A stretch of DNA of 57,405 nt, taken from a virus (lineage: Duplodnaviria; Caudoviricetes). Shown piece by piece: positions 1-57,405 of the stretch. The first letter of the stretch is position 1; each line of letters starts with the position of its first letter. The position numbers were made by a program, and so were the translations under genes. Location of the stretch: the IMG/VR virus record IMGVR_UViG_3300044609_000868, positions 1 to 57,405 of that record, one strand, 5' to 3'. Under the pieces are notes generated by a model. The model saw nothing but the letters and a program-made list of their open reading frames with translations, was not told the origin of the DNA and searched no databases.

Positions 1-24
1 ATGGCGGGCTTTCGTGTGTTCTAG
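1..24. repeat. Left copy of 24-bp imperfect terminal direct repeat (ATGGCGGGCTTTCGTGTGTTCTAG)
   Basis: Matches 57382-57405 at 23 of 24 positions (G vs A at position 14). Confidence 0.9.
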
Positions 25-110
25 CTCCGGTCCGCAGGCGACCGGCTGGCACTGACGCCATTCGATCAGCCCCGGACCGCATCGCATCACACTAGCGTGA
101 TGCTGCGATC

Positions 111-150
111 GGGTCCTCCCGGGCCGAGGGACCCGCGGGTTGATTCGAAT
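111..150 (+). promoter_or_regulatory. Putative cos/packaging site
   Basis: GGGTCCT (same as lambda cosQ) at 111-117, then CGCGGG at 134-139 and the palindrome GATTCGAATC, just upstream of a GpA-type terminase pair. Confidence 0.55.
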
Positions 151-331
151 CCCATTATTTTCCTAGGCACAATTTGTCGAAGTTGGTGCGAGTCTCATGC
201 GTCTCACGCAAAGACACCCCTTTCCCCGTCAACGAGGCAACCAACCAGACTACCCTCTGGGACTACGTTTTGGTCCTTGGTGTCAACCAAGACTGTAAAC
301 CTGTAACCTTGGTTCACAAGCCCGGCAAACC

Positions 332-865
332 TTGCCGCTTATCACCAAATCGGAAGCAGCTGACGCGCTCGGGGTGTCCCGAAACGCCGTCTACAAGGCG
401 ATCAAGCAGGGTCGTCTCCCTGTCGTGCGAACCTCTGACGGCAAGGAGCTGATCAAGTCCGAGACGCTGCGCGAGGACTGGTTCGCCAACACCATGGCCA
501 AAATCGGCGTTGGCCCCAAGCCACCCGCTGGTGAGACCGCCTTTCCTCCAGCGCGACCCAAACGAGACCGATCACTCACCGAACCAGAGCCTGGGGACAT
601 TGTCCCGGACTACAACGAGAGCCGCGCCCGCACCGAATACCTGAAGGCCGAGCTGCTCGAGCTCGAGCGCAAGGAAAAGGAGGGCCTACTGGTCCGGGCC
701 GCAGATGTTCAGGCGAAGTGGGTGGAGGTGCTGACCATCAGCCGCACCAAGGTGCTGGGTGTGCCGAGCAAGGCAAAGCAGCGGATCCCCGATCTCACCC
801 AAGACCAGATCGCGATCCTTGAGGACATCATCCGAGAAGCGTTGGAGGAGTTGGCTGATGGCTGA
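332..865 (+). CDS. Terminase small subunit (N-terminal HTH, Nu1-like)
   Basis: HTH 'SEAADALGVSRNAVYKAIKQGRL', coiled coil 'ESRARTEYLKAELLELE', C-terminal 'IREALEELA'; overlaps the large subunit start; TTG start. Confidence 0.85.
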   Translation: MPLITKSEAADALGVSRNAVYKAIKQGRLPVVRTSDGKELIKSETLREDWFANTMAKIGVGPKPPAGETAFPPARPKRDRSLTEPEPGDIVPDYNESRARTEYLKAELLELERKEKEGLLVRAADVQAKWVEVLTISRTKVLGVPSKAKQRIPDLTQDQIAILEDIIREALEELADG

Positions 866-2711
866 AGTCGCGGACCTAGCCAAGGAAGCGCTGAAGGCAT
901 GGAAGCCACCAGAGAAGCTGACGCTCAGCGAATGGGCCGATCGGCATTTCTACCTATCGGCCGAAAGCAGCGCCGAGGCTGGCCGGTGGCACACGCTCCC
1001 CTACCAGAAAGGGATCATGGATGCGATCACCGACCCGTCGATCGAGCAGATCTCGGTGATGAAGAGCGCCCGGGTGGGGTACACCAAGTGCCTGAACGCC
1101 TGCATCGCGTTCCACATCCACCAGGATCCCTGCCCGATGATGCTGGTGCAGCCCACGATCGAGGACGCGCAGGGCTATTCCAAGGAGGAAATCGCGCCAA
1201 TGCTGCGCGACGTGCCGGTGCTGCGCGGGCTGGTGAGCGACAGCAAGGCGAAGGACGGCGCCAACACGATCCTGCAGAAGCAGTACCCGGGCGGAACGCT
1301 GGGCCTGGTGGGCGCCAACTCGCCGCGTGGCTTCCGCCGTGTCAGCCGGCGGATCGTGATGTTTGACGAGACGGATGGCTACCCACCGAGTGCCGGCCCT
1401 GAGGGCGACCAGATCAAGCTGGGCATCAGGCGAACCGAGTACTACTGGAACCGCAAAATCGTGGCAGGGTCGACGCCGACCTTGAAGGATGCCAGCCGGA
1501 TCGAGCGGTTGTATGCGCAGGGTGACCAGCGCCGGTATTTCGTGCCCTGCCCTGATTGCGGGCACATGCAATACCTGAAGTGGGCAAACATGCGGTGGGA
1601 GGACCAGATCTCGCCGGTGCATTACGTGTGTGAGAGCTGCGGCGTGCTGATCCCGCACAGCAAGAAGCGTTGGATGGTGGAACGCGGCGCCTGGCGGCCA
1701 ACGGTACCGGGCAACGGTAAGCATGCGTCGTTTCACATCTGGGCGGCGTACAGCTACTCGCCGAACGCGAGCTGGGACAACCTGCGTGATGAATTCCTCG
1801 AGGCGAAGAGCGACCCTGAAGCGCTGAAGACCTTCGTCAACACGGTGCTGGGCGAGAGCTGGGAGGACGATTACGCAGCGAAGGTGGGCGCCGACAGCCT
1901 GCTCGAGCGTGCGGAGTTCTACGAAGCGCAGATGATTCCGGCCGAGGCCTCGGCGGTGACGGTCGGCTGCGACGTGCAGGACAACAGGCTGAGCCTGAGC
2001 ATCTGGGCGTGGGGCCGCGAAGAAGAAGGCTGGTTGATCGATCGCCAGGTGATTCATGGCGACCCGAGCCGGCCGGAGCCGTGGAAGCAGCTGGATGAGA
2101 TTTTGCTGCGGCCGTTCAAACATGCGCTTGGCGCTGAGTTGCGGCCGGATGTGGTTTGCATTGACTCTGGTGGCCACCACACGATGGAGGTGTACCAGTA
2201 CGCCCGCGAACGGCAGAACATGGGCGTGATTGCGATCAAGGGCCAATCGCAGAAGGGCAAGCCACCAATCGGCAAGCCGTCCAAGGTTGATCTGAACTAC
2301 AAGGGCAAGGCGCTGAAGAAAGGTGCCGAGGTCTATCCAGTGGGTGGCGACACGGTGAAGAGCCTGCTGTTCGGCCGACTAAAGCACAACGAGCCGGGGC
2401 CGGGCTACCTGCACTTCTATGCAGAAGCCGGCAAAGAGTATTTCGAGGAGTTGACGGCAGAAAAACAGATTACGCGGTTCGTTCGCGGTTACCCCGAAAG
2501 GGTATGGGTAAAGAAATCAAGCCAGCGAAACGAAGCGTTGGACGAGCTTGTTTATGCGTACGCAGGATTGAATCGGCTGTACCAGCGGTACGACAGGCGA
2601 ACGATCTGGGATCAGCTGGAGAAACGGCTCGAAAAGCCCGTAGAAAGGGAGCGAAAGGCGCCGCTAAGATCGAACAAGGCTCCAAAGCGGAGCTTTGTCC
2701 GCCAATGGTGA
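858..2711 (+). CDS. Terminase large subunit, lambda GpA family
   Basis: 'VMKSARVGYT' Walker A-like, 'MFDETDGYP' Walker B, 'STPT', CPDC zinc motif, 'GCDVQ', 'IDSGG', 'RNEALD'. Start taken at ATG 858 after GGAGGAG. Confidence 0.95.
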   Translation: MAEVADLAKEALKAWKPPEKLTLSEWADRHFYLSAESSAEAGRWHTLPYQKGIMDAITDPSIEQISVMKSARVGYTKCLNACIAFHIHQDPCPMMLVQPTIEDAQGYSKEEIAPMLRDVPVLRGLVSDSKAKDGANTILQKQYPGGTLGLVGANSPRGFRRVSRRIVMFDETDGYPPSAGPEGDQIKLGIRRTEYYWNRKIVAGSTPTLKDASRIERLYAQGDQRRYFVPCPDCGHMQYLKWANMRWEDQISPVHYVCESCGVLIPHSKKRWMVERGAWRPTVPGNGKHASFHIWAAYSYSPNASWDNLRDEFLEAKSDPEALKTFVNTVLGESWEDDYAAKVGADSLLERAEFYEAQMIPAEASAVTVGCDVQDNRLSLSIWAWGREEEGWLIDRQVIHGDPSRPEPWKQLDEILLRPFKHALGAELRPDVVCIDSGGHHTMEVYQYARERQNMGVIAIKGQSQKGKPPIGKPSKVDLNYKGKALKKGAEVYPVGGDTVKSLLFGRLKHNEPGPGYLHFYAEAGKEYFEELTAEKQITRFVRGYPERVWVKKSSQRNEALDELVYAYAGLNRLYQRYDRRTIWDQLEKRLEKPVERERKAPLRSNKAPKRSFVRQW

Positions 2712-2715
2712 GGCC

Positions 2716-3315
2716 GTGAAGATTCCTTCAACAATCCGAGCTGGCGACACCGTGGTGTGGGTCGATGACCCGACCGTGGATGTGTTTGGCGCACCGATTG
2801 ACGGAAGCAATCACGGGCTGACCTATTACCTGCGCACGAACCACAACCATCAAGGCGCAACGGTCGCCGGCGTGACGGTGGTCGGCACGCCGCAGGGCAG
2901 TGGCTGGACGTTCACGATCCCGGCGGGGACGACGGCAGGCTTCGTCGCTGACACTTGGTACTTCCAGGCGGTCGCGACAGCAAATGCTGGCGGCGCAAAG
3001 ACGACGCTGGGCAGCGGATCGCTGACGGTTGAGGCCAACATGGCCTACGCCGGCAACCCAAGCGCATTCGACGGCCGCAGCCAGGCGCAGAAGGATCTCG
3101 ATGCAGTGCAGGCTGCAATCCGCTCGCTGATGAATGGCGGTGCGGTGCAGGAGTACCGGATCGGAACCCGCAACCTGAAGCGCTATGAGCTGTCGGAGCT
3201 GCTGGCGCTTGAGTCGCGGCTCAAAGCTGTGGTTGCCCGTGAGAACAAGGCGGCGATGATCGCCAATGGGCTGGGCAACCCCCACAACCTGTTTGTCCGC
3301 TTTGGTGGCCGCTGA
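2716..3315 (+). CDS. Head-tail joining protein (gpW-like C-terminus with N-terminal beta-rich domain)
   Basis: Lies between terminase and portal; 'VQEYRIGTRNLKRYELSELLAL' is gpW-like; GTG start. Confidence 0.7.
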   Translation: MKIPSTIRAGDTVVWVDDPTVDVFGAPIDGSNHGLTYYLRTNHNHQGATVAGVTVVGTPQGSGWTFTIPAGTTAGFVADTWYFQAVATANAGGAKTTLGSGSLTVEANMAYAGNPSAFDGRSQAQKDLDAVQAAIRSLMNGGAVQEYRIGTRNLKRYELSELLALESRLKAVVARENKAAMIANGLGNPHNLFVRFGGR

Positions 3316-4931
3316 TGGGCATCCGCACTCGAGTCATGACGGCCCTTGGATTCGGGGCCAAGCCAACACCGGAGCAGCCACGCCGCCGGCGTCGCACCTA
3401 TGCCGGGGCGATCATCAACCGCCTGACCAGCGACTGGATCAGCAACGGCACCAGCGCCGACGCTGAGATCAAGACCAGCCTGCGCAAGCTGCGTGATCGC
3501 AGCCGCCAGATGGTGCGGGACAACCCGTACGCCCGGCAGGCCAAGCGCACGACGCAGATCAACGTGGTGGGCCAGGGCATCAAGCTGCAGTCGCAGGTGA
3601 TGACGCTGCGCGGCAACAAGCGCGACGAGCGGATCAACGCGGCGATCGAGAGCAAGTGGGAGCGCTGGACCCGCAAGGACCACTGCGATGTGGCGGGCAA
3701 GGCCAGCTTCCACATGTTCGAGTGGCTGGCCGTGGGTGCGCTGCCCGAGTCGGGCGAGGTGCTGTTCAGGATCCACCGCAAGCCGTTCGGCGGCAGCAAG
3801 ATCCCACTGGCGCTGGAGATCATCGAGAGCGATCTGCTCGACGATGAGTACAACGGCGCGGTGAGCGCCAAGGGCAACGAATGGCGCATGGGGGTCGAGA
3901 TCGACCGCTACGGCCGGCCGGTGCAGTATGCGTTCCTGACGCGCCACCCGGGTGACTATTGGTTCCAGGGCACACCGGACAGGGCAAACGTCAAGCACGT
4001 CTTCCTACCAGCGAAGGACGTCATCCACCTTTTTGTGCCCGAGCGCCCGAACCAGCACCGAGGCGTGCCCTGGTTCGCGCCGGTGATTACCGATGCCCAC
4101 CAGCTGGCGGGCTACGAAGAGGCCGCGGTAGTGCGCGCTCGTTCGGCGGCATCGCTGATGGGCTTCATCACCAGCCCCGAGGGCGAGCTCGAGGCGGACG
4201 ATGTCGAGAACGGCCAGCGGATCAGCGAGTTTGAGCCTGGGGTGTTCAAGTACCTCGACCCGGGTCAGTCGGTAACGGTGCCGGACATCTCCTCGCCGGA
4301 TGCGCAGTACGAGGACTTCGTGCGCGCCAAGACGCGGCGGTTTGCGTCTGGCTTTGGCTGCTCCTACGAGACGCTGAGCCGTGATTTCAGCGAGACCAAC
4401 TACAGCAGCAGCCGGCTGTCGCTGCTCGAGGACCGCGACCACTGGAAGGTGGTGCAGTCGTACCTGATCGAAAACTTCCACCTGCGGGTGTTCCGCGAGT
4501 GGCTGGACGTGGCAGTGCTGAGCGGTGAGCTGGCACTGCCTGATTACGAGCTGCGGCCTGAGCGCTATGACAGCCCGAAATGGCTGGCGCGCGGCTGGAG
4601 CTGGGTTGATCCGCTGAAGGAGGTGAAGGCCTACCGCGAGATGGAAGCGGCTGGCTACATGACGAAAGCGCAGATCTGCGCGCAACTGGGTGGTGATCTT
4701 GACGAGAACCTGCAGCAGATTGCGCGTGAACGGCAAACGGCGGAAGAGCTTGGAGTGAAGCTTGATGCCGACATGAACCCGGCCGCTCCCGCTCCCCAGG
4801 AGCAGCCGGTAGGCGGGGAGGCTGCGAGCCCGATTCCTGAGCCTCCCCGCCAGCCTGCGAGATCGCGTCGCAAGAAAGCGTCTAAGGTGGGTGAAGTTCA
4901 ATCTGAGCGTCCAGAGGGACCGCTTAACTGA
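3315..4931 (+). CDS. Portal protein, lambda family
   Basis: 'LRDRSRQMVRDNPYA', 'RGVPWFAP', 'NYSSSRLSLLE', 'WVDPLKE'. Confidence 0.95.
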   Translation: MGIRTRVMTALGFGAKPTPEQPRRRRRTYAGAIINRLTSDWISNGTSADAEIKTSLRKLRDRSRQMVRDNPYARQAKRTTQINVVGQGIKLQSQVMTLRGNKRDERINAAIESKWERWTRKDHCDVAGKASFHMFEWLAVGALPESGEVLFRIHRKPFGGSKIPLALEIIESDLLDDEYNGAVSAKGNEWRMGVEIDRYGRPVQYAFLTRHPGDYWFQGTPDRANVKHVFLPAKDVIHLFVPERPNQHRGVPWFAPVITDAHQLAGYEEAAVVRARSAASLMGFITSPEGELEADDVENGQRISEFEPGVFKYLDPGQSVTVPDISSPDAQYEDFVRAKTRRFASGFGCSYETLSRDFSETNYSSSRLSLLEDRDHWKVVQSYLIENFHLRVFREWLDVAVLSGELALPDYELRPERYDSPKWLARGWSWVDPLKEVKAYREMEAAGYMTKAQICAQLGGDLDENLQQIARERQTAEELGVKLDADMNPAAPAPQEQPVGGEAASPIPEPPRQPARSRRKKASKVGEVQSERPEGPLN

Positions 4932-7192
4932 TGGACGAGCTCAAGGAAAAACAACTCGATACCGCAGATGACGAGCGTGCAATGCACGATCTGTCGAATG
5001 AGCAGGTAGCTGCAATCGGCGAAACAGTCGCTGAAGTAGTAGCTGAGCACATGGCTGAGGTGGTCGAGGATGTAATCGAGACGCTGTCCGGCGAGGATCC
5101 CGAAGAGGAGACCGAGGCGGAAGAGGCCGCTGAGGAAGAGGTGATGCCGATGGTCATCGAGCGCGCCAAGCCCGGCGACCTCAAGACCGGTGATTTCGTC
5201 AGCTGGAACAGCTCCGGCGGTCGCGCCCGCGGCCGGATCGAGCACATCATGCGCGAGGGCACGCTTGGTGTGCCGGGCACCGAGTTCAGTATTGATGCAA
5301 CTGAGGACGACCCAGCTGCATTGATCCGCATCTTCAGCGAAGGCGCTGATGGCTGGCAGGCAACTGAGACAATGGTTGGCCACCGCTTCAGCACACTGAG
5401 CAAGATCGATGCGCTCCGATCGATGGAGGGCAAGTACCAGCGCACCGAGGTCACTGCGTTTGCAGAGGTCGAGGATCGCTCCTTTGAGTTTCCTTTCAGT
5501 TCTGAATACCCCGTGGCCCGGTACTTCGGAAACGAAGTACTGAGCCACGAGGGTGAGTCCGCTGATCTGAGCCGTCTTAATGACGGTGCTCCGCTTCTCT
5601 TCAACCACAACCCCGACAAGGTGGTGGGTGTCGTCGAGCGGGCATGGATCGACGGCAAAAAGAAGCGCGGCTACGTCAAGGTCCGCTTCTCACGCAACAG
5701 CTTCGCCAAGGAGGTGATGGCTGATGTCAAGGATGGCGTTCTTCGGGGCGTCAGCTTTGGTTATGCCATCGACAAGATGGAGGAGCGTGGCGACAACTTC
5801 GTAGCCACTCGCTGGAGTCCGTACGAAGTCTCGGTTGTTAGTGTGCCTGCAGATCCGACTATCGGAATCGGCCGGTCGCTTGCGATCGACTCCGCGGCCC
5901 CCGCCGCATCACCAACCCCTCAAGAACCTGAGGTTCACATGGAGAACACCACCCCTGACGTGGAGGTGATCCGGTCCAAGGCCGTCGAGGCCGAGCGCAG
6001 CCGTATCGCTTCCATTACCGCCCTCGGCGACAAGCACGGCATGACCGAGCTTGCACGTGAGCTCATCGACGGTGGCCGCAGCCTCGACGAGGCCCGTGCT
6101 GCCTTCCTCGAAAAAATCGACACCCGCAGCACCAAAGTGGAGCACCGCATCGAATCGACCAAAGAGGTCGGCCTCAACGAGAAGGAGACCCGCAGCTATT
6201 CCTTCCTGCGCGCCCTGAACTATCTCGCCAACCCCGGCGACAAGCAGGCTGCTGAAGCTGCTGCTTTCGAGCGCGAGATCTCCGAGGCTGCATCCAAGGC
6301 TTACGGCAAGCCCGCCAACGGTCTGATGGTGCCCAACGAGGTGCTCCGTCGTGACCTGACTGCCGGCACCAACAGCGCTGGTGGTTTCACCGTCGCAACC
6401 GACCTGCTGGCCGGCTCCTTCATCGAGCTGCTGCGCAACCGCCTGGCTCTGGCCAATGTCGGCGCCACCGTGCTGAACGGCCTGCAGGGCAACGTGGCAA
6501 TCCCCAAGCAGACCGGTGCCGCCACTGCCTACTGGGTGGGTGAAGGCTCTGCTCCTACCGAGAGCCAGGAAACCCTCGGTCAGGTGACTATGTCACCCAA
6601 GACCGTCGGCGCTTTCGTCGACTACAGCCGCCGCCTGCTGCTCCAGTCCTCCGTGGATGTTGAGCAGATGGTCCGCAACGACCTCGCTCGCGTGATCGCC
6701 CTCGAGATCGACCGCGCTGGTCTGTATGGCTCCGGCTCCAGCAACCAGCCTCTGGGTCTGATCAACACCGCTGGCATCAACACCGTGTCCCTGACCGGCT
6801 ACGGCACCTTCGCCGAGCTGGTGAGCATGGAGACCGAGGTGGCCAAGGACAACGCCGACATCGGCGCCATGCGCTACCTGATGAACGCCTCTGCCCGCGG
6901 CGCTCTGAAGACCACCGCCAAGTCCGCCTCCGCCGTAGCCGCCGGCTTCGTGTACGAGGACGACGAGGTGAACGGCTACCCCGTCGTGCTGTCCAACCAG
7001 CTGCTGCTGGACGACATCGTGTTCGGCGCCTTCAACCAGATGATCCTGGGCATGTGGTCTGGTCTCGACCTGACCCTCGATCCCTACGCCGGCGCCACCA
7101 GCGGCACCGTGCGCATCATCGCTCTGCAGGATGTCGACTTCGCTGTGAAGCAGGCCGGCGCCTTCTGCTACGGCACCGGCGCTCTGTCCTGA
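4931..7192 (+). CDS. Fused prohead protease / HK97-fold major capsid protein with N-terminal acidic and Tudor-like domain
   Basis: Protease motifs 'PLLFNHN', 'GVSFGY', 'EVSVVSVPAD'; capsid motifs 'AYWVGEG', 'PKTVGAFVDYSRRLLLQS', 'GLDLTLDPY'. Confidence 0.93.
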   Translation: MDELKEKQLDTADDERAMHDLSNEQVAAIGETVAEVVAEHMAEVVEDVIETLSGEDPEEETEAEEAAEEEVMPMVIERAKPGDLKTGDFVSWNSSGGRARGRIEHIMREGTLGVPGTEFSIDATEDDPAALIRIFSEGADGWQATETMVGHRFSTLSKIDALRSMEGKYQRTEVTAFAEVEDRSFEFPFSSEYPVARYFGNEVLSHEGESADLSRLNDGAPLLFNHNPDKVVGVVERAWIDGKKKRGYVKVRFSRNSFAKEVMADVKDGVLRGVSFGYAIDKMEERGDNFVATRWSPYEVSVVSVPADPTIGIGRSLAIDSAAPAASPTPQEPEVHMENTTPDVEVIRSKAVEAERSRIASITALGDKHGMTELARELIDGGRSLDEARAAFLEKIDTRSTKVEHRIESTKEVGLNEKETRSYSFLRALNYLANPGDKQAAEAAAFEREISEAASKAYGKPANGLMVPNEVLRRDLTAGTNSAGGFTVATDLLAGSFIELLRNRLALANVGATVLNGLQGNVAIPKQTGAATAYWVGEGSAPTESQETLGQVTMSPKTVGAFVDYSRRLLLQSSVDVEQMVRNDLARVIALEIDRAGLYGSGSSNQPLGLINTAGINTVSLTGYGTFAELVSMETEVAKDNADIGAMRYLMNASARGALKTTAKSASAVAAGFVYEDDEVNGYPVVLSNQLLLDDIVFGAFNQMILGMWSGLDLTLDPYAGATSGTVRIIALQDVDFAVKQAGAFCYGTGALS

Positions 7193-7194
7193 GC

Positions 7195-8208
7195 ATGATC
7201 GCTGGTCTGATCAAGGCCAAGCGGAACTACAACCCCTCCCTGATTTCGATCGGGGAGGGCTTTCTGTTGGCGTACCGCTCCGAGCCGGAGGATTTCAAGG
7301 TCAGCGAGATCGTGCTCGCTGAGACGGACCGCAACATGAAGGTGCTGAAGAATCAGCGCTTGAAGGTTCCAGGAATTCCAGATGGTTGCTCGCTCGAGGA
7401 TCCGCGGCTGTTCTGGTTTGGCGGCAATCTGCATTTGGCGTTCTCGATCGCCCGGTACGGCGAGGCCGGCGGCTGGAAGTGCGTGCAGGCCTACGGAAAA
7501 CTGAAGAAGGGCAAGGCTTGGACGCTGGCCAACGTGATCGTGCCCAAATACGGCGCGAATGACTGGTCAGGCAAAGAAAAGAACTGGACGTTTTTTGAAG
7601 CCGAAGGTGCGCTGCGGTGCATCTACGACATGGGCACGGCCGGCTGGGTTGTGCTTGAGCTCGACGGTGATGAGGTGGTGCAAGAGTGGCGTCATGCACC
7701 CGTGGCCTGGCAATGGGGCCGACTGAGCGGTGGGTCGCCGGCGGTCGATTGGGAGGGCCAGAAGATCACGATGATGCACAGCTGGGAGAAGCACCCGAGG
7801 CGCCACCGGCTGTATCACATGGGCTTCCTGACGTTTGACTCAGTGGCACCGCATGCGCCGCGGATGATTTCACAGTCGCCGGTGGTGACAGCGCAGGACG
7901 ACTGGGGAGCACCTGAACATGCTGAGCGTTGGCAGCCGCTGTGCGTGTTCCCGGGTGGACTCGAGGTCTACGGCACTAAGGCGCTGGTGAGCTATGGCCG
8001 CAATGATCTCGACTGCGCCACGGGAGTGTTTCGGATCGAGCGGCTGCGGCCGGTGGCAGGGCGGCGGCTTGCGGGCCGCGAGCAGCGGATTCGGCTACTG
8101 GGCAATGTGATGCTGGGTGGCCGGCAAACCTGGGCTGGGACCGAGGTTTCAGTGCTGGCGGCCGACGCGGCTAGCCTGATTGCACGCGGCAAGGCGGTGG
8201 CGCTGTGA
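7195..8208 (+). CDS. Five-bladed beta-propeller glyco-enzyme (GH130/GT91-like) fused to a small head-associated module
   Basis: Motifs 'YNPSL', 'LEDPRL', 'EKNWTFF', 'GGSP', 'VFPGGL', 'VSYGRND'; C-terminal 'RIRLLGNVMLGG...EVSVLAADAASLIARGKAV'. Confidence 0.7.
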   Translation: MIAGLIKAKRNYNPSLISIGEGFLLAYRSEPEDFKVSEIVLAETDRNMKVLKNQRLKVPGIPDGCSLEDPRLFWFGGNLHLAFSIARYGEAGGWKCVQAYGKLKKGKAWTLANVIVPKYGANDWSGKEKNWTFFEAEGALRCIYDMGTAGWVVLELDGDEVVQEWRHAPVAWQWGRLSGGSPAVDWEGQKITMMHSWEKHPRRHRLYHMGFLTFDSVAPHAPRMISQSPVVTAQDDWGAPEHAERWQPLCVFPGGLEVYGTKALVSYGRNDLDCATGVFRIERLRPVAGRRLAGREQRIRLLGNVMLGGRQTWAGTEVSVLAADAASLIARGKAVAL

Positions 8209-8480
8209 TCACGGAAGACCTGAACCTGTTCCTTGAGGATTTCGGCGTCACGTGCACTGCGGGGGCCGTAACCGCACTTGGCATTCTCGACATGCCATCG
8301 CAGGTGGTCGCTGATGGCATGGTGCTCACCACCGACTACAAGGTGACGTGTCGCGCCTCGGTGTTTGGCGGCCTCAAGTATGGCGACGCAATCACTGTCG
8401 ATGGCGCCGCTTACACAGTGCGCGAGAATATGCTGATCGATGACGGCAAGTTTTGCGAAATCATGCTGCAGAAGTCCTGA
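8205..8480 (+). CDS. Head-tail joining/closure protein
   Basis: Position and size; 'GDAITVDGAAYTVRE...DDG' is typical of gpFII-like proteins. Confidence 0.7.
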   Translation: MITEDLNLFLEDFGVTCTAGAVTALGILDMPSQVVADGMVLTTDYKVTCRASVFGGLKYGDAITVDGAAYTVRENMLIDDGKFCEIMLQKS

Positions 8481-8533
8481 TTTCTCACTCCATCCTTCGC
8501 GCCTACCGTGGCGACCCCCGCTAATCTGATGCC

Positions 8534-8956
8534 ATGACCAAGCGCGAACAGATCCTTGCCGCCATCCGCACGGCACTAACTGGAACAACCGGTGTTGGCA
8601 CCCGGATTTATCGCAGCAGGGTTGAGCCCATGGCCCGACAGGAGAGCCCTGCAATCGTGGTAGAGCCGCTCAGAGATCGCAGCGAACAGAACACCAGCTT
8701 GCCGACACTCGACTGGAGCCTTCTGGTCCGGGTCGCTGTTGTTGTTCGAGCAAACGTGCCCGATCAGGCGGCGGATCCAGTCATTGAATCGCTGCACTCC
8801 AAGCTCATGGCAGATCTCACCCTCGGAGGTTTGGCCATCGATATTCAACCGGTCCAAGTAGAGTTCCAAGCAGTGGAGGCCGATGTACCTGCGGGTGTCG
8901 CCTTGTGCGATTATCTCGTGAGGTACAGAACCTCCGTCGCAAACCTGGGTGCCTGA
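8534..8956 (+). CDS. Tail completion/terminator protein
   Basis: 'TKREQILAAIRTAL', 'LMADLTLGGLA', 'YLVRYRT'; located before the tail tube gene. Confidence 0.7.
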   Translation: MTKREQILAAIRTALTGTTGVGTRIYRSRVEPMARQESPAIVVEPLRDRSEQNTSLPTLDWSLLVRVAVVVRANVPDQAADPVIESLHSKLMADLTLGGLAIDIQPVQVEFQAVEADVPAGVALCDYLVRYRTSVANLGA

Positions 8957-8958
8957 TG

Positions 8959-9132
8959 ATGGCTGTCACAGTTGATGAATACCATGGGCAAGGAGGGTCG
9001 TACCTCCTTGACCCGAAATCCGGCAAGCGGAAGCTCGTCGAGCGGACTGAGCCGGGCCAGCTCCAACTTCAACCCGAGGTAACCAGCGATGCCGCTCCTG
9101 ACTCGCAAACGCCTGATTCTGGCGAAGACTGA
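8959..9132 (+). CDS. Small conserved phage protein
   Basis: 'DEYHGQGGSYLLDPKSGKRKLVERT'; coupled to the upstream stop. Confidence 0.6.
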   Translation: MAVTVDEYHGQGGSYLLDPKSGKRKLVERTEPGQLQLQPEVTSDAAPDSQTPDSGED

Positions 9133-10021
9133 ATCCACTTACGCAACAGACTCGACGCCGGCTGGCACTGACGCCGTCCTGGTGCGGAATCTGGAAATCA
9201 CGCCGCTTGAAGCCGACACGGTTTCGCGCGACCTGATCCGCCCTTATCTCGGCAACTCCGAGGTCCTGCTGGGCAACATCCGCGTCGGCATCACCTTCCA
9301 GGTGGAGCTCGCCGGTTCTGGCGTGGCTGGAACTGCGCCCAAGTACGGCGCTCTGCTGAAGGCTTGCGGCCTGAGCGAGACCGTTGTTGCAACCACCAGC
9401 GTGACCTATGCGCCGGTATCCAGCAGCTTCAGCTCGGCCACCATCTACTTCAACAACGATGGCGTGCTGCACAAGGCCACTGGCTGCCGCGGCACCTTCA
9501 CGATCAGCGCTGAGCTGGGCCAGATTCCGACCATCGACTTCACGATGACCGGCATCTACAACGCCCCCACCGACACGGCTGCGCCTTCGGTGACCTATGC
9601 CGCCCAGGCCACTCCGCTGATCTTCAAGGAAGGCAACACCTCCAACTTCAGCCTGCTGTCCTACAGCGGCTGCCTGATGTCGGTGAACTTCGACATCGCC
9701 AACGAGGTGGTGTATCGCGAGCTGATCGGCTGCACCAAGCAGGTGCTGATCACTAACCGCGCCCCCGCTGGCGAGTGCGTGATCGAGGCTCCGACCATTG
9801 CAGCGAAGGACTTCTTCGCCGTTGCAGGAAGCAACACAACCGGCAGCCTGACCTTCACCCACGGAACCGCAGCCGGCAACACCGTGGCCTTCACCGCTCA
9901 GAACGTCGACATTGGACAACCCTCGTATAGTGACAGCGACGGCATCCAAATGCTGAACCTGCCCTACGTGGCCATTCCGACCACCGCTGGCAACGACGAG
10001 CTCTCGCTCGTATACACCTGA
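9089..10021 (+). CDS. Major tail tube protein
   Basis: 310 aa, Thr/Ser/Gly-rich, strongly biased codon use, directly before the chaperones and tape measure. Confidence 0.85.
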   Translation: MPLLTRKRLILAKTESTYATDSTPAGTDAVLVRNLEITPLEADTVSRDLIRPYLGNSEVLLGNIRVGITFQVELAGSGVAGTAPKYGALLKACGLSETVVATTSVTYAPVSSSFSSATIYFNNDGVLHKATGCRGTFTISAELGQIPTIDFTMTGIYNAPTDTAAPSVTYAAQATPLIFKEGNTSNFSLLSYSGCLMSVNFDIANEVVYRELIGCTKQVLITNRAPAGECVIEAPTIAAKDFFAVAGSNTTGSLTFTHGTAAGNTVAFTAQNVDIGQPSYSDSDGIQMLNLPYVAIPTTAGNDELSLVYT

Positions 10022-10038
10022 TTCAGGAGCACCACTGC

Positions 10039-10365
10039 ATGGCCTTTGTCCGCAAGAAGTCATCTACCTTCAAGTGGCCGGTCACTGTTGAATTCCCCGT
10101 CGACGGTGGTCGTTTTGAATCCGAGTCTTTCGACGCTGTGTTTAAGCGCATCGGTCGAAAGGAATTTCAGAAGCTGCTCGACAAAGGTGACCTTGATCTG
10201 ATCGAGGCCGTGCTTGTGGACTGGGAAGGGGTGAAGGACGAGTCCGCCAAGGACATCCCCTTCACCTCCGCCGCTCTCAAGGACATGCTTGATGATCCCT
10301 GCTTCACCAAGGGCATCATCACTGCTTACCTAGCGAGCCTGGAAGGGGCCAAGGTAAAAAACTGA
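10039..10365 (+). CDS. Tail assembly chaperone (gpG-like)
   Basis: Between tail tube and tape measure; ends at slippery GTA AAA AAC TGA. Confidence 0.85.
   Translation: MAFVRKKSSTFKWPVTVEFPVDGGRFESESFDAVFKRIGRKEFQKLLDKGDLDLIEAVLVDWEGVKDESAKDIPFTSAALKDMLDDPCFTKGIITAYLASLEGAKVKN
10356..10362 (+). other. -1 programmed ribosomal frameshift site A AAA AAC
   Basis: X XXY YYZ heptamer just before the stop; the -1 frame is open (KLSDAARYW...) into ORF 10434-10691. Confidence 0.85.
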
Positions 10366-10691
10366 GTGACGCGGCCCGCTACTGGGTCGCATCTGGTGGC
10401 GTCAAGGATGAGACGGCGGACGATGCCAAGCTGATGGGCATCGTCCTGCCCGACTCCGACGACAAGCCGGACCATTTTGAGGTGTGGGACGAGAACTGGG
10501 ATGTCGTAACGATGTTCCTGCGCATGCAGACGCAGTGGAACGTCGTGATGGGTGCCTTCACCGGGCTGAAGTACGAGGTGCTGCGGTGGATGTGCGACCT
10601 ATACTCGGTTGAGGATCCCAAGGCACTGCTCGAGGATCTTCAGATCATGGAAGCCGCCGCCCTGGAGGAGCTGAACAAGAGCGATGGCTGA
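10362..10691 (+). CDS. Tail assembly chaperone C-terminal part (gpT-like), reached by -1 frameshift
   Basis: 'FEVWDENWDVVTMFLRMQTQW...GLKY...LQIMEAAAL' (DUF1799-like); in the -1 frame of the upstream gene. Confidence 0.8.
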   Translation: MSDAARYWVASGGVKDETADDAKLMGIVLPDSDDKPDHFEVWDENWDVVTMFLRMQTQWNVVMGAFTGLKYEVLRWMCDLYSVEDPKALLEDLQIMEAAALEELNKSDG

Positions 10692-13600
10692 GTCAGTAGC
10701 ACGGGTAAAAGTCCAGGCGACGGCTGATCTGAAGGGGCTTGAAGATGCCAAGAAGGCGCTACAGGACCTTCAGAAGGCCGTCGGCCCGACTGACGCGGCG
10801 CTGGCGCAGGTCCGGCAAGAAATTATTGAATTTGGGAACGTTAATAAGCGCACTGAAGCTGCTATTCAGGCGCAAGTTAACGCCTTCCAGAAACTCCGCC
10901 AGCAAGCGGAAGTAGGCGGGAAAGTTTACAACGATCTTGGCCGCGACATTGAGCGGCTCAAGAGGGTTGCCAACGAATCTGGCGCCGCGATCTCGAAGCT
11001 TGGCCAGGCCACCGCAAGTGCTGGTCGACAGCAAGGTGGTAAAAGCTTCTGGCAGCGGCAGTCCGAGGAGCTAGTAGCGTTCAACCGCCAGGCCGGGCAG
11101 ACCGGCAAAGCGGTCAGCGAACTGGCGGCAGCGTTCGACATGAAGTTCGAGCGCGCCGGCAGCGCCATTCAGGAAGCTGGACGCGAGATTGCCAGGCTGA
11201 AGCAGAACGCCTCCAACATCGGCAGCCTGATGCAAGGGCCCGCCAAGGGTGGCGGCGCCTTTGAAGTGGGCCGCAAAGGCCTCGCCGACATCCAAGCGTT
11301 CTCGCAGCTTGTCACCCGACTGAAGGAGCAGACCGAGACCGCCACCGGCCGCGTCGCCCGCCTGTCAGAGGGCCTGTTTGCCGCCGGCGTGGCGGGCAAG
11401 GGCATCAGTGCCACCGTCACATCACTGGGTGGCGTGGCTGGCGCCGCGGAAAACGTCGCCAAGTTCGCCGCCAACCTGTCGGCCAGCTTTGCCCAGATGG
11501 GTGCTGGCGCTCCGCAGTGGGCCGGCGGCATGAAAGCGGCCCTGAACCAGATTTCGCTGCTGCTGAACCAGCCGGCGAATGGCGTCGCCAACTGGGTCAG
11601 CTCTCTCAACAGCGCTCAGGCGAAGCTTTCCGCCCTGAATGTCCCCCTCGAGGCGTTCAACAACGCCCTGGCGGCGATCGGACCAGAGGGTGCCGCCGTT
11701 GCTGGTGTGCTGGCGGTCTCGTTCGCCGGCTTGCAGGATGCAATCACCCGGGCGTTTCGGGCTGGCGACAAAGAAGCGAGCCAGGCTCTACAGAGCATCA
11801 CCGACGAGACCCAGCGTCTCATCAACAAGCTCGCGCAACTGAGCGAAGCCTTCCGGGGCGCCGCCAGCATGAACGAGCTGCAGGCGCTGCGCGCTGGCGG
11901 TGCTGCACGGTTCAACGAGACCCCGGCCGGCACCGATGCCAGCCGGCGAGCGGCCAACACGATCGCGAATGCTGAGGCGCGGATCAAGGCCGAGGCAGCC
12001 GCTCAGGCTGACGTGCTCGAGCAGGCTCGCCAGCGCTACCGGGGCACCACCGAGAGCGTTGATGCTCTAAGCGAGCGCCTCGCCTACCTGCAGTCGGCGA
12101 TGAAGCTCGTCGACCAGTCCACCACCGAAGGCAAGGCTGAGTTTGCGGCTTTCTCGAGCGAGGCAACTCAGGTCAAGCGTCAGATCGACGCCCTGTCACA
12201 GTCCTACCGGACCGTGGCCGATGCCATTCGGGAGGCGACCGCGGCGCAGGGCGAATACGCCAACAAGGGCACCGTCTCCAACTACCTGAACCGGGCCGCT
12301 GTTCGCCAGCAGGAAGAGCTGGCAGCGGCAGCCAGGACGGCACTGAACCAGCCTCAGGTGTTATCGCTGCCAGCGGCGGGGCAGACATCGTTCTCGGGCA
12401 CCTATGGCCCTAGCGGGATCGGCGGTGGCGCAAGGCTGGGCACCGGAGCCAAGGATTCCCCGTTCACGATTGGCGCCGAACAGGTCGGAGCTGGCGTCAC
12501 CGCGCTCTACAGGGGCGCAGAGCGGTCGGAAATGCAGATTGCTGCAGCCGGCGCCGCCCTTGAGCGTGAATTCAATAATGCGTCAAATGCGATTAACCGA
12601 GCAGAAAAAGAGCTGAATGATGTCCAGAAAGAGCTAAATGAAACCCTGAGAGATGGGCTTCGGGTAGCAGAAGCGCTCACAAAGATTGATTTCGTCAATC
12701 CGAATTCAATCAACGCCCTCAAGGCTCGTCGCGAGCAAATCGATCGCGAACGTAACTCCGTCGACATGCTGTCGAAGGAGTACAAGCAGCTGTCTGGCGA
12801 GCTGGCAAAGGTCGACAGGCAGATCGAAGGCACCCAGGCGGGCGGCCTGCGCGGCAAGGTTGGCTACATCGGCCAAGGCGTCGGCGCCATCGCCTCCGCC
12901 GGCATCTTCGGCGGCCCTGAGGGCGCTATCGGTGGCGCGCTCGGTGGCGGCATCGGCGCCGCGTTAGGCGGCCCTGCTGGCTTTGCGGCTGGCTCGTTCA
13001 TCGGCTCGTCGATCGGCGCCTACGCCGGCATGATTCGGCAGAGCGTCGCCGCAACTGGCGAGTTTTCCGCAGAGGTCAAGCGACTGGAAATTGCCTTGCA
13101 AGGCGTGACCGGTAGCGCTCAGGAATTTGCACGCGCTCAAGAAATCATCAAGCTGGCCGGCGTTGAGCTGAACGTGCCGGTGCTCGAAGCAACCAAGGGC
13201 TTCACCCAGCTCACGGCAGCCGTCAAAGGCGCCGGCGGCAATGTCACTGATGCAGAGATCGTCTTCCGTGGCGTTACTGAGGCCATCAAGGCGACTGGTG
13301 GCGGCGCAGACGAGGTGCAGGCATCGCTCACTGCGATGTCGCAGATCTTCTCAAAAGGCAAGGTTTCGGCGGAAGAACTGCAGGGCCAGCTCGGTGAGCG
13401 CTTGCCTGGTGCTGTCACCTTGTTTGCCGAGGCCACCGGCCGAACCCTGCCCCAACTGCAAAAGGATCTGCAGGACGGAACGGTCGGCCTAGCCGACGTG
13501 ATGAAGTTCGCTGCGTCGCTGAGCGACAAGTACGGCGAACAGGCAGCCAAGATGGCCGCCTCCACCGAGGATTCCACAGCGCGGATGAAGGTGGCGCTGG

Positions 13601-16095
13601 ACGACCTGCGCGTGGCCTTTGGCTCCATCGTCAAACCGATCACGGCTTCAATCCAAAGCGTGATCGCCAGGCTGGCCGAGATGACCACTCGCGCATTGCG
13701 GGCGGTCGGACTGGTCAAGGACAGCATGTCCGAGCTGGGCGCTGTCGGTCGCGGCCGCGATTTGCAGGCACGCGCTGCAGACGCTTACCGGACGCTCGGC
13801 AGCGGCCCGCAGTCTGTGTCGGAAAAACGCGCTGCTTTTAAGTCTGCCAGCGAGCTCGCCAATGCTGCTACTCCGCAAAAGTCGCTGGTTGGCGTTCAGC
13901 AAAACCTGCGCACGCTGCAGCAGTCACGCGACATCGTCAGACAGATCACCGCTGAAGGGCTTAGCGATGTTCAGATCAAGCTGCTGCAGGATTACGGCAC
14001 CAGGCTCGACAAGCGCATCTTTAGCGAACAGCAACTTCTTGACACGTTAAAGAAACAGCGTGAAGTCACTGACTTCAAGGCAGCCAAAACCAATGATGAC
14101 GCTGACAGCAAAAAGGCTGCAAAAGAAGCAGAGAAGCGGGCTCGCGAAGAGCAGCTGCTTCAAGAAGCTGCCGCTCGTGCTCGAATCGCTCTCGACGACA
14201 CGGTTTTCCAGAATCAGATAGAGCTGATTCGGAAGCGCTACGACTACGAAGAAGAGCTCATTCGCCAGCAGCGTGAAGTGTGGGCCGGAACCTTTGAAGG
14301 GATCCGCGGCGACTCTGCTCGCTCTTTCGTTGACCTACAGAACCGCCTGAATGATTTGCGCAAGCGGACATTTGAGTCCGACCTAAACGTCAAGCAGGCC
14401 GAACAGGAGCTCCGCTCGGCCACGCGGATGGAAGCCGTCACATCGCAGGGTGTCGCAACCACGGGCATCGTTGCCCGTACCGGCAGCACAGGCGACAGCA
14501 CCGGCCCTCACCTTGATTTGCGCTGGGGCGACGGGCGCCCGATCACCAAAGCCGATGCCGACAAGTATTTCCTTGTCAACGGGCGGGCGCCGAGTTCCTT
14601 TGGCGTCACCAGCCCCTACGGGCCTCGGAACCTGTTTGGGCGCAGCTTCCACAGCGGCATCGACTTCGGCACTCCAGCCGGCTCCGGCCTCAGCCTCAAA
14701 GGCGGGGCCACCTTCGGCCGCAACCTTGGCAACACCGGCGCTGGCGGTTACGCCATTGAGGTGATGACGCCCCAGGGCACCATGCGCGCCCTGCATTTGA
14801 TGGCCGGCAGCGTCATGCGCACCGCAGGCGGCCCATCCGGCGCTGGCGCTCAAGTGCGACGCGACGTGCGCGCTGAGGGCAATCTCGGCGTTGCTTCGGC
14901 TGACCTTGGTCAGGCCCGCGCAATAGCGGGTCTTGACCGGGCGCAGGTGCAGGGGTTGGAGCAGCTATTGCCCCAGCAGTTTGCTCAGCAGCAGACGCAA
15001 GGGCTGCGCGATCAGGCGAAGGCGCTGGAGGACAACAACGCCCTGTTGGCCAAGCGAATTCAGCTCGAGGCGCAAGGCATGCGACCTGAACTGCTTGACG
15101 CTCAGATGCGGATCGCTGAGCTTGAGCTGCAACGCTCTGACAAGCTGGCTCAGCTCAACGAAAACCTGAAGACCGCCACTGAGCGGCAGGATCCAACCCT
15201 GATCGCTGCCGTCCGGTCTGAGATTGAGCTCACCAACGCCGCTTACGACCGCCAAGTCATCGCAATCAACGCACTGGCTCAGGCGCAAACTGCAGCCGGT
15301 GTAGCGCTTGGCGCCCGCATCGGTCAGCTGCGGCAGGAGCTCGATCAGCTCACCAATTTCGAGAACGTGATCATCAGCGTCTCTCAGCTGATGGAGACCG
15401 AGATCAGCGGTGCAATCAGCTCAGCTGTGACTGGCCTGGTGAGCGGCAGCCAAACGATCAAGGAAACCCTGAGCCAGATGTTCTCCAACATCGGCCAAGC
15501 GTTCCTGAAGATGGCAGCAGACATCATCTCCAAGCAGCTGGTGATGATCACGCTGCAGACGATCCTGAAGGCGCTGGGGGCTGTCGCTGGCGGCGGCGGC
15601 GGTGGCGGTGGCGGTGACCTCGATCTGTCCGGTTTCCGGCAATACTCAATGGAGGGCGCCGGCATGCCGTTTGCGGCGCCGTTCGCTAACGGCGGCGTCA
15701 TGACCGGCCGCGGCCCAGTGCCCCTCAAGAAGTACGCCCGCGGCGGCGTTGCCAACCGCCCACAGTTGGCGCTCTACGGCGAGGGCAGCAAGCCTGAGGC
15801 CTACGTGCCGCTACCTGATGGCCGGCGCATCCCGGTGGCGCTGCAGGGGCAGGACAAGATGCGCGAGGTGATGGGTGCCGGCCCGACGCAGGGCAGTGGC
15901 GCTCCAGTGCTCAACATGAGTTTCCAGAGCACCAACATCGGCGGCGTTGAATATGTCAGCCGTGATCAGCTCGAGGCTGCGATGGCTGAGACCCGCCGGG
16001 CGGCTTCTCGCGATGGCGCCAAGCGTGGCATGACGATGACCCTTGATAGGCTGCAGCAAAGCCCGTCCACCCGTACTCGCGTGGGGCTGCGCTGA
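10684..16095 (+). CDS. Tape measure protein with internal M23 peptidase-like domain
   Basis: 1803 aa, Ala-rich and helical; tape-measure motif 'SQIFSKGKVSAEELQGQLGERLPGA'; 'HSGIDF' and 'STGPHL'; C-terminal 'FANGG...GE...PEAYVPL'. Confidence 0.93.
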   Translation: MAESVARVKVQATADLKGLEDAKKALQDLQKAVGPTDAALAQVRQEIIEFGNVNKRTEAAIQAQVNAFQKLRQQAEVGGKVYNDLGRDIERLKRVANESGAAISKLGQATASAGRQQGGKSFWQRQSEELVAFNRQAGQTGKAVSELAAAFDMKFERAGSAIQEAGREIARLKQNASNIGSLMQGPAKGGGAFEVGRKGLADIQAFSQLVTRLKEQTETATGRVARLSEGLFAAGVAGKGISATVTSLGGVAGAAENVAKFAANLSASFAQMGAGAPQWAGGMKAALNQISLLLNQPANGVANWVSSLNSAQAKLSALNVPLEAFNNALAAIGPEGAAVAGVLAVSFAGLQDAITRAFRAGDKEASQALQSITDETQRLINKLAQLSEAFRGAASMNELQALRAGGAARFNETPAGTDASRRAANTIANAEARIKAEAAAQADVLEQARQRYRGTTESVDALSERLAYLQSAMKLVDQSTTEGKAEFAAFSSEATQVKRQIDALSQSYRTVADAIREATAAQGEYANKGTVSNYLNRAAVRQQEELAAAARTALNQPQVLSLPAAGQTSFSGTYGPSGIGGGARLGTGAKDSPFTIGAEQVGAGVTALYRGAERSEMQIAAAGAALEREFNNASNAINRAEKELNDVQKELNETLRDGLRVAEALTKIDFVNPNSINALKARREQIDRERNSVDMLSKEYKQLSGELAKVDRQIEGTQAGGLRGKVGYIGQGVGAIASAGIFGGPEGAIGGALGGGIGAALGGPAGFAAGSFIGSSIGAYAGMIRQSVAATGEFSAEVKRLEIALQGVTGSAQEFARAQEIIKLAGVELNVPVLEATKGFTQLTAAVKGAGGNVTDAEIVFRGVTEAIKATGGGADEVQASLTAMSQIFSKGKVSAEELQGQLGERLPGAVTLFAEATGRTLPQLQKDLQDGTVGLADVMKFAASLSDKYGEQAAKMAASTEDSTARMKVALDDLRVAFGSIVKPITASIQSVIARLAEMTTRALRAVGLVKDSMSELGAVGRGRDLQARAADAYRTLGSGPQSVSEKRAAFKSASELANAATPQKSLVGVQQNLRTLQQSRDIVRQITAEGLSDVQIKLLQDYGTRLDKRIFSEQQLLDTLKKQREVTDFKAAKTNDDADSKKAAKEAEKRAREEQLLQEAAARARIALDDTVFQNQIELIRKRYDYEEELIRQQREVWAGTFEGIRGDSARSFVDLQNRLNDLRKRTFESDLNVKQAEQELRSATRMEAVTSQGVATTGIVARTGSTGDSTGPHLDLRWGDGRPITKADADKYFLVNGRAPSSFGVTSPYGPRNLFGRSFHSGIDFGTPAGSGLSLKGGATFGRNLGNTGAGGYAIEVMTPQGTMRALHLMAGSVMRTAGGPSGAGAQVRRDVRAEGNLGVASADLGQARAIAGLDRAQVQGLEQLLPQQFAQQQTQGLRDQAKALEDNNALLAKRIQLEAQGMRPELLDAQMRIAELELQRSDKLAQLNENLKTATERQDPTLIAAVRSEIELTNAAYDRQVIAINALAQAQTAAGVALGARIGQLRQELDQLTNFENVIISVSQLMETEISGAISSAVTGLVSGSQTIKETLSQMFSNIGQAFLKMAADIISKQLVMITLQTILKALGAVAGGGGGGGGGDLDLSGFRQYSMEGAGMPFAAPFANGGVMTGRGPVPLKKYARGGVANRPQLALYGEGSKPEAYVPLPDGRRIPVALQGQDKMREVMGAGPTQGSGAPVLNMSFQSTNIGGVEYVSRDQLEAAMAETRRAASRDGAKRGMTMTLDRLQQSPSTRTRVGLR

Positions 16096-16484
16096 TGGCT
16101 GAACAGTTTCCTGGCATCAAGCCCACCACGCGAGCGTTCAAGCTCGGCAGCTTTCCGGTGAAGGTCTACCGGGCGCTCTCGGGTGCAACGGTCAAACGTG
16201 CCTTCGGCAACCGCGCCACCGGCTTCGAGCTGCAGCTCGGTTTCGACAACATCCCTGACGCCACCACCGAGCAGCTGCTTGATCACTACAACAGCACCAG
16301 CGGCGGCTTCGATCGCTTCACGCTGCCGGCTGATCTGTTCGTCGGCATGACCACCGGCCTGCGCGGCTACATCCAGGCGCCCACCAGCATCCGGTGGGAA
16401 TATGCCGGGCCGCCTGAGGTGCAGTCGGTGTTCACCGGCCGCAGCCGCGTCTCGATCACGCTGCTCGGGGAGCTCGACTACTGA
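16095..16484 (+). CDS. Minor tail protein (distal tail, gpM-like)
   Basis: Directly after the tape measure gene with TGATG coupling. Confidence 0.65.
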   Translation: MAEQFPGIKPTTRAFKLGSFPVKVYRALSGATVKRAFGNRATGFELQLGFDNIPDATTEQLLDHYNSTSGGFDRFTLPADLFVGMTTGLRGYIQAPTSIRWEYAGPPEVQSVFTGRSRVSITLLGELDY

Positions 16485-16948
16485 TGGCCGAGCTGCGGAT
16501 TTGCCAGTTCTTCAAGCTCCTGACCACCGATGGCGTCACCCACCGCTACCAGAACTACTTCGTCGGGCAGAACGCCTCGCTGCTGAGCGAGAGCTACAGC
16601 TTCGCGCCGTTCCGCGCCGAGGGTGCGCTGGCCGCGCTCAACGGCGAAAACTCGCAGTTGCAGGTGCTGTTCCCTCACGTTGATTTCGCGCTGGTGCTGG
16701 TGGAGCGCGGCGACGGCAACCGGCTCAGCGAGCTGACGCTCACCACCGCCTGGCTGAATGCCAGCGGCAGTATCACCAACACCGCCACCGACTTCTACAT
16801 CGGGCTCGGCGCCAGCTTCAGCGACACCACCATCGAGCTGCGGTTTCGCTCCGCGATCGACAGCGTGGGTTCATCCTTCCCCGGCCGCAGCTTCACCCGC
16901 GACATGGTGGGGCCGCTGCCGCTTAACTCGGAGCTCTACCTGCGATGA
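16484..16948 (+). CDS. Minor tail protein (gpL-like position)
   Basis: Synteny; coupled start. Confidence 0.6.
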   Translation: MAELRICQFFKLLTTDGVTHRYQNYFVGQNASLLSESYSFAPFRAEGALAALNGENSQLQVLFPHVDFALVLVERGDGNRLSELTLTTAWLNASGSITNTATDFYIGLGASFSDTTIELRFRSAIDSVGSSFPGRSFTRDMVGPLPLNSELYLR

Positions 16949-17322
16949 ACGATCTGGTCGGCCTCCGCTACGGCTGGGGACATCGGCCGGGCGATGGCAG
17001 CGGCTGCACCGACTGCTTCCAGCTGGCGTGCGAGGTGCGCGATCGGCTGCAGCTCAGCGACTACCGCGACCGTTTCGCGTGGGTGTACCGCGACTGGACT
17101 GAGGAGAGCTTTCCGCGATCGATGATCGTGCGCTGGGTGCTCGAGCACGGCAGCAGGCTGGAGAAGCCTCGCCGCGGTGCGATTGCGCTGCTGCCGACTG
17201 AGGCCGGCGCTGCCCTTGGCACCTATCTCGGTAGGGCGCTGCTGTTCATCGGGCCGGGGCAGAATGTAGTGCAGGCGCCGCTACCTGATGGCGTGGCGCG
17301 CTTCTTCTGGATGGATCGATGA
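16945..17322 (+). CDS. NlpC/P60-like tail assembly protein (gpK-like)
   Basis: 'LVGLRYGWG...TDCFQL' matches the NlpC/P60 N-terminal motif with catalytic Cys. Confidence 0.7.
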   Translation: MNDLVGLRYGWGHRPGDGSGCTDCFQLACEVRDRLQLSDYRDRFAWVYRDWTEESFPRSMIVRWVLEHGSRLEKPRRGAIALLPTEAGAALGTYLGRALLFIGPGQNVVQAPLPDGVARFFWMDR

Positions 17323-20300
17323 CGCGGAAGCTGCTGCCCTACGAGCACGAGCTGATCGAGATCCTGAAGATCAGCAAGGAGGAGTATCTCGACTTCCTCG
17401 CGGTGCAGCACGACTTCACGCGATCACGTGAGGACAAGCTGCAGGAGCTGCGCGCTGAGCCCGTGTCGATCATCCTCGCGGTGGTCGGCATCATCCTGCA
17501 GGCGGTCAGTTACCTGCTCGCACCGAAGCCGGAGCTACCGGAGCAGAAGAACCAGCGCCAGCGCCGTGATCAGACCTTTGCGCCGCGCTTCGGCTTCAAT
17601 TCGCAGCAAGAGCTCGCCAAGTACGGCGACACGGTGAACCTGGTCTATTGCAACACCGACCAGAACCCGACCGGTGGCGTGCGCGTGGCTACCTCACTGA
17701 TCTGGTCAGCCGTGCACAGCGAAGGCTCCAGCCAATTCATGCAGATGCTGGTGGCGGTGGGCGCATCCGACATTCAGCGCATCGGACCCGCCCGCATCGC
17801 CTTCGGCCAGACCCCGATTCGCCAGCTGGCAGCCGGCAAGACATGGGCGTATTGGGGCGCCAACCGGCCGCTGCAGTTTTCGGACCTGATCCGCGGCGAT
17901 CAGAACGATCCGACCCGCATTGGCGAGGCGGCAAGCAGCTTCGCCTACCGCGCGACACTGATCGGCGACCAGCACACCGATGGCTTCAGCCAAGCCTTCT
18001 CACCCAGCACCATGACCCGGTTTGGCGTGTTCGCGCCGATCCCGATCAACGTGAACTACATCGACCGCGATGAGGACGGCGACGAGCGCGATGCACCGGT
18101 CGGCGTCGAAATCGACGGGCTGAGCGCCTACTGGCCAACCAGCGTGTTCAACGACGCGCGCCCGGTGGTGCCTGTGGGGCAGAGCATGACGCTGATCTTC
18201 CGGCGCATCACATCGACCCAGAGCGACACCGCACGGGCAGCGCGTGAGCTGCGCCGCACCCTGTCGAGCTACATCGATGCAGCCAGCACCTACAAGCTGG
18301 GCAGCGCCAAGTTCCGCGTGGCGGCACCGATCAAGAACGTCGAGCTCGATGACGGCTCCATGCGCGTGGCGATGGAGTGCATCGAGGCCGGCGTGATGCC
18401 GACTGAGGACTACAACACCAAGGACTTCAAGGACAACGGCAAGGAAGCCAGCCGCGAGATCGTGCTTCTCAAAAAGCGGGTCACAGAACTGAATGAACAG
18501 CTGCTGAAGAACGAGCCAATCTTGAAGCCTGGCATCGGCGAGAACGTCCGGGCAAGGCTTGCCGAGATCCGATTCCTGAAGGATCTGCTGGTTGATCTTG
18601 AAGATCGCCAGTGGAGTGCAGCTGAAATCGACACACTGGTCGAAAACGCAGAATACTTTGATCCTGTCGTCAACAACTTTGCGCGGCAGGTTGATGACAT
18701 CCAAGAGCATCGCAAGAACCTGCGCGATGCGATTGAAGATGAACTGGACAAGCCCAGCAACCAGCGAAATCGCGCGGCGATTCGCAACTGGCGCAGCCAG
18801 CTGCAGGACGCCAACCGCAGGTTCAGGCGTCTCACCGGCAAGCTGAACCAAGCGCTGCGTCAATACGGCCTTGCGACCAATGGCAACCTCAAGCAAGACA
18901 AGCGGCGCCTGAACTCAAGAGAAGAAAACCTAAATCAGGAAATCGCAAATCTCACCGCTGATGCCAACAACCTTGACCTGAACGCGATGGAATCGCGTGA
19001 CGCCAGCCTGCGCAGCCAAATCAGCACAACGCAAAACCGCATCACATTCCTCGAGGACTACCTATCGCGGCCCGAAGCGTGGAACGACTTCTTCAACACC
19101 AAGTGCCTAGTGAAGATGGAGGAGGCCGGCTACGAAACAATCACCGAGTGCCGCGTGGTCGATTTTGCGATCAAGGCCAAGGTGTTCAAGCGCATCCAAG
19201 GCCGCGCCAAGAAGTACGGCGAGGAGAAGGTCAAGAATTACCGCGACAGCGACAACGGCACAAAAGTGCGCTCTGCCTTCTTCTGGGTGCGTTACTGCCG
19301 CACCGGGCAGCAGTGGAGCCGGCTGCCCTACATCTTTGCCGTGCGCCGCGGCGCTGATGTTGATAACTTCGTGTCGCTGAAGTTCATCGCAGGCGACAAC
19401 ATCGGCAACTGGCAGTTCCGCTTCGATCCGATTGCGGAAACTGCAGCCGAGATGCGCACCCACGGGTTCGCTGACTTCGCCTACATCGAGAACAGCGGCG
19501 ACACCGTGGTGCTCCCCGGCCCGGCCGGTGGTCAGTTCACGTTTGTGGGATCGGTGCGCGCGCGGATGGGGCTCCGCCCGCCGCTCAACGTCAACCCGTC
19601 AGAGGTGGATGAGTGGGGCCTGTTCTCGGTGCGCTCGGACACGCAGGCCAGCTTCAGCTTTGAGGGTGGCCCCGAGTTTGCGATCACCGCTGTGACCGAG
19701 CAGCGCGTCGAGCCTTTCACCAACTACCCCAACCTCTACAACGGCCTCCACCTGATGGGCTTCAACGCCTACAGCGGCCAGGGCATTCAGGATCTGCGCT
19801 CGCTGTCGGTGTTTGTGCTCGAGGGCAAGAAGCTGCGCCGCCTGCGTGATGACGGCACCTACCCCAGTCAGCCGGACGGCTCGAGCAGCTACGCGCCCGA
19901 CATCTTCCTCGACACCATCCTCGATCCACAGAACGGCATCGGCCGCTTCGCCAAAATCGGCGGCGTGGATCTTGAGGCGCTGGCGCTGGCGAAACGCTTC
20001 TGCCAGCGGAACAACCTCTTTATGGATGGCGTGATCGCAGACAAAGCGCCATGGCGTCAGTTCTGGGCTGAGGTGGCGCCGTTCTCGCTGCTCGAGCTCG
20101 GCCGAGTCGGCGGCCGCGAAACGCTGGTGCCGGCCGTGCCATGCGACAACGCCGGCAACATCACGCGCGAGGTGACGATCACCGCGCTCTTCAACCAAGG
20201 CAACATCTTGGAAGACAGCTACCGCGAGGAGTTCATCGATTTCGGCAGCAACGTCCAGGATCTGATCGCATCCGTGATCTACCGCGACACCGAGATCGAC

Positions 20301-20903
20301 GGCACCTTCCCGCGCAACCGCAGCGTGGAGGTGAGCCGAGCCGATGCGACCGAAGCGAACGCCGTGCGGCAGACCTTCGATCTCTCCCAGTACGTGACCA
20401 ACCGCAGCCAGGCGATCCTGTTCGGCAAGCTGCTGTGCAACCAGCGCCGCCACATCCGCCGCGCGATCGACTTCTCGACCTTCCCCACCGACAGCGTGCT
20501 GGAGCCCGGCTCCTACATCTACGTGGCGATTGGCGAGAACCAATGGGACCAGGTGACCACCGGCGTGGTGGAGGCTGGCGGCGTGCTCAACACACCGATC
20601 GGGCAGGTGCCAAACGGCAGCGGCCTGAAGGCGCTGGTCTACCAGTCCGGCAGCGCCGTGATCCAGGTGGACAGCGTGACGGTGAGCAACGGCACCGCCG
20701 CAGCCTTGACGCCGTATGTCGGCCGCCTCTTTGTGCTCGGGCAGACGATCACCCGCAAGCGGGTGTTCCGCGTAACCGAAGTGCAGATGGATGAAGAGGG
20801 GCAAGTATCCGTGAGCGCCATTGAACATCCGTGCGTGCAATCGGGCGCCCAGACCTTGAGCCTGATCGCATCCTTCGCGGATAGTGGGTTCAACATTCGC
20901 TAG
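17319..20903 (+). CDS. Tail tip / central hub protein (gpJ-like)
   Basis: 1194 aa; 'QELAKYGDTVNLVY', 'ALFNQGNI', C-terminal 'FRVTEVQMDEEGQVSVSAIEH'. Confidence 0.8.
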   Translation: MTRKLLPYEHELIEILKISKEEYLDFLAVQHDFTRSREDKLQELRAEPVSIILAVVGIILQAVSYLLAPKPELPEQKNQRQRRDQTFAPRFGFNSQQELAKYGDTVNLVYCNTDQNPTGGVRVATSLIWSAVHSEGSSQFMQMLVAVGASDIQRIGPARIAFGQTPIRQLAAGKTWAYWGANRPLQFSDLIRGDQNDPTRIGEAASSFAYRATLIGDQHTDGFSQAFSPSTMTRFGVFAPIPINVNYIDRDEDGDERDAPVGVEIDGLSAYWPTSVFNDARPVVPVGQSMTLIFRRITSTQSDTARAARELRRTLSSYIDAASTYKLGSAKFRVAAPIKNVELDDGSMRVAMECIEAGVMPTEDYNTKDFKDNGKEASREIVLLKKRVTELNEQLLKNEPILKPGIGENVRARLAEIRFLKDLLVDLEDRQWSAAEIDTLVENAEYFDPVVNNFARQVDDIQEHRKNLRDAIEDELDKPSNQRNRAAIRNWRSQLQDANRRFRRLTGKLNQALRQYGLATNGNLKQDKRRLNSREENLNQEIANLTADANNLDLNAMESRDASLRSQISTTQNRITFLEDYLSRPEAWNDFFNTKCLVKMEEAGYETITECRVVDFAIKAKVFKRIQGRAKKYGEEKVKNYRDSDNGTKVRSAFFWVRYCRTGQQWSRLPYIFAVRRGADVDNFVSLKFIAGDNIGNWQFRFDPIAETAAEMRTHGFADFAYIENSGDTVVLPGPAGGQFTFVGSVRARMGLRPPLNVNPSEVDEWGLFSVRSDTQASFSFEGGPEFAITAVTEQRVEPFTNYPNLYNGLHLMGFNAYSGQGIQDLRSLSVFVLEGKKLRRLRDDGTYPSQPDGSSSYAPDIFLDTILDPQNGIGRFAKIGGVDLEALALAKRFCQRNNLFMDGVIADKAPWRQFWAEVAPFSLLELGRVGGRETLVPAVPCDNAGNITREVTITALFNQGNILEDSYREEFIDFGSNVQDLIASVIYRDTEIDGTFPRNRSVEVSRADATEANAVRQTFDLSQYVTNRSQAILFGKLLCNQRRHIRRAIDFSTFPTDSVLEPGSYIYVAIGENQWDQVTTGVVEAGGVLNTPIGQVPNGSGLKALVYQSGSAVIQVDSVTVSNGTAAALTPYVGRLFVLGQTITRKRVFRVTEVQMDEEGQVSVSAIEHPCVQSGAQTLSLIASFADSGFNIR

Positions 20904-20929
20904 CCTGACTTCAGACTGGGCCGCTGTTC

Positions 20930-21379
20930 ATGGGCTTCTACACGGGCCGCACCGGCAAACTCGAGTTCTGGGATGGCTCGGCCTACAAGCCCGTGGCCAA
21001 AATCCGTGACTGGTCGCTCGAGACCAGCGTGGAGCTGCTGAGCACCACCGCGATCGACAGCACAGCGGCCACCTACACGCCTGGCCTGAAGTCGGCATCG
21101 GGCAGCGCCACGCTGCTCTACTACCGCCTTGAGGCTGGCGAGTCGGCGACCCTGACCGAGTTCACGGCGCTGCTCAGCAAAATCCAGAAGGTCGGCGCCG
21201 TCACCGAATCCGATCGCGTGAAGCTGAAGCTGCGCGTCGCAGATAGCGTCGCCGACGACATCGAGTTCTTTGCCTACGTCACCTCTGCGCAGGTGGGCGT
21301 CAGCACCGGCGAGCTGGTGGTGGTGCCGATCCAGTTCACTGTCGACGGCGACTTCGTAGCTGGCGGCGTGATCGCATGA
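20930..21379 (+). CDS. Tail-tube-like virion protein
   Basis: 'IRDWSLETSVELLSTT...PGLKSASGS...FTVDG' resembles the tail tube fold pattern. Confidence 0.6.
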   Translation: MGFYTGRTGKLEFWDGSAYKPVAKIRDWSLETSVELLSTTAIDSTAATYTPGLKSASGSATLLYYRLEAGESATLTEFTALLSKIQKVGAVTESDRVKLKLRVADSVADDIEFFAYVTSAQVGVSTGELVVVPIQFTVDGDFVAGGVIA

Positions 21380-22251
21380 CCTTCTTCCTTGGCACCAAGG
21401 GCAACGTCAGGCTGCGGCGCGCCACGTCGGTGCTGATCAGCGCGCTGCAGGATCAGATCGATCCGGCTGACGTGAACACCAGCCTCAACCGGCTGAGCTT
21501 TGACGGCGCCGGCGAGAACCTGCTCACCGGTGACCGGGTGGACATCTCGACCACCGACGCGCGCGGCATGGTCTGCTTCACCGGCGCAGCATGGAGCAGC
21601 GGCGCCGTCGAGCCGAGCATCTCGGCCTACGTGAACGTGAACGCAGCCGGCGGCCTGCGCTTCTTCCCGACCTTCGCCGATGCGGTGAACAACACCCGCG
21701 CGAACGAGTTGGCGCTCTACGCCTTCTCCGGTGAGCCGATTCCGATCGAGTGCCGCGTGCGCGACGTGTCCTACAGCGTGCTGGGCAACGTGATTGACTA
21801 CACGCTGGCCACCGATCGTGAGGCGATCGACACCACCACGCTCAGCGACAAGTTCCGGCAGATGTATTCCGCCGGCATTCTGAGCGGCAGCGGCTCGATC
21901 ACATGCGCTTTCGACTACACCACGACCGGCGCCACTGAGTCGCCGCTGCTGATGCTGCAGCTGATCCAGCGCCTCGAGCTCGGCAGCGCCTTCGATTGCG
22001 CGCTCTACCTCACCGACAAGACGGTGGATGCTGGAGTGAACAACGTTTTCTACCAGTTCGATGCGATGGTCGCAAAGGCGGGCGTGGAAGTAAGGGCTGG
22101 AGACATCATCAATTGCACGATCGATTTCGTGACTACTGGTGAAATCAAGCTGCTGATCGGTTCGATCGAGGATTACATCCTCAAGGAGGACAACGATCGG
22201 ATCACGGTGGAGCAGTCGCTCGACTTCCTGCTGAAAGAAACTGAGGACTAA
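21376..22251 (+). CDS. Virion protein with C-terminal tail-tube-like domain
   Basis: 'DYTLATDREAIDTTTL...GILSGSGS...FVTTGEI' parallels the preceding gene. Confidence 0.6.
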   Translation: MTFFLGTKGNVRLRRATSVLISALQDQIDPADVNTSLNRLSFDGAGENLLTGDRVDISTTDARGMVCFTGAAWSSGAVEPSISAYVNVNAAGGLRFFPTFADAVNNTRANELALYAFSGEPIPIECRVRDVSYSVLGNVIDYTLATDREAIDTTTLSDKFRQMYSAGILSGSGSITCAFDYTTTGATESPLLMLQLIQRLELGSAFDCALYLTDKTVDAGVNNVFYQFDAMVAKAGVEVRAGDIINCTIDFVTTGEIKLLIGSIEDYILKEDNDRITVEQSLDFLLKETED

Positions 22252-22288
22252 CATGGTCCTGAGCAGTGGTGCCCCTGGAGGCTGAGCC

Positions 22289-25200
22289 TTGGCAGACCAA
22301 CGCATAACCCAGCTGACGGCGCTGCCCAAGGCATCGGTGGCTGCCACCGACGTGCTGCCGATCGCGGACGTTTCGGCATCGCAGACCAAGAAGGTCACCG
22401 CCAAGGATCTGGTGGATGCCGGTCTCGATCTGGTGGATGCCAGTTCGATCGACCTGGACAAGCTTGATCAGGCCAGCACCACGAAGCTCGGCACCGCAGC
22501 GCTTGCTGATGACGCAATCACCGCGGCCAAGCTCGCCGACAGCAGCTCGGTGGCGATCAGCAGCACTGCACCGACCACCAACAACTTCGACGGTCGCGGC
22601 TGGCTGAACAGCAGCACCGGCGAGCTGCAGGTCTACCGCTCCGGCGCCTATGCCGCTGTGGCGCCAGCGCTGGCTGATGGCTCGGTGACTACGGCCAAGC
22701 TGGCTGATGGTGCAGTGACCACCGCCAAGGCCAGCAACCTAGGCACCGCAGCGCTGGCGGATGGTGCTGTCACCTACGCCAAGCTTCAGGACACCAGCGG
22801 CAGCAACGTGCTGCTGGGCCGCGCAACAGCCGGCGCCGGTGATGTCGAGGAGATCACCTGCACTGCACAAGGCCGTGCGCTGCTCGATGACGCAGACGCT
22901 GCAGCACAGCGCGCCACGCTGGGGCTCGGCACACTCGCGACGCAGAACGGCACGTTCTCGGGCACACACAGCGGCACCACGTCCGGCACCAACACCGGCG
23001 ACCAGACGATCACCCTCACCGGTGATGTCACGGGCTCCGGCACCGGATCGTTCGCGGCAACTATCGCAACCGGTGCTGTGGTTGAGGCCAAGCTGGCCAG
23101 CGATGCAGTCACTACCGCCAAGGTGGCTGATGACGCCATCACTGGCGCCAAGCTTGCCGACCAGTCGGCCGCCGTGGTCGCCGCATCCACACCGGCTGGC
23201 TCGGGTGCCTTTATCGGCCAGCAGTGGCTGAACACCAACACCGGCATCGAGTACACCTGGGACGGCAGCACGTGGGTGCGCCAAGCATCGCTGAGCACGA
23301 TCAGCTTCAGCGACTCGAGCCCGCTCGCGTTCTCCGTCGCCTACCCCGACAACTACAGCGCCACGATCACCACCACGCTCGACACTCAGAGCGCGGCGCG
23401 TGTGTTCGCGGGTCCGGCCACCGGCGCCGACGCAGCGCCCACCTTCCGCGCGCTGGTGCCCGGTGATCTGCCTGATGCCACGGCCAGCACCAAGGGCATC
23501 GTGCAACCCGGTACCGGCCTGTCGGTCAGCAGCGGCACGCTGAACCACAGCAACAGCGCGACGGCCGGCACTTACACCAAGCTGACGATCGACGCGCAGG
23601 GCCACGTCACCACCGGCTCCACGCTGTCGGCTTCTGACGTGCCTGCGCTGGACGCGAGCAAGATCACCAGCGGCACCTTCGGCACGTCGTTCATCACTGA
23701 CGACGCGGTGACGGCAGCCAAGCTGGCGAACTATTCGACCGCCAAGTTCGGCGAGGCGCTGCCGGTTGCCGACTTCATCGGTCAGATCTTCTTCAATCCT
23801 CTCGACGAAGCCTTTTTCCTGTGGGACGGCAACGTCTGGCAGCCGCTGGGCATCTCGGCCGGCTCGGTGATCTTCGCCGGCACCTACAACGCCACCACCA
23901 ACCAGATCGCAACCGTAACGACCGAGGGATCCTCGATCGGTCTGACGGTTGGCAACGCTCTGCCGACCGCCAGCAGCAGCAACAACGGCTATTACGTGGT
24001 GGTTTCCACCGGTGGCACCGGTACCGCTCCGGCACCGACCACATCGCTGTCCCCGCCTGACTTGATCCTGTCCAACGGCTCAAGCTGGACGGAGATCGAC
24101 GTTTCTTCCACCTACGTCGCGCAGGCAGCCAACAACGTCAGTTTCTCGCCGGCCGCCAACATCGGCAGCACCAACGTGCAGGCGGCGATCGAGGAGGTGT
24201 CCAACGAGTGCCGCAACGCCGACAACATCACCAGCGGCACGCTGCTGGCCAGCAAGGGCGGCACCGGCAACACCAGCTACACCAAAGGTGACCTGCTGGT
24301 GGCCTCCAGCAGCACAGCGCTGAGCAAGCTCGGCGTGGGCACCAACGGCCAGGTGCTGCGCGCTAACAGCTCGACAGCCACCGGCCTCGAGTGGGGCGCC
24401 GATTACGTGGGCACCGTCACCAACGTGTCGGGCTCCGGCGCCATCTCGGTCACCGATGGCACCACCACGCCTGCGATCAGCGTGGCAACAGCCTCCACAA
24501 GCGTGGCCGGTGTGGTGCAGCTGAGTGATTCCACCGGCACCACCAGCTCGGTGCTGGCTGCCACGCCCACCGCGGTGAAGTCGGCGTATGACCTGGCTGC
24601 TGCGGCGATGCCCAAGGCGGGCGGCACTTTCACCGGTGACATCACGCTCGGCGCGAACGTCGGCATGGTGTTCGAGGGCAGCACCGACGACGCGAACGAA
24701 ACGCGGCTACTGGCGGCAGACCCCACCGCCGATCGCCTGATCTATCTGCCGAACGCAGACGGCACGCTGGTGCTCTCCGGCACGATCGTCAACGCCGACA
24801 TCGCGGCCGGTGCTGCGATCAGCGGCAGCAAGATCGTGGCAGGCACCACCAGCGTGGTGGGCGTGGTGCAGCTGACGGACTCGACCAGCTCGACTAGCAC
24901 CAGCACCGCGGCGACACCGAACGCGGTGAAGTCGGCTTACGACTTGGCGAACGCAGCGCTGCCGAAGTCCGGCGGCACGATGACCGGTGCCATCACGTTC
25001 GCGGCTGGGCAGACGATCACCGGCTACGCGGCACTGGCAACAGCGCAGAGCTTCACCGCAGCACAGCGGGGCAGCGTGGTGGCGCTCACCGATGGCGCGA
25101 CGATCACACCGGACTTCGCGGCCGGCAACAACTTCTCAGTCACGCTCGGCGGCAACCGCACACTGGCCAACCCCAGCAACCTCACTGCTGGCCAGGCCGG

Positions 25201-25381
25201 CACGATCGTGATCACGCAGGATGGCACCGGCAGCCGCACGCTGGCCTACGGCAGCCAGTGGAAGTTCCCAGGTGGCACCGCACCTACACTCACCACAACG
25301 GCCTCTGCTGTGGACGTGATCGCCTACTACGTCGAGAGCGCCACCCGCATCACCGCCCGCCTGATCTCGGACGTTAAATGA
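22289..25381 (+). CDS. Tail fibre protein
   Basis: 'MADQRITQL' start, repeated 'LADDAITAAKLAD' units, two 'GVVQL.DST..TS...AATP.AVKSAYDLA' fibre repeats; Thr/Ser/Ala-rich. Confidence 0.88.
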   Translation: MADQRITQLTALPKASVAATDVLPIADVSASQTKKVTAKDLVDAGLDLVDASSIDLDKLDQASTTKLGTAALADDAITAAKLADSSSVAISSTAPTTNNFDGRGWLNSSTGELQVYRSGAYAAVAPALADGSVTTAKLADGAVTTAKASNLGTAALADGAVTYAKLQDTSGSNVLLGRATAGAGDVEEITCTAQGRALLDDADAAAQRATLGLGTLATQNGTFSGTHSGTTSGTNTGDQTITLTGDVTGSGTGSFAATIATGAVVEAKLASDAVTTAKVADDAITGAKLADQSAAVVAASTPAGSGAFIGQQWLNTNTGIEYTWDGSTWVRQASLSTISFSDSSPLAFSVAYPDNYSATITTTLDTQSAARVFAGPATGADAAPTFRALVPGDLPDATASTKGIVQPGTGLSVSSGTLNHSNSATAGTYTKLTIDAQGHVTTGSTLSASDVPALDASKITSGTFGTSFITDDAVTAAKLANYSTAKFGEALPVADFIGQIFFNPLDEAFFLWDGNVWQPLGISAGSVIFAGTYNATTNQIATVTTEGSSIGLTVGNALPTASSSNNGYYVVVSTGGTGTAPAPTTSLSPPDLILSNGSSWTEIDVSSTYVAQAANNVSFSPAANIGSTNVQAAIEEVSNECRNADNITSGTLLASKGGTGNTSYTKGDLLVASSSTALSKLGVGTNGQVLRANSSTATGLEWGADYVGTVTNVSGSGAISVTDGTTTPAISVATASTSVAGVVQLSDSTGTTSSVLAATPTAVKSAYDLAAAAMPKAGGTFTGDITLGANVGMVFEGSTDDANETRLLAADPTADRLIYLPNADGTLVLSGTIVNADIAAGAAISGSKIVAGTTSVVGVVQLTDSTSSTSTSTAATPNAVKSAYDLANAALPKSGGTMTGAITFAAGQTITGYAALATAQSFTAAQRGSVVALTDGATITPDFAAGNNFSVTLGGNRTLANPSNLTAGQAGTIVITQDGTGSRTLAYGSQWKFPGGTAPTLTTTASAVDVIAYYVESATRITARLISDVK

Positions 25382-27783
25382 GCATCCTGAACAACAGCCT
25401 GCTACTGGGCGCTGACGCGGGCGGTTATCAGATCAGCAGGTCGCTGCGGTTCAACAGCGCAGACTCGGCCTATCTCAGCCGCACACCTGCATCAGCGGGC
25501 AACAGGAAGACCTTTACCTTTAGCTGCTGGATCAAGCGAAGCAAGGCGGGAGATTTTCGGACTATTTTTTCCGCGGCGACTGATACCTCAAATCTTTTTA
25601 TTATCAGATTCACAGATGCGGATTTGCTGGAAATTCGGTCTGCCACAGGCGGGAGCACCGTTTTTCAGCTTATTACGACACAGGTTTTTCGTGATTTCTC
25701 TGCGTGGTATCACATTGTTGTGGCTGTTGACACTACTAATGCAACAGGTGGCGACCGAGTAAGGCTTTACATCAACGGATCGGAGATTACTGTTTTCAAT
25801 ACAGACACTGTCCCAACTCAAAACGCCGACAGTTGGGCCAATAACAATGTTCTCCATGAAATCTGCAGGCAAGCCAACAACCCCAGCAACTACTATCAAG
25901 ATGGATATTTGGCCGATGTTCACTTGATTGATGGCCAGCAACTAACCCCATCAAGCTTCGCCGAAACCAACGCCACCACCGGCCAGTGGGTGCCCAAGGC
26001 TTACACCGGCAGCTACGGCACCAACGGCTTCCGCCTCGACTTCAGCGATAACAGCGCCGCGACAGCGACCACACTCGGCAAGGATCGAGCGGGCTCAAAC
26101 AACTGGACACCGAATAACCTCAGCGTCACCGCTGGTGCAGGCAACGATTCCCTCGTAGACACCCCGACTTCTTACGGCACCGACACCGGCGCTGGTGGGC
26201 AGGTGAGGGGGAATTACTGCACTTGGAATTCTCTGCGTAATGATCAGGCCGCTACGTTAAGCAACGGCAATTTAGAATTGAGCACCGCTGGCTCCACTAA
26301 CCGCAACGGAACATACGCGACAATCGGAGTCACTACTGGAAAGTGGTATTGGGAGATTACTGCCGGCTCATTGTCAACAGATGGCTACAACATCGGGATA
26401 GCGTCCTCTAATAAAGGCTTAACAGATTCACTTGGTTCAACCGCTGAAAGCTATATCTACCTTAGCGACGCCAGTAAGCGTTTTAACGGTGTTTCAAGTT
26501 CTTATGGCGCTACATACACTGCCGGCGATGTTATAGGAGTGGCTCTTGATTTGGATGCGGCGTCTTTAACTTTCTATAAAAACGGAGCGAGTCAAGGAAC
26601 TGCCTTCACAGGTATTCCTGTTAGATATTGGTTCCCAACTGTTTCTGATGACTCAGGAGGCGGTACATCCGGGTCAAGTGTTATCGCCAACTTCGGCCAA
26701 CGCTCCTTTGCTTACACCGCTCCCAGCGGCTTCAAGGCGCTGTGCGATACCAACCTGCCAGCGCCCACGATTGCGCGTCCGAGCACGGTGATGGATGTGA
26801 AGCTCTACACCGGCAATAACTCCACCAACGCAATCACTGGGCTGGGATTCTCTCCTGATTTTATATGGATCAAAGCTAGGTCCAGCGCTCTTAATCACAT
26901 CCTGTTTGATACAGTACGCACGCGAGCCTACGGATTGTATTCAAACCTTACCAATGCAGAACCTACTGCTAGCGCTGCAAACACAGATTTAGCAAGTTTT
27001 GATTCTGCTGGTTTTACGCTAGGTGGGAACTATAACTTTAACGTCAACGACAGTGGAGTATCCTTTGCCGCCTGGACCTGGGACGCCGGCTCATCAACAG
27101 TCACCAACACCAGCGGGTCGATTAGCTCGCAGGTGAGGGCTAATGCCAGTGCTGGGTTCTCGATTGTTACTTATACGGGGAATGGAAGCACTGGCGCCAC
27201 TGTAGGCCACGGGCTTGGCGTTTCTCCTGGGATGGTGATCGTTAAGCGTAGAAACGCAGCGGGGGATCATTGGCCCGTTTGGCACACTAGCCTTGGAAAC
27301 AATGCGGGTGCTTATCTTGACTTGACCAACGCATCATATTCGTCATCCGCTCATGTTCAGTCGGTTACTTCTACAACATTCATAGTTGGAACTGATACGG
27401 ATGCAAATGCAAGTGGTGGCACCTACGTCGCCTACTGCTTCGCCCCAGTAGCCGGCTACAGCGCGTTCGGCAGCTACACCGGCAATGGCAGCACGGATGG
27501 GCCGTTTGTTTATACCGGGTTTAGGCCAAGGTGGATCATGGTTAAGCGAAGCGACGCAGCTTATGAATGGTGGGTATTCGATACCGCTCGAAACACTTTC
27601 AACGTGGTCGATAAGTATATCTCACCAAATAGCAGTGCATCTGAGTACACATTTAATATCCTTGACATTAACGCTAATGGCTTCAAGCTAAGAGATGGTA
27701 GTCAGGGTTGGAATGGATCTAGCGGAACGATCATTTGGGCGGCATTTGCTGAATCACCCTTCCAATACGCCCGCGCCCGCTAG
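25378..27783 (+). CDS. Receptor-binding/fibre protein with LamG (concanavalin A-like) and SPRY domains
   Basis: 'TFSCWIKR...WYHIVVAVD...RLYING' (LamG); 'GKWYWEI...GDVIGVALDLD..LTFYKNG' (SPRY); repeated 'YTGNG'. Confidence 0.85.
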   Translation: MSILNNSLLLGADAGGYQISRSLRFNSADSAYLSRTPASAGNRKTFTFSCWIKRSKAGDFRTIFSAATDTSNLFIIRFTDADLLEIRSATGGSTVFQLITTQVFRDFSAWYHIVVAVDTTNATGGDRVRLYINGSEITVFNTDTVPTQNADSWANNNVLHEICRQANNPSNYYQDGYLADVHLIDGQQLTPSSFAETNATTGQWVPKAYTGSYGTNGFRLDFSDNSAATATTLGKDRAGSNNWTPNNLSVTAGAGNDSLVDTPTSYGTDTGAGGQVRGNYCTWNSLRNDQAATLSNGNLELSTAGSTNRNGTYATIGVTTGKWYWEITAGSLSTDGYNIGIASSNKGLTDSLGSTAESYIYLSDASKRFNGVSSSYGATYTAGDVIGVALDLDAASLTFYKNGASQGTAFTGIPVRYWFPTVSDDSGGGTSGSSVIANFGQRSFAYTAPSGFKALCDTNLPAPTIARPSTVMDVKLYTGNNSTNAITGLGFSPDFIWIKARSSALNHILFDTVRTRAYGLYSNLTNAEPTASAANTDLASFDSAGFTLGGNYNFNVNDSGVSFAAWTWDAGSSTVTNTSGSISSQVRANASAGFSIVTYTGNGSTGATVGHGLGVSPGMVIVKRRNAAGDHWPVWHTSLGNNAGAYLDLTNASYSSSAHVQSVTSTTFIVGTDTDANASGGTYVAYCFAPVAGYSAFGSYTGNGSTDGPFVYTGFRPRWIMVKRSDAAYEWWVFDTARNTFNVVDKYISPNSSASEYTFNILDINANGFKLRDGSQGWNGSSGTIIWAAFAESPFQYARAR

Positions 27784-27835
27784 TAGTGAACACGACTTCT
27801 GCCCCCGCTAACCTGACCACACGGACCTGATCGCC

Positions 27836-28354
27836 ATGTTCATCCTCGACGGCCGCCCGCTGAGTCCTGATGTGCCCTTCGAGCACGATGGCATCAGCTA
27901 CCCAGCCAACTGGCTCCGGCTTGCCACTCCCGAAGAGCGTGCAGCGATCGGCATCACTGAAGTGCCAGATCCTGCTCCCTACGACCAGCGCTTCTACTGG
28001 GGCTACACCGAAGACGGTGAGCTGATTCCCAAAGACCACACCCAGCTGGTGGAGCAGTGGACCCAGCAGACACGCACTACGGCCGGCACCATGCTCACCC
28101 CCACCGACTGGCTGGTGGTCCGCGAGCTCGACAACGGCACCGCGGTCCCCGGGGCATGGAAGACCTGGCGCCAAGCCGTCCGAGATGCTTCCGAGCTCAA
28201 AGTCAGCGAGATCGAACAGACCGTCACCACCGAAGAGCTGGCGGCATACATTACGGGCGCCGACTATCCGGTTTGGCCGCGTGATCCCAATGCTCCTCCT
28301 GAGCCTGCTCCTGCTGATGGGGTTCAGCCTGCTGTCGATGGCGAGGCAGTCTGA
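27836..28354 (+). CDS. Tail fibre assembly chaperone-like protein
   Basis: 'YPANWLRLAT.EE', 'LTPTDWLVVR...WKTWRQAVRD', 'WP.DP'. Confidence 0.7.
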   Translation: MFILDGRPLSPDVPFEHDGISYPANWLRLATPEERAAIGITEVPDPAPYDQRFYWGYTEDGELIPKDHTQLVEQWTQQTRTTAGTMLTPTDWLVVRELDNGTAVPGAWKTWRQAVRDASELKVSEIEQTVTTEELAAYITGADYPVWPRDPNAPPEPAPADGVQPAVDGEAV

Positions 28355-28506
28355 TGGCGGTTAAGTCGAAGGCCGGCGTCGCTCGCGTCGAGCATCAGCC
28401 AGGCAAGCCCAAGCGGACCCGGCAAGGCCGATCGCTGCGCACCAAGCTCAGCGGCACCAGTCGGAACCCAAGACGAGCCAAGCGTTATCGCGGGCAGGGT
28501 CGGTAA
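28354..28506 (+). CDS. Small Arg/Lys-rich protein (50 aa, ends KRYRGQGR)
   Basis: Translated by hand; coupled to neighbours on both sides; below the ORF-track cutoff. Confidence 0.75.
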   Translation: MAVKSKAGVARVEHQPGKPKRTRQGRSLRTKLSGTSRNPRRAKRYRGQGR

Positions 28507-28658
28507 TGACGGCCCACGAGCGGGAAAACTGGCGCAAGATCAAGGAAGCGCTGGAAGCCGCGGGCAAAACCGACAACTGGTACTACAAGCGCGCCGTTGC
28601 AATCCTCGCCGGCGCGCCCGATCCTCTCGGCGATGGACCCAGCATCCCTGCTGGTTAG
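28506..28658 (+). CDS. Small conserved protein (50 aa, 'ENWRKIKEALEAAGKTDNWYYKRAVAI')
   Basis: Translated by hand; TAATG coupling. Confidence 0.75.
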   Translation: MTAHERENWRKIKEALEAAGKTDNWYYKRAVAILAGAPDPLGDGPSIPAG

Positions 28659-28682
28659 GATCCTTTGGTTGCAGGGCAACGC

Positions 28683-28946
28683 ATGGAGCGAGAGGTTTCC
28701 CACGCTGAGATCTACAGAGAGCTTGGTGTGCTCCAAGGCAAGATGGACGCCATCCTGCTGAGCCAGACGCGAGATGATGACGAAAAGAAGAACATTTTCG
28801 ATCGTCTTGGGAAGCTCGAAACACGCATGGCGCAGGTCGTACTTGTAGCTGTCATCGCAAGCCTGGTGCTGCCGCCCTTGGCGTCATTTATGGGCCAGCA
28901 CTTACAGCTCAACCTCAGGCCAACGACTGCCGTCATCAACAGATAG
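28683..28946 (+). CDS. Coiled-coil protein with C-terminal transmembrane segment (lysis region)
   Basis: 'IFDRLGKLETRMAQVVLVAVIASLVLP'. Confidence 0.65.
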   Translation: MEREVSHAEIYRELGVLQGKMDAILLSQTRDDDEKKNIFDRLGKLETRMAQVVLVAVIASLVLPPLASFMGQHLQLNLRPTTAVINR

Positions 28947-28981
28947 GGCTAGCCTGAAGGAGACCAGCCATGCCCGGCAAC

Positions 28982-29122
28982 ATGGACCCCGATACCGTGG
29001 CGATCATCGCGATCGTCGTCGCTGCAGCCTCTGAAGCCATTGCGCTCAGCCCGCTGCGCGCCAACAGCATTGTTCAACTGGTGCTGCAGTTTCTGCGCCT
29101 TGCCTTCCCAAAAAAGCGCTGA
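28982..29122 (+). CDS. Putative holin-like small membrane protein
   Basis: MDPDTVAIIAIVVAAASEAIALSPLRANSIVQLVLQFLRLAFPKKR; directly before the endolysin; alternative in-frame ATG at 28970. Confidence 0.6.
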   Translation: MDPDTVAIIAIVVAAASEAIALSPLRANSIVQLVLQFLRLAFPKKR

Positions 29123-29128
29123 GCGCCC

Positions 29129-30304
29129 GTGAGCAACGCCTCTCCGATCAGCCTCGAGCAGCTGTTCCGCTACTACAAAGCCCTGCCCCATCAGGCCGCG
29201 GCAATCGCAGAACTGCAGAACGACTTGCGCGCAAACGGCTACGACGACGCAATGCGTCGCGATAGGCCGTGGTTCAACACCTGGAGCCAAGACGGCAAGC
29301 AAGCTGATCTGGCGCCAGCGCTGAAGCTGATCAAGGAGTTTGAGGGTTGTCATCTCGAGGCGTACCCAGACCCGCTGCACGGGTGGGACGTGGCCACGAT
29401 CGGCTACGGCACCACCCGTTACGGCGACGGCCGCAAGGTGCAGAAGGGCGACAAGATCAACGCCGTCGAAGCTGACATGCTTCTGCGCCAAGAGATCGAC
29501 CGGATTGCGGCCAAGCTTGGCAGCACCGTGCCGCATTGGAAAGAGATGGGCGACTGTCAGAAGTCGGCGCTGATCTCGTTCAGCTACAACCTTGGGTCAG
29601 GTTTCTACGGCACCTCAGGGTTCAAGACCATCAGCGCTGCGCTGGCTGAGAAGCGCTGGAAGGATGTGCCGGCGGCCATGCTGCTCTATCGCAACCCCGG
29701 CACCAACGTCGAGGCCGGCCTCAAGCGCCGCCGCGAAGCCGAAGGCAAGCTCTGGCTGCAAGACATGGCCGAGATGCCCGCAGATCCGGTGCGCATCGCT
29801 GTGCCCTACTTCAGCCAGCGTGACAACGCTTCCGGCACCGGCTACCGCGAGTGCTTCTCCTCCAGCTGCGCCATGGTCTCGGCCTTCTACGGCAAGGTGA
29901 AGACCGACGACGAGTACAACAAGATCCGCTCGCAGTTCGGTGACACCATCGAGCCCACTGCCCAGCTGAAAACGCTGCAGTCGATGGGCCTCAAGGCACG
30001 CTTCATCCAGAACTGCACCGTCACGATGCTCGAGACTGAGCTGCGTGCTGGCAAGCCGGTCGCGGTCGGCTGGTTGCACCAGGGCACAGCAGCCAAGCCC
30101 ACCGGTGGCGGGCACTGGTCGGTGGCGATCGGGTTCAACCCGACGCAGATCGTGCACAACGACCCCTACGGCGAGTGCGACATGATCAACGGCGGCTACA
30201 TCAACAGCAACGGTGCTGCGATCGGTTACAGCCGCAAGAACTGGCTGCGCAGGTGGGAAGCTGATGGCGCAGGCACCGGCTGGGCGATGCTGATCTCACG
30301 GTGA
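29129..30304 (+). CDS. Endolysin: GH24 lysozyme fused to C39-like cysteine peptidase
   Basis: 'IKEFEG..LEAYPD...TIGYG', 'ALISFSYNLG', 'GLKRRREAE'; 'VPYFSQRDN...CFSSSCAM', 'GGHW', 'HNDPYG'. Confidence 0.92.
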   Translation: MSNASPISLEQLFRYYKALPHQAAAIAELQNDLRANGYDDAMRRDRPWFNTWSQDGKQADLAPALKLIKEFEGCHLEAYPDPLHGWDVATIGYGTTRYGDGRKVQKGDKINAVEADMLLRQEIDRIAAKLGSTVPHWKEMGDCQKSALISFSYNLGSGFYGTSGFKTISAALAEKRWKDVPAAMLLYRNPGTNVEAGLKRRREAEGKLWLQDMAEMPADPVRIAVPYFSQRDNASGTGYRECFSSSCAMVSAFYGKVKTDDEYNKIRSQFGDTIEPTAQLKTLQSMGLKARFIQNCTVTMLETELRAGKPVAVGWLHQGTAAKPTGGGHWSVAIGFNPTQIVHNDPYGECDMINGGYINSNGAAIGYSRKNWLRRWEADGAGTGWAMLISR

Positions 30305-30371
30305 CGTTTTGCGACTGAATCTGCCGGCGGTGGAGGCCGGTCGGTAATTTGGGCCATCACCTGCAAGCCGC

Positions 30372-30899
30372 ATGATTCTCCACGACCGCGAAATCCGCCG
30401 CTTCTGCGAAGAAGAGCGGATGATCGTTCCCTTCGATCTCGATCAGCTCAACCCAGCCAGTTATGACCTGCTGCTGGGCAACGAGATCATGATCGAAAGC
30501 GCCACCACCGATGAGCTGGTGCGTGTCGACATCAGTGAGCACAGCAAGGACACCCCCTACCTGCTGAAGCCCGGCCAGTGGATCCTTGCGGAGACATGGG
30601 AGACTTTCAACATGCCCGACGATGTGGCTGGATTGTTCTTCCTGAAGTCGAGCCGTGCCCGCGAAGGCCTCGAGCACAGCCACGCAGGATTTGCGGATCC
30701 GCAATGGAATGGCTCCAAGCTGACGCTTGAGCTCACCAATGCCCGTCAGCTGCGGCCGCTAAAGCTCTGGCCCGGCCTGAAGATCGGACAGATGGTGTTC
30801 CACCTGATGGCTGGCATTCCAGACATCTCCTATGCCGAAAAAGGGCATTATAATGGACAGGCCAGAGTGATGCCTTCGTATGAGATGGGCGGTGGTTGA
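30372..30899 (+). CDS. dcd: dCTP deaminase
   Basis: 'QLNPASYDL', 'KSSRAREG', 'AGFADP...GSKLTLEL', 'IGQMVF', 'Y.G.YNGQ'. Confidence 0.9.
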   Translation: MILHDREIRRFCEEERMIVPFDLDQLNPASYDLLLGNEIMIESATTDELVRVDISEHSKDTPYLLKPGQWILAETWETFNMPDDVAGLFFLKSSRAREGLEHSHAGFADPQWNGSKLTLELTNARQLRPLKLWPGLKIGQMVFHLMAGIPDISYAEKGHYNGQARVMPSYEMGGG

Positions 30900-31410
30900 G
30901 ACCTCTCCCTCGCTAATAGTGAGCGAAAGCGGTGAGGTCGTAAGGCTCGCGAGCTCGCGCCGTGTTCAGGCCGGTGACGGCAGGCTGTACTGGGTCTCTA
31001 TCAGTGAGAAGCGACTGCAAGCTCGTGTGACCGGTGCTGGCTACATGGCCGTGCAGACGAAAGAGCGAGGCAAGCGCAAGACCTTGTATGTTCACCGCTT
31101 AATAGCGCAAGCGTTTATCCCAAAGCCCCCTGACTGCAATGAGATCAACCACAAGGATGGAAACAAGACCAACAACGCCATTGAGAATTTGGAGTGGACA
31201 ACTCACTCCGCGAATCTTCGGCATGCTTACGCAACTGGCCTGCACCCGGGCGCTTCAATGACCGCTGAACTCGTGCGAGAGATCAAGGCGCGGCTAAAAG
31301 CAGGCGACTCTGTTGCTGCGCTTGCAAGGGAATTTGGCCTCAACTACCAGGCCGTCAGGGGCGTCAAGTCTGGACGGAGCTGGGCTTGGCTATCGGAATC
31401 TGAAGCATGA
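30892..31410 (+). CDS. Free-standing HNH homing endonuclease
   Basis: 'VHRLIAQAFI...INHKDGNKTNNAIENLEW..HSAN..H' plus C-terminal HTH. Confidence 0.88.
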   Translation: MVETSPSLIVSESGEVVRLASSRRVQAGDGRLYWVSISEKRLQARVTGAGYMAVQTKERGKRKTLYVHRLIAQAFIPKPPDCNEINHKDGNKTNNAIENLEWTTHSANLRHAYATGLHPGASMTAELVREIKARLKAGDSVAALAREFGLNYQAVRGVKSGRSWAWLSESEA

Positions 31411-32033
31411 ACGTCAAACTCGTCCACCGCACCGACAACGCCGAGGCCCTGATCGTCCGCATGGCGCGGGTGTCGGCGCCGGAGAACGCCGACAACATGG
31501 AGACAGGGCCGCGGCTGCTGCGCTATTTGATCAGCCATAAGCACTGGTCACCGCTGGAGATGGCGTCCCTGTGCGTCCAGATTGAGACCGAGCGCGACAT
31601 TGCGGCCCAGCTGCTGCGCCACCGGTCGTTCAGCTTCCAGGAGTTCAGCACCCGCTACGCGGTCGCTCAGCACCCGGTGATACCTGATTACCGTCGGCAG
31701 GACACCAGGAATCGGCAAAACAGCTTTGACGATCTTGACCACGAGCTGAAGCTTGCATTCGACAAGCGAACGCTCAACCTGTTTGGCGAGGTGCAGGAGC
31801 TCTATAGCGACATGATCGACGCCGGCGTAGCCAAGGAAACGGCTCGCCGGATTCTGCCCCTCAGCACCGCCAGCACCTTGTTCATGCATGGAACCTTGCG
31901 GTCGTGGGTGCATTACATCGAGCTGCGCACCGACGCTGGCACGCAGCTTGAGCACCGCTTGATCGCTGAAGAGATCAAAAGCATTTTCATGGAGCAGTTC
32001 CCCATAATCGGGGAAGCAGCCTTCGGGAAATGA
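31407..32033 (+). CDS. thyX: FAD-dependent thymidylate synthase
   Basis: 'HWSPLE', ThyX motif 'RHRSFSFQEFSTRY', 'KETARRILP', 'TQLEHR'. Confidence 0.95.
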   Translation: MNVKLVHRTDNAEALIVRMARVSAPENADNMETGPRLLRYLISHKHWSPLEMASLCVQIETERDIAAQLLRHRSFSFQEFSTRYAVAQHPVIPDYRRQDTRNRQNSFDDLDHELKLAFDKRTLNLFGEVQELYSDMIDAGVAKETARRILPLSTASTLFMHGTLRSWVHYIELRTDAGTQLEHRLIAEEIKSIFMEQFPIIGEAAFGK

Positions 32034-32323
32034 GATTCGCCTCTCGCGACGGCAGTGTCACGTACGACGAGGGCCTCGAGACTGCCTTTGAGCTGTTTCG
32101 CGATGGTCGCATTCAGGATGCGGCCATGATGTTCCTCGTCTACGCCGACCCCGACGCGATTGGCATCGTCGGCGAGAGTGAATACAACGCTCTCGCCGCT
32201 CACTTCAAAGAAATGATGGCGTTTGTGAAGCTCTACGAAATGATCTGCGACGAGCTTGCGCAGCCACTGCTTAGCGAAGACGGGAAGCCGGCGTACAAGG
32301 TTGGTCCTGCTGCCGAGGGGTAG
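32030..32323 (+). CDS. Hypothetical protein
   Basis: ATGA coupling to thyX. Confidence 0.6.
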   Translation: MRFASRDGSVTYDEGLETAFELFRDGRIQDAAMMFLVYADPDAIGIVGESEYNALAAHFKEMMAFVKLYEMICDELAQPLLSEDGKPAYKVGPAAEG

Positions 32324-33419
32324 CGACAGCTTCGCCGATGCGCGCCACGGCAGCCTTAGCGGCGTCGTCGATCAGGAAGGCGTAGCGCGCCGTCGTCTGC
32401 GGTGATGTGTGCCCCAGGAGCTGACCGATCTGGCTGAGCGACACGCCCACCGACAGTCCGATCGAGGCGTAGGAGCGGCGCAGATCATGCACCAGCAGGC
32501 CCTGAATGCCGGCCAGCTGCAGCAGCTCCTGCCAGAGCTTCTGGTAGCCCACCAAATGCCCGCCGTTGTCGCCTGCGATAATCCATTCAGTGTTTGAGTT
32601 GCGTCTCAGCTCTCTCAAGATGCGAATCGCTGCAGGAGGAAGATGCACTACGCGATCTTTGCCGGTGCTGTTGCCGGTCTTGTGAGCATCAATCGGGATC
32701 ACCAGCAGACCTGCTTCCTCGTTGATCCAGTCCCATCGGCCGCGGCATATCTCACCTACTCGGCAGCCAGTCAGCAACAGCAGCCGTATCAACTGGGCAA
32801 ATCGCCAGCGCAGTGGCGTGGTGGCTATCGCGTCCAATGCGGCCTCCAGCCGCTGCCGCTCTTCGCCTGACAGGTAACGCTGCCGCTTGCGCTCGCCGTT
32901 GCCCGGCACGTTGGCGCAGGGGTTGGTGGGGCATAGGCCCCAGAGGATGGCGAGGTTGAATGCCTTGCGCAGAACGGCCAGCGTCCGGTTGGCCTGGGTG
33001 CGGGCGATGCCGTTGATCAGTTGCATCACCTGCGCGCTGGTGACGGCCTGGAGCTTGGTGGTGCCGAGCTTTGGCAGCAGGTGCGTCCGCCAGATGCTTT
33101 CGTAGCCGGCCCGGGTGGTTGCTCGCAGCTTGACGTAGTGGGCCGCTTGCAGTCGCTGGTACAGATCGGCCACGGTTGGCCCGCTGCGCAGCTCCTGTCG
33201 CTTGCTGGTGGGTGCCTCGCCACGAGCGACGGCTGCAAGCAGCTTGTAGGCCTCCTCTCGGGCCAGCGTGCGGCTGATGATGCCCACCCGGCCGATCTTG
33301 TGATGCTGCTGCTTGCCGCTGGGCTCGCGGTAGCGCAGGTACCAAGTTTCAACACCGCTGGGCAGCCTCAGGATGCCAAGGCCGGTAACTTTTGAGTCTG
33401 CAATCCATTCGCGCGCCAT
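32271..33419 (-). CDS. int: Tyrosine integrase with N-terminal arm-binding domain
   Basis: Catalytic 'TGCRVGEI', 'HDLRR', 'LLGH', 'TTARYA'; N-terminal 'WYLRYR...KIG....L..AREEA'. Start taken at MAREWIAD. Confidence 0.93.
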   Translation of the reverse strand: MAREWIADSKVTGLGILRLPSGVETWYLRYREPSGKQQHHKIGRVGIISRTLAREEAYKLLAAVARGEAPTSKRQELRSGPTVADLYQRLQAAHYVKLRATTRAGYESIWRTHLLPKLGTTKLQAVTSAQVMQLINGIARTQANRTLAVLRKAFNLAILWGLCPTNPCANVPGNGERKRQRYLSGEERQRLEAALDAIATTPLRWRFAQLIRLLLLTGCRVGEICRGRWDWINEEAGLLVIPIDAHKTGNSTGKDRVVHLPPAAIRILRELRRNSNTEWIIAGDNGGHLVGYQKLWQELLQLAGIQGLLVHDLRRSYASIGLSVGVSLSQIGQLLGHTSPQTTARYAFLIDDAAKAAVARIGEAVATPRQQDQPCTPASRLR

Positions 33420-33676
33420 TCGCGCAGATCTCCGTGATTTCGCGCGACTCTGCGCGAACGAGCGGTAAAGCGCAAGAGCGGATAGATGTAATGAATCAAG
33501 ACTTTGGGTAAGTTGCGGTAAAAAGCGTGAGATACTAAAAGTTGATTTGTAATCAGTAGGTCGGCGGTTCGAGTCCGTCCGGGGGCACCATTTAACCCAA
33601 TAAAAACAACGCACTGCAGGCAGGCTGCCTGTAGCCAGCAACACCCAGTGGTGCCGTTCGCGCACTATTCGCGCAG
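33407..33676. mobile_element. attP region: TTCGCGC arm-type repeats flanking a tRNA-derived core
   Basis: TTCGCGC-containing motifs near 33407, 33418, 33438, 33450 (inverted), 33656 and 33667, on both sides of the tRNA fragment. Confidence 0.7.
33541..33590 (+). pseudogene. 3' half of tRNA-Thr(UGU), putative attP core
   Basis: Anticodon loop TTTGTAA, T-arm GGCGG-TTCGAGT-CCGTC, acceptor strand CGGGGGC-A-CCA; no 5' acceptor strand or D-arm upstream. Confidence 0.85.
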
Positions 33677-33762
33677 CGGCAAATCCCGCAGTGATCCCAA
33701 AGAAAACCTTGCCCCACGGTGCGTCTCGCTACCGTCTGTGAAGACTTGGCCCGGTTCCACCG

Positions 33763-33996
33763 ATGGCGAGCTACCTGCTTGAGGTGTCGGCCAAGGTCGT
33801 GGTGCATGCGGATGAGGACGATCTCGAGGAATTCATCGAGAACACCTACGCCCGCATAACTGAGTTCATCCCGTCGGACGAGCACATCGTCCACATCGAG
33901 CTGGATGCCTTTCCCCTACCCCAGGAGCCAGGTGGATCATCAGATCTCGGAGACGGAGCTGATTCCGAGGAAGGAGGCGAAGCTACGGTTTCGTGA
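33763..33996 (+). CDS. Small acidic hypothetical protein
   Basis: ATG start, phage-like codon use. Confidence 0.6.
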   Translation: MASYLLEVSAKVVVHADEDDLEEFIENTYARITEFIPSDEHIVHIELDAFPLPQEPGGSSDLGDGADSEEGGEATVS

Positions 33997-34249
33997 TCAG
34001 ATCCTCCTGCGGTGGGACTACAAGTGCGCCTACTGCGATGAGCCACTGGGTCGATCAGCCACGCTGGATCACGTTGTGCCCAAGGTGAAAGGTGGCACCA
34101 CTGAGAAGCGGAATCTGGTGGCCTGCTGCCTTGCGTGCAACAGCCTGAAATCGGGTCAGGACTGGCAAGAGTTCTTCCGGGCTCAACCGTTTCATTGCGG
34201 CCTTCGGGAGCAGGCAATCCTCGACTGGATCAGTCAAGGCAGGCAATAG
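33932..34249 (+). CDS. HNH endonuclease
   Basis: 'CAYC...TLDHVVPKVKGG....NLVACCLACNSLK'; GTG start after GGAG. Confidence 0.88.
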   Translation: MDHQISETELIPRKEAKLRFRDQILLRWDYKCAYCDEPLGRSATLDHVVPKVKGGTTEKRNLVACCLACNSLKSGQDWQEFFRAQPFHCGLREQAILDWISQGRQ

Positions 34250-34468
34250 CTGCTACGCTTGCGCCCTAGACCTTCTTCTGGAGAGTCTGGGCGTTCCCGT
34301 AGCGGCCGGCTGCGGGCAAAAGGCCAGTGGTGCGTGAGCCCTGGCCACCGGTCAACCTTTACAGTGACCACGTTCCCGCTCTGCTTCGGCATCGGGCAGT
34401 GCAGCGGTTGCAGGTGGCCTGTAACTGCCGCAGTAGCCGGCCCTCGGGAAACCGGGGGCTTGGTGCTG

Positions 34469-34639
34469 TCACTGCGCCAGCAGGTGATCAAGATAGAGCT
34501 CTGCCTGCCACATATCGCTCGAATACCGGCAGTAGCCGTGAGCGCAGCTGCGGTAGTAAATCTCGAATCCCGGCCGATCGAGCGTCTCGATGTAGCCGCC
34601 GTCGCGGTCGGTGCGGCTGATCACTTCCGGGTCGGACAT
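34469..34639 (-). CDS. Small hypothetical protein
   Basis: 'GGYIETL...YYRSCAHGYCRYSSDMWQAELYL'. Confidence 0.6.
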   Translation of the reverse strand: MSDPEVISRTDRDGGYIETLDRPGFEIYYRSCAHGYCRYSSDMWQAELYLDHLLAQ

Positions 34640-34953
34640 GCCTTGAAGACCGAGCACTGCGCGGCGAATCTCCCACCAGTCTGCCGGGCCTCCGGCCAGC
34701 CGAACCCGCATTGTGCGTTAATCCCCTCCCAGTGGATGCACTGCCAGCACATCGGGCGATCGTCGACACGCTTGCTCAGCTTGCGCTTGAGGTCGGAGTA
34801 GATCCGCTCAGCCCTGAAGATCGCCTCTTCGGCGTTGCTGGTCTCAAGACTGGCTTTTATCTGCTGTTCTGGGCTGCCACCAAGCTTGATGCGGACATGC
34901 CAGACGGAGCGCTCAAGGTTGAGCACCATCCGCCCGGCATGAAACCGCATCAT
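34621..34953 (-). CDS. Hypothetical protein with C-terminal Cys motif (CWQCIHW...CGFGWPE...C)
   Basis: Coupled in the leftward operon. Confidence 0.6.
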   Translation of the reverse strand: MMRFHAGRMVLNLERSVWHVRIKLGGSPEQQIKASLETSNAEEAIFRAERIYSDLKRKLSKRVDDRPMCWQCIHWEGINAQCGFGWPEARQTGGRFAAQCSVFKACPTRK

Positions 34954-35516
34954 CCCCATAAGGCTGCGTCGATCTTGCGACGGAATTCTTCAAGGTTGCC
35001 ATCATTTTGAATGACGACATCAAATCCGCCCCAGTCGTCGAGCGCACCTTCCGAAATGTGGTCGGTGTCGCGTACAGCTGATGTCCGTACAACCTTCCAC
35101 ATCTGACCGCCAGCCCCCTTGACCGCCTGCGCCTCGTTGAGGAAGCGCACGTCGTCGGTCACCACCGTGTCAAACGTCTTGATCCGAGCTTCCCAGCACC
35201 GGATCCAAATGTCGTCAGCGATGCACTGGCGACCGAACTCGGTGCCGAGGCGCTGCAGCAGCTCGCGAGCCGTGCAGCCGATCTCTGGCACGTGGCGATG
35301 CTTGTCGACCCACACCAGCTTCAGGGCTTCATCCTCCCGGTAGCCAAAGCTGCCGAGAAAGGTCACCGCCATCCGCTTCAGTGGCTCGGCAAACGACACC
35401 GGCTGGAAGCCTTGGTGAACGAGCACAGTGGCGGCATGCGTCTTGCCGGATTGCGGTGCCGGGCTGTAGATCCCGATCAGCTGCTGCGGCCGGTCGCGGT
35501 CGTAGTCGTTGTTCAT
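34950..35516 (-). CDS. Deoxynucleoside monophosphate kinase
   Basis: P-loop 'IGIYSPAPQSGKT', 'SFAEPLK', 'RELLQRLGTEFGR', 'DDVRFLNE', 'HISE'. Confidence 0.9.
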   Translation of the reverse strand: MNNDYDRDRPQQLIGIYSPAPQSGKTHAATVLVHQGFQPVSFAEPLKRMAVTFLGSFGYREDEALKLVWVDKHRHVPEIGCTARELLQRLGTEFGRQCIADDIWIRCWEARIKTFDTVVTDDVRFLNEAQAVKGAGGQMWKVVRTSAVRDTDHISEGALDDWGGFDVVIQNDGNLEEFRRKIDAALWG

Positions 35517-35725
35517 CGATCGAATGCTTCTGGGTCAACTTGGCGCGCATGCCACCAAGCGTCACGGGCCTGCTCAGCACCGCGCTGGGCGAATTCCTGC
35601 CAAAGGCCGGTGTAGGTCATGCGCAACGGGTGGCCGGCGGGCAGGTTGTCGCGACCACTCTGTTCGTAGAGGTAGTCGAGATAGTCGGCCTTCTTCTGTT
35701 CTTCGCGGGGGTGGCAGTCAAACAT
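35513..35725 (-). CDS. Hypothetical protein
   Basis: 'DYLDYLYEQSGR...TYTGLWQ'; coupled. Confidence 0.6.
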   Translation of the reverse strand: MFDCHPREEQKKADYLDYLYEQSGRDNLPAGHPLRMTYTGLWQEFAQRGAEQARDAWWHARQVDPEAFDR

Positions 35726-35912
35726 CGTGTCCAGCAAGCGAGCGTGCATAGGCCATCGCCTCCGAGTGTGTCTCGAAGGTTGGCCCCCAGGTAACAATGG
35801 CGCCGTCAAAGCACCACGGCTGGAACGCTAACCCCAGTCCGCGATCAACAGGATGAGCGCCGTAACAGGGATGGTTCTGGCCTCTCCAGGGTCCTTGCTC
35901 AGAGTGAATCAC
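35718..35912 (-). CDS. Hypothetical protein
   Basis: Coupled ORF in the leftward array. Confidence 0.55.
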   Translation of the reverse strand: MIHSEQGPWRGQNHPCYGAHPVDRGLGLAFQPWCFDGAIVTWGPTFETHSEAMAYARSLAGHDV

Positions 35913-36067
35913 CATTGTCCCTCTAGGCCAAGCACTTCAACGTGGCATGTCGGGTGCAATTCGGTCGCCATCCAATGGGCGTTGGTGGCGGAGACGGCAT
36001 AAGTCAGCCAGATCCACGTCGAGCCATCTTGGCGAGTGAGGCGGATCCGGTAGTAGCCAACGGTCAT
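35909..36067 (-). CDS. Hypothetical protein
   Basis: MTVGYYRI...; coupled. Confidence 0.55.
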   Translation of the reverse strand: MTVGYYRIRLTRQDGSTWIWLTYAVSATNAHWMATELHPTCHVEVLGLEGQW

Positions 36068-36153
36068 GGCAGGATCTTTTTGCAGAGACAAATGATCGCG
36101 ATGCAGATCAGCCAGTAGGCACCGGCGAGGTAGAGAGCTGTTGAAAGAGTCAC
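36064..36153 (-). CDS. Membrane microprotein (29 aa, MTLSTALYLAGAYWLICIAIICLCKKILP)
   Basis: Translated by hand; 4-bp overlaps at both ends; one hydrophobic helix. Confidence 0.6.
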   Translation of the reverse strand: MTLSTALYLAGAYWLICIAIICLCKKILP

Positions 36154-36329
36154 CACAGATGCCGGTTTGCCCAGCTGATGAGTTCGGATCGGATGAATGG
36201 TCCCTGCGGTTCTGCTCCCGGCAGCTGCAGGGTGTAGGTCGGCATGTCGCCAGGTTGGCGCTCGAGCTGGCTGCCGCGGCGCCTGACGGCGTAGGCGATC
36301 AGCTTGATGGTGCGGAAGCGGGTGGGCAT
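36150..36329 (-). CDS. Hypothetical protein
   Basis: MPTRFRT...; coupled. Confidence 0.5.
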   Translation of the reverse strand: MPTRFRTIKLIAYAVRRRGSQLERQPGDMPTYTLQLPGAEPQGPFIRSELISWANRHLW

Positions 36330-36330
36330 G

Positions 36331-36618
36331 TCAGTGTTGGGCTCCCCAGCGGGCAAGGACATTGCGGGCGAACACGATCAGCGCGGCGTTGGCCGGTGAG
36401 CAGATCTCCTCGAGCTTGATCTTGTCCGGGTGGCAGGCGGCGGCCAGCCTGATATGGGTGATGAGACCGGAGGCGATGGCTTCCTCAAAGAGTTGGGCGT
36501 CGCTCGGAGATGTGGCAAGCGGCCGCCACTCTGCGCCGTCAAACACCTCTATTTCGGTGAGCCAGTCAAAGCCGGGCCGCTTGACGGTACGCATCTCACC
36601 GATGATGGGCTCAGTCAT
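36331..36618 (-). CDS. Hypothetical protein (ends 'FARNVLARWG')
   Basis: ATGACTGA coupling to the upstream gene. Confidence 0.55.
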   Translation of the reverse strand: MTEPIIGEMRTVKRPGFDWLTEIEVFDGAEWRPLATSPSDAQLFEEAIASGLITHIRLAAACHPDKIKLEEICSPANAALIVFARNVLARWGAQH

Positions 36619-36940
36619 CGGGCGGAGCCTCCAGAGCGCGGCGGATGATGCCGTCAGGGTCGATGTAGTCGTTGCACCGATCAAGCGCCTGCTCCTTTAA
36701 GGACAGCGGCTTCGGACGCATTGCCTCCCGCAAGGCATTACCAGGAGGCGCAATAGTCAGACTTTGAGTAAACAGCGAGTGAGCGTCAAGCCATTTTGCA
36801 TCCTGTTCTAACTGTTGATCAGCACCGGCGGCGTAAGCGCGAGCAAGAGCCTCGCTCGTACTAATTTCATACTGATCAATGCCTAATTCAAGTTGTTCTA
36901 TTAAGTCACTTAATGCAGTAACTGAGTGCTGGTTAGTCAA
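36611..36940 (-). CDS. Hypothetical protein, 'GADQ.LE...RPKP.SLKE.AL...IRRALE' family, copy 1
   Basis: TTG start overlapping the upstream stop; C-terminal half similar to 37473-37808. Confidence 0.6.
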   Translation of the reverse strand: MTNQHSVTALSDLIEQLELGIDQYEISTSEALARAYAAGADQQLEQDAKWLDAHSLFTQSLTIAPPGNALREAMRPKPLSLKEQALDRCNDYIDPDGIIRRALEAPPDD

Positions 36941-37295
36941 TGAGCTGCTCCATTTGTTTTTCCATGTGATCTGCCCATGCCAGCAAATCACTGGCGCGGA
37001 CAAGTTGCTCGCCGGTATCAGCCACCCGCCAGTGGACTGATGCAGTGTCACGAAGGGCTTGATCGATCACCTTGCGAACAAGAAGGATTGTTGCTCGACG
37101 ATGAAGCTGATGAGTTACCGTGTCAGTGACAGAGGCCGGTTCCCTGTCATCGGACACAGCCGGTCCATCTGGCTCAGCTAAGGCGGCATGGGCAATGTCA
37201 GTCCACTGCTGAAACACAACTTTGTAGCGGTGCGGCCAGTCGGCTTTTTTAAGGCAGTCGGTTAATTCGACGCACAGTGCTCGGAAGTCGGTCAT
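36933..37295 (-). CDS. Hypothetical protein (MTDFRALC family)
   Basis: Coupled ORF, AT-richer than its surroundings. Confidence 0.6.
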   Translation of the reverse strand: MTDFRALCVELTDCLKKADWPHRYKVVFQQWTDIAHAALAEPDGPAVSDDREPASVTDTVTHQLHRRATILLVRKVIDQALRDTASVHWRVADTGEQLVRASDLLAWADHMEKQMEQLID

Positions 37296-37480
37296 CGGTT
37301 AGTGCTGCGTCGGAGGTTAAGCGGCGGCGGTCCGCTTGGGCGGTTGGTGTTCTCGTGGTTGATGCTGCGGCGCCAGTCGGGGTCTTGGTTGCGAGGCTTG
37401 GTCAAGACCCAACAAATGCGAGCGCCGAAGACGATGCCCGTGGCGAATCCCACGGCCCATGACATCACGGGGTCAGTCAT
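37292..37480 (-). CDS. Small membrane protein
   Basis: 'WAVGFATGIVFGARICWVL' hydrophobic helix. Confidence 0.55.
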   Translation of the reverse strand: MTDPVMSWAVGFATGIVFGARICWVLTKPRNQDPDWRRSINHENTNRPSGPPPLNLRRSTNR

Positions 37481-37808
37481 CGAGCGCCTCCAGTGCGCGG
37501 CGGATGACTGCCATGGCCGTCTGATCATCCGTGCCAGCCTCAACGGCAGCCCAAGCCTGCAAGGCTCGCTCCTTCAAGCTCGGCGGCTTGGGGCGGCGGA
37601 GGCGGCGTAGTTCAGCGCCCCACTCTCTGCCGTGCCCGATCTCACGCTCAACCCACTCACAGCACGCCTCCAGCTCTTGATCAGCACCCCAGCGGGCAAA
37701 GCGCGTGGCGATGAACTGCTCATAAGTCATTTCCGCCGGGGTGGATGGATTGCTGCGCAGAAAAGCCTGCACTAGCTGCGGCGGCGGAGTGATCAGGTGG
37801 TCAGTCAC
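37473..37808 (-). CDS. Hypothetical protein, 'GADQELE...RPKPPSLKE.AL...IRRALE' family, copy 2
   Basis: Paralogue of 36611-36940. Confidence 0.65.
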   Translation of the reverse strand: MTDHLITPPPQLVQAFLRSNPSTPAEMTYEQFIATRFARWGADQELEACCEWVEREIGHGREWGAELRRLRRPKPPSLKERALQAWAAVEAGTDDQTAMAVIRRALEALDD

Positions 37809-38194
37809 GCCTCCACCTCCGACGGCATCAACATCTGCCGGATCCGGGCAGCGGTAAACGGCCCGCGGGAGATCCGATTCCAGATCACCTTCATGGCCAC
37901 CACGGCCTCCTGGTCAGCCATGCAGCTGCCGCATTCGTCCAACGCCCTGCTGACGGCCTCATGCGTCTCGCGGTAGAGCACCGGGTCGGTCTGCATCAGT
38001 GCATCGCGCCAGGTGGCAACCTCGCTCAGCGCCTGCATGCCGAAATTCTTCAGCTGCATCAGCTCTGCCGAGCTGGCCATCATGACCTGCTCAGCAGTGA
38101 ACAGGCCACCACGAAGCAGTGCGTTCTGCGTGCGGACTGACATGTACTTGGCAGTCTCCGGCACCAGCCGGAAGTCGTCTTCAGTTGGGTGCAT
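37805..38194 (-). CDS. Protein with RNA polymerase alpha C-terminal domain-like fold
   Basis: 'MSVRTQNALLRGGLFT.EQV......ELMQLKNFGMQALSEV' aligns by eye with alpha-CTD 'L.VR..NCL....I......L......L....N.G..SL.EI'. Confidence 0.75.
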   Translation of the reverse strand: MHPTEDDFRLVPETAKYMSVRTQNALLRGGLFTAEQVMMASSAELMQLKNFGMQALSEVATWRDALMQTDPVLYRETHEAVSRALDECGSCMADQEAVVAMKVIWNRISRGPFTAARIRQMLMPSEVEA

Positions 38195-38432
38195 TGATCG
38201 AATTCAGGTGATCGATGAGGTCTTGGCGGGTGGGCCACATCGGGCGGCCGTCGATCTTGCGCTCCATCTCGGCAACGGCGCGATGGATCCCTTTCAGGAA
38301 CCAAAACCGGCTGATCGCGGCCACCTTTGGGGCCTGGCTGAGCAGCTGGTCCCAGATCCTGTCCGGGCAGCTGTCCCAGTCAATGTCATCACGCACGGTC
38401 ATCCACGGGCTCAGTGTTTCGTTCAGTGTCAT
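38181..38432 (-). CDS. Hypothetical protein
   Basis: ORF in the leftward array. Confidence 0.5.
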   Translation of the reverse strand: MTLNETLSPWMTVRDDIDWDSCPDRIWDQLLSQAPKVAAISRFWFLKGIHRAVAEMERKIDGRPMWPTRQDLIDHLNSINAPN

Positions 38433-38577
38433 CGCCCGGATCGAGCCATTCGATGAGGTTCCAGAAGGGGCCGTATTCGGCAAATGCTTTGGATTTGGCA
38501 TCAGCGAAGCTTGTGGCGGTGACGAAGTCGTAGACGTTCGACTGAGGGATGGTGAAGTGGTAGTGGCGTTCAGTCAT
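38389..38577 (-). CDS. Hypothetical protein
   Basis: 'YHFTIPQSNVYDFVTATSFADAKSKA'. Confidence 0.55.
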   Translation of the reverse strand: MTERHYHFTIPQSNVYDFVTATSFADAKSKAFAEYGPFWNLIEWLDPGDDTERNTEPVDDRA

Positions 38578-38696
38578 TCGCAAACAGGGAACGATCCAGC
38601 AGCAGGGTGATGGGCGATCTTGCAGCTGGTGGCATGGTCGTGAACGATCAGCGCGATCGTGGCGACGGGGAGCAAGAACAGGAGAAGGCGCTTCAT
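38574..38696 (-). CDS. Small membrane/secreted peptide
   Basis: MKRLLLFLLPVATIALIV... Confidence 0.5.
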   Translation of the reverse strand: MKRLLLFLLPVATIALIVHDHATSCKIAHHPAAGSFPVCE

Positions 38697-38755
38697 TTGA
38701 AGTGGGTTGGACAGGTCAATGATGCCGGGCGGCCCGGCGCAAAGCGTGAGGGTTG

Positions 38756-39238
38756 TCACACTTCGTAAAAACTGCAGTCAGCCGCGAAGCTGGTGCCCTC
38801 GTCGAGCGGGTCCGGGAAGCCCAGTTCGCAGCCGACACCGCCCCAGTGCTGGCATTCGGTGCAATCGCGCCACTGCGGCCGCCGCTTCAAGCTCGGGAAC
38901 ACCTTCGTCCAGGTCTTGCCAGCTCGGATCTGCTGAATCGCCTGGCGCGACACACCGAGCTCGGCGGCCAGAGCAACGTCCGAGGTTTGCCGATCGGTCA
39001 GCGCGCGGCGGACGTGCGCCAGATCAAGCTTCTTTCGTCTTGGCTTGCCAGGCCCGCGTCGCCGCCGGCGCTTCTTTCTGTCAGGCCCGAACACAGTCCA
39101 GCGCTCACCGCAGTCACTGCACTCCCACCGGCGACGGATCAAGCCATCGGCGCGGGTACGTGTTTCACGGACAAAACGGTTGTTGTGCTCACAGACAGGC
39201 GTGTCTAGCGTTGATGAATCATCGCTGTTGAACTCCAT
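38756..39238 (-). CDS. Zn-ribbon + HTH + Cys-cluster putative regulator
   Basis: 'VRETR....IRRRWECSDCGERWT' (NrdR-type zinc ribbon), HTH 'LAAELGVSRQAIQQIR', 'CTECQHW...CELGFP...C'. True start uncertain. Confidence 0.7.
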   Translation of the reverse strand: MEFNSDDSSTLDTPVCEHNNRFVRETRTRADGLIRRRWECSDCGERWTVFGPDRKKRRRRRGPGKPRRKKLDLAHVRRALTDRQTSDVALAAELGVSRQAIQQIRAGKTWTKVFPSLKRRPQWRDCTECQHWGGVGCELGFPDPLDEGTSFAADCSFYEV

Positions 39239-39431
39239 GACGTTTGGTAAATGGCTTCAAGCTGAAATGACAACGGAAGAAAAGTGGGCAGTAGAGACAG
39301 TTGCGCGCAAAGAAGACGCTCGCACTGCAATGCTTTACCGCCTGTGCTGCCAGCAGCAATTTCAGCTTCAGCAGGCGGTCAATGAGATCGCCCGCTTAGA
39401 GCTGATGCTGATGGATCACTCAAAGAGCTGA
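39237..39431 (+). CDS. NblA-like small helical protein
   Basis: MTFGKWLQAEMTTEEKWAVETVARKEDARTAMLYRLCCQQQFQLQQAVNEIARLE; fills a gap in the minus-strand array. Confidence 0.55.
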   Translation: MTFGKWLQAEMTTEEKWAVETVARKEDARTAMLYRLCCQQQFQLQQAVNEIARLELMLMDHSKS

Positions 39432-39724
39432 ACGGCCTGCTCGTAGGTGGGTGCCTGGACGTGCCGGCTGAGCACCGTGCCATCTGGCTGCGGCATCTCC
39501 ACGACAAAGGTCGGCAGCTCGTCGCGCCAGAGGCGCATCAGCTCGTTGACTTCATCCACCAGCGTTCCAGCTTGCTCATAGGTCCAGCCGCGGCGGGCGA
39601 CGTTGAAATGGGCCAGTGTCTCGATGCGATCACACCAGCGGATCAGCGTTACGGCATCCGGCGTCACTGGCGGCGACAGTTGCTCGCGATAGATCTCGCG
39701 CAGGCGGGTTTCGGGGTAGGTCAT
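39416..39724 (-). CDS. Hypothetical protein
   Basis: Coupled ORF. Confidence 0.55.
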   Translation of the reverse strand: MTYPETRLREIYREQLSPPVTPDAVTLIRWCDRIETLAHFNVARRGWTYEQAGTLVDEVNELMRLWRDELPTFVVEMPQPDGTVLSRHVQAPTYEQAVQLFE

Positions 39725-39927
39725 TTGCGGTTCAGGTAGTAGGTCCAGTCCTTCTTCAGGCCGCCGAATTCGTTCAGATCACCAACGGCAGTCTTCTTGC
39801 CGCACACATCACAGCAGCGCAGCGTGTAGGTGGCAATGTGCGTCGCAGGACCGACGAAGCGCTCGTCGATGTAAAAGCCACCCAGCTTGCGGCCGCAGGG
39901 TTGGCAGAGTTTCTTGGGAGTCTTCAT
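39721..39927 (-). CDS. Small Zn-finger-like protein (CQPC...CDVC)
   Basis: Two CxxC pairs; ATGA coupling. Confidence 0.55.
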   Translation of the reverse strand: MKTPKKLCQPCGRKLGGFYIDERFVGPATHIATYTLRCCDVCGKKTAVGDLNEFGGLKKDWTYYLNRK

Positions 39928-40067
39928 TGCTTGGCTTGGTTGTAGCCCCACTCTGCAGCCTGGAAGGCGACATGAAATGGGATGGCTTCGGCGTCAATCA
40001 CGCCTTCATGCACCATGTCGACTGCATCTTCGACCCAGTGCTCAATCAGTTCGAGGGGTGGTTCCAT
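39924..40067 (-). CDS. Hypothetical protein ('PPLELIEHW...AAEWG')
   Basis: Resembles the N-terminal half of 37473-37808. Confidence 0.5.
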   Translation of the reverse strand: MEPPLELIEHWVEDAVDMVHEGVIDAEAIPFHVAFQAAEWGYNQAKQ

Positions 40068-40093
40068 GGTCAAGGGGTGGGAGTGGGTCTGCC

Positions 40094-40427
40094 TACTGGG
40101 CTTCAAGCACGCAACCTGGCTAGCAGGTCTGCCGTTTTCTCAGCCAGCTTGCAGTAGCTGGTTCCCTCATCGCTGGAAACGATGTGCGGGCAAGTGGAGT
40201 TGGGTTGTTCAATCCAGTTGTCTAAAGCCTGTTGCAAAGCTGTGAATTCTTCCCAGGTCATGGAAAGGGACTGGTGGCCTCGGCTTAGATGAATGTCGAA
40301 GCCTTCACTATTTGTCCATTCTGTGACTTCGAGGAAGTCATCACCCTTTCTATCAATGTTGTAGTTCTTGAGTTCGACAAAGCGGCAGGTGCGCTGAGAT
40401 TCTTTCATGGCGTTACTGGGCTTCAAG
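40094..40427. repeat. 14-bp direct repeat TACTGGGCTTCAAG at 40094-40107 and 40414-40427
   Basis: Exact match read from the sequence; brackets one AT-richer gene. Confidence 0.85.
40103..40408 (-). CDS. Hypothetical protein ('DFLEVTEWTNSEGFDI')
   Basis: AT-richer ORF between the 14-bp repeats. Confidence 0.6.
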   Translation of the reverse strand: MKESQRTCRFVELKNYNIDRKGDDFLEVTEWTNSEGFDIHLSRGHQSLSMTWEEFTALQQALDNWIEQPNSTCPHIVSSDEGTSYCKLAEKTADLLARLRA

Positions 40428-40619
40428 TTCATTAGCGATGGCGTCTATGAAGTCCATCGCAGCACGCCAACCAGTGTCGTACTCATCGGTGGTGTTGCCA
40501 GCGGCACCGTGACCTGCAGCAGCACGCAGGGCAGCGATGAGCGCTTGATGCCTAGTGCCTGCCCATTTGGAATCAAAGGCATCTTTGACTGCCTGAGCAG
40601 CAGGTGAAAGTTCACTCAT
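40413..40619 (-). CDS. Hypothetical protein ('LSPAAQAV.DA...AALRAAA...IANELEAQ')
   Basis: Coupled ORF. Confidence 0.6.
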   Translation of the reverse strand: MSELSPAAQAVKDAFDSKWAGTRHQALIAALRAAAGHGAAGNTTDEYDTGWRAAMDFIDAIANELEAQ

Positions 40620-40800
40620 CGGCGTGCTTCCAGAAACCCTCTGGCTGATGCTTGCGCAGAAACTCCACTAGCAAGCGGTGCGCTTCTCCTGCATCCTCGA
40701 TGAATTGCCCTCGGTAGTGGAAGCCTTCGGCGTCGATGCGGATGACTTCATCGGGAGCAGGGCCTGAGCGAAAGATGATGCTGTTGGTTGGTAGGGTCAT
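40612..40800 (-). CDS. Hypothetical protein ('GFHYRGQFIEDAGEAHRL')
   Basis: Coupled ORF. Confidence 0.6.
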   Translation of the reverse strand: MTLPTNSIIFRSGPAPDEVIRIDAEGFHYRGQFIEDAGEAHRLLVEFLRKHQPEGFWKHADE

Positions 40801-40830
40801 CAGGGGAGATCAGTTGATCGGACTACTGGG

Positions 40831-40977
40831 TTAGCGGCGGAAGCGGTTCTGCATATCAATCCAAACCAATAAAGCAAACCGTGTGGCTGCTGAAAGCATG
40901 ACAATAGAGAGTGTCAAAACAAGCGACCAAGCAAGAACAGCGGTGGCAAGTCCTGGTCCGGTAAGTGTTTCAGTCAT
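40831..40977 (-). CDS. Membrane microprotein
   Basis: MTETLTGPGLATAVLAWSLVLTLSIVML...; hydrophobic. Confidence 0.45.
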   Translation of the reverse strand: MTETLTGPGLATAVLAWSLVLTLSIVMLSAATRFALLVWIDMQNRFRR

Positions 40978-40994
40978 GGCGGTAGTGGGATGGA

Positions 40995-41093
40995 CTAAGA
41001 AGCCGAGCGAATTGCGTGAATAGCAACCGCAAGGCCGAAAGAAATCCACACGAAGTAGATGGCTGCCCAGTACGGAGGGCCGGAGCGGTTCAT
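40995..41093 (-). CDS. Membrane microprotein (32 aa)
   Basis: MNRSGPPYWAAIYFVWISFGLAVAIHAIRSAS; ATGA coupling. Confidence 0.45.
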   Translation of the reverse strand: MNRSGPPYWAAIYFVWISFGLAVAIHAIRSAS

Positions 41094-41317
41094 GCCGCCA
41101 CCTCCACCTCAGCGCCAGGCCAGCGCGCCTGCGCATAACGCACTGCCAGCTTCTGGCTTTCGGCCATCAGCGTGACCTTCATTGGCCGGCTTTTGCCCTG
41201 CCTCACCAATAGCGCCACCGGCTTGGCGCGTTCCGGCTTGGCCGGCCGGCTTACGCCCGGGCCGAAGCTGCCAGCTGGGTGTTCATGCCACTGGAAAGTG
41301 AGTGGTTCGCCTTTCAT
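41090..41317 (-). CDS. Hypothetical protein
   Basis: 'GPGVSRP...MKVTLMAES...YAQARWP'. Confidence 0.6.
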   Translation of the reverse strand: MKGEPLTFQWHEHPAGSFGPGVSRPAKPERAKPVALLVRQGKSRPMKVTLMAESQKLAVRYAQARWPGAEVEVAA

Positions 41318-41451
41318 AATCTTGAGAGTCCAACGATGAGATTGATGAGCTGGATTGCAATGATCGCGATCAAGATCAGCTCGTGACGGCGAAGCATGCG
41401 CTTCACTTCTATCACCTGCCGCAACAGCACCAGTGACTGATTAACGTCCAT
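41314..41451 (-). CDS. Membrane microprotein (45 aa)
   Basis: Translated by hand; C-terminal 'LILIAIIAIQLINLIVGL'. Confidence 0.45.
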   Translation of the reverse strand: MDVNQSLVLLRQVIEVKRMLRRHELILIAIIAIQLINLIVGLSRL

Positions 41452-41680
41452 CGCTTTTTCGCACATTCGCGACAGCCTTGCGCATGTTGCCCGCTAGCTC
41501 CTCTTGGCCGTCAATCGTGGCCATGTCGGCCGCGGCGAGGATGCCGGCTTCGAAAGCGTCGCGGATCATGCGCTTCTCTATTTCAGTGGGGCGCTTGGCC
41601 CGGCTGAACAGCCACACAACCAGCTGCCCCGCGACCGAGCCGGCAATCGCAGCGCCAAAAATTTCAAGGGGTGTCATCAA
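41441..41680 (-). CDS. Hypothetical membrane-anchored protein
   Basis: Strong GGAGG RBS; N-terminal hydrophobic helix. Confidence 0.6.
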   Translation of the reverse strand: MMTPLEIFGAAIAGSVAGQLVVWLFSRAKRPTEIEKRMIRDAFEAGILAAADMATIDGQEELAGNMRKAVANVRKSDGR

Positions 41681-41750
41681 GTCCTCCTGTGTGGGACGGG
41701 CCTATCAAAGCAAGCCGGGCGCCATTGCACCCGACCACTGTTGCAAATCT

Positions 41751-42230
41751 TCATGGTTGGTAGATCTGCTCGAACTTTTCGCGCTTCAGCCACGCCTGAA
41801 GGTCGGCCTCAGCTGCCTCGTGTGCGTCGTTTTCGACTTCCTCAAGCACACCAGGCCCCAGCTCCTCCTTCAGCAGCTCCCGCAGCCGGTCGTGCCGCAG
41901 CTGCTGAAACTTCTCGCGCTGCTTCTCGTACAGCGACTTGCGCACCTTCAAATCCTCGACGCCCTCCAGCTTGAACAGCCGACGGCGGGCCTCACTGGCA
42001 AACACGATCGTGATCCGGCGCTTCTTCCGTGCCTTGTGCATCCAGTCCCGATCGAACGGAATGCCGGCGTCGTACTCGAGCCGCTGCGCTTCTTGGATGG
42101 CGTCATCCATGCCCTGGACGGCCATCGTCAGCTCAACGTGCAGCTGCCGGACCTCGTCGAGCTCCATGTCCCAGATCTGCTTCAGCGTGATCTGCCGGTC
42201 GAGCTCACGGCTCGGAAAAATCAGTGTCAT
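41751..42230 (-). CDS. Hypothetical helical protein
   Basis: 159 aa coupled ORF. Confidence 0.65.
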   Translation of the reverse strand: MTLIFPSRELDRQITLKQIWDMELDEVRQLHVELTMAVQGMDDAIQEAQRLEYDAGIPFDRDWMHKARKKRRITIVFASEARRRLFKLEGVEDLKVRKSLYEKQREKFQQLRHDRLRELLKEELGPGVLEEVENDAHEAAEADLQAWLKREKFEQIYQP

Positions 42231-42694
42231 GAGGTAACGAATTGAACGGGATCAAGTTGGACCTGCCACTCGCCCAGTAGTCGGTGGTGGCTGGTGCGGC
42301 GGCCCAGGAAGTTTTGGAGCGACCTCTTGTCGACGCCAAACCGCTTGGCTGCTTCCTGCTCCTTGCCAAGCAGCACCTCCACTCGGCGGGCAGCGTTGGC
42401 GCGCAACACCCACCGCGGAAATTGTGTCGCTGGATCTGGTGATCGGTTGTCCCAGTCGGCGACCCACCAGATCAGCCGACCCTTCTTTTTCCAGCCCTCG
42501 TACTGAACTAGCCCAAGGGCCTGTAGCCGCGAGAACGACTGGACGGTCGCCCTGTCGCTAAGGCCGAGCCAGCCTTGAAGGTCGTCGCCGGTGTAAAGGC
42601 CCGGCCCGAGTGCCTGCAGCTGCAAGAGCGTCAGGACAGTCTCAGGCCGGTGCTGCCGGCGTAGATCAGCGATCCATGCCAGGCGGCTGCTCAT
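42227..42694 (-). CDS. Hypothetical winged-helix-like protein
   Basis: 'LQGWLGLSDRATVQSFSRLQALGLV' wHTH-like. Confidence 0.6.
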   Translation of the reverse strand: MSSRLAWIADLRRQHRPETVLTLLQLQALGPGLYTGDDLQGWLGLSDRATVQSFSRLQALGLVQYEGWKKKGRLIWWVADWDNRSPDPATQFPRWVLRANAARRVEVLLGKEQEAAKRFGVDKRSLQNFLGRRTSHHRLLGEWQVQLDPVQFVTS

Positions 42695-42696
42695 GC

Positions 42697-43170
42697 CTAG
42701 AACGGGATCGAGTCGTCATAGACAGGTGCAGGCGGCGCCATCTGCTGCTGGAGCGGAGCAGGCGGCATCTGCTGGGGCACCTGGGCGTAGCCCTGGCTGG
42801 CCTGCGCATAGCTGTTCTGCTGCTGCATGGGCGCGGCGGCCGGCTGGTCGTCACCGCGGGACTGCCAGCTCTCCACCGAAGCGTTGCGAATCACAACAGC
42901 CTTCTTCAGCTCGCCGGTCTGCTTGTCGTTCCAGCTTTCCTCTGCCACCTGGCCAGTGACGCAGACACTGGCGCCCTTCTTCAGGTAGTTGGCGACATAC
43001 TCAGCCTGCTTGCCCCAGATCTCCACCTTCACCCAGAAGGCGGGCTGATCTTGGCCCTGCTTCTTGGGCTGGCGGACGGCCAGCGAGAACTTCGCGACCA
43101 TTTGGCCAGACTGCGTGGTCTGAAACTCGGGGTCGCGGCCGAGATTGCCAGTAAGGGTTCCGTTGAACAT
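42697..43170 (-). CDS. ssb: Single-stranded DNA-binding protein
   Basis: 'GNLGRDPE', 'FSLAV', 'WGKQAE', 'YLKKG', acidic tail 'DDSIPF'. Confidence 0.95.
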   Translation of the reverse strand: MFNGTLTGNLGRDPEFQTTQSGQMVAKFSLAVRQPKKQGQDQPAFWVKVEIWGKQAEYVANYLKKGASVCVTGQVAEESWNDKQTGELKKAVVIRNASVESWQSRGDDQPAAAPMQQQNSYAQASQGYAQVPQQMPPAPLQQQMAPPAPVYDDSIPF

Positions 43171-43172
43171 GA

Positions 43173-43424
43173 TCAGTTCGCTTTGGGTTGGCAGATGATG
43201 AAGCAGCCCAGGCCGTCGCGACGCTTGCGCACCGAATAACGGCGGCTCAGCTCACGGCGGCTCAGATTGCCCACCACCTGGGTGATGGTGCCGGGCTTGT
43301 ACTCGTCGAATCCGACTTCGACGGCCTCGCCAGGCTCGAGATCAAGAATCTCGCTTCGCAGCGGTGCAGTCTTCGACTGACGGCCAGCCTTGGCGAGTGC
43401 TTCTTCAGCGGTGATGCGGTTCAT
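43173..43424 (-). CDS. Hypothetical protein
   Basis: Coupled ORF. Confidence 0.6.
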   Translation of the reverse strand: MNRITAEEALAKAGRQSKTAPLRSEILDLEPGEAVEVGFDEYKPGTITQVVGNLSRRELSRRYSVRKRRDGLGCFIICQPKAN

Positions 43425-43639
43425 TTGTCCTGTCGTGGGTTGTTGGGAAAGCCGCGCATGTTGCGCTGCTCGAATTGAACAATCTCATGGATTGGATAGA
43501 GCACTCGACCGCCGGCTTTGAACCAGCGCGGACCACGTTGCTGCGAACGCCAGTTGTCCAGCGTGCTGAGACTGACGACATTGCGCCAGCGCTCAGCGAG
43601 CTCACGTGGGGTCAAGTACGTCTCACCAGACTGCATCAT
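43421..43639 (-). CDS. Excisionase/AlpA-like HTH protein
   Basis: 'YLTPRELAERW...STLDNWR...GPRWFKAGGRVLY'. Confidence 0.8.
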   Translation of the reverse strand: MMQSGETYLTPRELAERWRNVVSLSTLDNWRSQQRGPRWFKAGGRVLYPIHEIVQFEQRNMRGFPNNPRQDK

Positions 43640-44285
43640 CTACCACCTCCTCAGATGCCTTTATTTCCTGGATTTTGCCGTTCAGGTCTTCAACGATCGA
43701 CGGCTGTTCGGTTACTTGCACTTCTTCAATTTCAACGACTTCTTCTTGAGTCTTCATGCCAACCAGGAATTCAGGCACATAGAGGCGTCCCCAAAACGCA
43801 GCAGCACGATACCGGATCATGAGATCCGGCATTGTCTGCCACTTAGACCCTGATTTCGTCGCCCATCCTTCGCGCTTGGCCATAGCCATGGTCACAGCAG
43901 GACCGCGCAGCTCCTTCCCTGTTGCGATCTCGGTCGCGTAGGCAAAGCAGCTCAAAGAATCACCTTCTCCGCTGATTGTGTAATCCAGCGGAGTGAATCT
44001 CCCGCACCCATTGATCATCGCGATGATGAACTGGGACGACCAGCTAGGGCGGCCATGAATAATGTGCAAGTTTTGCATTACCTGCAGGGGCGATAAATTC
44101 ATTCGCCCGGCAATCTCCATTGCTACCAGCGTGTTTGCCAGTCCTTGTTGTCCTTGGTATTCCTTGGGCACTAAAGCGCTGCTCGCCAAAGCTTTCGCAA
44201 TGCGCTGAGCGTTCTCGAACTGTCGAATCCCAGTAAAGACACCTTCCGACTGGGTTACCGCAAGGGAAGTTGACTGTTCAGGCAT
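43623..44285 (-). CDS. RecT-like single-strand annealing protein
   Basis: 'LVPKEYQG', 'SPLQVMQNL..IHGRPSW', 'W.TMPDLMIRYRA'; adjacent to a RecE-like gene. Confidence 0.8.
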   Translation of the reverse strand: MPEQSTSLAVTQSEGVFTGIRQFENAQRIAKALASSALVPKEYQGQQGLANTLVAMEIAGRMNLSPLQVMQNLHIIHGRPSWSSQFIIAMINGCGRFTPLDYTISGEGDSLSCFAYATEIATGKELRGPAVTMAMAKREGWATKSGSKWQTMPDLMIRYRAAAFWGRLYVPEFLVGMKTQEEVVEIEEVQVTEQPSIVEDLNGKIQEIKASEEVVDDAVW

Positions 44286-44287
44286 AA

Positions 44288-45109
44288 TCAGAAGCCTTCA
44301 ATTTCAGTGATGGGTTGGTCAGAATCGTCTTGCAGCCATGTCGGAACTGCTAGCGATTGGATTTCGTCGCCGTAGCCGGGCCACTGATTCGCAGCACGAC
44401 ATGTGGCGAGTTGACGCAGGTCTTCCTGCGCCTCCCGCAGGCCGCGTTCGAGCAGTTCCGCCGGCGTAGCGTACACCGCCACTGCATAGGGCGGCTTCTT
44501 CTCGACAGCCAAAAACAAGAACTGCTCAGCCTGCAGTGACTGACTGTAGAACGCAGCCTGCACGTGGTAGCGATACTTCATCACCGAGCGCAGGAACCCA
44601 CGAGGGCTTGCGTCGTCGGTGGTCTTCACGTCAGCGATCAGCCGGCGATCGTCGCTGTGCCAGTCAGGCCGGCACTTGCAGTTCTCGCCAGTGGTCTCAT
44701 CAGTCCAGAAGTAAGACTGCTCGCACTTGCCCGGCAGCCGCAGGATCGTCCGCGCCGCAGGGTGGCGATGCACCGCCTGGGCCATCGCCTCGATGTGAGC
44801 AGCGTCCTCGGCCTTCAGCACGGTCTTGCCGCCGGCTTCGTCCTCGAAATCAGCCCACCGCAGCTTGCCCTCCTTGGTCCGGCGGTCGATGCCTTCCGGC
44901 GCCACGATGTACTCGTCGTTGAACAGGTGAGGTTCCAGCACCCGCGTGTGCAGCGCTGAACCCAGCACCATGGCCGGGGTCGGTGGCTCGATGATCCGGT
45001 CTGGATTCAGGTACCGATTCCAGAAGTGCAGCGGTGAACGCCGGATCTGGTCGAGACCTGATTTCGAGACCTCTGGCCGAGCGTGATACTCCGCGTTGGT
45101 CAGTCCCAT
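44288..45109 (-). CDS. RecE/exonuclease VIII-like PD-(D/E)XK nuclease
   Basis: 'NAEYHA...SKSGL', 'GSALH...LEP', 'CKCRPD', 'DVKTT', 'YHVQAAFY'. Confidence 0.88.
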   Translation of the reverse strand: MGLTNAEYHARPEVSKSGLDQIRRSPLHFWNRYLNPDRIIEPPTPAMVLGSALHTRVLEPHLFNDEYIVAPEGIDRRTKEGKLRWADFEDEAGGKTVLKAEDAAHIEAMAQAVHRHPAARTILRLPGKCEQSYFWTDETTGENCKCRPDWHSDDRRLIADVKTTDDASPRGFLRSVMKYRYHVQAAFYSQSLQAEQFLFLAVEKKPPYAVAVYATPAELLERGLREAQEDLRQLATCRAANQWPGYGDEIQSLAVPTWLQDDSDQPITEIEGF

Positions 45110-45267
45110 AGGCTTAACTTGCGTCTGTGGATCGAAGCTTACCGCTGTTTCCCGCACCTTCACGCCTCCCTGTCGCACTTCTTCACACTTCACGGGAATT
45201 CCCGGCTAAGTGCTTATTATTGCTGTGTTTTTTCACTTATCCCTTGCGGACCACTTAGGTCAAGACG
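45110..45267. promoter_or_regulatory. Divergent promoter/switch region between recombination and replication operons
   Basis: Non-coding gap between divergent operons with five CACTT motifs and the palindrome CGGGAATTCCCG. Confidence 0.65.
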
Positions 45268-46635
45268 ATGCTTCGACCCCGTCAACAAAAAGCGATTCAG
45301 GATGTCCGGCAGGCTTATCGGGCCGGCTACAGGGCGCCGCTCCTTTGCGCAGCAACCGGTTTCGGCAAAACCCACACCGCTGCCGAAATCATCAAATCAG
45401 CCGTTGAACGCGGCAACGATGTCTGGTTCCTCGCTCACCTGCGCGAGATCCTCGACGACACCGCCCGCCGTCTGGACAGCGCCGGCATCGAGCACGGCTT
45501 TGTCATGGCCGGCATGCCACGCAATCCGTTCAAGCCGGTGCAGGTGGTCTCCGTTCAAACGGCCGTTCGCCGGCCTGTCGTGCGCAAGCCCGGGCTCATC
45601 ATCATTGATGAGTGCCACCTAGCCGTGGCTGAGACGTACCAAAAGGTGCTCGATGCAGCTGGTCGCCCGCCGGTGCTCGGTCTTACTGGCACGCCCTGTC
45701 GCCTTGATGGCCGCGGCCTTGGCGAGCTCTTCGACACCATCATCCCCACCTGCTCCACCGGTGATCTCATCGCCGAGGGGCTTCTCGCTCCCGTCCGCTA
45801 TTACGCCCCGACCAAGCCAGACTTAACCGGCATCCGCTCCCAAGCGGGTGACTTCGCCCTCAACCAGCTGGCCGAGGCCGTCGACAAGCCCTCCATTATT
45901 GGTGACGCCGTTGCTCACTACCGCAAATACGCCCACGGTCGCCGCGCAGTCGCCTTCTGCGTCAACATCAAGCACGCAGAACACACAGCTGCTGCCTTTG
46001 CTCAGGCCGGCTACCGCGCTGTCGCAATCTCCGGCAAGTCGACCCGCGAAGAGCGGCAAACCGCGCTAACCGGGCTCCGCCAGGGCACCATCGACATCGT
46101 GTGCAACTGCGCGCTATGGGTCGCCGGTGTCGACTGCCCCGAGATCGGCTGCGTCATCCTGCTCAGGCCGACCAAGAGCCTGACGATGTACCTGCAGTCC
46201 GTTGGCCGCGGCCTGCGCACCGCGCCGGGCAAGCCCGACCTCATCGTTCTCGATCACGCCTCTTGTGTGTTCACCCACGGCATGCCGCAGGATCCACGCG
46301 AGTGGACGCTCGATGCCAAGCCCAAGAAATCAAGCAAGGCCCCAGCTGTCACCGAGTGCCCCAGCTGCTACGCCTGCCACCCGCCGGCGCCGGTCTGCCC
46401 TTGCTGCGGCCATGAGTACCGCCGCGAAACGGTGGCACGTGGCCCTGAGCAGGTGGACGGCGAGCTGGTGGAGCTTGATGCCGAAACACTCCGCCGCGAA
46501 CAGCGCCGCGAACAAGGCAAGGCGCAAACGCTCGAGGAGCTCATTGAGATCGGGCGGCGGCGCGGAATGAAAAGTCCCCACGGGTGGGCAAAGCATGTGC
46601 TGGCCGCCCGGCAACGCAAGCAGAGGGCAGCATGA
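45268..46635 (+). CDS. SF2 DEAD/DEAH-box helicase with C-terminal Zn finger
   Basis: 'LRPRQ', 'ATGFGKT', 'IDECH', 'LTGTP', 'QSVGRGLR', CxxC...CxxC. Confidence 0.93.
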   Translation: MLRPRQQKAIQDVRQAYRAGYRAPLLCAATGFGKTHTAAEIIKSAVERGNDVWFLAHLREILDDTARRLDSAGIEHGFVMAGMPRNPFKPVQVVSVQTAVRRPVVRKPGLIIIDECHLAVAETYQKVLDAAGRPPVLGLTGTPCRLDGRGLGELFDTIIPTCSTGDLIAEGLLAPVRYYAPTKPDLTGIRSQAGDFALNQLAEAVDKPSIIGDAVAHYRKYAHGRRAVAFCVNIKHAEHTAAAFAQAGYRAVAISGKSTREERQTALTGLRQGTIDIVCNCALWVAGVDCPEIGCVILLRPTKSLTMYLQSVGRGLRTAPGKPDLIVLDHASCVFTHGMPQDPREWTLDAKPKKSSKAPAVTECPSCYACHPPAPVCPCCGHEYRRETVARGPEQVDGELVELDAETLRREQRREQGKAQTLEELIEIGRRRGMKSPHGWAKHVLAARQRKQRAA

Positions 46636-46868
46636 CCATCGGCGATCCCAACCTCACCGAGCGCGACTGGCATACGCATCCGGGCCAAGCGCATTTCGCT
46701 GACCCGTCCATCGGCGCCACCTGTAAGCAGTGCGAGTTTCTGACACCTCGCCCCTACGTGCAGATCAAGCGCTTCTACTGCGCCAAGGCCAAGGCCATGG
46801 CCGGCAACTGGCTCAAGCCGATCCCTCAGAACGCCATCGCCTGCAAGTATTTCTCGCGGCGCTCATGA
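46632..46868 (+). CDS. Small Cys-rich protein
   Basis: 'PGQAHFA...TCKQC...C.K...ACKYF'; ATGA coupling. Confidence 0.6.
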   Translation: MTIGDPNLTERDWHTHPGQAHFADPSIGATCKQCEFLTPRPYVQIKRFYCAKAKAMAGNWLKPIPQNAIACKYFSRRS

Positions 46869-46893
46869 TGGACCCAGCGCCCTGCCCCGAGAC

Positions 46894-47265
46894 GTGTCCA
46901 ACCAGGAAACCGAAGTCCAGCAGCGAATCCGCCTCGCAGTTGGCACTCTTCCCGGTTTCCGCGTCTGGCGAAACAATTCCGGCAAGCTCCCCGACCCTCG
47001 CACCGGCAGGTGGGTGCAATTCGGGGTCGCATCACCAGGGGGGTCGGATCTCATCGGCTACAGGTCCATCACCATCACGCCCGACATGGTCGGACGCACC
47101 GTCGCCGTCTTCACAGCCATTGAAGTCAAGACGGCCACTGGCCGAGCCACGCCAGAGCAGCGTCGCTTCATCGATCACATCCGCACCGCCGGCGGAATCT
47201 CTGCCATCGTCCGCACCACAGCTGAAGCGCTGCGAATCGCAACAGAGCCCTTCCGAGGTGTCTGA
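46894..47265 (+). CDS. VRR-NUC domain nuclease
   Basis: 'RNNSG', 'GGSDLIG', 'AIEVKT..GR...EQ..F'. Confidence 0.88.
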   Translation: MSNQETEVQQRIRLAVGTLPGFRVWRNNSGKLPDPRTGRWVQFGVASPGGSDLIGYRSITITPDMVGRTVAVFTAIEVKTATGRATPEQRRFIDHIRTAGGISAIVRTTAEALRIATEPFRGV

Positions 47266-47343
47266 CGAACTGCAACGCTTCTTCCGCAAACTCGTCGAGT
47301 GGTTCCCGGAGCCGACCGACGAGGAGATGCTCCGCTGTCGCCA

Positions 47344-48111
47344 ATGACTGCTATGCTTCGACCGTTCACACACAGTGACAAGACTGTGACAATCAGACCG
47401 ATTGAGACCCGCTACGCCGGGCATCGCTTCAGGTCGAGGCTCGAGGCTCGCTGGGCGGTGCTGCTCGACAGGCTCAACATCCGTTGGCTTTACGAGCATC
47501 AAGGCTTTGAAACACCTCTTGGCCCCTACCTGCCCGACTTTTGGCTACCGGAGCTCAACACGTTCCTGGAGGTAAAGCCGGGCATCTGGAGCTCGGATGA
47601 GGCCTACAAACTCGAGCAGCTCATAAGGGCCCAGAAGGCTTATGGCGCCTTCGGACTTCCGTTTGACAGCGACCAGATTGTTTCCAGCCTTTATCCAGTT
47701 GACGAAAACTTTGAGCGCCTGCACCCATGGCCAGCCGCTCTGCCTCGGCCCGCGTCTTGGGATTCGTTTCCATTACCAAAAGCCGCATCGATCGGGTGGG
47801 ACAACATTTGTTGTCCTGCTTGCGGTGAAGATAACGTCCATTTCAAGCCGCCTCAATACCTGACTGGCGACTATCCACACCGCCACGTTCGAGATCGCGG
47901 GCCTATTACAGCAATTCCCATGTGGAGCGAGAACTGCGACCACCAATGGGAGCTGGTGATCGCCTTCCATAAGGGTTCAACGTCGATGCAGTTTTGCCTA
48001 CCTCACGATCGCAACACATCGCCGCTTGAGCTAGCCCTTGAGGGACCTGGTGGTGCCGCTGCTGTCGCGGCCGCACGCACAGCCCGCTTTGAACACGGCG
48101 AAACCCCATGA
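47344..48111 (+). CDS. PD-(D/E)XK-like nuclease with inserted Cys/His module
   Basis: 'FRSRLEARWA', 'YLPDFWL', 'LEVKP', end 'ARFEHG'; alternative GTG start at 47386. Confidence 0.75.
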   Translation: MTAMLRPFTHSDKTVTIRPIETRYAGHRFRSRLEARWAVLLDRLNIRWLYEHQGFETPLGPYLPDFWLPELNTFLEVKPGIWSSDEAYKLEQLIRAQKAYGAFGLPFDSDQIVSSLYPVDENFERLHPWPAALPRPASWDSFPLPKAASIGWDNICCPACGEDNVHFKPPQYLTGDYPHRHVRDRGPITAIPMWSENCDHQWELVIAFHKGSTSMQFCLPHDRNTSPLELALEGPGGAAAVAAARTARFEHGETP

Positions 48112-48263
48112 CCACCCCCAACCACCAGCGCCTCGTAGCGCTCGTTCGCGCCGATCAAAAGGCCTGGCTCCAGTCCAAAGTCACACCGCTTAGTTCGCTT
48201 GCAGACGTGGTCCGCGAAATCATCGATCAAGCCATTGAAAATGACATCCGCAAACAATCCTGA
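48108..48263 (+). CDS. Small ribbon-helix-helix-like protein (51 aa)
   Basis: Translated by hand: 'RLVALVRADQKAWL...SLADVVREIIDQAI'; ATGA coupling. Confidence 0.6.
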   Translation: MTTPNHQRLVALVRADQKAWLQSKVTPLSSLADVVREIIDQAIENDIRKQS

Positions 48264-50883
48264 TTTTGACGCCGCACGCCAGTTCCTAGCTGCGCTCGGC
48301 AAACCCAAGGGCGCTATCCGCTTGCGTGGCTTCTACGCGAAGACCGATCCACGCAAGGCCGACGACAAAGGTCGAAAAGGCGCCCCCACTAAATCCCTAA
48401 TGGAAGAATGGGTCGCGGATCGTCGCGGCGTCTATGTCGTGATCAACAACGGCGGCGACAACGACGCCGACATCACTGAGTGCATTGCGTTTTTCATCGA
48501 GTGGGACGACAGACCCAAGGACTGGCAGGTCACCGCTTGGCGTGAATACGGCCTCCCCGAACCAAGTCTTCAGGTCGACACCGGCGGTAAGTCGATCCAT
48601 AACTATTGGATCCTTTCTGAGCCCGTGGACGCGGTGCGCTGGAGAGCTGTTCAAACGCGGCTGATTGATTACACCAAAAGCGACGCACAGCTGAAAAATC
48701 CTTCGCGGGTCATGCGCTTGCCCGGCATGCCAAACGCCGCGACCGGGGTGCCCGTAGCAATCATCCATCAAACAGAGGAGCGCTACACCGTTGACCAGAT
48801 TGAGGCTTGCATCCCTGAACCAGATCCGGTCTTGGCGGCATCGCCAGACCCCCGCATCGAACGAGCCCGGTCCTTCACCGATTACGAAGCCCAAGGGCTC
48901 GACGAGATCCAGAAGGCCCTCTCCTGCATCCCGCCTCGGGTGCCAGGTAGTGGCACCTACCCGATGTACCGCAACATCCTCTGGGGTCTGATGAAGGCCT
49001 GCGAGGAGGCCGGCAGCTCAGAGCAAACCGCCATCTTGATGATGGCCGGCCACTCCCCGCAGTGGGGCGGTATCGATCAGGTGGCTCGATCAGGTGGCGC
49101 AGAAGTCACTGCTGGCACCTTCTGGTACTGGGCGAAGGAACACGGCTACCGGGCGCCACGGCGGATCATGCCTGGGCCGCCAGAGCTGCGCAGCTTGCCT
49201 ACCGCATCCGTCAGGCAAGTCGAGCCTGAGCCAGTCGTGGAGCCGGATGTCGAGGACGACACTCCTGCGGTTTCCCTACCATTTCGCCCCCTTGGCTTCG
49301 ACCACGGCATCTACTACTACCTGCCCGCAGCTGCCTGTCAGGTCGTCGCCCTCACCGCTGCCCAGCACAACAAGAGCCACTTTCTGACACTTGCTCCCCT
49401 CGAATGGTGGGCAAACGGCTTCGGTAATGAGCGCGGTCGCATCGACTGGGATTCAGCCGTCAACGCCATCCTCGGCTCCTGCATCTCGCAGGGCGTCTAC
49501 GACCCATCCCGGGTGCGTGGCCGCGGCGCCTGGGCTGATGCCTCCCGCGTCATCCTGCATCTCGGCAATCGCCTCGTGATCAACGGGCGCTCGCACCCGA
49601 TCACCAAGCTGCCTCGCGACTTCGACAGCTACTACTTCTACGAAAACGCCAAGGCGATTGACGGCCCCGGCGGCGAGATCCTCTCCGACGACCTTTGCGC
49701 CCGGGTGCGCCTGATCGCTGAGCGCTTCCGCTGGGAGACGCCCGCCTCCGCCAACTTGCTGCTCGGCTGGATCGTGCTGGCGCCGGTCTGCGGCTCCCTC
49801 GACTGGCGGCCGCATATCTGGGTCACCGGTGGTGCCGGCACGGGCAAGACCACCATCCTCAAATCCTTTATGAAGCCGCTCCTCGGAGGCATGTTCGAGG
49901 GCGCGACTGGCGGCACCACCGAGGCCGGCTTGCGCGGTCAGCTGCGCTCCGACGCCATCCCCGTCGTGTTCGACGAGCTGGAGCAGAACGAGCACAAGGA
50001 CAAGCAAACCGTTCAAAACATCCTCGCCCTTGCCCGCATCGCATCGTCCGAGGGCGGAAAAATTTACAAGGGCACAACATCTGGCGGGTCCAACTCCTTT
50101 GAAATCCGCTCAATGTTCTGCTGCTCGTCGATCAATGTTGCCCTGATTCAACGCGCTGACCTCGATCGTTTTTGCGTCCTAAGCCTGCGCAAGGATCACA
50201 TGGACAAGGACGACTGGAACGAATTTGAGCAGGAAATCTTGAGCGCCTGCACTGAAGAAAACGGCCGGCGTCTTGTCGCCCGCACGCTCCAGCAGATCCC
50301 GACGATTCGCAAGAACGCCAAGACCCTTGCAGCTGCTTTGTCTCGGCGCTTCGGGCAGCGTTTCGGTGATCAGTACGGCACGCTGCTGGCTGGCGCCTGG
50401 ACGCTAGAGCCCGGCGGGGGTGGCGAGCTGTCGCTTCAGCAGGCCATCGAGTGGATCAACATGATGGACTGGGAAAGCCGGGAGGTTGATGCCGCTGACG
50501 CCGATGAGGTCAAGTGCATCAACCACATCCTGCAGACCCTGATCCAGGTGGATGGTGGCAAGCGCATGTCGGTGCTGGAGCTTGTCCAGATGGCTCAGCG
50601 CGGCGTGATCTTCGCCATCCCCGGCCGTGACCACCCCTCAGACGAGATCGAGACGATCCTCGGCCGCTACGGCCTCAAAGTGACCGGTGGGCTGCTGGCG
50701 GTCGCCAACAACAGCACCAACCTGCAGGGCTTGCTCAAGGACACCCCATGGGCCGGCAATGCCTATCGGCAGGCTCTGAGGCGGCTCACCGGTGCCACGA
50801 CCAGTAACAACACGATGCGATTCAAGGGCAGCGGCGTTGCACGTGCAACGTTGGTCCCACTTGAGACGCTTGAGACTCTGTAA
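48241..50883 (+). CDS. Primase-helicase (RepB/AEP-like primase, PriCT-2-like region, P-loop domain)
   Basis: 'FFIEWDD', 'VDTGGKSIHNYW', 'NPSRVMRLPG', 'GTFWYWAKEHG', Walker A 'GGAGTGKT', 'VFDELE'. Confidence 0.9.
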   Translation: MTSANNPDFDAARQFLAALGKPKGAIRLRGFYAKTDPRKADDKGRKGAPTKSLMEEWVADRRGVYVVINNGGDNDADITECIAFFIEWDDRPKDWQVTAWREYGLPEPSLQVDTGGKSIHNYWILSEPVDAVRWRAVQTRLIDYTKSDAQLKNPSRVMRLPGMPNAATGVPVAIIHQTEERYTVDQIEACIPEPDPVLAASPDPRIERARSFTDYEAQGLDEIQKALSCIPPRVPGSGTYPMYRNILWGLMKACEEAGSSEQTAILMMAGHSPQWGGIDQVARSGGAEVTAGTFWYWAKEHGYRAPRRIMPGPPELRSLPTASVRQVEPEPVVEPDVEDDTPAVSLPFRPLGFDHGIYYYLPAAACQVVALTAAQHNKSHFLTLAPLEWWANGFGNERGRIDWDSAVNAILGSCISQGVYDPSRVRGRGAWADASRVILHLGNRLVINGRSHPITKLPRDFDSYYFYENAKAIDGPGGEILSDDLCARVRLIAERFRWETPASANLLLGWIVLAPVCGSLDWRPHIWVTGGAGTGKTTILKSFMKPLLGGMFEGATGGTTEAGLRGQLRSDAIPVVFDELEQNEHKDKQTVQNILALARIASSEGGKIYKGTTSGGSNSFEIRSMFCCSSINVALIQRADLDRFCVLSLRKDHMDKDDWNEFEQEILSACTEENGRRLVARTLQQIPTIRKNAKTLAAALSRRFGQRFGDQYGTLLAGAWTLEPGGGGELSLQQAIEWINMMDWESREVDAADADEVKCINHILQTLIQVDGGKRMSVLELVQMAQRGVIFAIPGRDHPSDEIETILGRYGLKVTGGLLAVANNSTNLQGLLKDTPWAGNAYRQALRRLTGATTSNNTMRFKGSGVARATLVPLETLETL

Positions 50884-51133
50884 CGGTTTGGGGCTTCCTG
50901 AAACGGTGGGTGTTACAGCGAGATCCCTTGCGGCGCAACGGATGTAACGTTTGAAACGCTTGTAACGCTTTTTCCCGGGAAAGCCCCATAGAGATATATG
51001 GCCCCAGAGACCCCCTTACCCCCTACTACTACTATCTCTATTTATAGAAATAGTTGTTACAACGTTACAACCCAGTCCCTGCAAGGGGTTTGGCTGTAAC
51101 GGTGACCGTTACAAGACCGTTACAGCGTTACAA
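50879..51133. repeat. Putative replication origin: about 9-10 TGTAAC/GTTACA iterons around an AT-rich core
   Basis: Copies near 50879, 50911, 50943, 50961, 51055, 51063, 51095, 51107, 51118 and 51126; core with CTATTT-ATAG-AAATAG. Confidence 0.75.
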
Positions 51134-51137
51134 GACC

Positions 51138-51347
51138 ATGCCGACCACTCCCGACCACCACCGCCTCGCCCTATCCCCCACCAGATGGCCCTCCCTGCCC
51201 CGTGGAGCGGCCGTGAAGGTCTACATGGGCTCTCGGTGGGCCTCAGGCACCTGGCAGGGCTTCCAGGGCGATCGTGGGGCTATCTGGCTGGGCAGGGAGC
51301 AGCGACTGGTGCTTTGCGGGGATGCGCGCAATGTCAGAACGGCCTAG
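51138..51347 (+). CDS. Hypothetical protein
   Basis: MPTTPDHH...'VKVYMGSRWASG...DARNV'. Confidence 0.5.
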   Translation: MPTTPDHHRLALSPTRWPSLPRGAAVKVYMGSRWASGTWQGFQGDRGAIWLGREQRLVLCGDARNVRTA

Positions 51348-51410
51348 AGTGCTCCTGAGATGGATCACCGACCCCTGCGGCATGGCGGGGGTTTTCTGTA
51401 GGAGGCGCCA

Positions 51411-52193
51411 GTGGCTGGCCGCACGATCACCTTCGATGCCGATGACCTGATCTCGAACCTGACATCGCTCGAGCGGGTCCAGATGCCGTTTGTGGCTTCT
51501 TGGGCGCTGAACCAGCTGGCGCCAAAGATCCGCAAGCTGCACCAGAGCGAGATGGCGCGGGACTTCAACAACCCGGTGCCGTTCACGGTCAACAGCCCGC
51601 GGTGGGGCGCCAGCGGTTACCAGCCTTGGGTCCGGTCGACGAAGCAGAACCTTGAGATGGGGTTCTGGATTTCGGAGGACGGCGCAAAGGGTCAGGACCC
51701 AGCGCGTTACCTGTTCCCGCAGGTGCAAGAGTCTGGCCGCGGCCGCAAGCCGATCTACGTCACCCGGTTCAGCAAGGCGCTGCGGCGCAAAGGTGTGCTG
51801 GAAGGTGTCGAATATGCGTTGCCGATTCGCGAGAGCAGCGCCGCTCGGCGGAACAGCTACGGCAACATTTCGCCGGGGCAATACACGCAGGTTTTGTATT
51901 CAATCGGTGCGATGACAGATTTCACCGACCGTCGCTACGGGCAAGCAAAGAAGGCGCCGTCAAGAGAGTATTTTGTCGTGCCCAGCTCTGCACCCGTCAG
52001 CGGCCGCCGGAGCACGCTGACGCCTGGTATTTATCGGCGCAAGAGTAACAATATCGCGATGTTGTTCAAGTTCCTGCCTGAGGCGCCAGATGTGACGCCG
52101 AAGTATGACTTCTATGGCAACACGATTGAGTGGGCAGAGGATTACTTCCCTGAGCTGGTGGAGAAGAAACTGCGCGAGGTGATGGGAGGCTGA
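51411..52193 (+). CDS. Conserved phage protein (neck/morphogenesis-like)
   Basis: 'QMPFVASWALNQLA', 'FNNPVPFT', 'NSYGNIS', 'GIYRR'; strong GGAGG RBS. Confidence 0.7.
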   Translation: MAGRTITFDADDLISNLTSLERVQMPFVASWALNQLAPKIRKLHQSEMARDFNNPVPFTVNSPRWGASGYQPWVRSTKQNLEMGFWISEDGAKGQDPARYLFPQVQESGRGRKPIYVTRFSKALRRKGVLEGVEYALPIRESSAARRNSYGNISPGQYTQVLYSIGAMTDFTDRRYGQAKKAPSREYFVVPSSAPVSGRRSTLTPGIYRRKSNNIAMLFKFLPEAPDVTPKYDFYGNTIEWAEDYFPELVEKKLREVMGG

Positions 52194-52257
52194 GCGGCCT
52201 ACTGTTTCGGTTTGTAACGATGCGAGGATTTTGGGGTGGGCGGCGGCCTACTGTTTC
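52194..52257 (+). repeat. 15-bp direct repeat GCGGCCTACTGTTTC (52194-52208, 52243-52257)
   Basis: Exact match; each copy contains a TACTGT -10-like hexamer. Confidence 0.8.
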
Positions 52258-52287
52258 ATCGGACAAGCGCCACTTATCACCTGAACC

Positions 52288-52488
52288 ATGGCCACCACCT
52301 ACATCACTCGAGCAGCTCGGGTGCGGATCATCGACAGCATGCTTGATGCCATGCTCGAGGTCGGCGACATCACCGACAAGCAGATCGCCGAGACCGAGGC
52401 GTGGCTCGCCGGCCTGAGCAACAGCGAGCTCCGGCGTGAGTGCGACGATCGTTGCCCCGAAGAGTGGAGCCGTTTGGTATGCGACTAA
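52288..52488 (+). CDS. Small acidic protein (tandem paralogue 1)
   Basis: Similar pattern to the next ORF. Confidence 0.6.
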   Translation: MATTYITRAARVRIIDSMLDAMLEVGDITDKQIAETEAWLAGLSNSELRRECDDRCPEEWSRLVCD

Positions 52489-52655
52489 AAGCACTCACCG
52501 AAGACCAGCGCATCAACATCGTGGCGGCCCTGGTGAAGCGCAGGCACATCGTTGAAGACCAGATGCTGCAGGCTCGTGACGACCTGATGGAGGCGAGCGA
52601 CGAAGACCTGCACGAGGTCTGCGAGGAGCTCGCACCGGAGGCGTGGCCGACTTGA
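52479..52655 (+). CDS. Small acidic protein (tandem paralogue 2)
   Basis: 'T...R..I...L...L...S..L...C....PE.W' shared with the previous ORF. Confidence 0.6.
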   Translation: MRLKALTEDQRINIVAALVKRRHIVEDQMLQARDDLMEASDEDLHEVCEELAPEAWPT

Positions 52656-52833
52656 GGGGACCCGCGGCATGCCGGCTTTTAGGGACTCGCAGGGGGTCGG
52701 CTTTTAAAGGGGGTATTTAGAAATGTTTTTACACACACAAATCGAACCTTTTCAAAGCTCGTTTGCCGCCGTAGTCATATAAGGCTGCGGCGCATTACTA
52801 TAGTGTAGTGCTGCAAAAAAAAACAGATAGACC

Positions 52834-52915
52834 CGTACATATGTACTACAGTAGTACAAATGTACTATAGTGCTGATGTACTAGAGTACATGCGTACTAT
52901 TGGTACTGATGTACC
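52834..52915. promoter_or_regulatory. Array of five GTAC-N4-GTAC sites resembling cyanobacterial LexA boxes
   Basis: CGTACATATGTACT, AGTACAAATGTACT, AGTGCTGATGTACT, AGTACATGCGTACT and GGTACTGATGTACC at 52834, 52853, 52869, 52885 and 52902. Confidence 0.75.
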
Positions 52916-52933
52916 AATGCGGCCATGCCGCTG

Positions 52934-52955
52934 CCGTTATGGGTTGCCATAACGG
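52934..52955. repeat. Perfect 9-bp inverted repeat CCGTTATGG-GTTG-CCATAACGG
   Basis: Read directly; 18 bp downstream of the GTAC array. Confidence 0.75.
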
Positions 52956-53310
52956 TATTGTTGTGGGCAGTTAGCTACTCAAACTGTTGCTACCAAAGCT
53001 ACAAAAAAACAGCGCGGCCGGTTTGAGATGCGCAGCGCGGCTACGGTGCGGGACCGTTAGCGCAACCCTGCGCAGCGTTTGCTACTGCTACTGTTCGCCG
53101 CTGTTTGTGATGCAAACTGCGCGGTGCGGCTGGCGGCCGGTGTGCGGTGCGCCCCATGCAGGGCGACCTGTGCGCACGGTGCCTGGGGTGCATGTGCCGG
53201 CAGCAACCGGGCCGCCCGGATATCTGGCACAGCCGCCCAGGAGATGGGTTGCCTAGTGGCGGGGGCGCTACCTATAAAGGGCGGGTATCACTCTTTATCT
53301 GTTACCTGCC

Positions 53311-54921
53311 ATGGCCAAGACCCGCACGATCGTTGCCATCGATCCCGCAACGGGCGCCCGCGTCACCCGTCGCACCGCGCGCACCTATTACGCGGCCATC
53401 GTTTGCACCCTGAGCAGCGGAGCCCCATACGCATATGCGTGGGCGGGCCGCGCTGATCTCGCCGCCGCTCAGCTGGCTAAATATCAGCGCTGCTGCCCTG
53501 ATGGTGGCGCCCGGCTTGCCCTCGTGACTGAGGATCCCTGGGCTGAGGCCCCGGCCGCCGCCGCTGTGGCGGCTGAGCCTGAGGCTGCCCCGGTCGCGGT
53601 TGCTGAGCCTGAGGCCGCACCGGTTAACGGCTGCCGCCTGGCTGGCGATGCTCGCCACCTGTTTGCCCTGTTCGCCCGCCGCTACAGCCTGACGACTCCC
53701 CAGTGCTTTGCCTTGCAATCCGAGGCCCTGGGCTGGGCGCGGCGTGTGGCCCTGTGGTGCAACGGTCAGCCCCTGGCCGGCCCGTTCGGTGCGCTCACCC
53801 CTGGCCTGGCCCGCAGGGGTGTGATCACGCTGCAGGGCGCCCGCCGTTCCTGGGCGCCTGATGCCTTGGCTGAGCTTTGGGCGGTTGCTCAGGCTCAGGC
53901 CGCGGCCGAGGGGTTGCGCCCCCTGGCTGCCGTTGCTGAGGCTTGCCCCTCGTCTGCTCTGCCGGTTGAGGCTGAGCTGAGCCCCGCTGTGGTTGCTGAG
54001 CCTGAGGCTGTGGCTCAGCTGGGGTTCGCCACCCTCAACCCTGAAACCGAAAGCTGGGCGGAGGATCTGCCGGCAGACTGCTACCCGCCCGCCCGCTCCC
54101 GGCCCGCGCTGCCGGTTGAGGCCCGCCCAGCCGCCACACCTGAACCCCTCGCCCAGGTGGAGATTGACCCTTACAAGCGGGGCCACTGGCAGCGAACAGC
54201 GATCGGTCCCGACCCTGTGGCGGTTGCTGAGCGCAGGGCAGCCAGGTGGGCTGAGCGCAACCCTGAGCACTCCTACCGGGTGGTGGCGGTGCCTGCCCGC
54301 CCGGTGCTGCAGGGTGAGACTGAGCCCCCGGCCTCGGTTGCGCAGGATGGCCCGGCCCCTGAGCTGCCCCGCCTGCGCGCTGATGCCGCAGCCGGCCGGC
54401 CTGTCAGCCTCACCGCCCTTGCCCGCGCCTTGGCTGCCGACCTGGCCACACCAGCGCCCACCCCTGACGGCCTGCGCGCAAGGGCAGCGGTGCGGGGTGC
54501 CGAGGCTGAGCGGGTGGCCGGTGCTGAGCCATCCCGCGCCCAGGCTGCCGCTGATCAGGCCAGCACTCTGACCGCATGGGCTGACAGCCTGAGCCCCTCG
54601 CCCACGGGCGACGCCTGGGCGGGGCAACCGTGGGACCCTGGCACCCCTGACGCCCGCGCGCGGGTAGCGCTGCAGGGTGAGCGTGTGGCGACCCTGTGGC
54701 CGATTGCGCAGGCTGCCAGGGGCGCTGGGTTTGATCTGCCACCCGTGTGGTGGGCGGATGGCCCGATCCTGGCCGGTGAGCGAACCTATGGGGAGGCCCT
54801 GGCTGCTCTGCCCCTGGGCGCAATTGCGGCAGCCGCTGCCGCCCTGGCTGCCCTGCCGCCCGTCACGACTGCGCAGGATCGCGCGCTCAGGCTGTGCCGG
54901 GGCGACCTGGCCGCAGTGTGA
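53311..54921 (+). CDS. Large Ala/Pro/Glu-rich hypothetical early protein
   Basis: 536 aa ORF with repeated (V)AEPEA linkers; leader GTTACCTGCCATG resembles that of the next gene. Confidence 0.7.
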   Translation: MAKTRTIVAIDPATGARVTRRTARTYYAAIVCTLSSGAPYAYAWAGRADLAAAQLAKYQRCCPDGGARLALVTEDPWAEAPAAAAVAAEPEAAPVAVAEPEAAPVNGCRLAGDARHLFALFARRYSLTTPQCFALQSEALGWARRVALWCNGQPLAGPFGALTPGLARRGVITLQGARRSWAPDALAELWAVAQAQAAAEGLRPLAAVAEACPSSALPVEAELSPAVVAEPEAVAQLGFATLNPETESWAEDLPADCYPPARSRPALPVEARPAATPEPLAQVEIDPYKRGHWQRTAIGPDPVAVAERRAARWAERNPEHSYRVVAVPARPVLQGETEPPASVAQDGPAPELPRLRADAAAGRPVSLTALARALAADLATPAPTPDGLRARAAVRGAEAERVAGAEPSRAQAAADQASTLTAWADSLSPSPTGDAWAGQPWDPGTPDARARVALQGERVATLWPIAQAARGAGFDLPPVWWADGPILAGERTYGEALAALPLGAIAAAAAALAALPPVTTAQDRALRLCRGDLAAV

Positions 54922-55033
54922 CAATCCAGAATCCGCCCACTAGCTAAGAGATCCTGCGCCCACCCGGCCCGATATTTGGTGGGCGCCCGGCGGTGGGCGC
55001 GCTTTACCTGCTACCCGTTACCTGTTGCCTGCC

Positions 55034-55213
55034 ATGCCTACCCGCCTTCTCAACCGTTCCGCTGCCGCCGCGCTTGCCGCCGGCCTGGCCTTCGGTTCCT
55101 GTGCCCTGACCGTGGTGTTCTGTGCTGGCGTTAACCGCGCGCTCGCCCTACAGGCTTGCCGTGACGAGGCCGCGCTAGCCCGTATCCCGGCTGATCACTG
55201 CACCCTGCGCTGA
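55034..55213 (+). CDS. Small membrane/secreted protein
   Basis: Hydrophobic helix 'AAAALAAGLAFGSCALTVVF'. Confidence 0.5.
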   Translation: MPTRLLNRSAAAALAAGLAFGSCALTVVFCAGVNRALALQACRDEAALARIPADHCTLR

Positions 55214-55243
55214 TCGCCATTCCCGTCCTATCGCACCCTTGAA

Positions 55244-55474
55244 ATGACCCGCAACACCCCAAACCAGCTGCACGCCGCCGCTGAGCGTGCCAGCCGCGCG
55301 CTGTTCGGCGCTGATCGCCCGGGTGAACTGTTTTGCCAGCGCTCAGCTACTGGCTGGCACGTTTTCCGTCAGTTCGGCGCCGGCGCTCAGTCTTTGGGCG
55401 AATGCCTGACGCCGGGCGAATGCCGCGCCATGTTGCGCGGTCTTGAGATCGGCGCCGACCTGGCGCGGCCGTGA
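55244..55474 (+). CDS. Hypothetical protein
   Basis: ATG after a pyrimidine-rich leader. Confidence 0.6.
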   Translation: MTRNTPNQLHAAAERASRALFGADRPGELFCQRSATGWHVFRQFGAGAQSLGECLTPGECRAMLRGLEIGADLARP

Positions 55475-55660
55475 CCCGGCCCGATCCGGCGCCATTGCGT
55501 CGCGTAGCCGGCGGCTGGGTTGCCGCATCCGATCCGGCCATGGCTGCCATGCTGGCGGCCGTGCTGGCACGGTATGCGGCCGCGGCCGGCCGCCATGCCC
55601 CATCAGGCGACCGCTGGACAATCAGCGATCGCCACTAGCTCACCTATTGCACTTAGTCCT

Positions 55661-56221
55661 ATGTCTTTACCTCTTTGCCGCGTCGCCACCAACGCAGGCG
55701 ACGCTATGGCGCCGGCCCATTGGGTTGGCCAGCATGTTGCCGTCACTCCGCCGTGTGATCAGGCACGGCGCTTCCCTGTTGTTCGCGGCCAATGGGTGAT
55801 CACCCATAAAGGCTGCGGTCTGCAGGCTGCCACGTTGCTTTGCAGCAAGCGGCAAGCCGTGGCCATCGCCCGGGAGTGGGATCAGCGGATTGGGCTGATC
55901 GATCCCGCGGACGCCCGTTCCTGGCCATGGTGCGAGCAATGGGGCGCCTTAGTGGCGTCGATCAATCGCCCGTGGCAGGCCGCCGCAGAACCCGCCGCCG
56001 ATTCCGCCGATACGGCCGGCGAACTAGCGGCCCGGGCCGGCCTGCCGATTGATCAGGCCGGCGGCGTTCTCCGGATCTGGTGGCGCGGCAAATTCTGGCC
56101 GGCGCCATCCGATGTGGAGCTCGATCTCTGGACCCTGGATTCTGTGGCTGAAACGCCGGACGGCCGAACTGTTGAGCCGGACGCGCCAGATTCTTGGCTG
56201 CGGATTCTCCGCCTGATCTGA
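55661..56221 (+). CDS. Hypothetical protein
   Basis: 'WVITH..CG', C-terminal 'WTLDSVAETPDGRTVEPDAPDSWL'. Confidence 0.65.
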   Translation: MSLPLCRVATNAGDAMAPAHWVGQHVAVTPPCDQARRFPVVRGQWVITHKGCGLQAATLLCSKRQAVAIAREWDQRIGLIDPADARSWPWCEQWGALVASINRPWQAAAEPAADSADTAGELAARAGLPIDQAGGVLRIWWRGKFWPAPSDVELDLWTLDSVAETPDGRTVEPDAPDSWLRILRLI

Positions 56222-56250
56222 TCCCATCTCACACCATCGCACTCTTACCA

Positions 56251-57315
56251 ATGCCCGCACTGATTCGCTCCAATGCCCGCGTCGCCCTGCCGTCTGACGT
56301 GGCTGCTCACCTATGCCGGTTCGGCCTGACGCTGGCGGACGTGTTGACCGATAACAATCCGAAGCTTGGCAAGGGTGCCACGATCGCCCGGGCCGTGATT
56401 CATCACGGCTTGCCGGGCCGTGCCTTGGCTGCCGCGATCAATCCCGCTAATCAGGCGACCGTGGCGCCACGTGGCCACCTAGCGGCCTTGGCAGCCTTGG
56501 CTGAGCGAGAAGGCATGGCAGCCACGGCCCGCGCCTTTAATGCTTGCCCCTGGGCCACGGATGGCTGTTCTTCCGCGTGCCTTGCCTGGGCTGGCCACGG
56601 CGGATTGTCGCCAGCCGTGGCAGCCGCACGCGGTCGACGGACGCTAGCCATGATCGCGGACCCCGCTCTGTACGGTCGAGCGATCCTATGGGCCATCGCC
56701 CGCCAATGGGTGCGCGCGCAAGCCGACGGCCTGCCGCTGGCTGTTCGCTTGCGCGGCACTGATGACCAGCCTTGGCACGTCCGCCGCCTGACGGTCAGTC
56801 TCCCGGAAGCCATCGCGATCCGGCGCCGGTTCGGTCTGCTGATCAGTAATGGCGAGGGGCAGACTCTGGCCGAACTGCTGGCGCCCGCCACGGCTGACGT
56901 GTCAGTGCAGTTGTACGAATACAGCAAAGCACCGGTCGACGGCCCGCTAGGGCTAATCGCTCAGCGCGATGCCGGATGGGACGTAACCGCCAGCCTGGCA
57001 GGCGACCGATCTACGGCCGCGGCAGACGCCATCGCTGCTGTTCGCGCAGGCTTCCGGCTGGCCGTTCCGGTCGATCTGCCCAAAGGCGCACCGATCCCGG
57101 GCCGTGTGCTGATCAGCCATGGCGGGCAGACGCTGCCCCTACCCACGGTTGATGGCGACACCACCGATCACCGATGGCAGGATCCCTCGGCCGTGGCCGT
57201 GATTCTGCGCGGCAAGCGGTCCCGCGGTGCTAATCCGAATCTGGCGGGCTTCATCCTGCCGAATGCTCCGCTGATCCGATTGGCCGATGGCATTGTGCAA
57301 TTGCTGCCGACATAA
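56251..57315 (+). CDS. Gp88-like protein with Cys triad
   Basis: 'NPKL.K', 'CPWATDGCSSACL...G.G', 'RLRGTDD', 'YEYSK', 'VDGDTTDHRW.DP', 'LRGK'. Confidence 0.7.
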   Translation: MPALIRSNARVALPSDVAAHLCRFGLTLADVLTDNNPKLGKGATIARAVIHHGLPGRALAAAINPANQATVAPRGHLAALAALAEREGMAATARAFNACPWATDGCSSACLAWAGHGGLSPAVAAARGRRTLAMIADPALYGRAILWAIARQWVRAQADGLPLAVRLRGTDDQPWHVRRLTVSLPEAIAIRRRFGLLISNGEGQTLAELLAPATADVSVQLYEYSKAPVDGPLGLIAQRDAGWDVTASLAGDRSTAAADAIAAVRAGFRLAVPVDLPKGAPIPGRVLISHGGQTLPLPTVDGDTTDHRWQDPSAVAVILRGKRSRGANPNLAGFILPNAPLIRLADGIVQLLPT

Positions 57316-57337
57316 TCGGCGGCAGATAAAGAGAATC

Positions 57338-57361
57338 GGCGGCCAATCGGCCGCCTTTTTT
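57338..57361 (+). terminator. Rho-independent terminator
   Basis: GGCGGCC-AATC-GGCCGCC hairpin followed by TTTTTT. Confidence 0.85.
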
Positions 57362-57381
57362 ATTGCTCGCACGATCAAATC

Positions 57382-57405
57382 ATGGCGGGCTTTCATGTGT
57401 TCTAG
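57382..57405. repeat. Right copy of 24-bp imperfect terminal direct repeat
   Basis: ATGGCGGGCTTTCATGTGTTCTAG versus positions 1-24. Confidence 0.9.

Follow-up and report, generated by a model that had tools for sequence, protein, structure and literature searches.

Five palindromic units of the form GTAC-N4-GTAC occupy 82 bp of an intergenic gap in the genome of a lambda-like siphovirus, at the head of what looks like its packaging and late block. On balance, and with slightly more belief than doubt, they are read here as five predicted operators for the LexA protein of a picocyanobacterial host. This reading is carried by the agreement of the units with the box in front of recA in picocyanobacteria and by the occurrence of the same motif in phages with different replication systems.

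Genome Window and Gene Layout

The window, by which the whole analysed stretch of 57,405 bases is meant, is the entire IMG/VR record IMGVR_UViG_3300044609_000868, which is rated 100% complete and has no end repeats. Its gene content, determined by PHROG and Pfam scans, is that of a lambda-like siphovirus of 57.4 kb. The best DNA-level match in the phage collection was the primase gene of cyanophage S-2L, and near-identical DNA was present in lake, river and other freshwater metagenomes. The following features were taken into account.

332-865, plus strand: terS, packaging gene (PHROG/Pfam scan)
759-2711, plus strand: terL, packaging gene (PHROG/Pfam scan)
After terL: portal, protease-capsid fusion and tail genes (PHROG/Pfam scans)
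29129: endolysin (PHROG/Pfam scans)
Also in the window: dCTP deaminase and ThyX (PHROG/Pfam scans)
32271-33665, minus strand: tyrosine integrase
38756-39238, minus strand: 160-aa protein with a Zn-ribbon and a weak HTH, possible regulator
Ending at 45193: leftward recombination operon with dNMP kinase, SSB, RecT-like and exonuclease genes
45268-52655, plus strand: rightward helicase-primase operon (helicase, PrimPol-helicase, 260-aa PHROG 1924 protein, two small ORFs)
48199-50883: PrimPol-helicase of the rightward operon
51411-52193, plus strand: 260-aa protein of PHROG 1924 (annotated as "minor tail protein")
52288-52488 and 52479-52655, plus strand: two small acidic paralogous ORFs of 66 and 58 aa
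Between 52655 and 53311: gap of 655 bp, followed by five ORFs, the GP88-like one last
53311-54921, plus strand: first gene behind the array, 536 aa, Ala/Pro-rich, with a homologue in L127
Within 55025-56221, plus strand: three ORFs of 62, 76 and 233 aa
56194-57315, plus strand: GP88-like protein (PF17338, PHROG 1617)

Relatives (L003, L004, L126, L127, L230, G054, G078 and G077) were found via the 260-aa protein, the primase alignment and the motif. Their gene order is primase, 260-aa protein, two small ORFs, array, spacer, one to four genes including the GP88-like gene, terS and terL. The 260-aa gene, a homologue of which directly precedes terS in other phages, marks the end of the replication block. 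The two small acidic ORFs lie immediately 5' of the gap in all relatives, and no Pfam, PHROG or NCBIfam match was obtained for them.

Behind the gap, no family was assigned to the 536-aa protein by Pfam, NCBIfam and other family scans. Beyond GP88/DUF, the genes of this block gave no Pfam, NCBIfam, PDB-sequence or usable Atlas match, and no antirepressor-like protein was recognisable among them. The homologue of the 233-aa protein in G077 sits immediately behind the array. The GP88-like gene is the conserved gene between array and terS in the relatives, and it also adjoins arrays in two unrelated contigs.

Once the ends of the record are joined, terS and terL come after the block headed by the array; this contiguity was seen in G078, where the GP88-like gene spans both contig ends into terS/terL. 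By position, the array stands at the head of a block running into terS/terL in the window and in G054, G078, G077, L126 and L127. Since this block runs unbroken into terS/terL in the relatives, it looks like the head of the packaging/late block, and the initial annotation, which had placed the array in an early control region in front of early genes, could not be upheld on either point. No box occurs at the early divergent junction (45193/45268), from which the recombination operon runs leftward and the helicase-primase operon rightward.

A promoter scan of 52400-53500 found no sigma-70-like promoter, and manual placing of a -35 element 16-17 bp from any TACTAn in the array failed. The hexamer TATAGT at 52799-52804 is kept in L127 and stands without a -35. 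Among RNA data sets, none was listed as containing 51400-54900. As no promoter was recognisable in the gap, the way in which the array would work (promoter repression, a block to read-through or another mode) is something that we infer.

Sequence of the Array

The motif GTACNNNNGTAC had five exact matches in the 57,405-base window, all inside 52835-52914. These GTAC-N4-GTAC matches start at 52835, 52854, 52878, 52886 and 52903, the one at 52878 being an out-of-register junction between units. The chance expectation was 0.04 sites per window, and five sites were reached by none of 100 shuffles.

Read in register, the 14-mers start at 52834, 52853, 52869, 52885 and 52902, with a spacing of 19, 16, 16 and 17 bp and a total length of 82 bp. 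The five 14-bp units at 16-19 bp spacing that had been described initially were thus confirmed, the third with one core mismatch.

52834-52847: unit 1, CGTACATATGTACT, LexA-box-like
52853-52866: unit 2, AGTACAAATGTACT, perfect 16-bp frame including the TA flanks
52869-52882: unit 3, AGTGCTGATGTACT, one core mismatch (GTGC)
52885-52898: unit 4, AGTACATGCGTACT, LexA-box-like
52902-52915: unit 5, GGTACTGATGTACC, LexA-box-like

The whole window was scanned on both strands with the consensus RGTACNNNDGTWCB, allowing at most one mismatch. This yielded 19 rows compared with a shuffle mean of 7.72, and 10 of the 19 were the five units on both strands. All six zero-mismatch rows fell inside the array. 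Units 1, 2, 4 and 5 matched perfectly on at least one strand, and unit 3 matched with one mismatch. Outside 52834-52915, the record contains neither GTAC-N4-GTAC nor a zero-mismatch match to RGTACNNNDGTWCB.

The tetranucleotide GTAC is under-represented window-wide (86 occurrences vs. 123.6 expected), and 9 of the 86 fall in the 80 bp of the array, where their starts are spaced 8, 11, 8, 16, 8, 8, 9 and 8 bp. Because units 16 bp apart form an extra GTAC-N4-GTAC at their junction, the stretch is in effect a row of GTAC half-sites at an 8-bp pitch. Units 2-4 were reported by TRF as a 16-bp tandem repeat. The description of the gap as AT-rich was also borne out: positions 52714-52913 are the lowest-GC 200 bp of the record (38% vs. 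a mean of 61.6%).

NtcA, which recognises sites of the form GTA-N8-TAC, was considered as a candidate and rejected, since GTAC starts in the array never show the 10-bp spacing needed. In a blastn search of the array against 50,697 phage records, the sole match was 23 bases in an Aeromonas phage and was attributed to chance.

Other Elements of the Gap

Beside the array, the gap holds three further repeat families. The elements on either side of the array are listed below.

52656-52705, plus strand: two direct copies of a ~25-bp element, GGGACyCGC...CCGGCTTTT, its sequence kept in all five aligned relatives
52726-52736: conserved TTTTTACACAC
52765-52793, plus strand: GC-rich hairpin between TTTTTACACAC and the array
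52932-52957, plus strand: terminator-like hairpin with a perfect 9-bp core and a T-rich tail
52958-53310, plus strand: GC-rich spacer with weak repeats AAACWGCGCGG (53007, 53114) and GTTAGC-type words

The same 25-bp repeat is carried by G054 in 2.1 copies (TRF). A 25-base word of the upstream repeat matched only two already known relatives among viral contigs and had no match in genome contigs. Folding the repeats to a consensus gave 0 compensatory pairs. The element may mark where the upstream operon ends, or serve as a further binding site. At the place of the hairpin at 52765-52793, each relative has its own, different GC hairpin.

The perfect 9-bp inverted repeat noted initially behind the array is present, its arms (52934-52942 and 52947-52955) being separated by 4 nt, and the scan flagged it as terminator-like. 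The hairpin is missing in L127, the closest relative for this segment. One population variant has a C to T change at 52948, which would leave a G-U pair in the hairpin.

In the spacer behind the array, the relatives have clear iteron-like tandem repeats (L004, 26 bp in at least five copies; G054, 24 bp in 2.7 copies and 26 bp in 3.0 copies), whereas the window's own repeats are weak. The spacer at 52958-53310 may be a long leader or hold a replication origin. An origin somewhere in the gap is plausible and might be a target of the boxes; no replication initiator family was found in the phage.

Comparison with the LexA Box of Picocyanobacteria

Three genomes were reached via relatives of the primase, namely the Cyanobacteriota MAG holding L127, Synechococcus sp. 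GFB01 and a Synechococcus MAG. Their lexA genes scored 177-179 bits against a cut-off of 111, with VAAG, GDSM and a Lys kept; by the description in PMC3091678, they are the counterparts of the cleavage site and the catalytic residues known from E. coli. Judged by sequence, all three lexA genes are of the SOS type. GTAC-N4-GTAC is rare in these genomes (5, 3 and 13 sites vs. 9, 26 and 31 for the reversed control), and it precedes recA in all three, a umuD-like gene and dprA. Upstream of lexA, a variant of the box, GGTACAnnTGTAT, was observed in this set.

For a broader survey of recA, 31 genomes of the same family were sampled, with GC contents of the genomes at 32-69%. The survey comprised 27 loci (25 recA genes over the cut-off plus two other genomes) and left out one split recA and four sub-threshold rows. 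One GTAC-N4-GTAC site was found at most 500 bp upstream of recA in 23 of the 27 picocyanobacterial loci, compared with 0 sites in the remaining 90,186 bp of the same loci. The host recA box has the consensus nnGTACGyyTGTACTA and lies between a TTGAYT -35 element and the -10 element, for which its flank TACTAn serves.

With this box of the presumed hosts, the phage units agree at all informative positions, the flank GTACTA included. The match to the cyanobacterial LexA box claimed in the initial annotation therefore held, both for RGTACNNNDGTWCB and, position by position, for the host recA box. The same note had taken the ~400 bp between array and next gene as fitting a decoy. The distance itself, from the last unit to the next long ORF at 53311, is 395 bp, but it is no argument for a decoy, since in hosts the box is separated from the matched recA start by 119-475 bp.

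Published boxes point in the same direction. Li et al. 2010 gave the cyanobacterial LexA consensus AGTACWNWTGTACT (PMC3091678), and the same paper cites Mazon's experimentally defined RGTACNNNDGTWCB; at the level of sequence, the array units have this form. The Synechococcus WH7803 recA box in the table of PMC3091678 differs from unit 1 in one spacer base, and the consensus of phage and host agrees with the boxes given there for marine Synechococcus recA and lexA. In PMC3091678 and PMC3744912, the picocyanobacterial LexA box, marine and freshwater, is a computational prediction backed by expression data and not by footprints. Part of the predicted LexA regulon responds to mitomycin C (PMC3744912).

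A related primase was found on five genome contigs, of which three bear cyanobacterial labels and the other two the labels Gammaproteobacteria and Hyphomonadaceae. The host is likely a picocyanobacterium of the Synechococcus/Cyanobium type. In L129, the relative labelled Hyphomonadaceae, the contig stops in coding DNA before the gap.

A six-frame search of the phage found neither LexA_DNA_bind nor Peptidase_S24, and no CI-type protein was found among the 57 + 38 + 19 ORFs scanned. The phage had been called repressor-less, which says more than these scans establish: the 160-aa Zn-ribbon protein with its weak HTH is a candidate regulator, and many small ORFs were assigned to no family. Full-length homologues of it were detected in G078 and G075, i.e., in two of five array-bearing records tested.

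Conservation of the Array in Relatives and Natural Variants

An array of 3-5 units was found in the same syntenic gap of L127, L003, L004, L126, L230, G054 and G078. The repeat-rich spacer behind it measures 330-475 bp in the relatives. Among their arrays, the half-sites are kept and the N4 spacers vary. Twenty-two in-register units, taken from six related phages, gave the consensus TAGTACAtnTGTACTA. The flanking proteins of array-bearing relatives are 50-85% identical.

Natural variants 95-99% identical to the window were obtained from three riverine/freshwater runs of two studies. The 40 listed substitutions all lie outside 52592-52947, 17 of them in the preceding 355 bp (25 further differences were unlisted).

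Arrays in Other Phages

Tandem pairs of the 16-bp frame were found in 50 IMG/VR contigs vs. 0 for the reversed control. The commonest spacing of units in these contigs was 16 bp (60 of 154 gaps), runs of at least four units occurred in 13 of the 50, and the largest arrays had up to 12 units per ~630 bp. The PrimPol-helicase of the window was present in 11 of the contigs and a T7-like RNA polymerase in 3. The array was found without the window's primase in the other 39, of which 6 are at least 90% complete.

The neighbours of the array in other contigs included DUF7178 (PHROG 3842), a cyanophage OMP-like domain, GP88-like proteins and PHROG 1924. The best matches of the DUF7178 neighbour were T7-like Synechococcus and Prochlorococcus phages. 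In one contig with a T7-like polymerase, boxes lie on both sides of a consensus TTGACA-18-TATAAT promoter. The gene psbA was found in 0 of the 50 array contigs and in 0 of the 9 with a completeness of 90% or more, so that their assignment to cyanophages is based on a few neighbour genes.

Boxes were also found in two cultured Synechococcus phages that have nearly no genes in common with the window phage. In S-CBP42, whose host is Synechococcus WH7803, two boxes stop 20 bp short of the RNA polymerase gene, and S-CRES3 has at least five (a pair plus three further) in 50,000 of its 71,319 bases. S-CBP42 and the window phage share only an endonuclease and an HNH protein. No box was found in cyanophages S-CBS1, which has a homologue of the 260-aa protein, and S-CBP2.

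A homologue of the window's integrase was present in two of five array-bearing records tested. The initial annotation had invoked the integrase for its reading of the array; as arrays occur in records without a homologue of it and in T7-like phages, the device is not tied to this lysogeny module.

Proposed Mechanism and Alternative Explanations

If the units are operators for host LexA, LexA dimers would sit on all five sites in an undamaged cell, packed at 16-19 bp with neighbours abutting. By repression or as a roadblock, the bound dimers would keep rightward transcription out of 53311-57315 and, with the record ends joined, out of terS, terL and the structural genes beyond. After DNA damage, activated RecA would bring about self-cleavage of LexA, the sites would become empty, and the block would be expressed. 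The array might in this way couple the late/packaging part of the programme, and possibly the firing of an adjacent origin, to the SOS state of the host.

The palindromes might instead be bound by a phage protein, or by a host protein other than LexA, and serve as operators or origin iterons, the likeness to the LexA box being convergence or mimicry. We consider this rather unlikely, although several observations speak for it. Palindromic iterons bound by phage initiators are known, and an AT-rich stretch with tandem repeats near replication genes is what iteron origins have. The array lies in the lowest-GC part of the genome, 1.95 kb behind the primase gene, it is flanked by the three other repeat families, and the relatives have clear iterons of 24-26 bp. 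Its co-occurrence with the same PrimPol-helicase in 11 of the 50 array contigs links it partly to one replication module. As binding proteins, the 160-aa protein, in view of its full-length homologues, and the two small conserved ORFs always directly before the gap might be proposed. Against this, the 160-aa protein is absent from the complete record G077 and gave only partial matches in G054 and G062, and both small ORFs encode strongly acidic products, an uncommon property among DNA-binding proteins. At every informative position the motif is identical to the host recA box, and it is also found in phages with other replication systems (T7-like contigs, S-CBP42, S-CRES3); S-CBP42 has no regulator in common with the window phage at tblastn E ≤ 1e-3. 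The array without this primase in 39 of 50 contigs and in T7-like phages argues against the GTAC units as iterons, but not against an origin in the gap. A host factor is thus more likely than a phage factor to fit the array, given that no phage LexA-like/S24 protein was found and that the motif is common to phages with different replication systems.

A host factor could also be bound for another purpose, as the initial annotation had suggested: the array on replicating phage DNA would soak up LexA and thereby switch on host recA, umuD and repair genes. Several high-quality sites packed together without a recognisable promoter, the 12 units per ~630 bp reached in other contigs and the arrays in lytic-looking T7-like phages would suit such titration. 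A decoy could be anywhere, however, whereas all relatives carry the array at one and the same place, in front of the packaging block; elsewhere the boxes lie at a gene start or around a consensus promoter, as operators do, and the number of units is modest (3 to 5 among close relatives). Titration is therefore regarded as improbable. A structured RNA or single-stranded DNA element formed by hairpins, in place of a protein-binding array, appears very improbable: the single-stranded DNA fold has z = -7.3, with 0 of 200 shuffles as good, and a terminator-like hairpin comes next, but any run of palindromes gives such a z-score and that hairpin is not conserved. Moreover, the half-sites are kept while the N4 loops differ between relatives with no compensatory changes, unit numbers are variable, and no Rfam family reached the gathering score anywhere in the window. 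Three Rfam rows below threshold in the gap (enterovirus and miRNA models) were dismissed as chance matches. That the array is functionless AT-rich repeat DNA, a product of chance or slippage, is scarcely credible. Any short unit can be copied by tandem duplication, and TRF does report units 2-4 as a 16-bp repeat; nevertheless, only 0.04 sites were expected, the 50 contigs stand against 0 for the control, the position is conserved across phages whose flanking proteins are 50-85% identical, and no listed substitution among the natural variants falls in the array.

With operators for host LexA as the preferred reading, a further-reaching proposal may be formulated, which is speculative and in our view unlikely to hold in full. 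According to it, arrays of host-LexA boxes would be a widespread and as yet undescribed device by which cyanophages of several unrelated types, without a repressor of their own, read the SOS state. Intact LexA would silence the packaging/late block and perhaps the adjacent origin; its targets in T7-like phages would be the early promoters and the gene for the phage RNA polymerase. The resulting LexA-dependent hold would amount to lysogeny or pseudolysogeny, from which damage (UV, daylight) would release the phage. The two small acidic proteins encoded before the array might act on LexA in the manner of gp7 of phage GIL01.

Significance

The choice of cyanophages between killing and waiting is a long-standing puzzle, and so is the release of phage from natural Synechococcus populations treated with UV or mitomycin C, in which, to our knowledge, classical prophages with CI-type switches have hardly ever been found. 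The array suggests that the virus reads the damage alarm of its host to time part of its programme. In the accessible part of the literature naming both LexA and cyanophage, no account of LexA boxes in cyanophage genomes was found.

If the reading is true, direct LexA control, known from a few proteobacterial and Bacillus phages, would extend to phages of the most abundant phototrophs. The multi-operator architecture, with 3-5 and up to ~12 boxes at a 16-bp pitch, would be one that is so far undescribed. Its recurrence in at least 50 viral contigs and two cultured Synechococcus phages makes LexA reading concretely and cheaply testable.

Comparison with Known Systems

The closest parallel is GIL01, a tectivirus of Bacillus thuringiensis, in which host LexA binds dinBox1/1b at the early promoter P1 and the paired dinBox2/dinBox3 at the late promoter P3, with the LexA co-factor gp7 and the LexA-like activator gp6 being required (PMC6182141). 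Compared with that account of GIL01, the likeness is that phage genes are proposed to be kept silent by host LexA instead of a phage CI, that several boxes stand side by side before capsid, packaging and lysis genes, and that no classical repressor was found. The two boxes of GIL01 are separated by roughly two helical turns and follow closely on a mapped -35 element, whereas five are present here at 16-19 bp. GIL01 also has boxes at its early promoter, whereas the window phage has none at the early divergent junction. GIL01 has a LexA-like activator and a mapped promoter; in the window phage, no LexA-like homologue was detected and the next gene is 395 bp away. The host phylum and the sequence of the box differ as well.

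The picocyanobacterial recA operator has the same 14-16-bp GTAC-N4-GTAC and the flank TGTACTA, in the boxes of PMC3091678 as in those collected here. The distance to the gene start is also alike (119-475 bp in hosts, 330-475 bp in phages). The recA operator is, however, a single box between a TTGAYT -35 and a TACTAn -10, whereas the phages have 3-5 boxes in a row and no recognisable -35.

Multiple LexA boxes are carried by E. coli lexA and recN. Double overlapping SOS boxes are described for colicin operons (PMC6182141). The likeness to these systems would be that side-by-side LexA dimers give tight, late derepression of a cell-lethal function; as far as they are described, they have two or three boxes of the proteobacterial type and mapped promoters, compared with five boxes in the window phage.

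Temperate phages that read host LexA are exemplified by CTX-phi, through PrstA, and by coliphage 186 and Fels-2, through the LexA-controlled antirepressor Tum (PMC9502458). Direct reading of host LexA, as proposed here, is common to them. On the evidence of that source, they have a single LexA site together with a phage repressor (RstR, CI), and the controlled gene is a replication gene or an antirepressor.

The lambda origin has four dyad-symmetric iterons beside an AT-rich stretch, bound by O dimers. The array resembles it in having four to five short regular palindromes, an AT-rich stretch, replication genes nearby and more repeats beside it. The lambda iterons, in contrast, form part of the initiator gene and correspond to no host regulator, whereas the palindromes of the window equal the host LexA box.

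Sequence context of the array

Outside the array of five LexA-box-like GTAC-N4-GTAC units, GTAC was found to be rarer than expected, with 86 occurrences in the whole window versus 123.6 expected, and because the word is under-represented elsewhere in the window, its local pile-up is all the more striking. CTAG was also under-represented in the window (ratio 0.57), and the scarcity of both words may reflect restriction avoidance.

On the 5' side of the array, a repeated element was observed:

Window 52656-52705: two direct copies of an approximately 25-bp element, GGGACyCGC..CCGGCTTTT, directly 3' of the stop codon of the last upstream ORF

The sequence of this element was conserved across all relatives (contigs and records L003, L004, L126, L127, and G054), and a consensus fold yielded no compensatory pairs within it.

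Immediately 3' of the array, iteron-like tandem repeats were observed in three relatives, while the window itself carried weak versions only:

L004, 7690-7843: 26-bp repeat, at least five copies, running to the contig end
L126, 14330-14430: repeat GGTTAGGTG, four copies
L242 (G054), 2295-2446: 26-bp repeat, 3.0 copies, and 24-bp repeat, 2.7 copies

These repeats behind the array may constitute a replication origin.

The starts of genes downstream of the array were preceded by a pyrimidine-rich word (..GTTACCTG..CCTGCC ATG), located at 53290-53313 and 55010-55037 in the window and at 7950-8440 in L003. No Shine-Dalgarno sequence was present at these gene starts, and the window showed no enrichment of the strict pyrimidine-word pattern (5 matches versus 3.25 expected).

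Further genes and relatives

Two additional genes of the window were considered:

33905-34249, plus strand: HNH endonuclease ORF adjoining the integrase
37805-38194, minus strand: protein of 129 aa, one domain of which resembles the alpha-subunit C-terminal domain of RNA polymerase (PF03118, E 5e-7)

The closest match to the endonuclease ORF in the cultured Synechococcus phage S-CBP42 was an unannotated stretch (21439-21633). The 129-aa protein may act on host transcription. In the closely related phage G078, the match to the integrase (19786-21132) spanned four stop codons, and this homologue may be decayed.

L126 (JAURHQ010000068.1) and L129, whose primases are 85% and 55% identical to that of this phage, respectively, are plainly its relatives. 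The former is filed in a MAG labelled Gammaproteobacteria, which is likely a case of mis-binning; the latter is filed in a MAG labelled Hyphomonadaceae and may represent a genuine relative from a different host.

Boxes and accompanying motifs in other phages

In the Synechococcus MAG G003, 2 of the 13 GTAC-N4-GTAC sites were located on contigs with T7-like phage genes, C256 and C375 (L149 and L153), encoding a nozzle protein and gp14, and a family-A DNA polymerase; these sites are additional phage-borne boxes. The cultured Synechococcus phage S-CRES3 carried three boxes of identical frame with a pitch of 48-50 bp (33030-33141), just right of the divergent gp69/gp70 junction and within annotated CDS gp71, where the annotation may be wrong.

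A second palindrome, TTGAGAATGATTCTCA(A/T)T, adjoined the LexA-like boxes in many IMG/VR contigs (e.g., L190, L196, L203, L208, L218, L229, and L238); a loose end in run X3 was noted as well. Recurrent TATGCGC words were also present. The palindrome resembles a Fur-type iron box. Sites for several host regulators may be gathered in the control regions of these phages.
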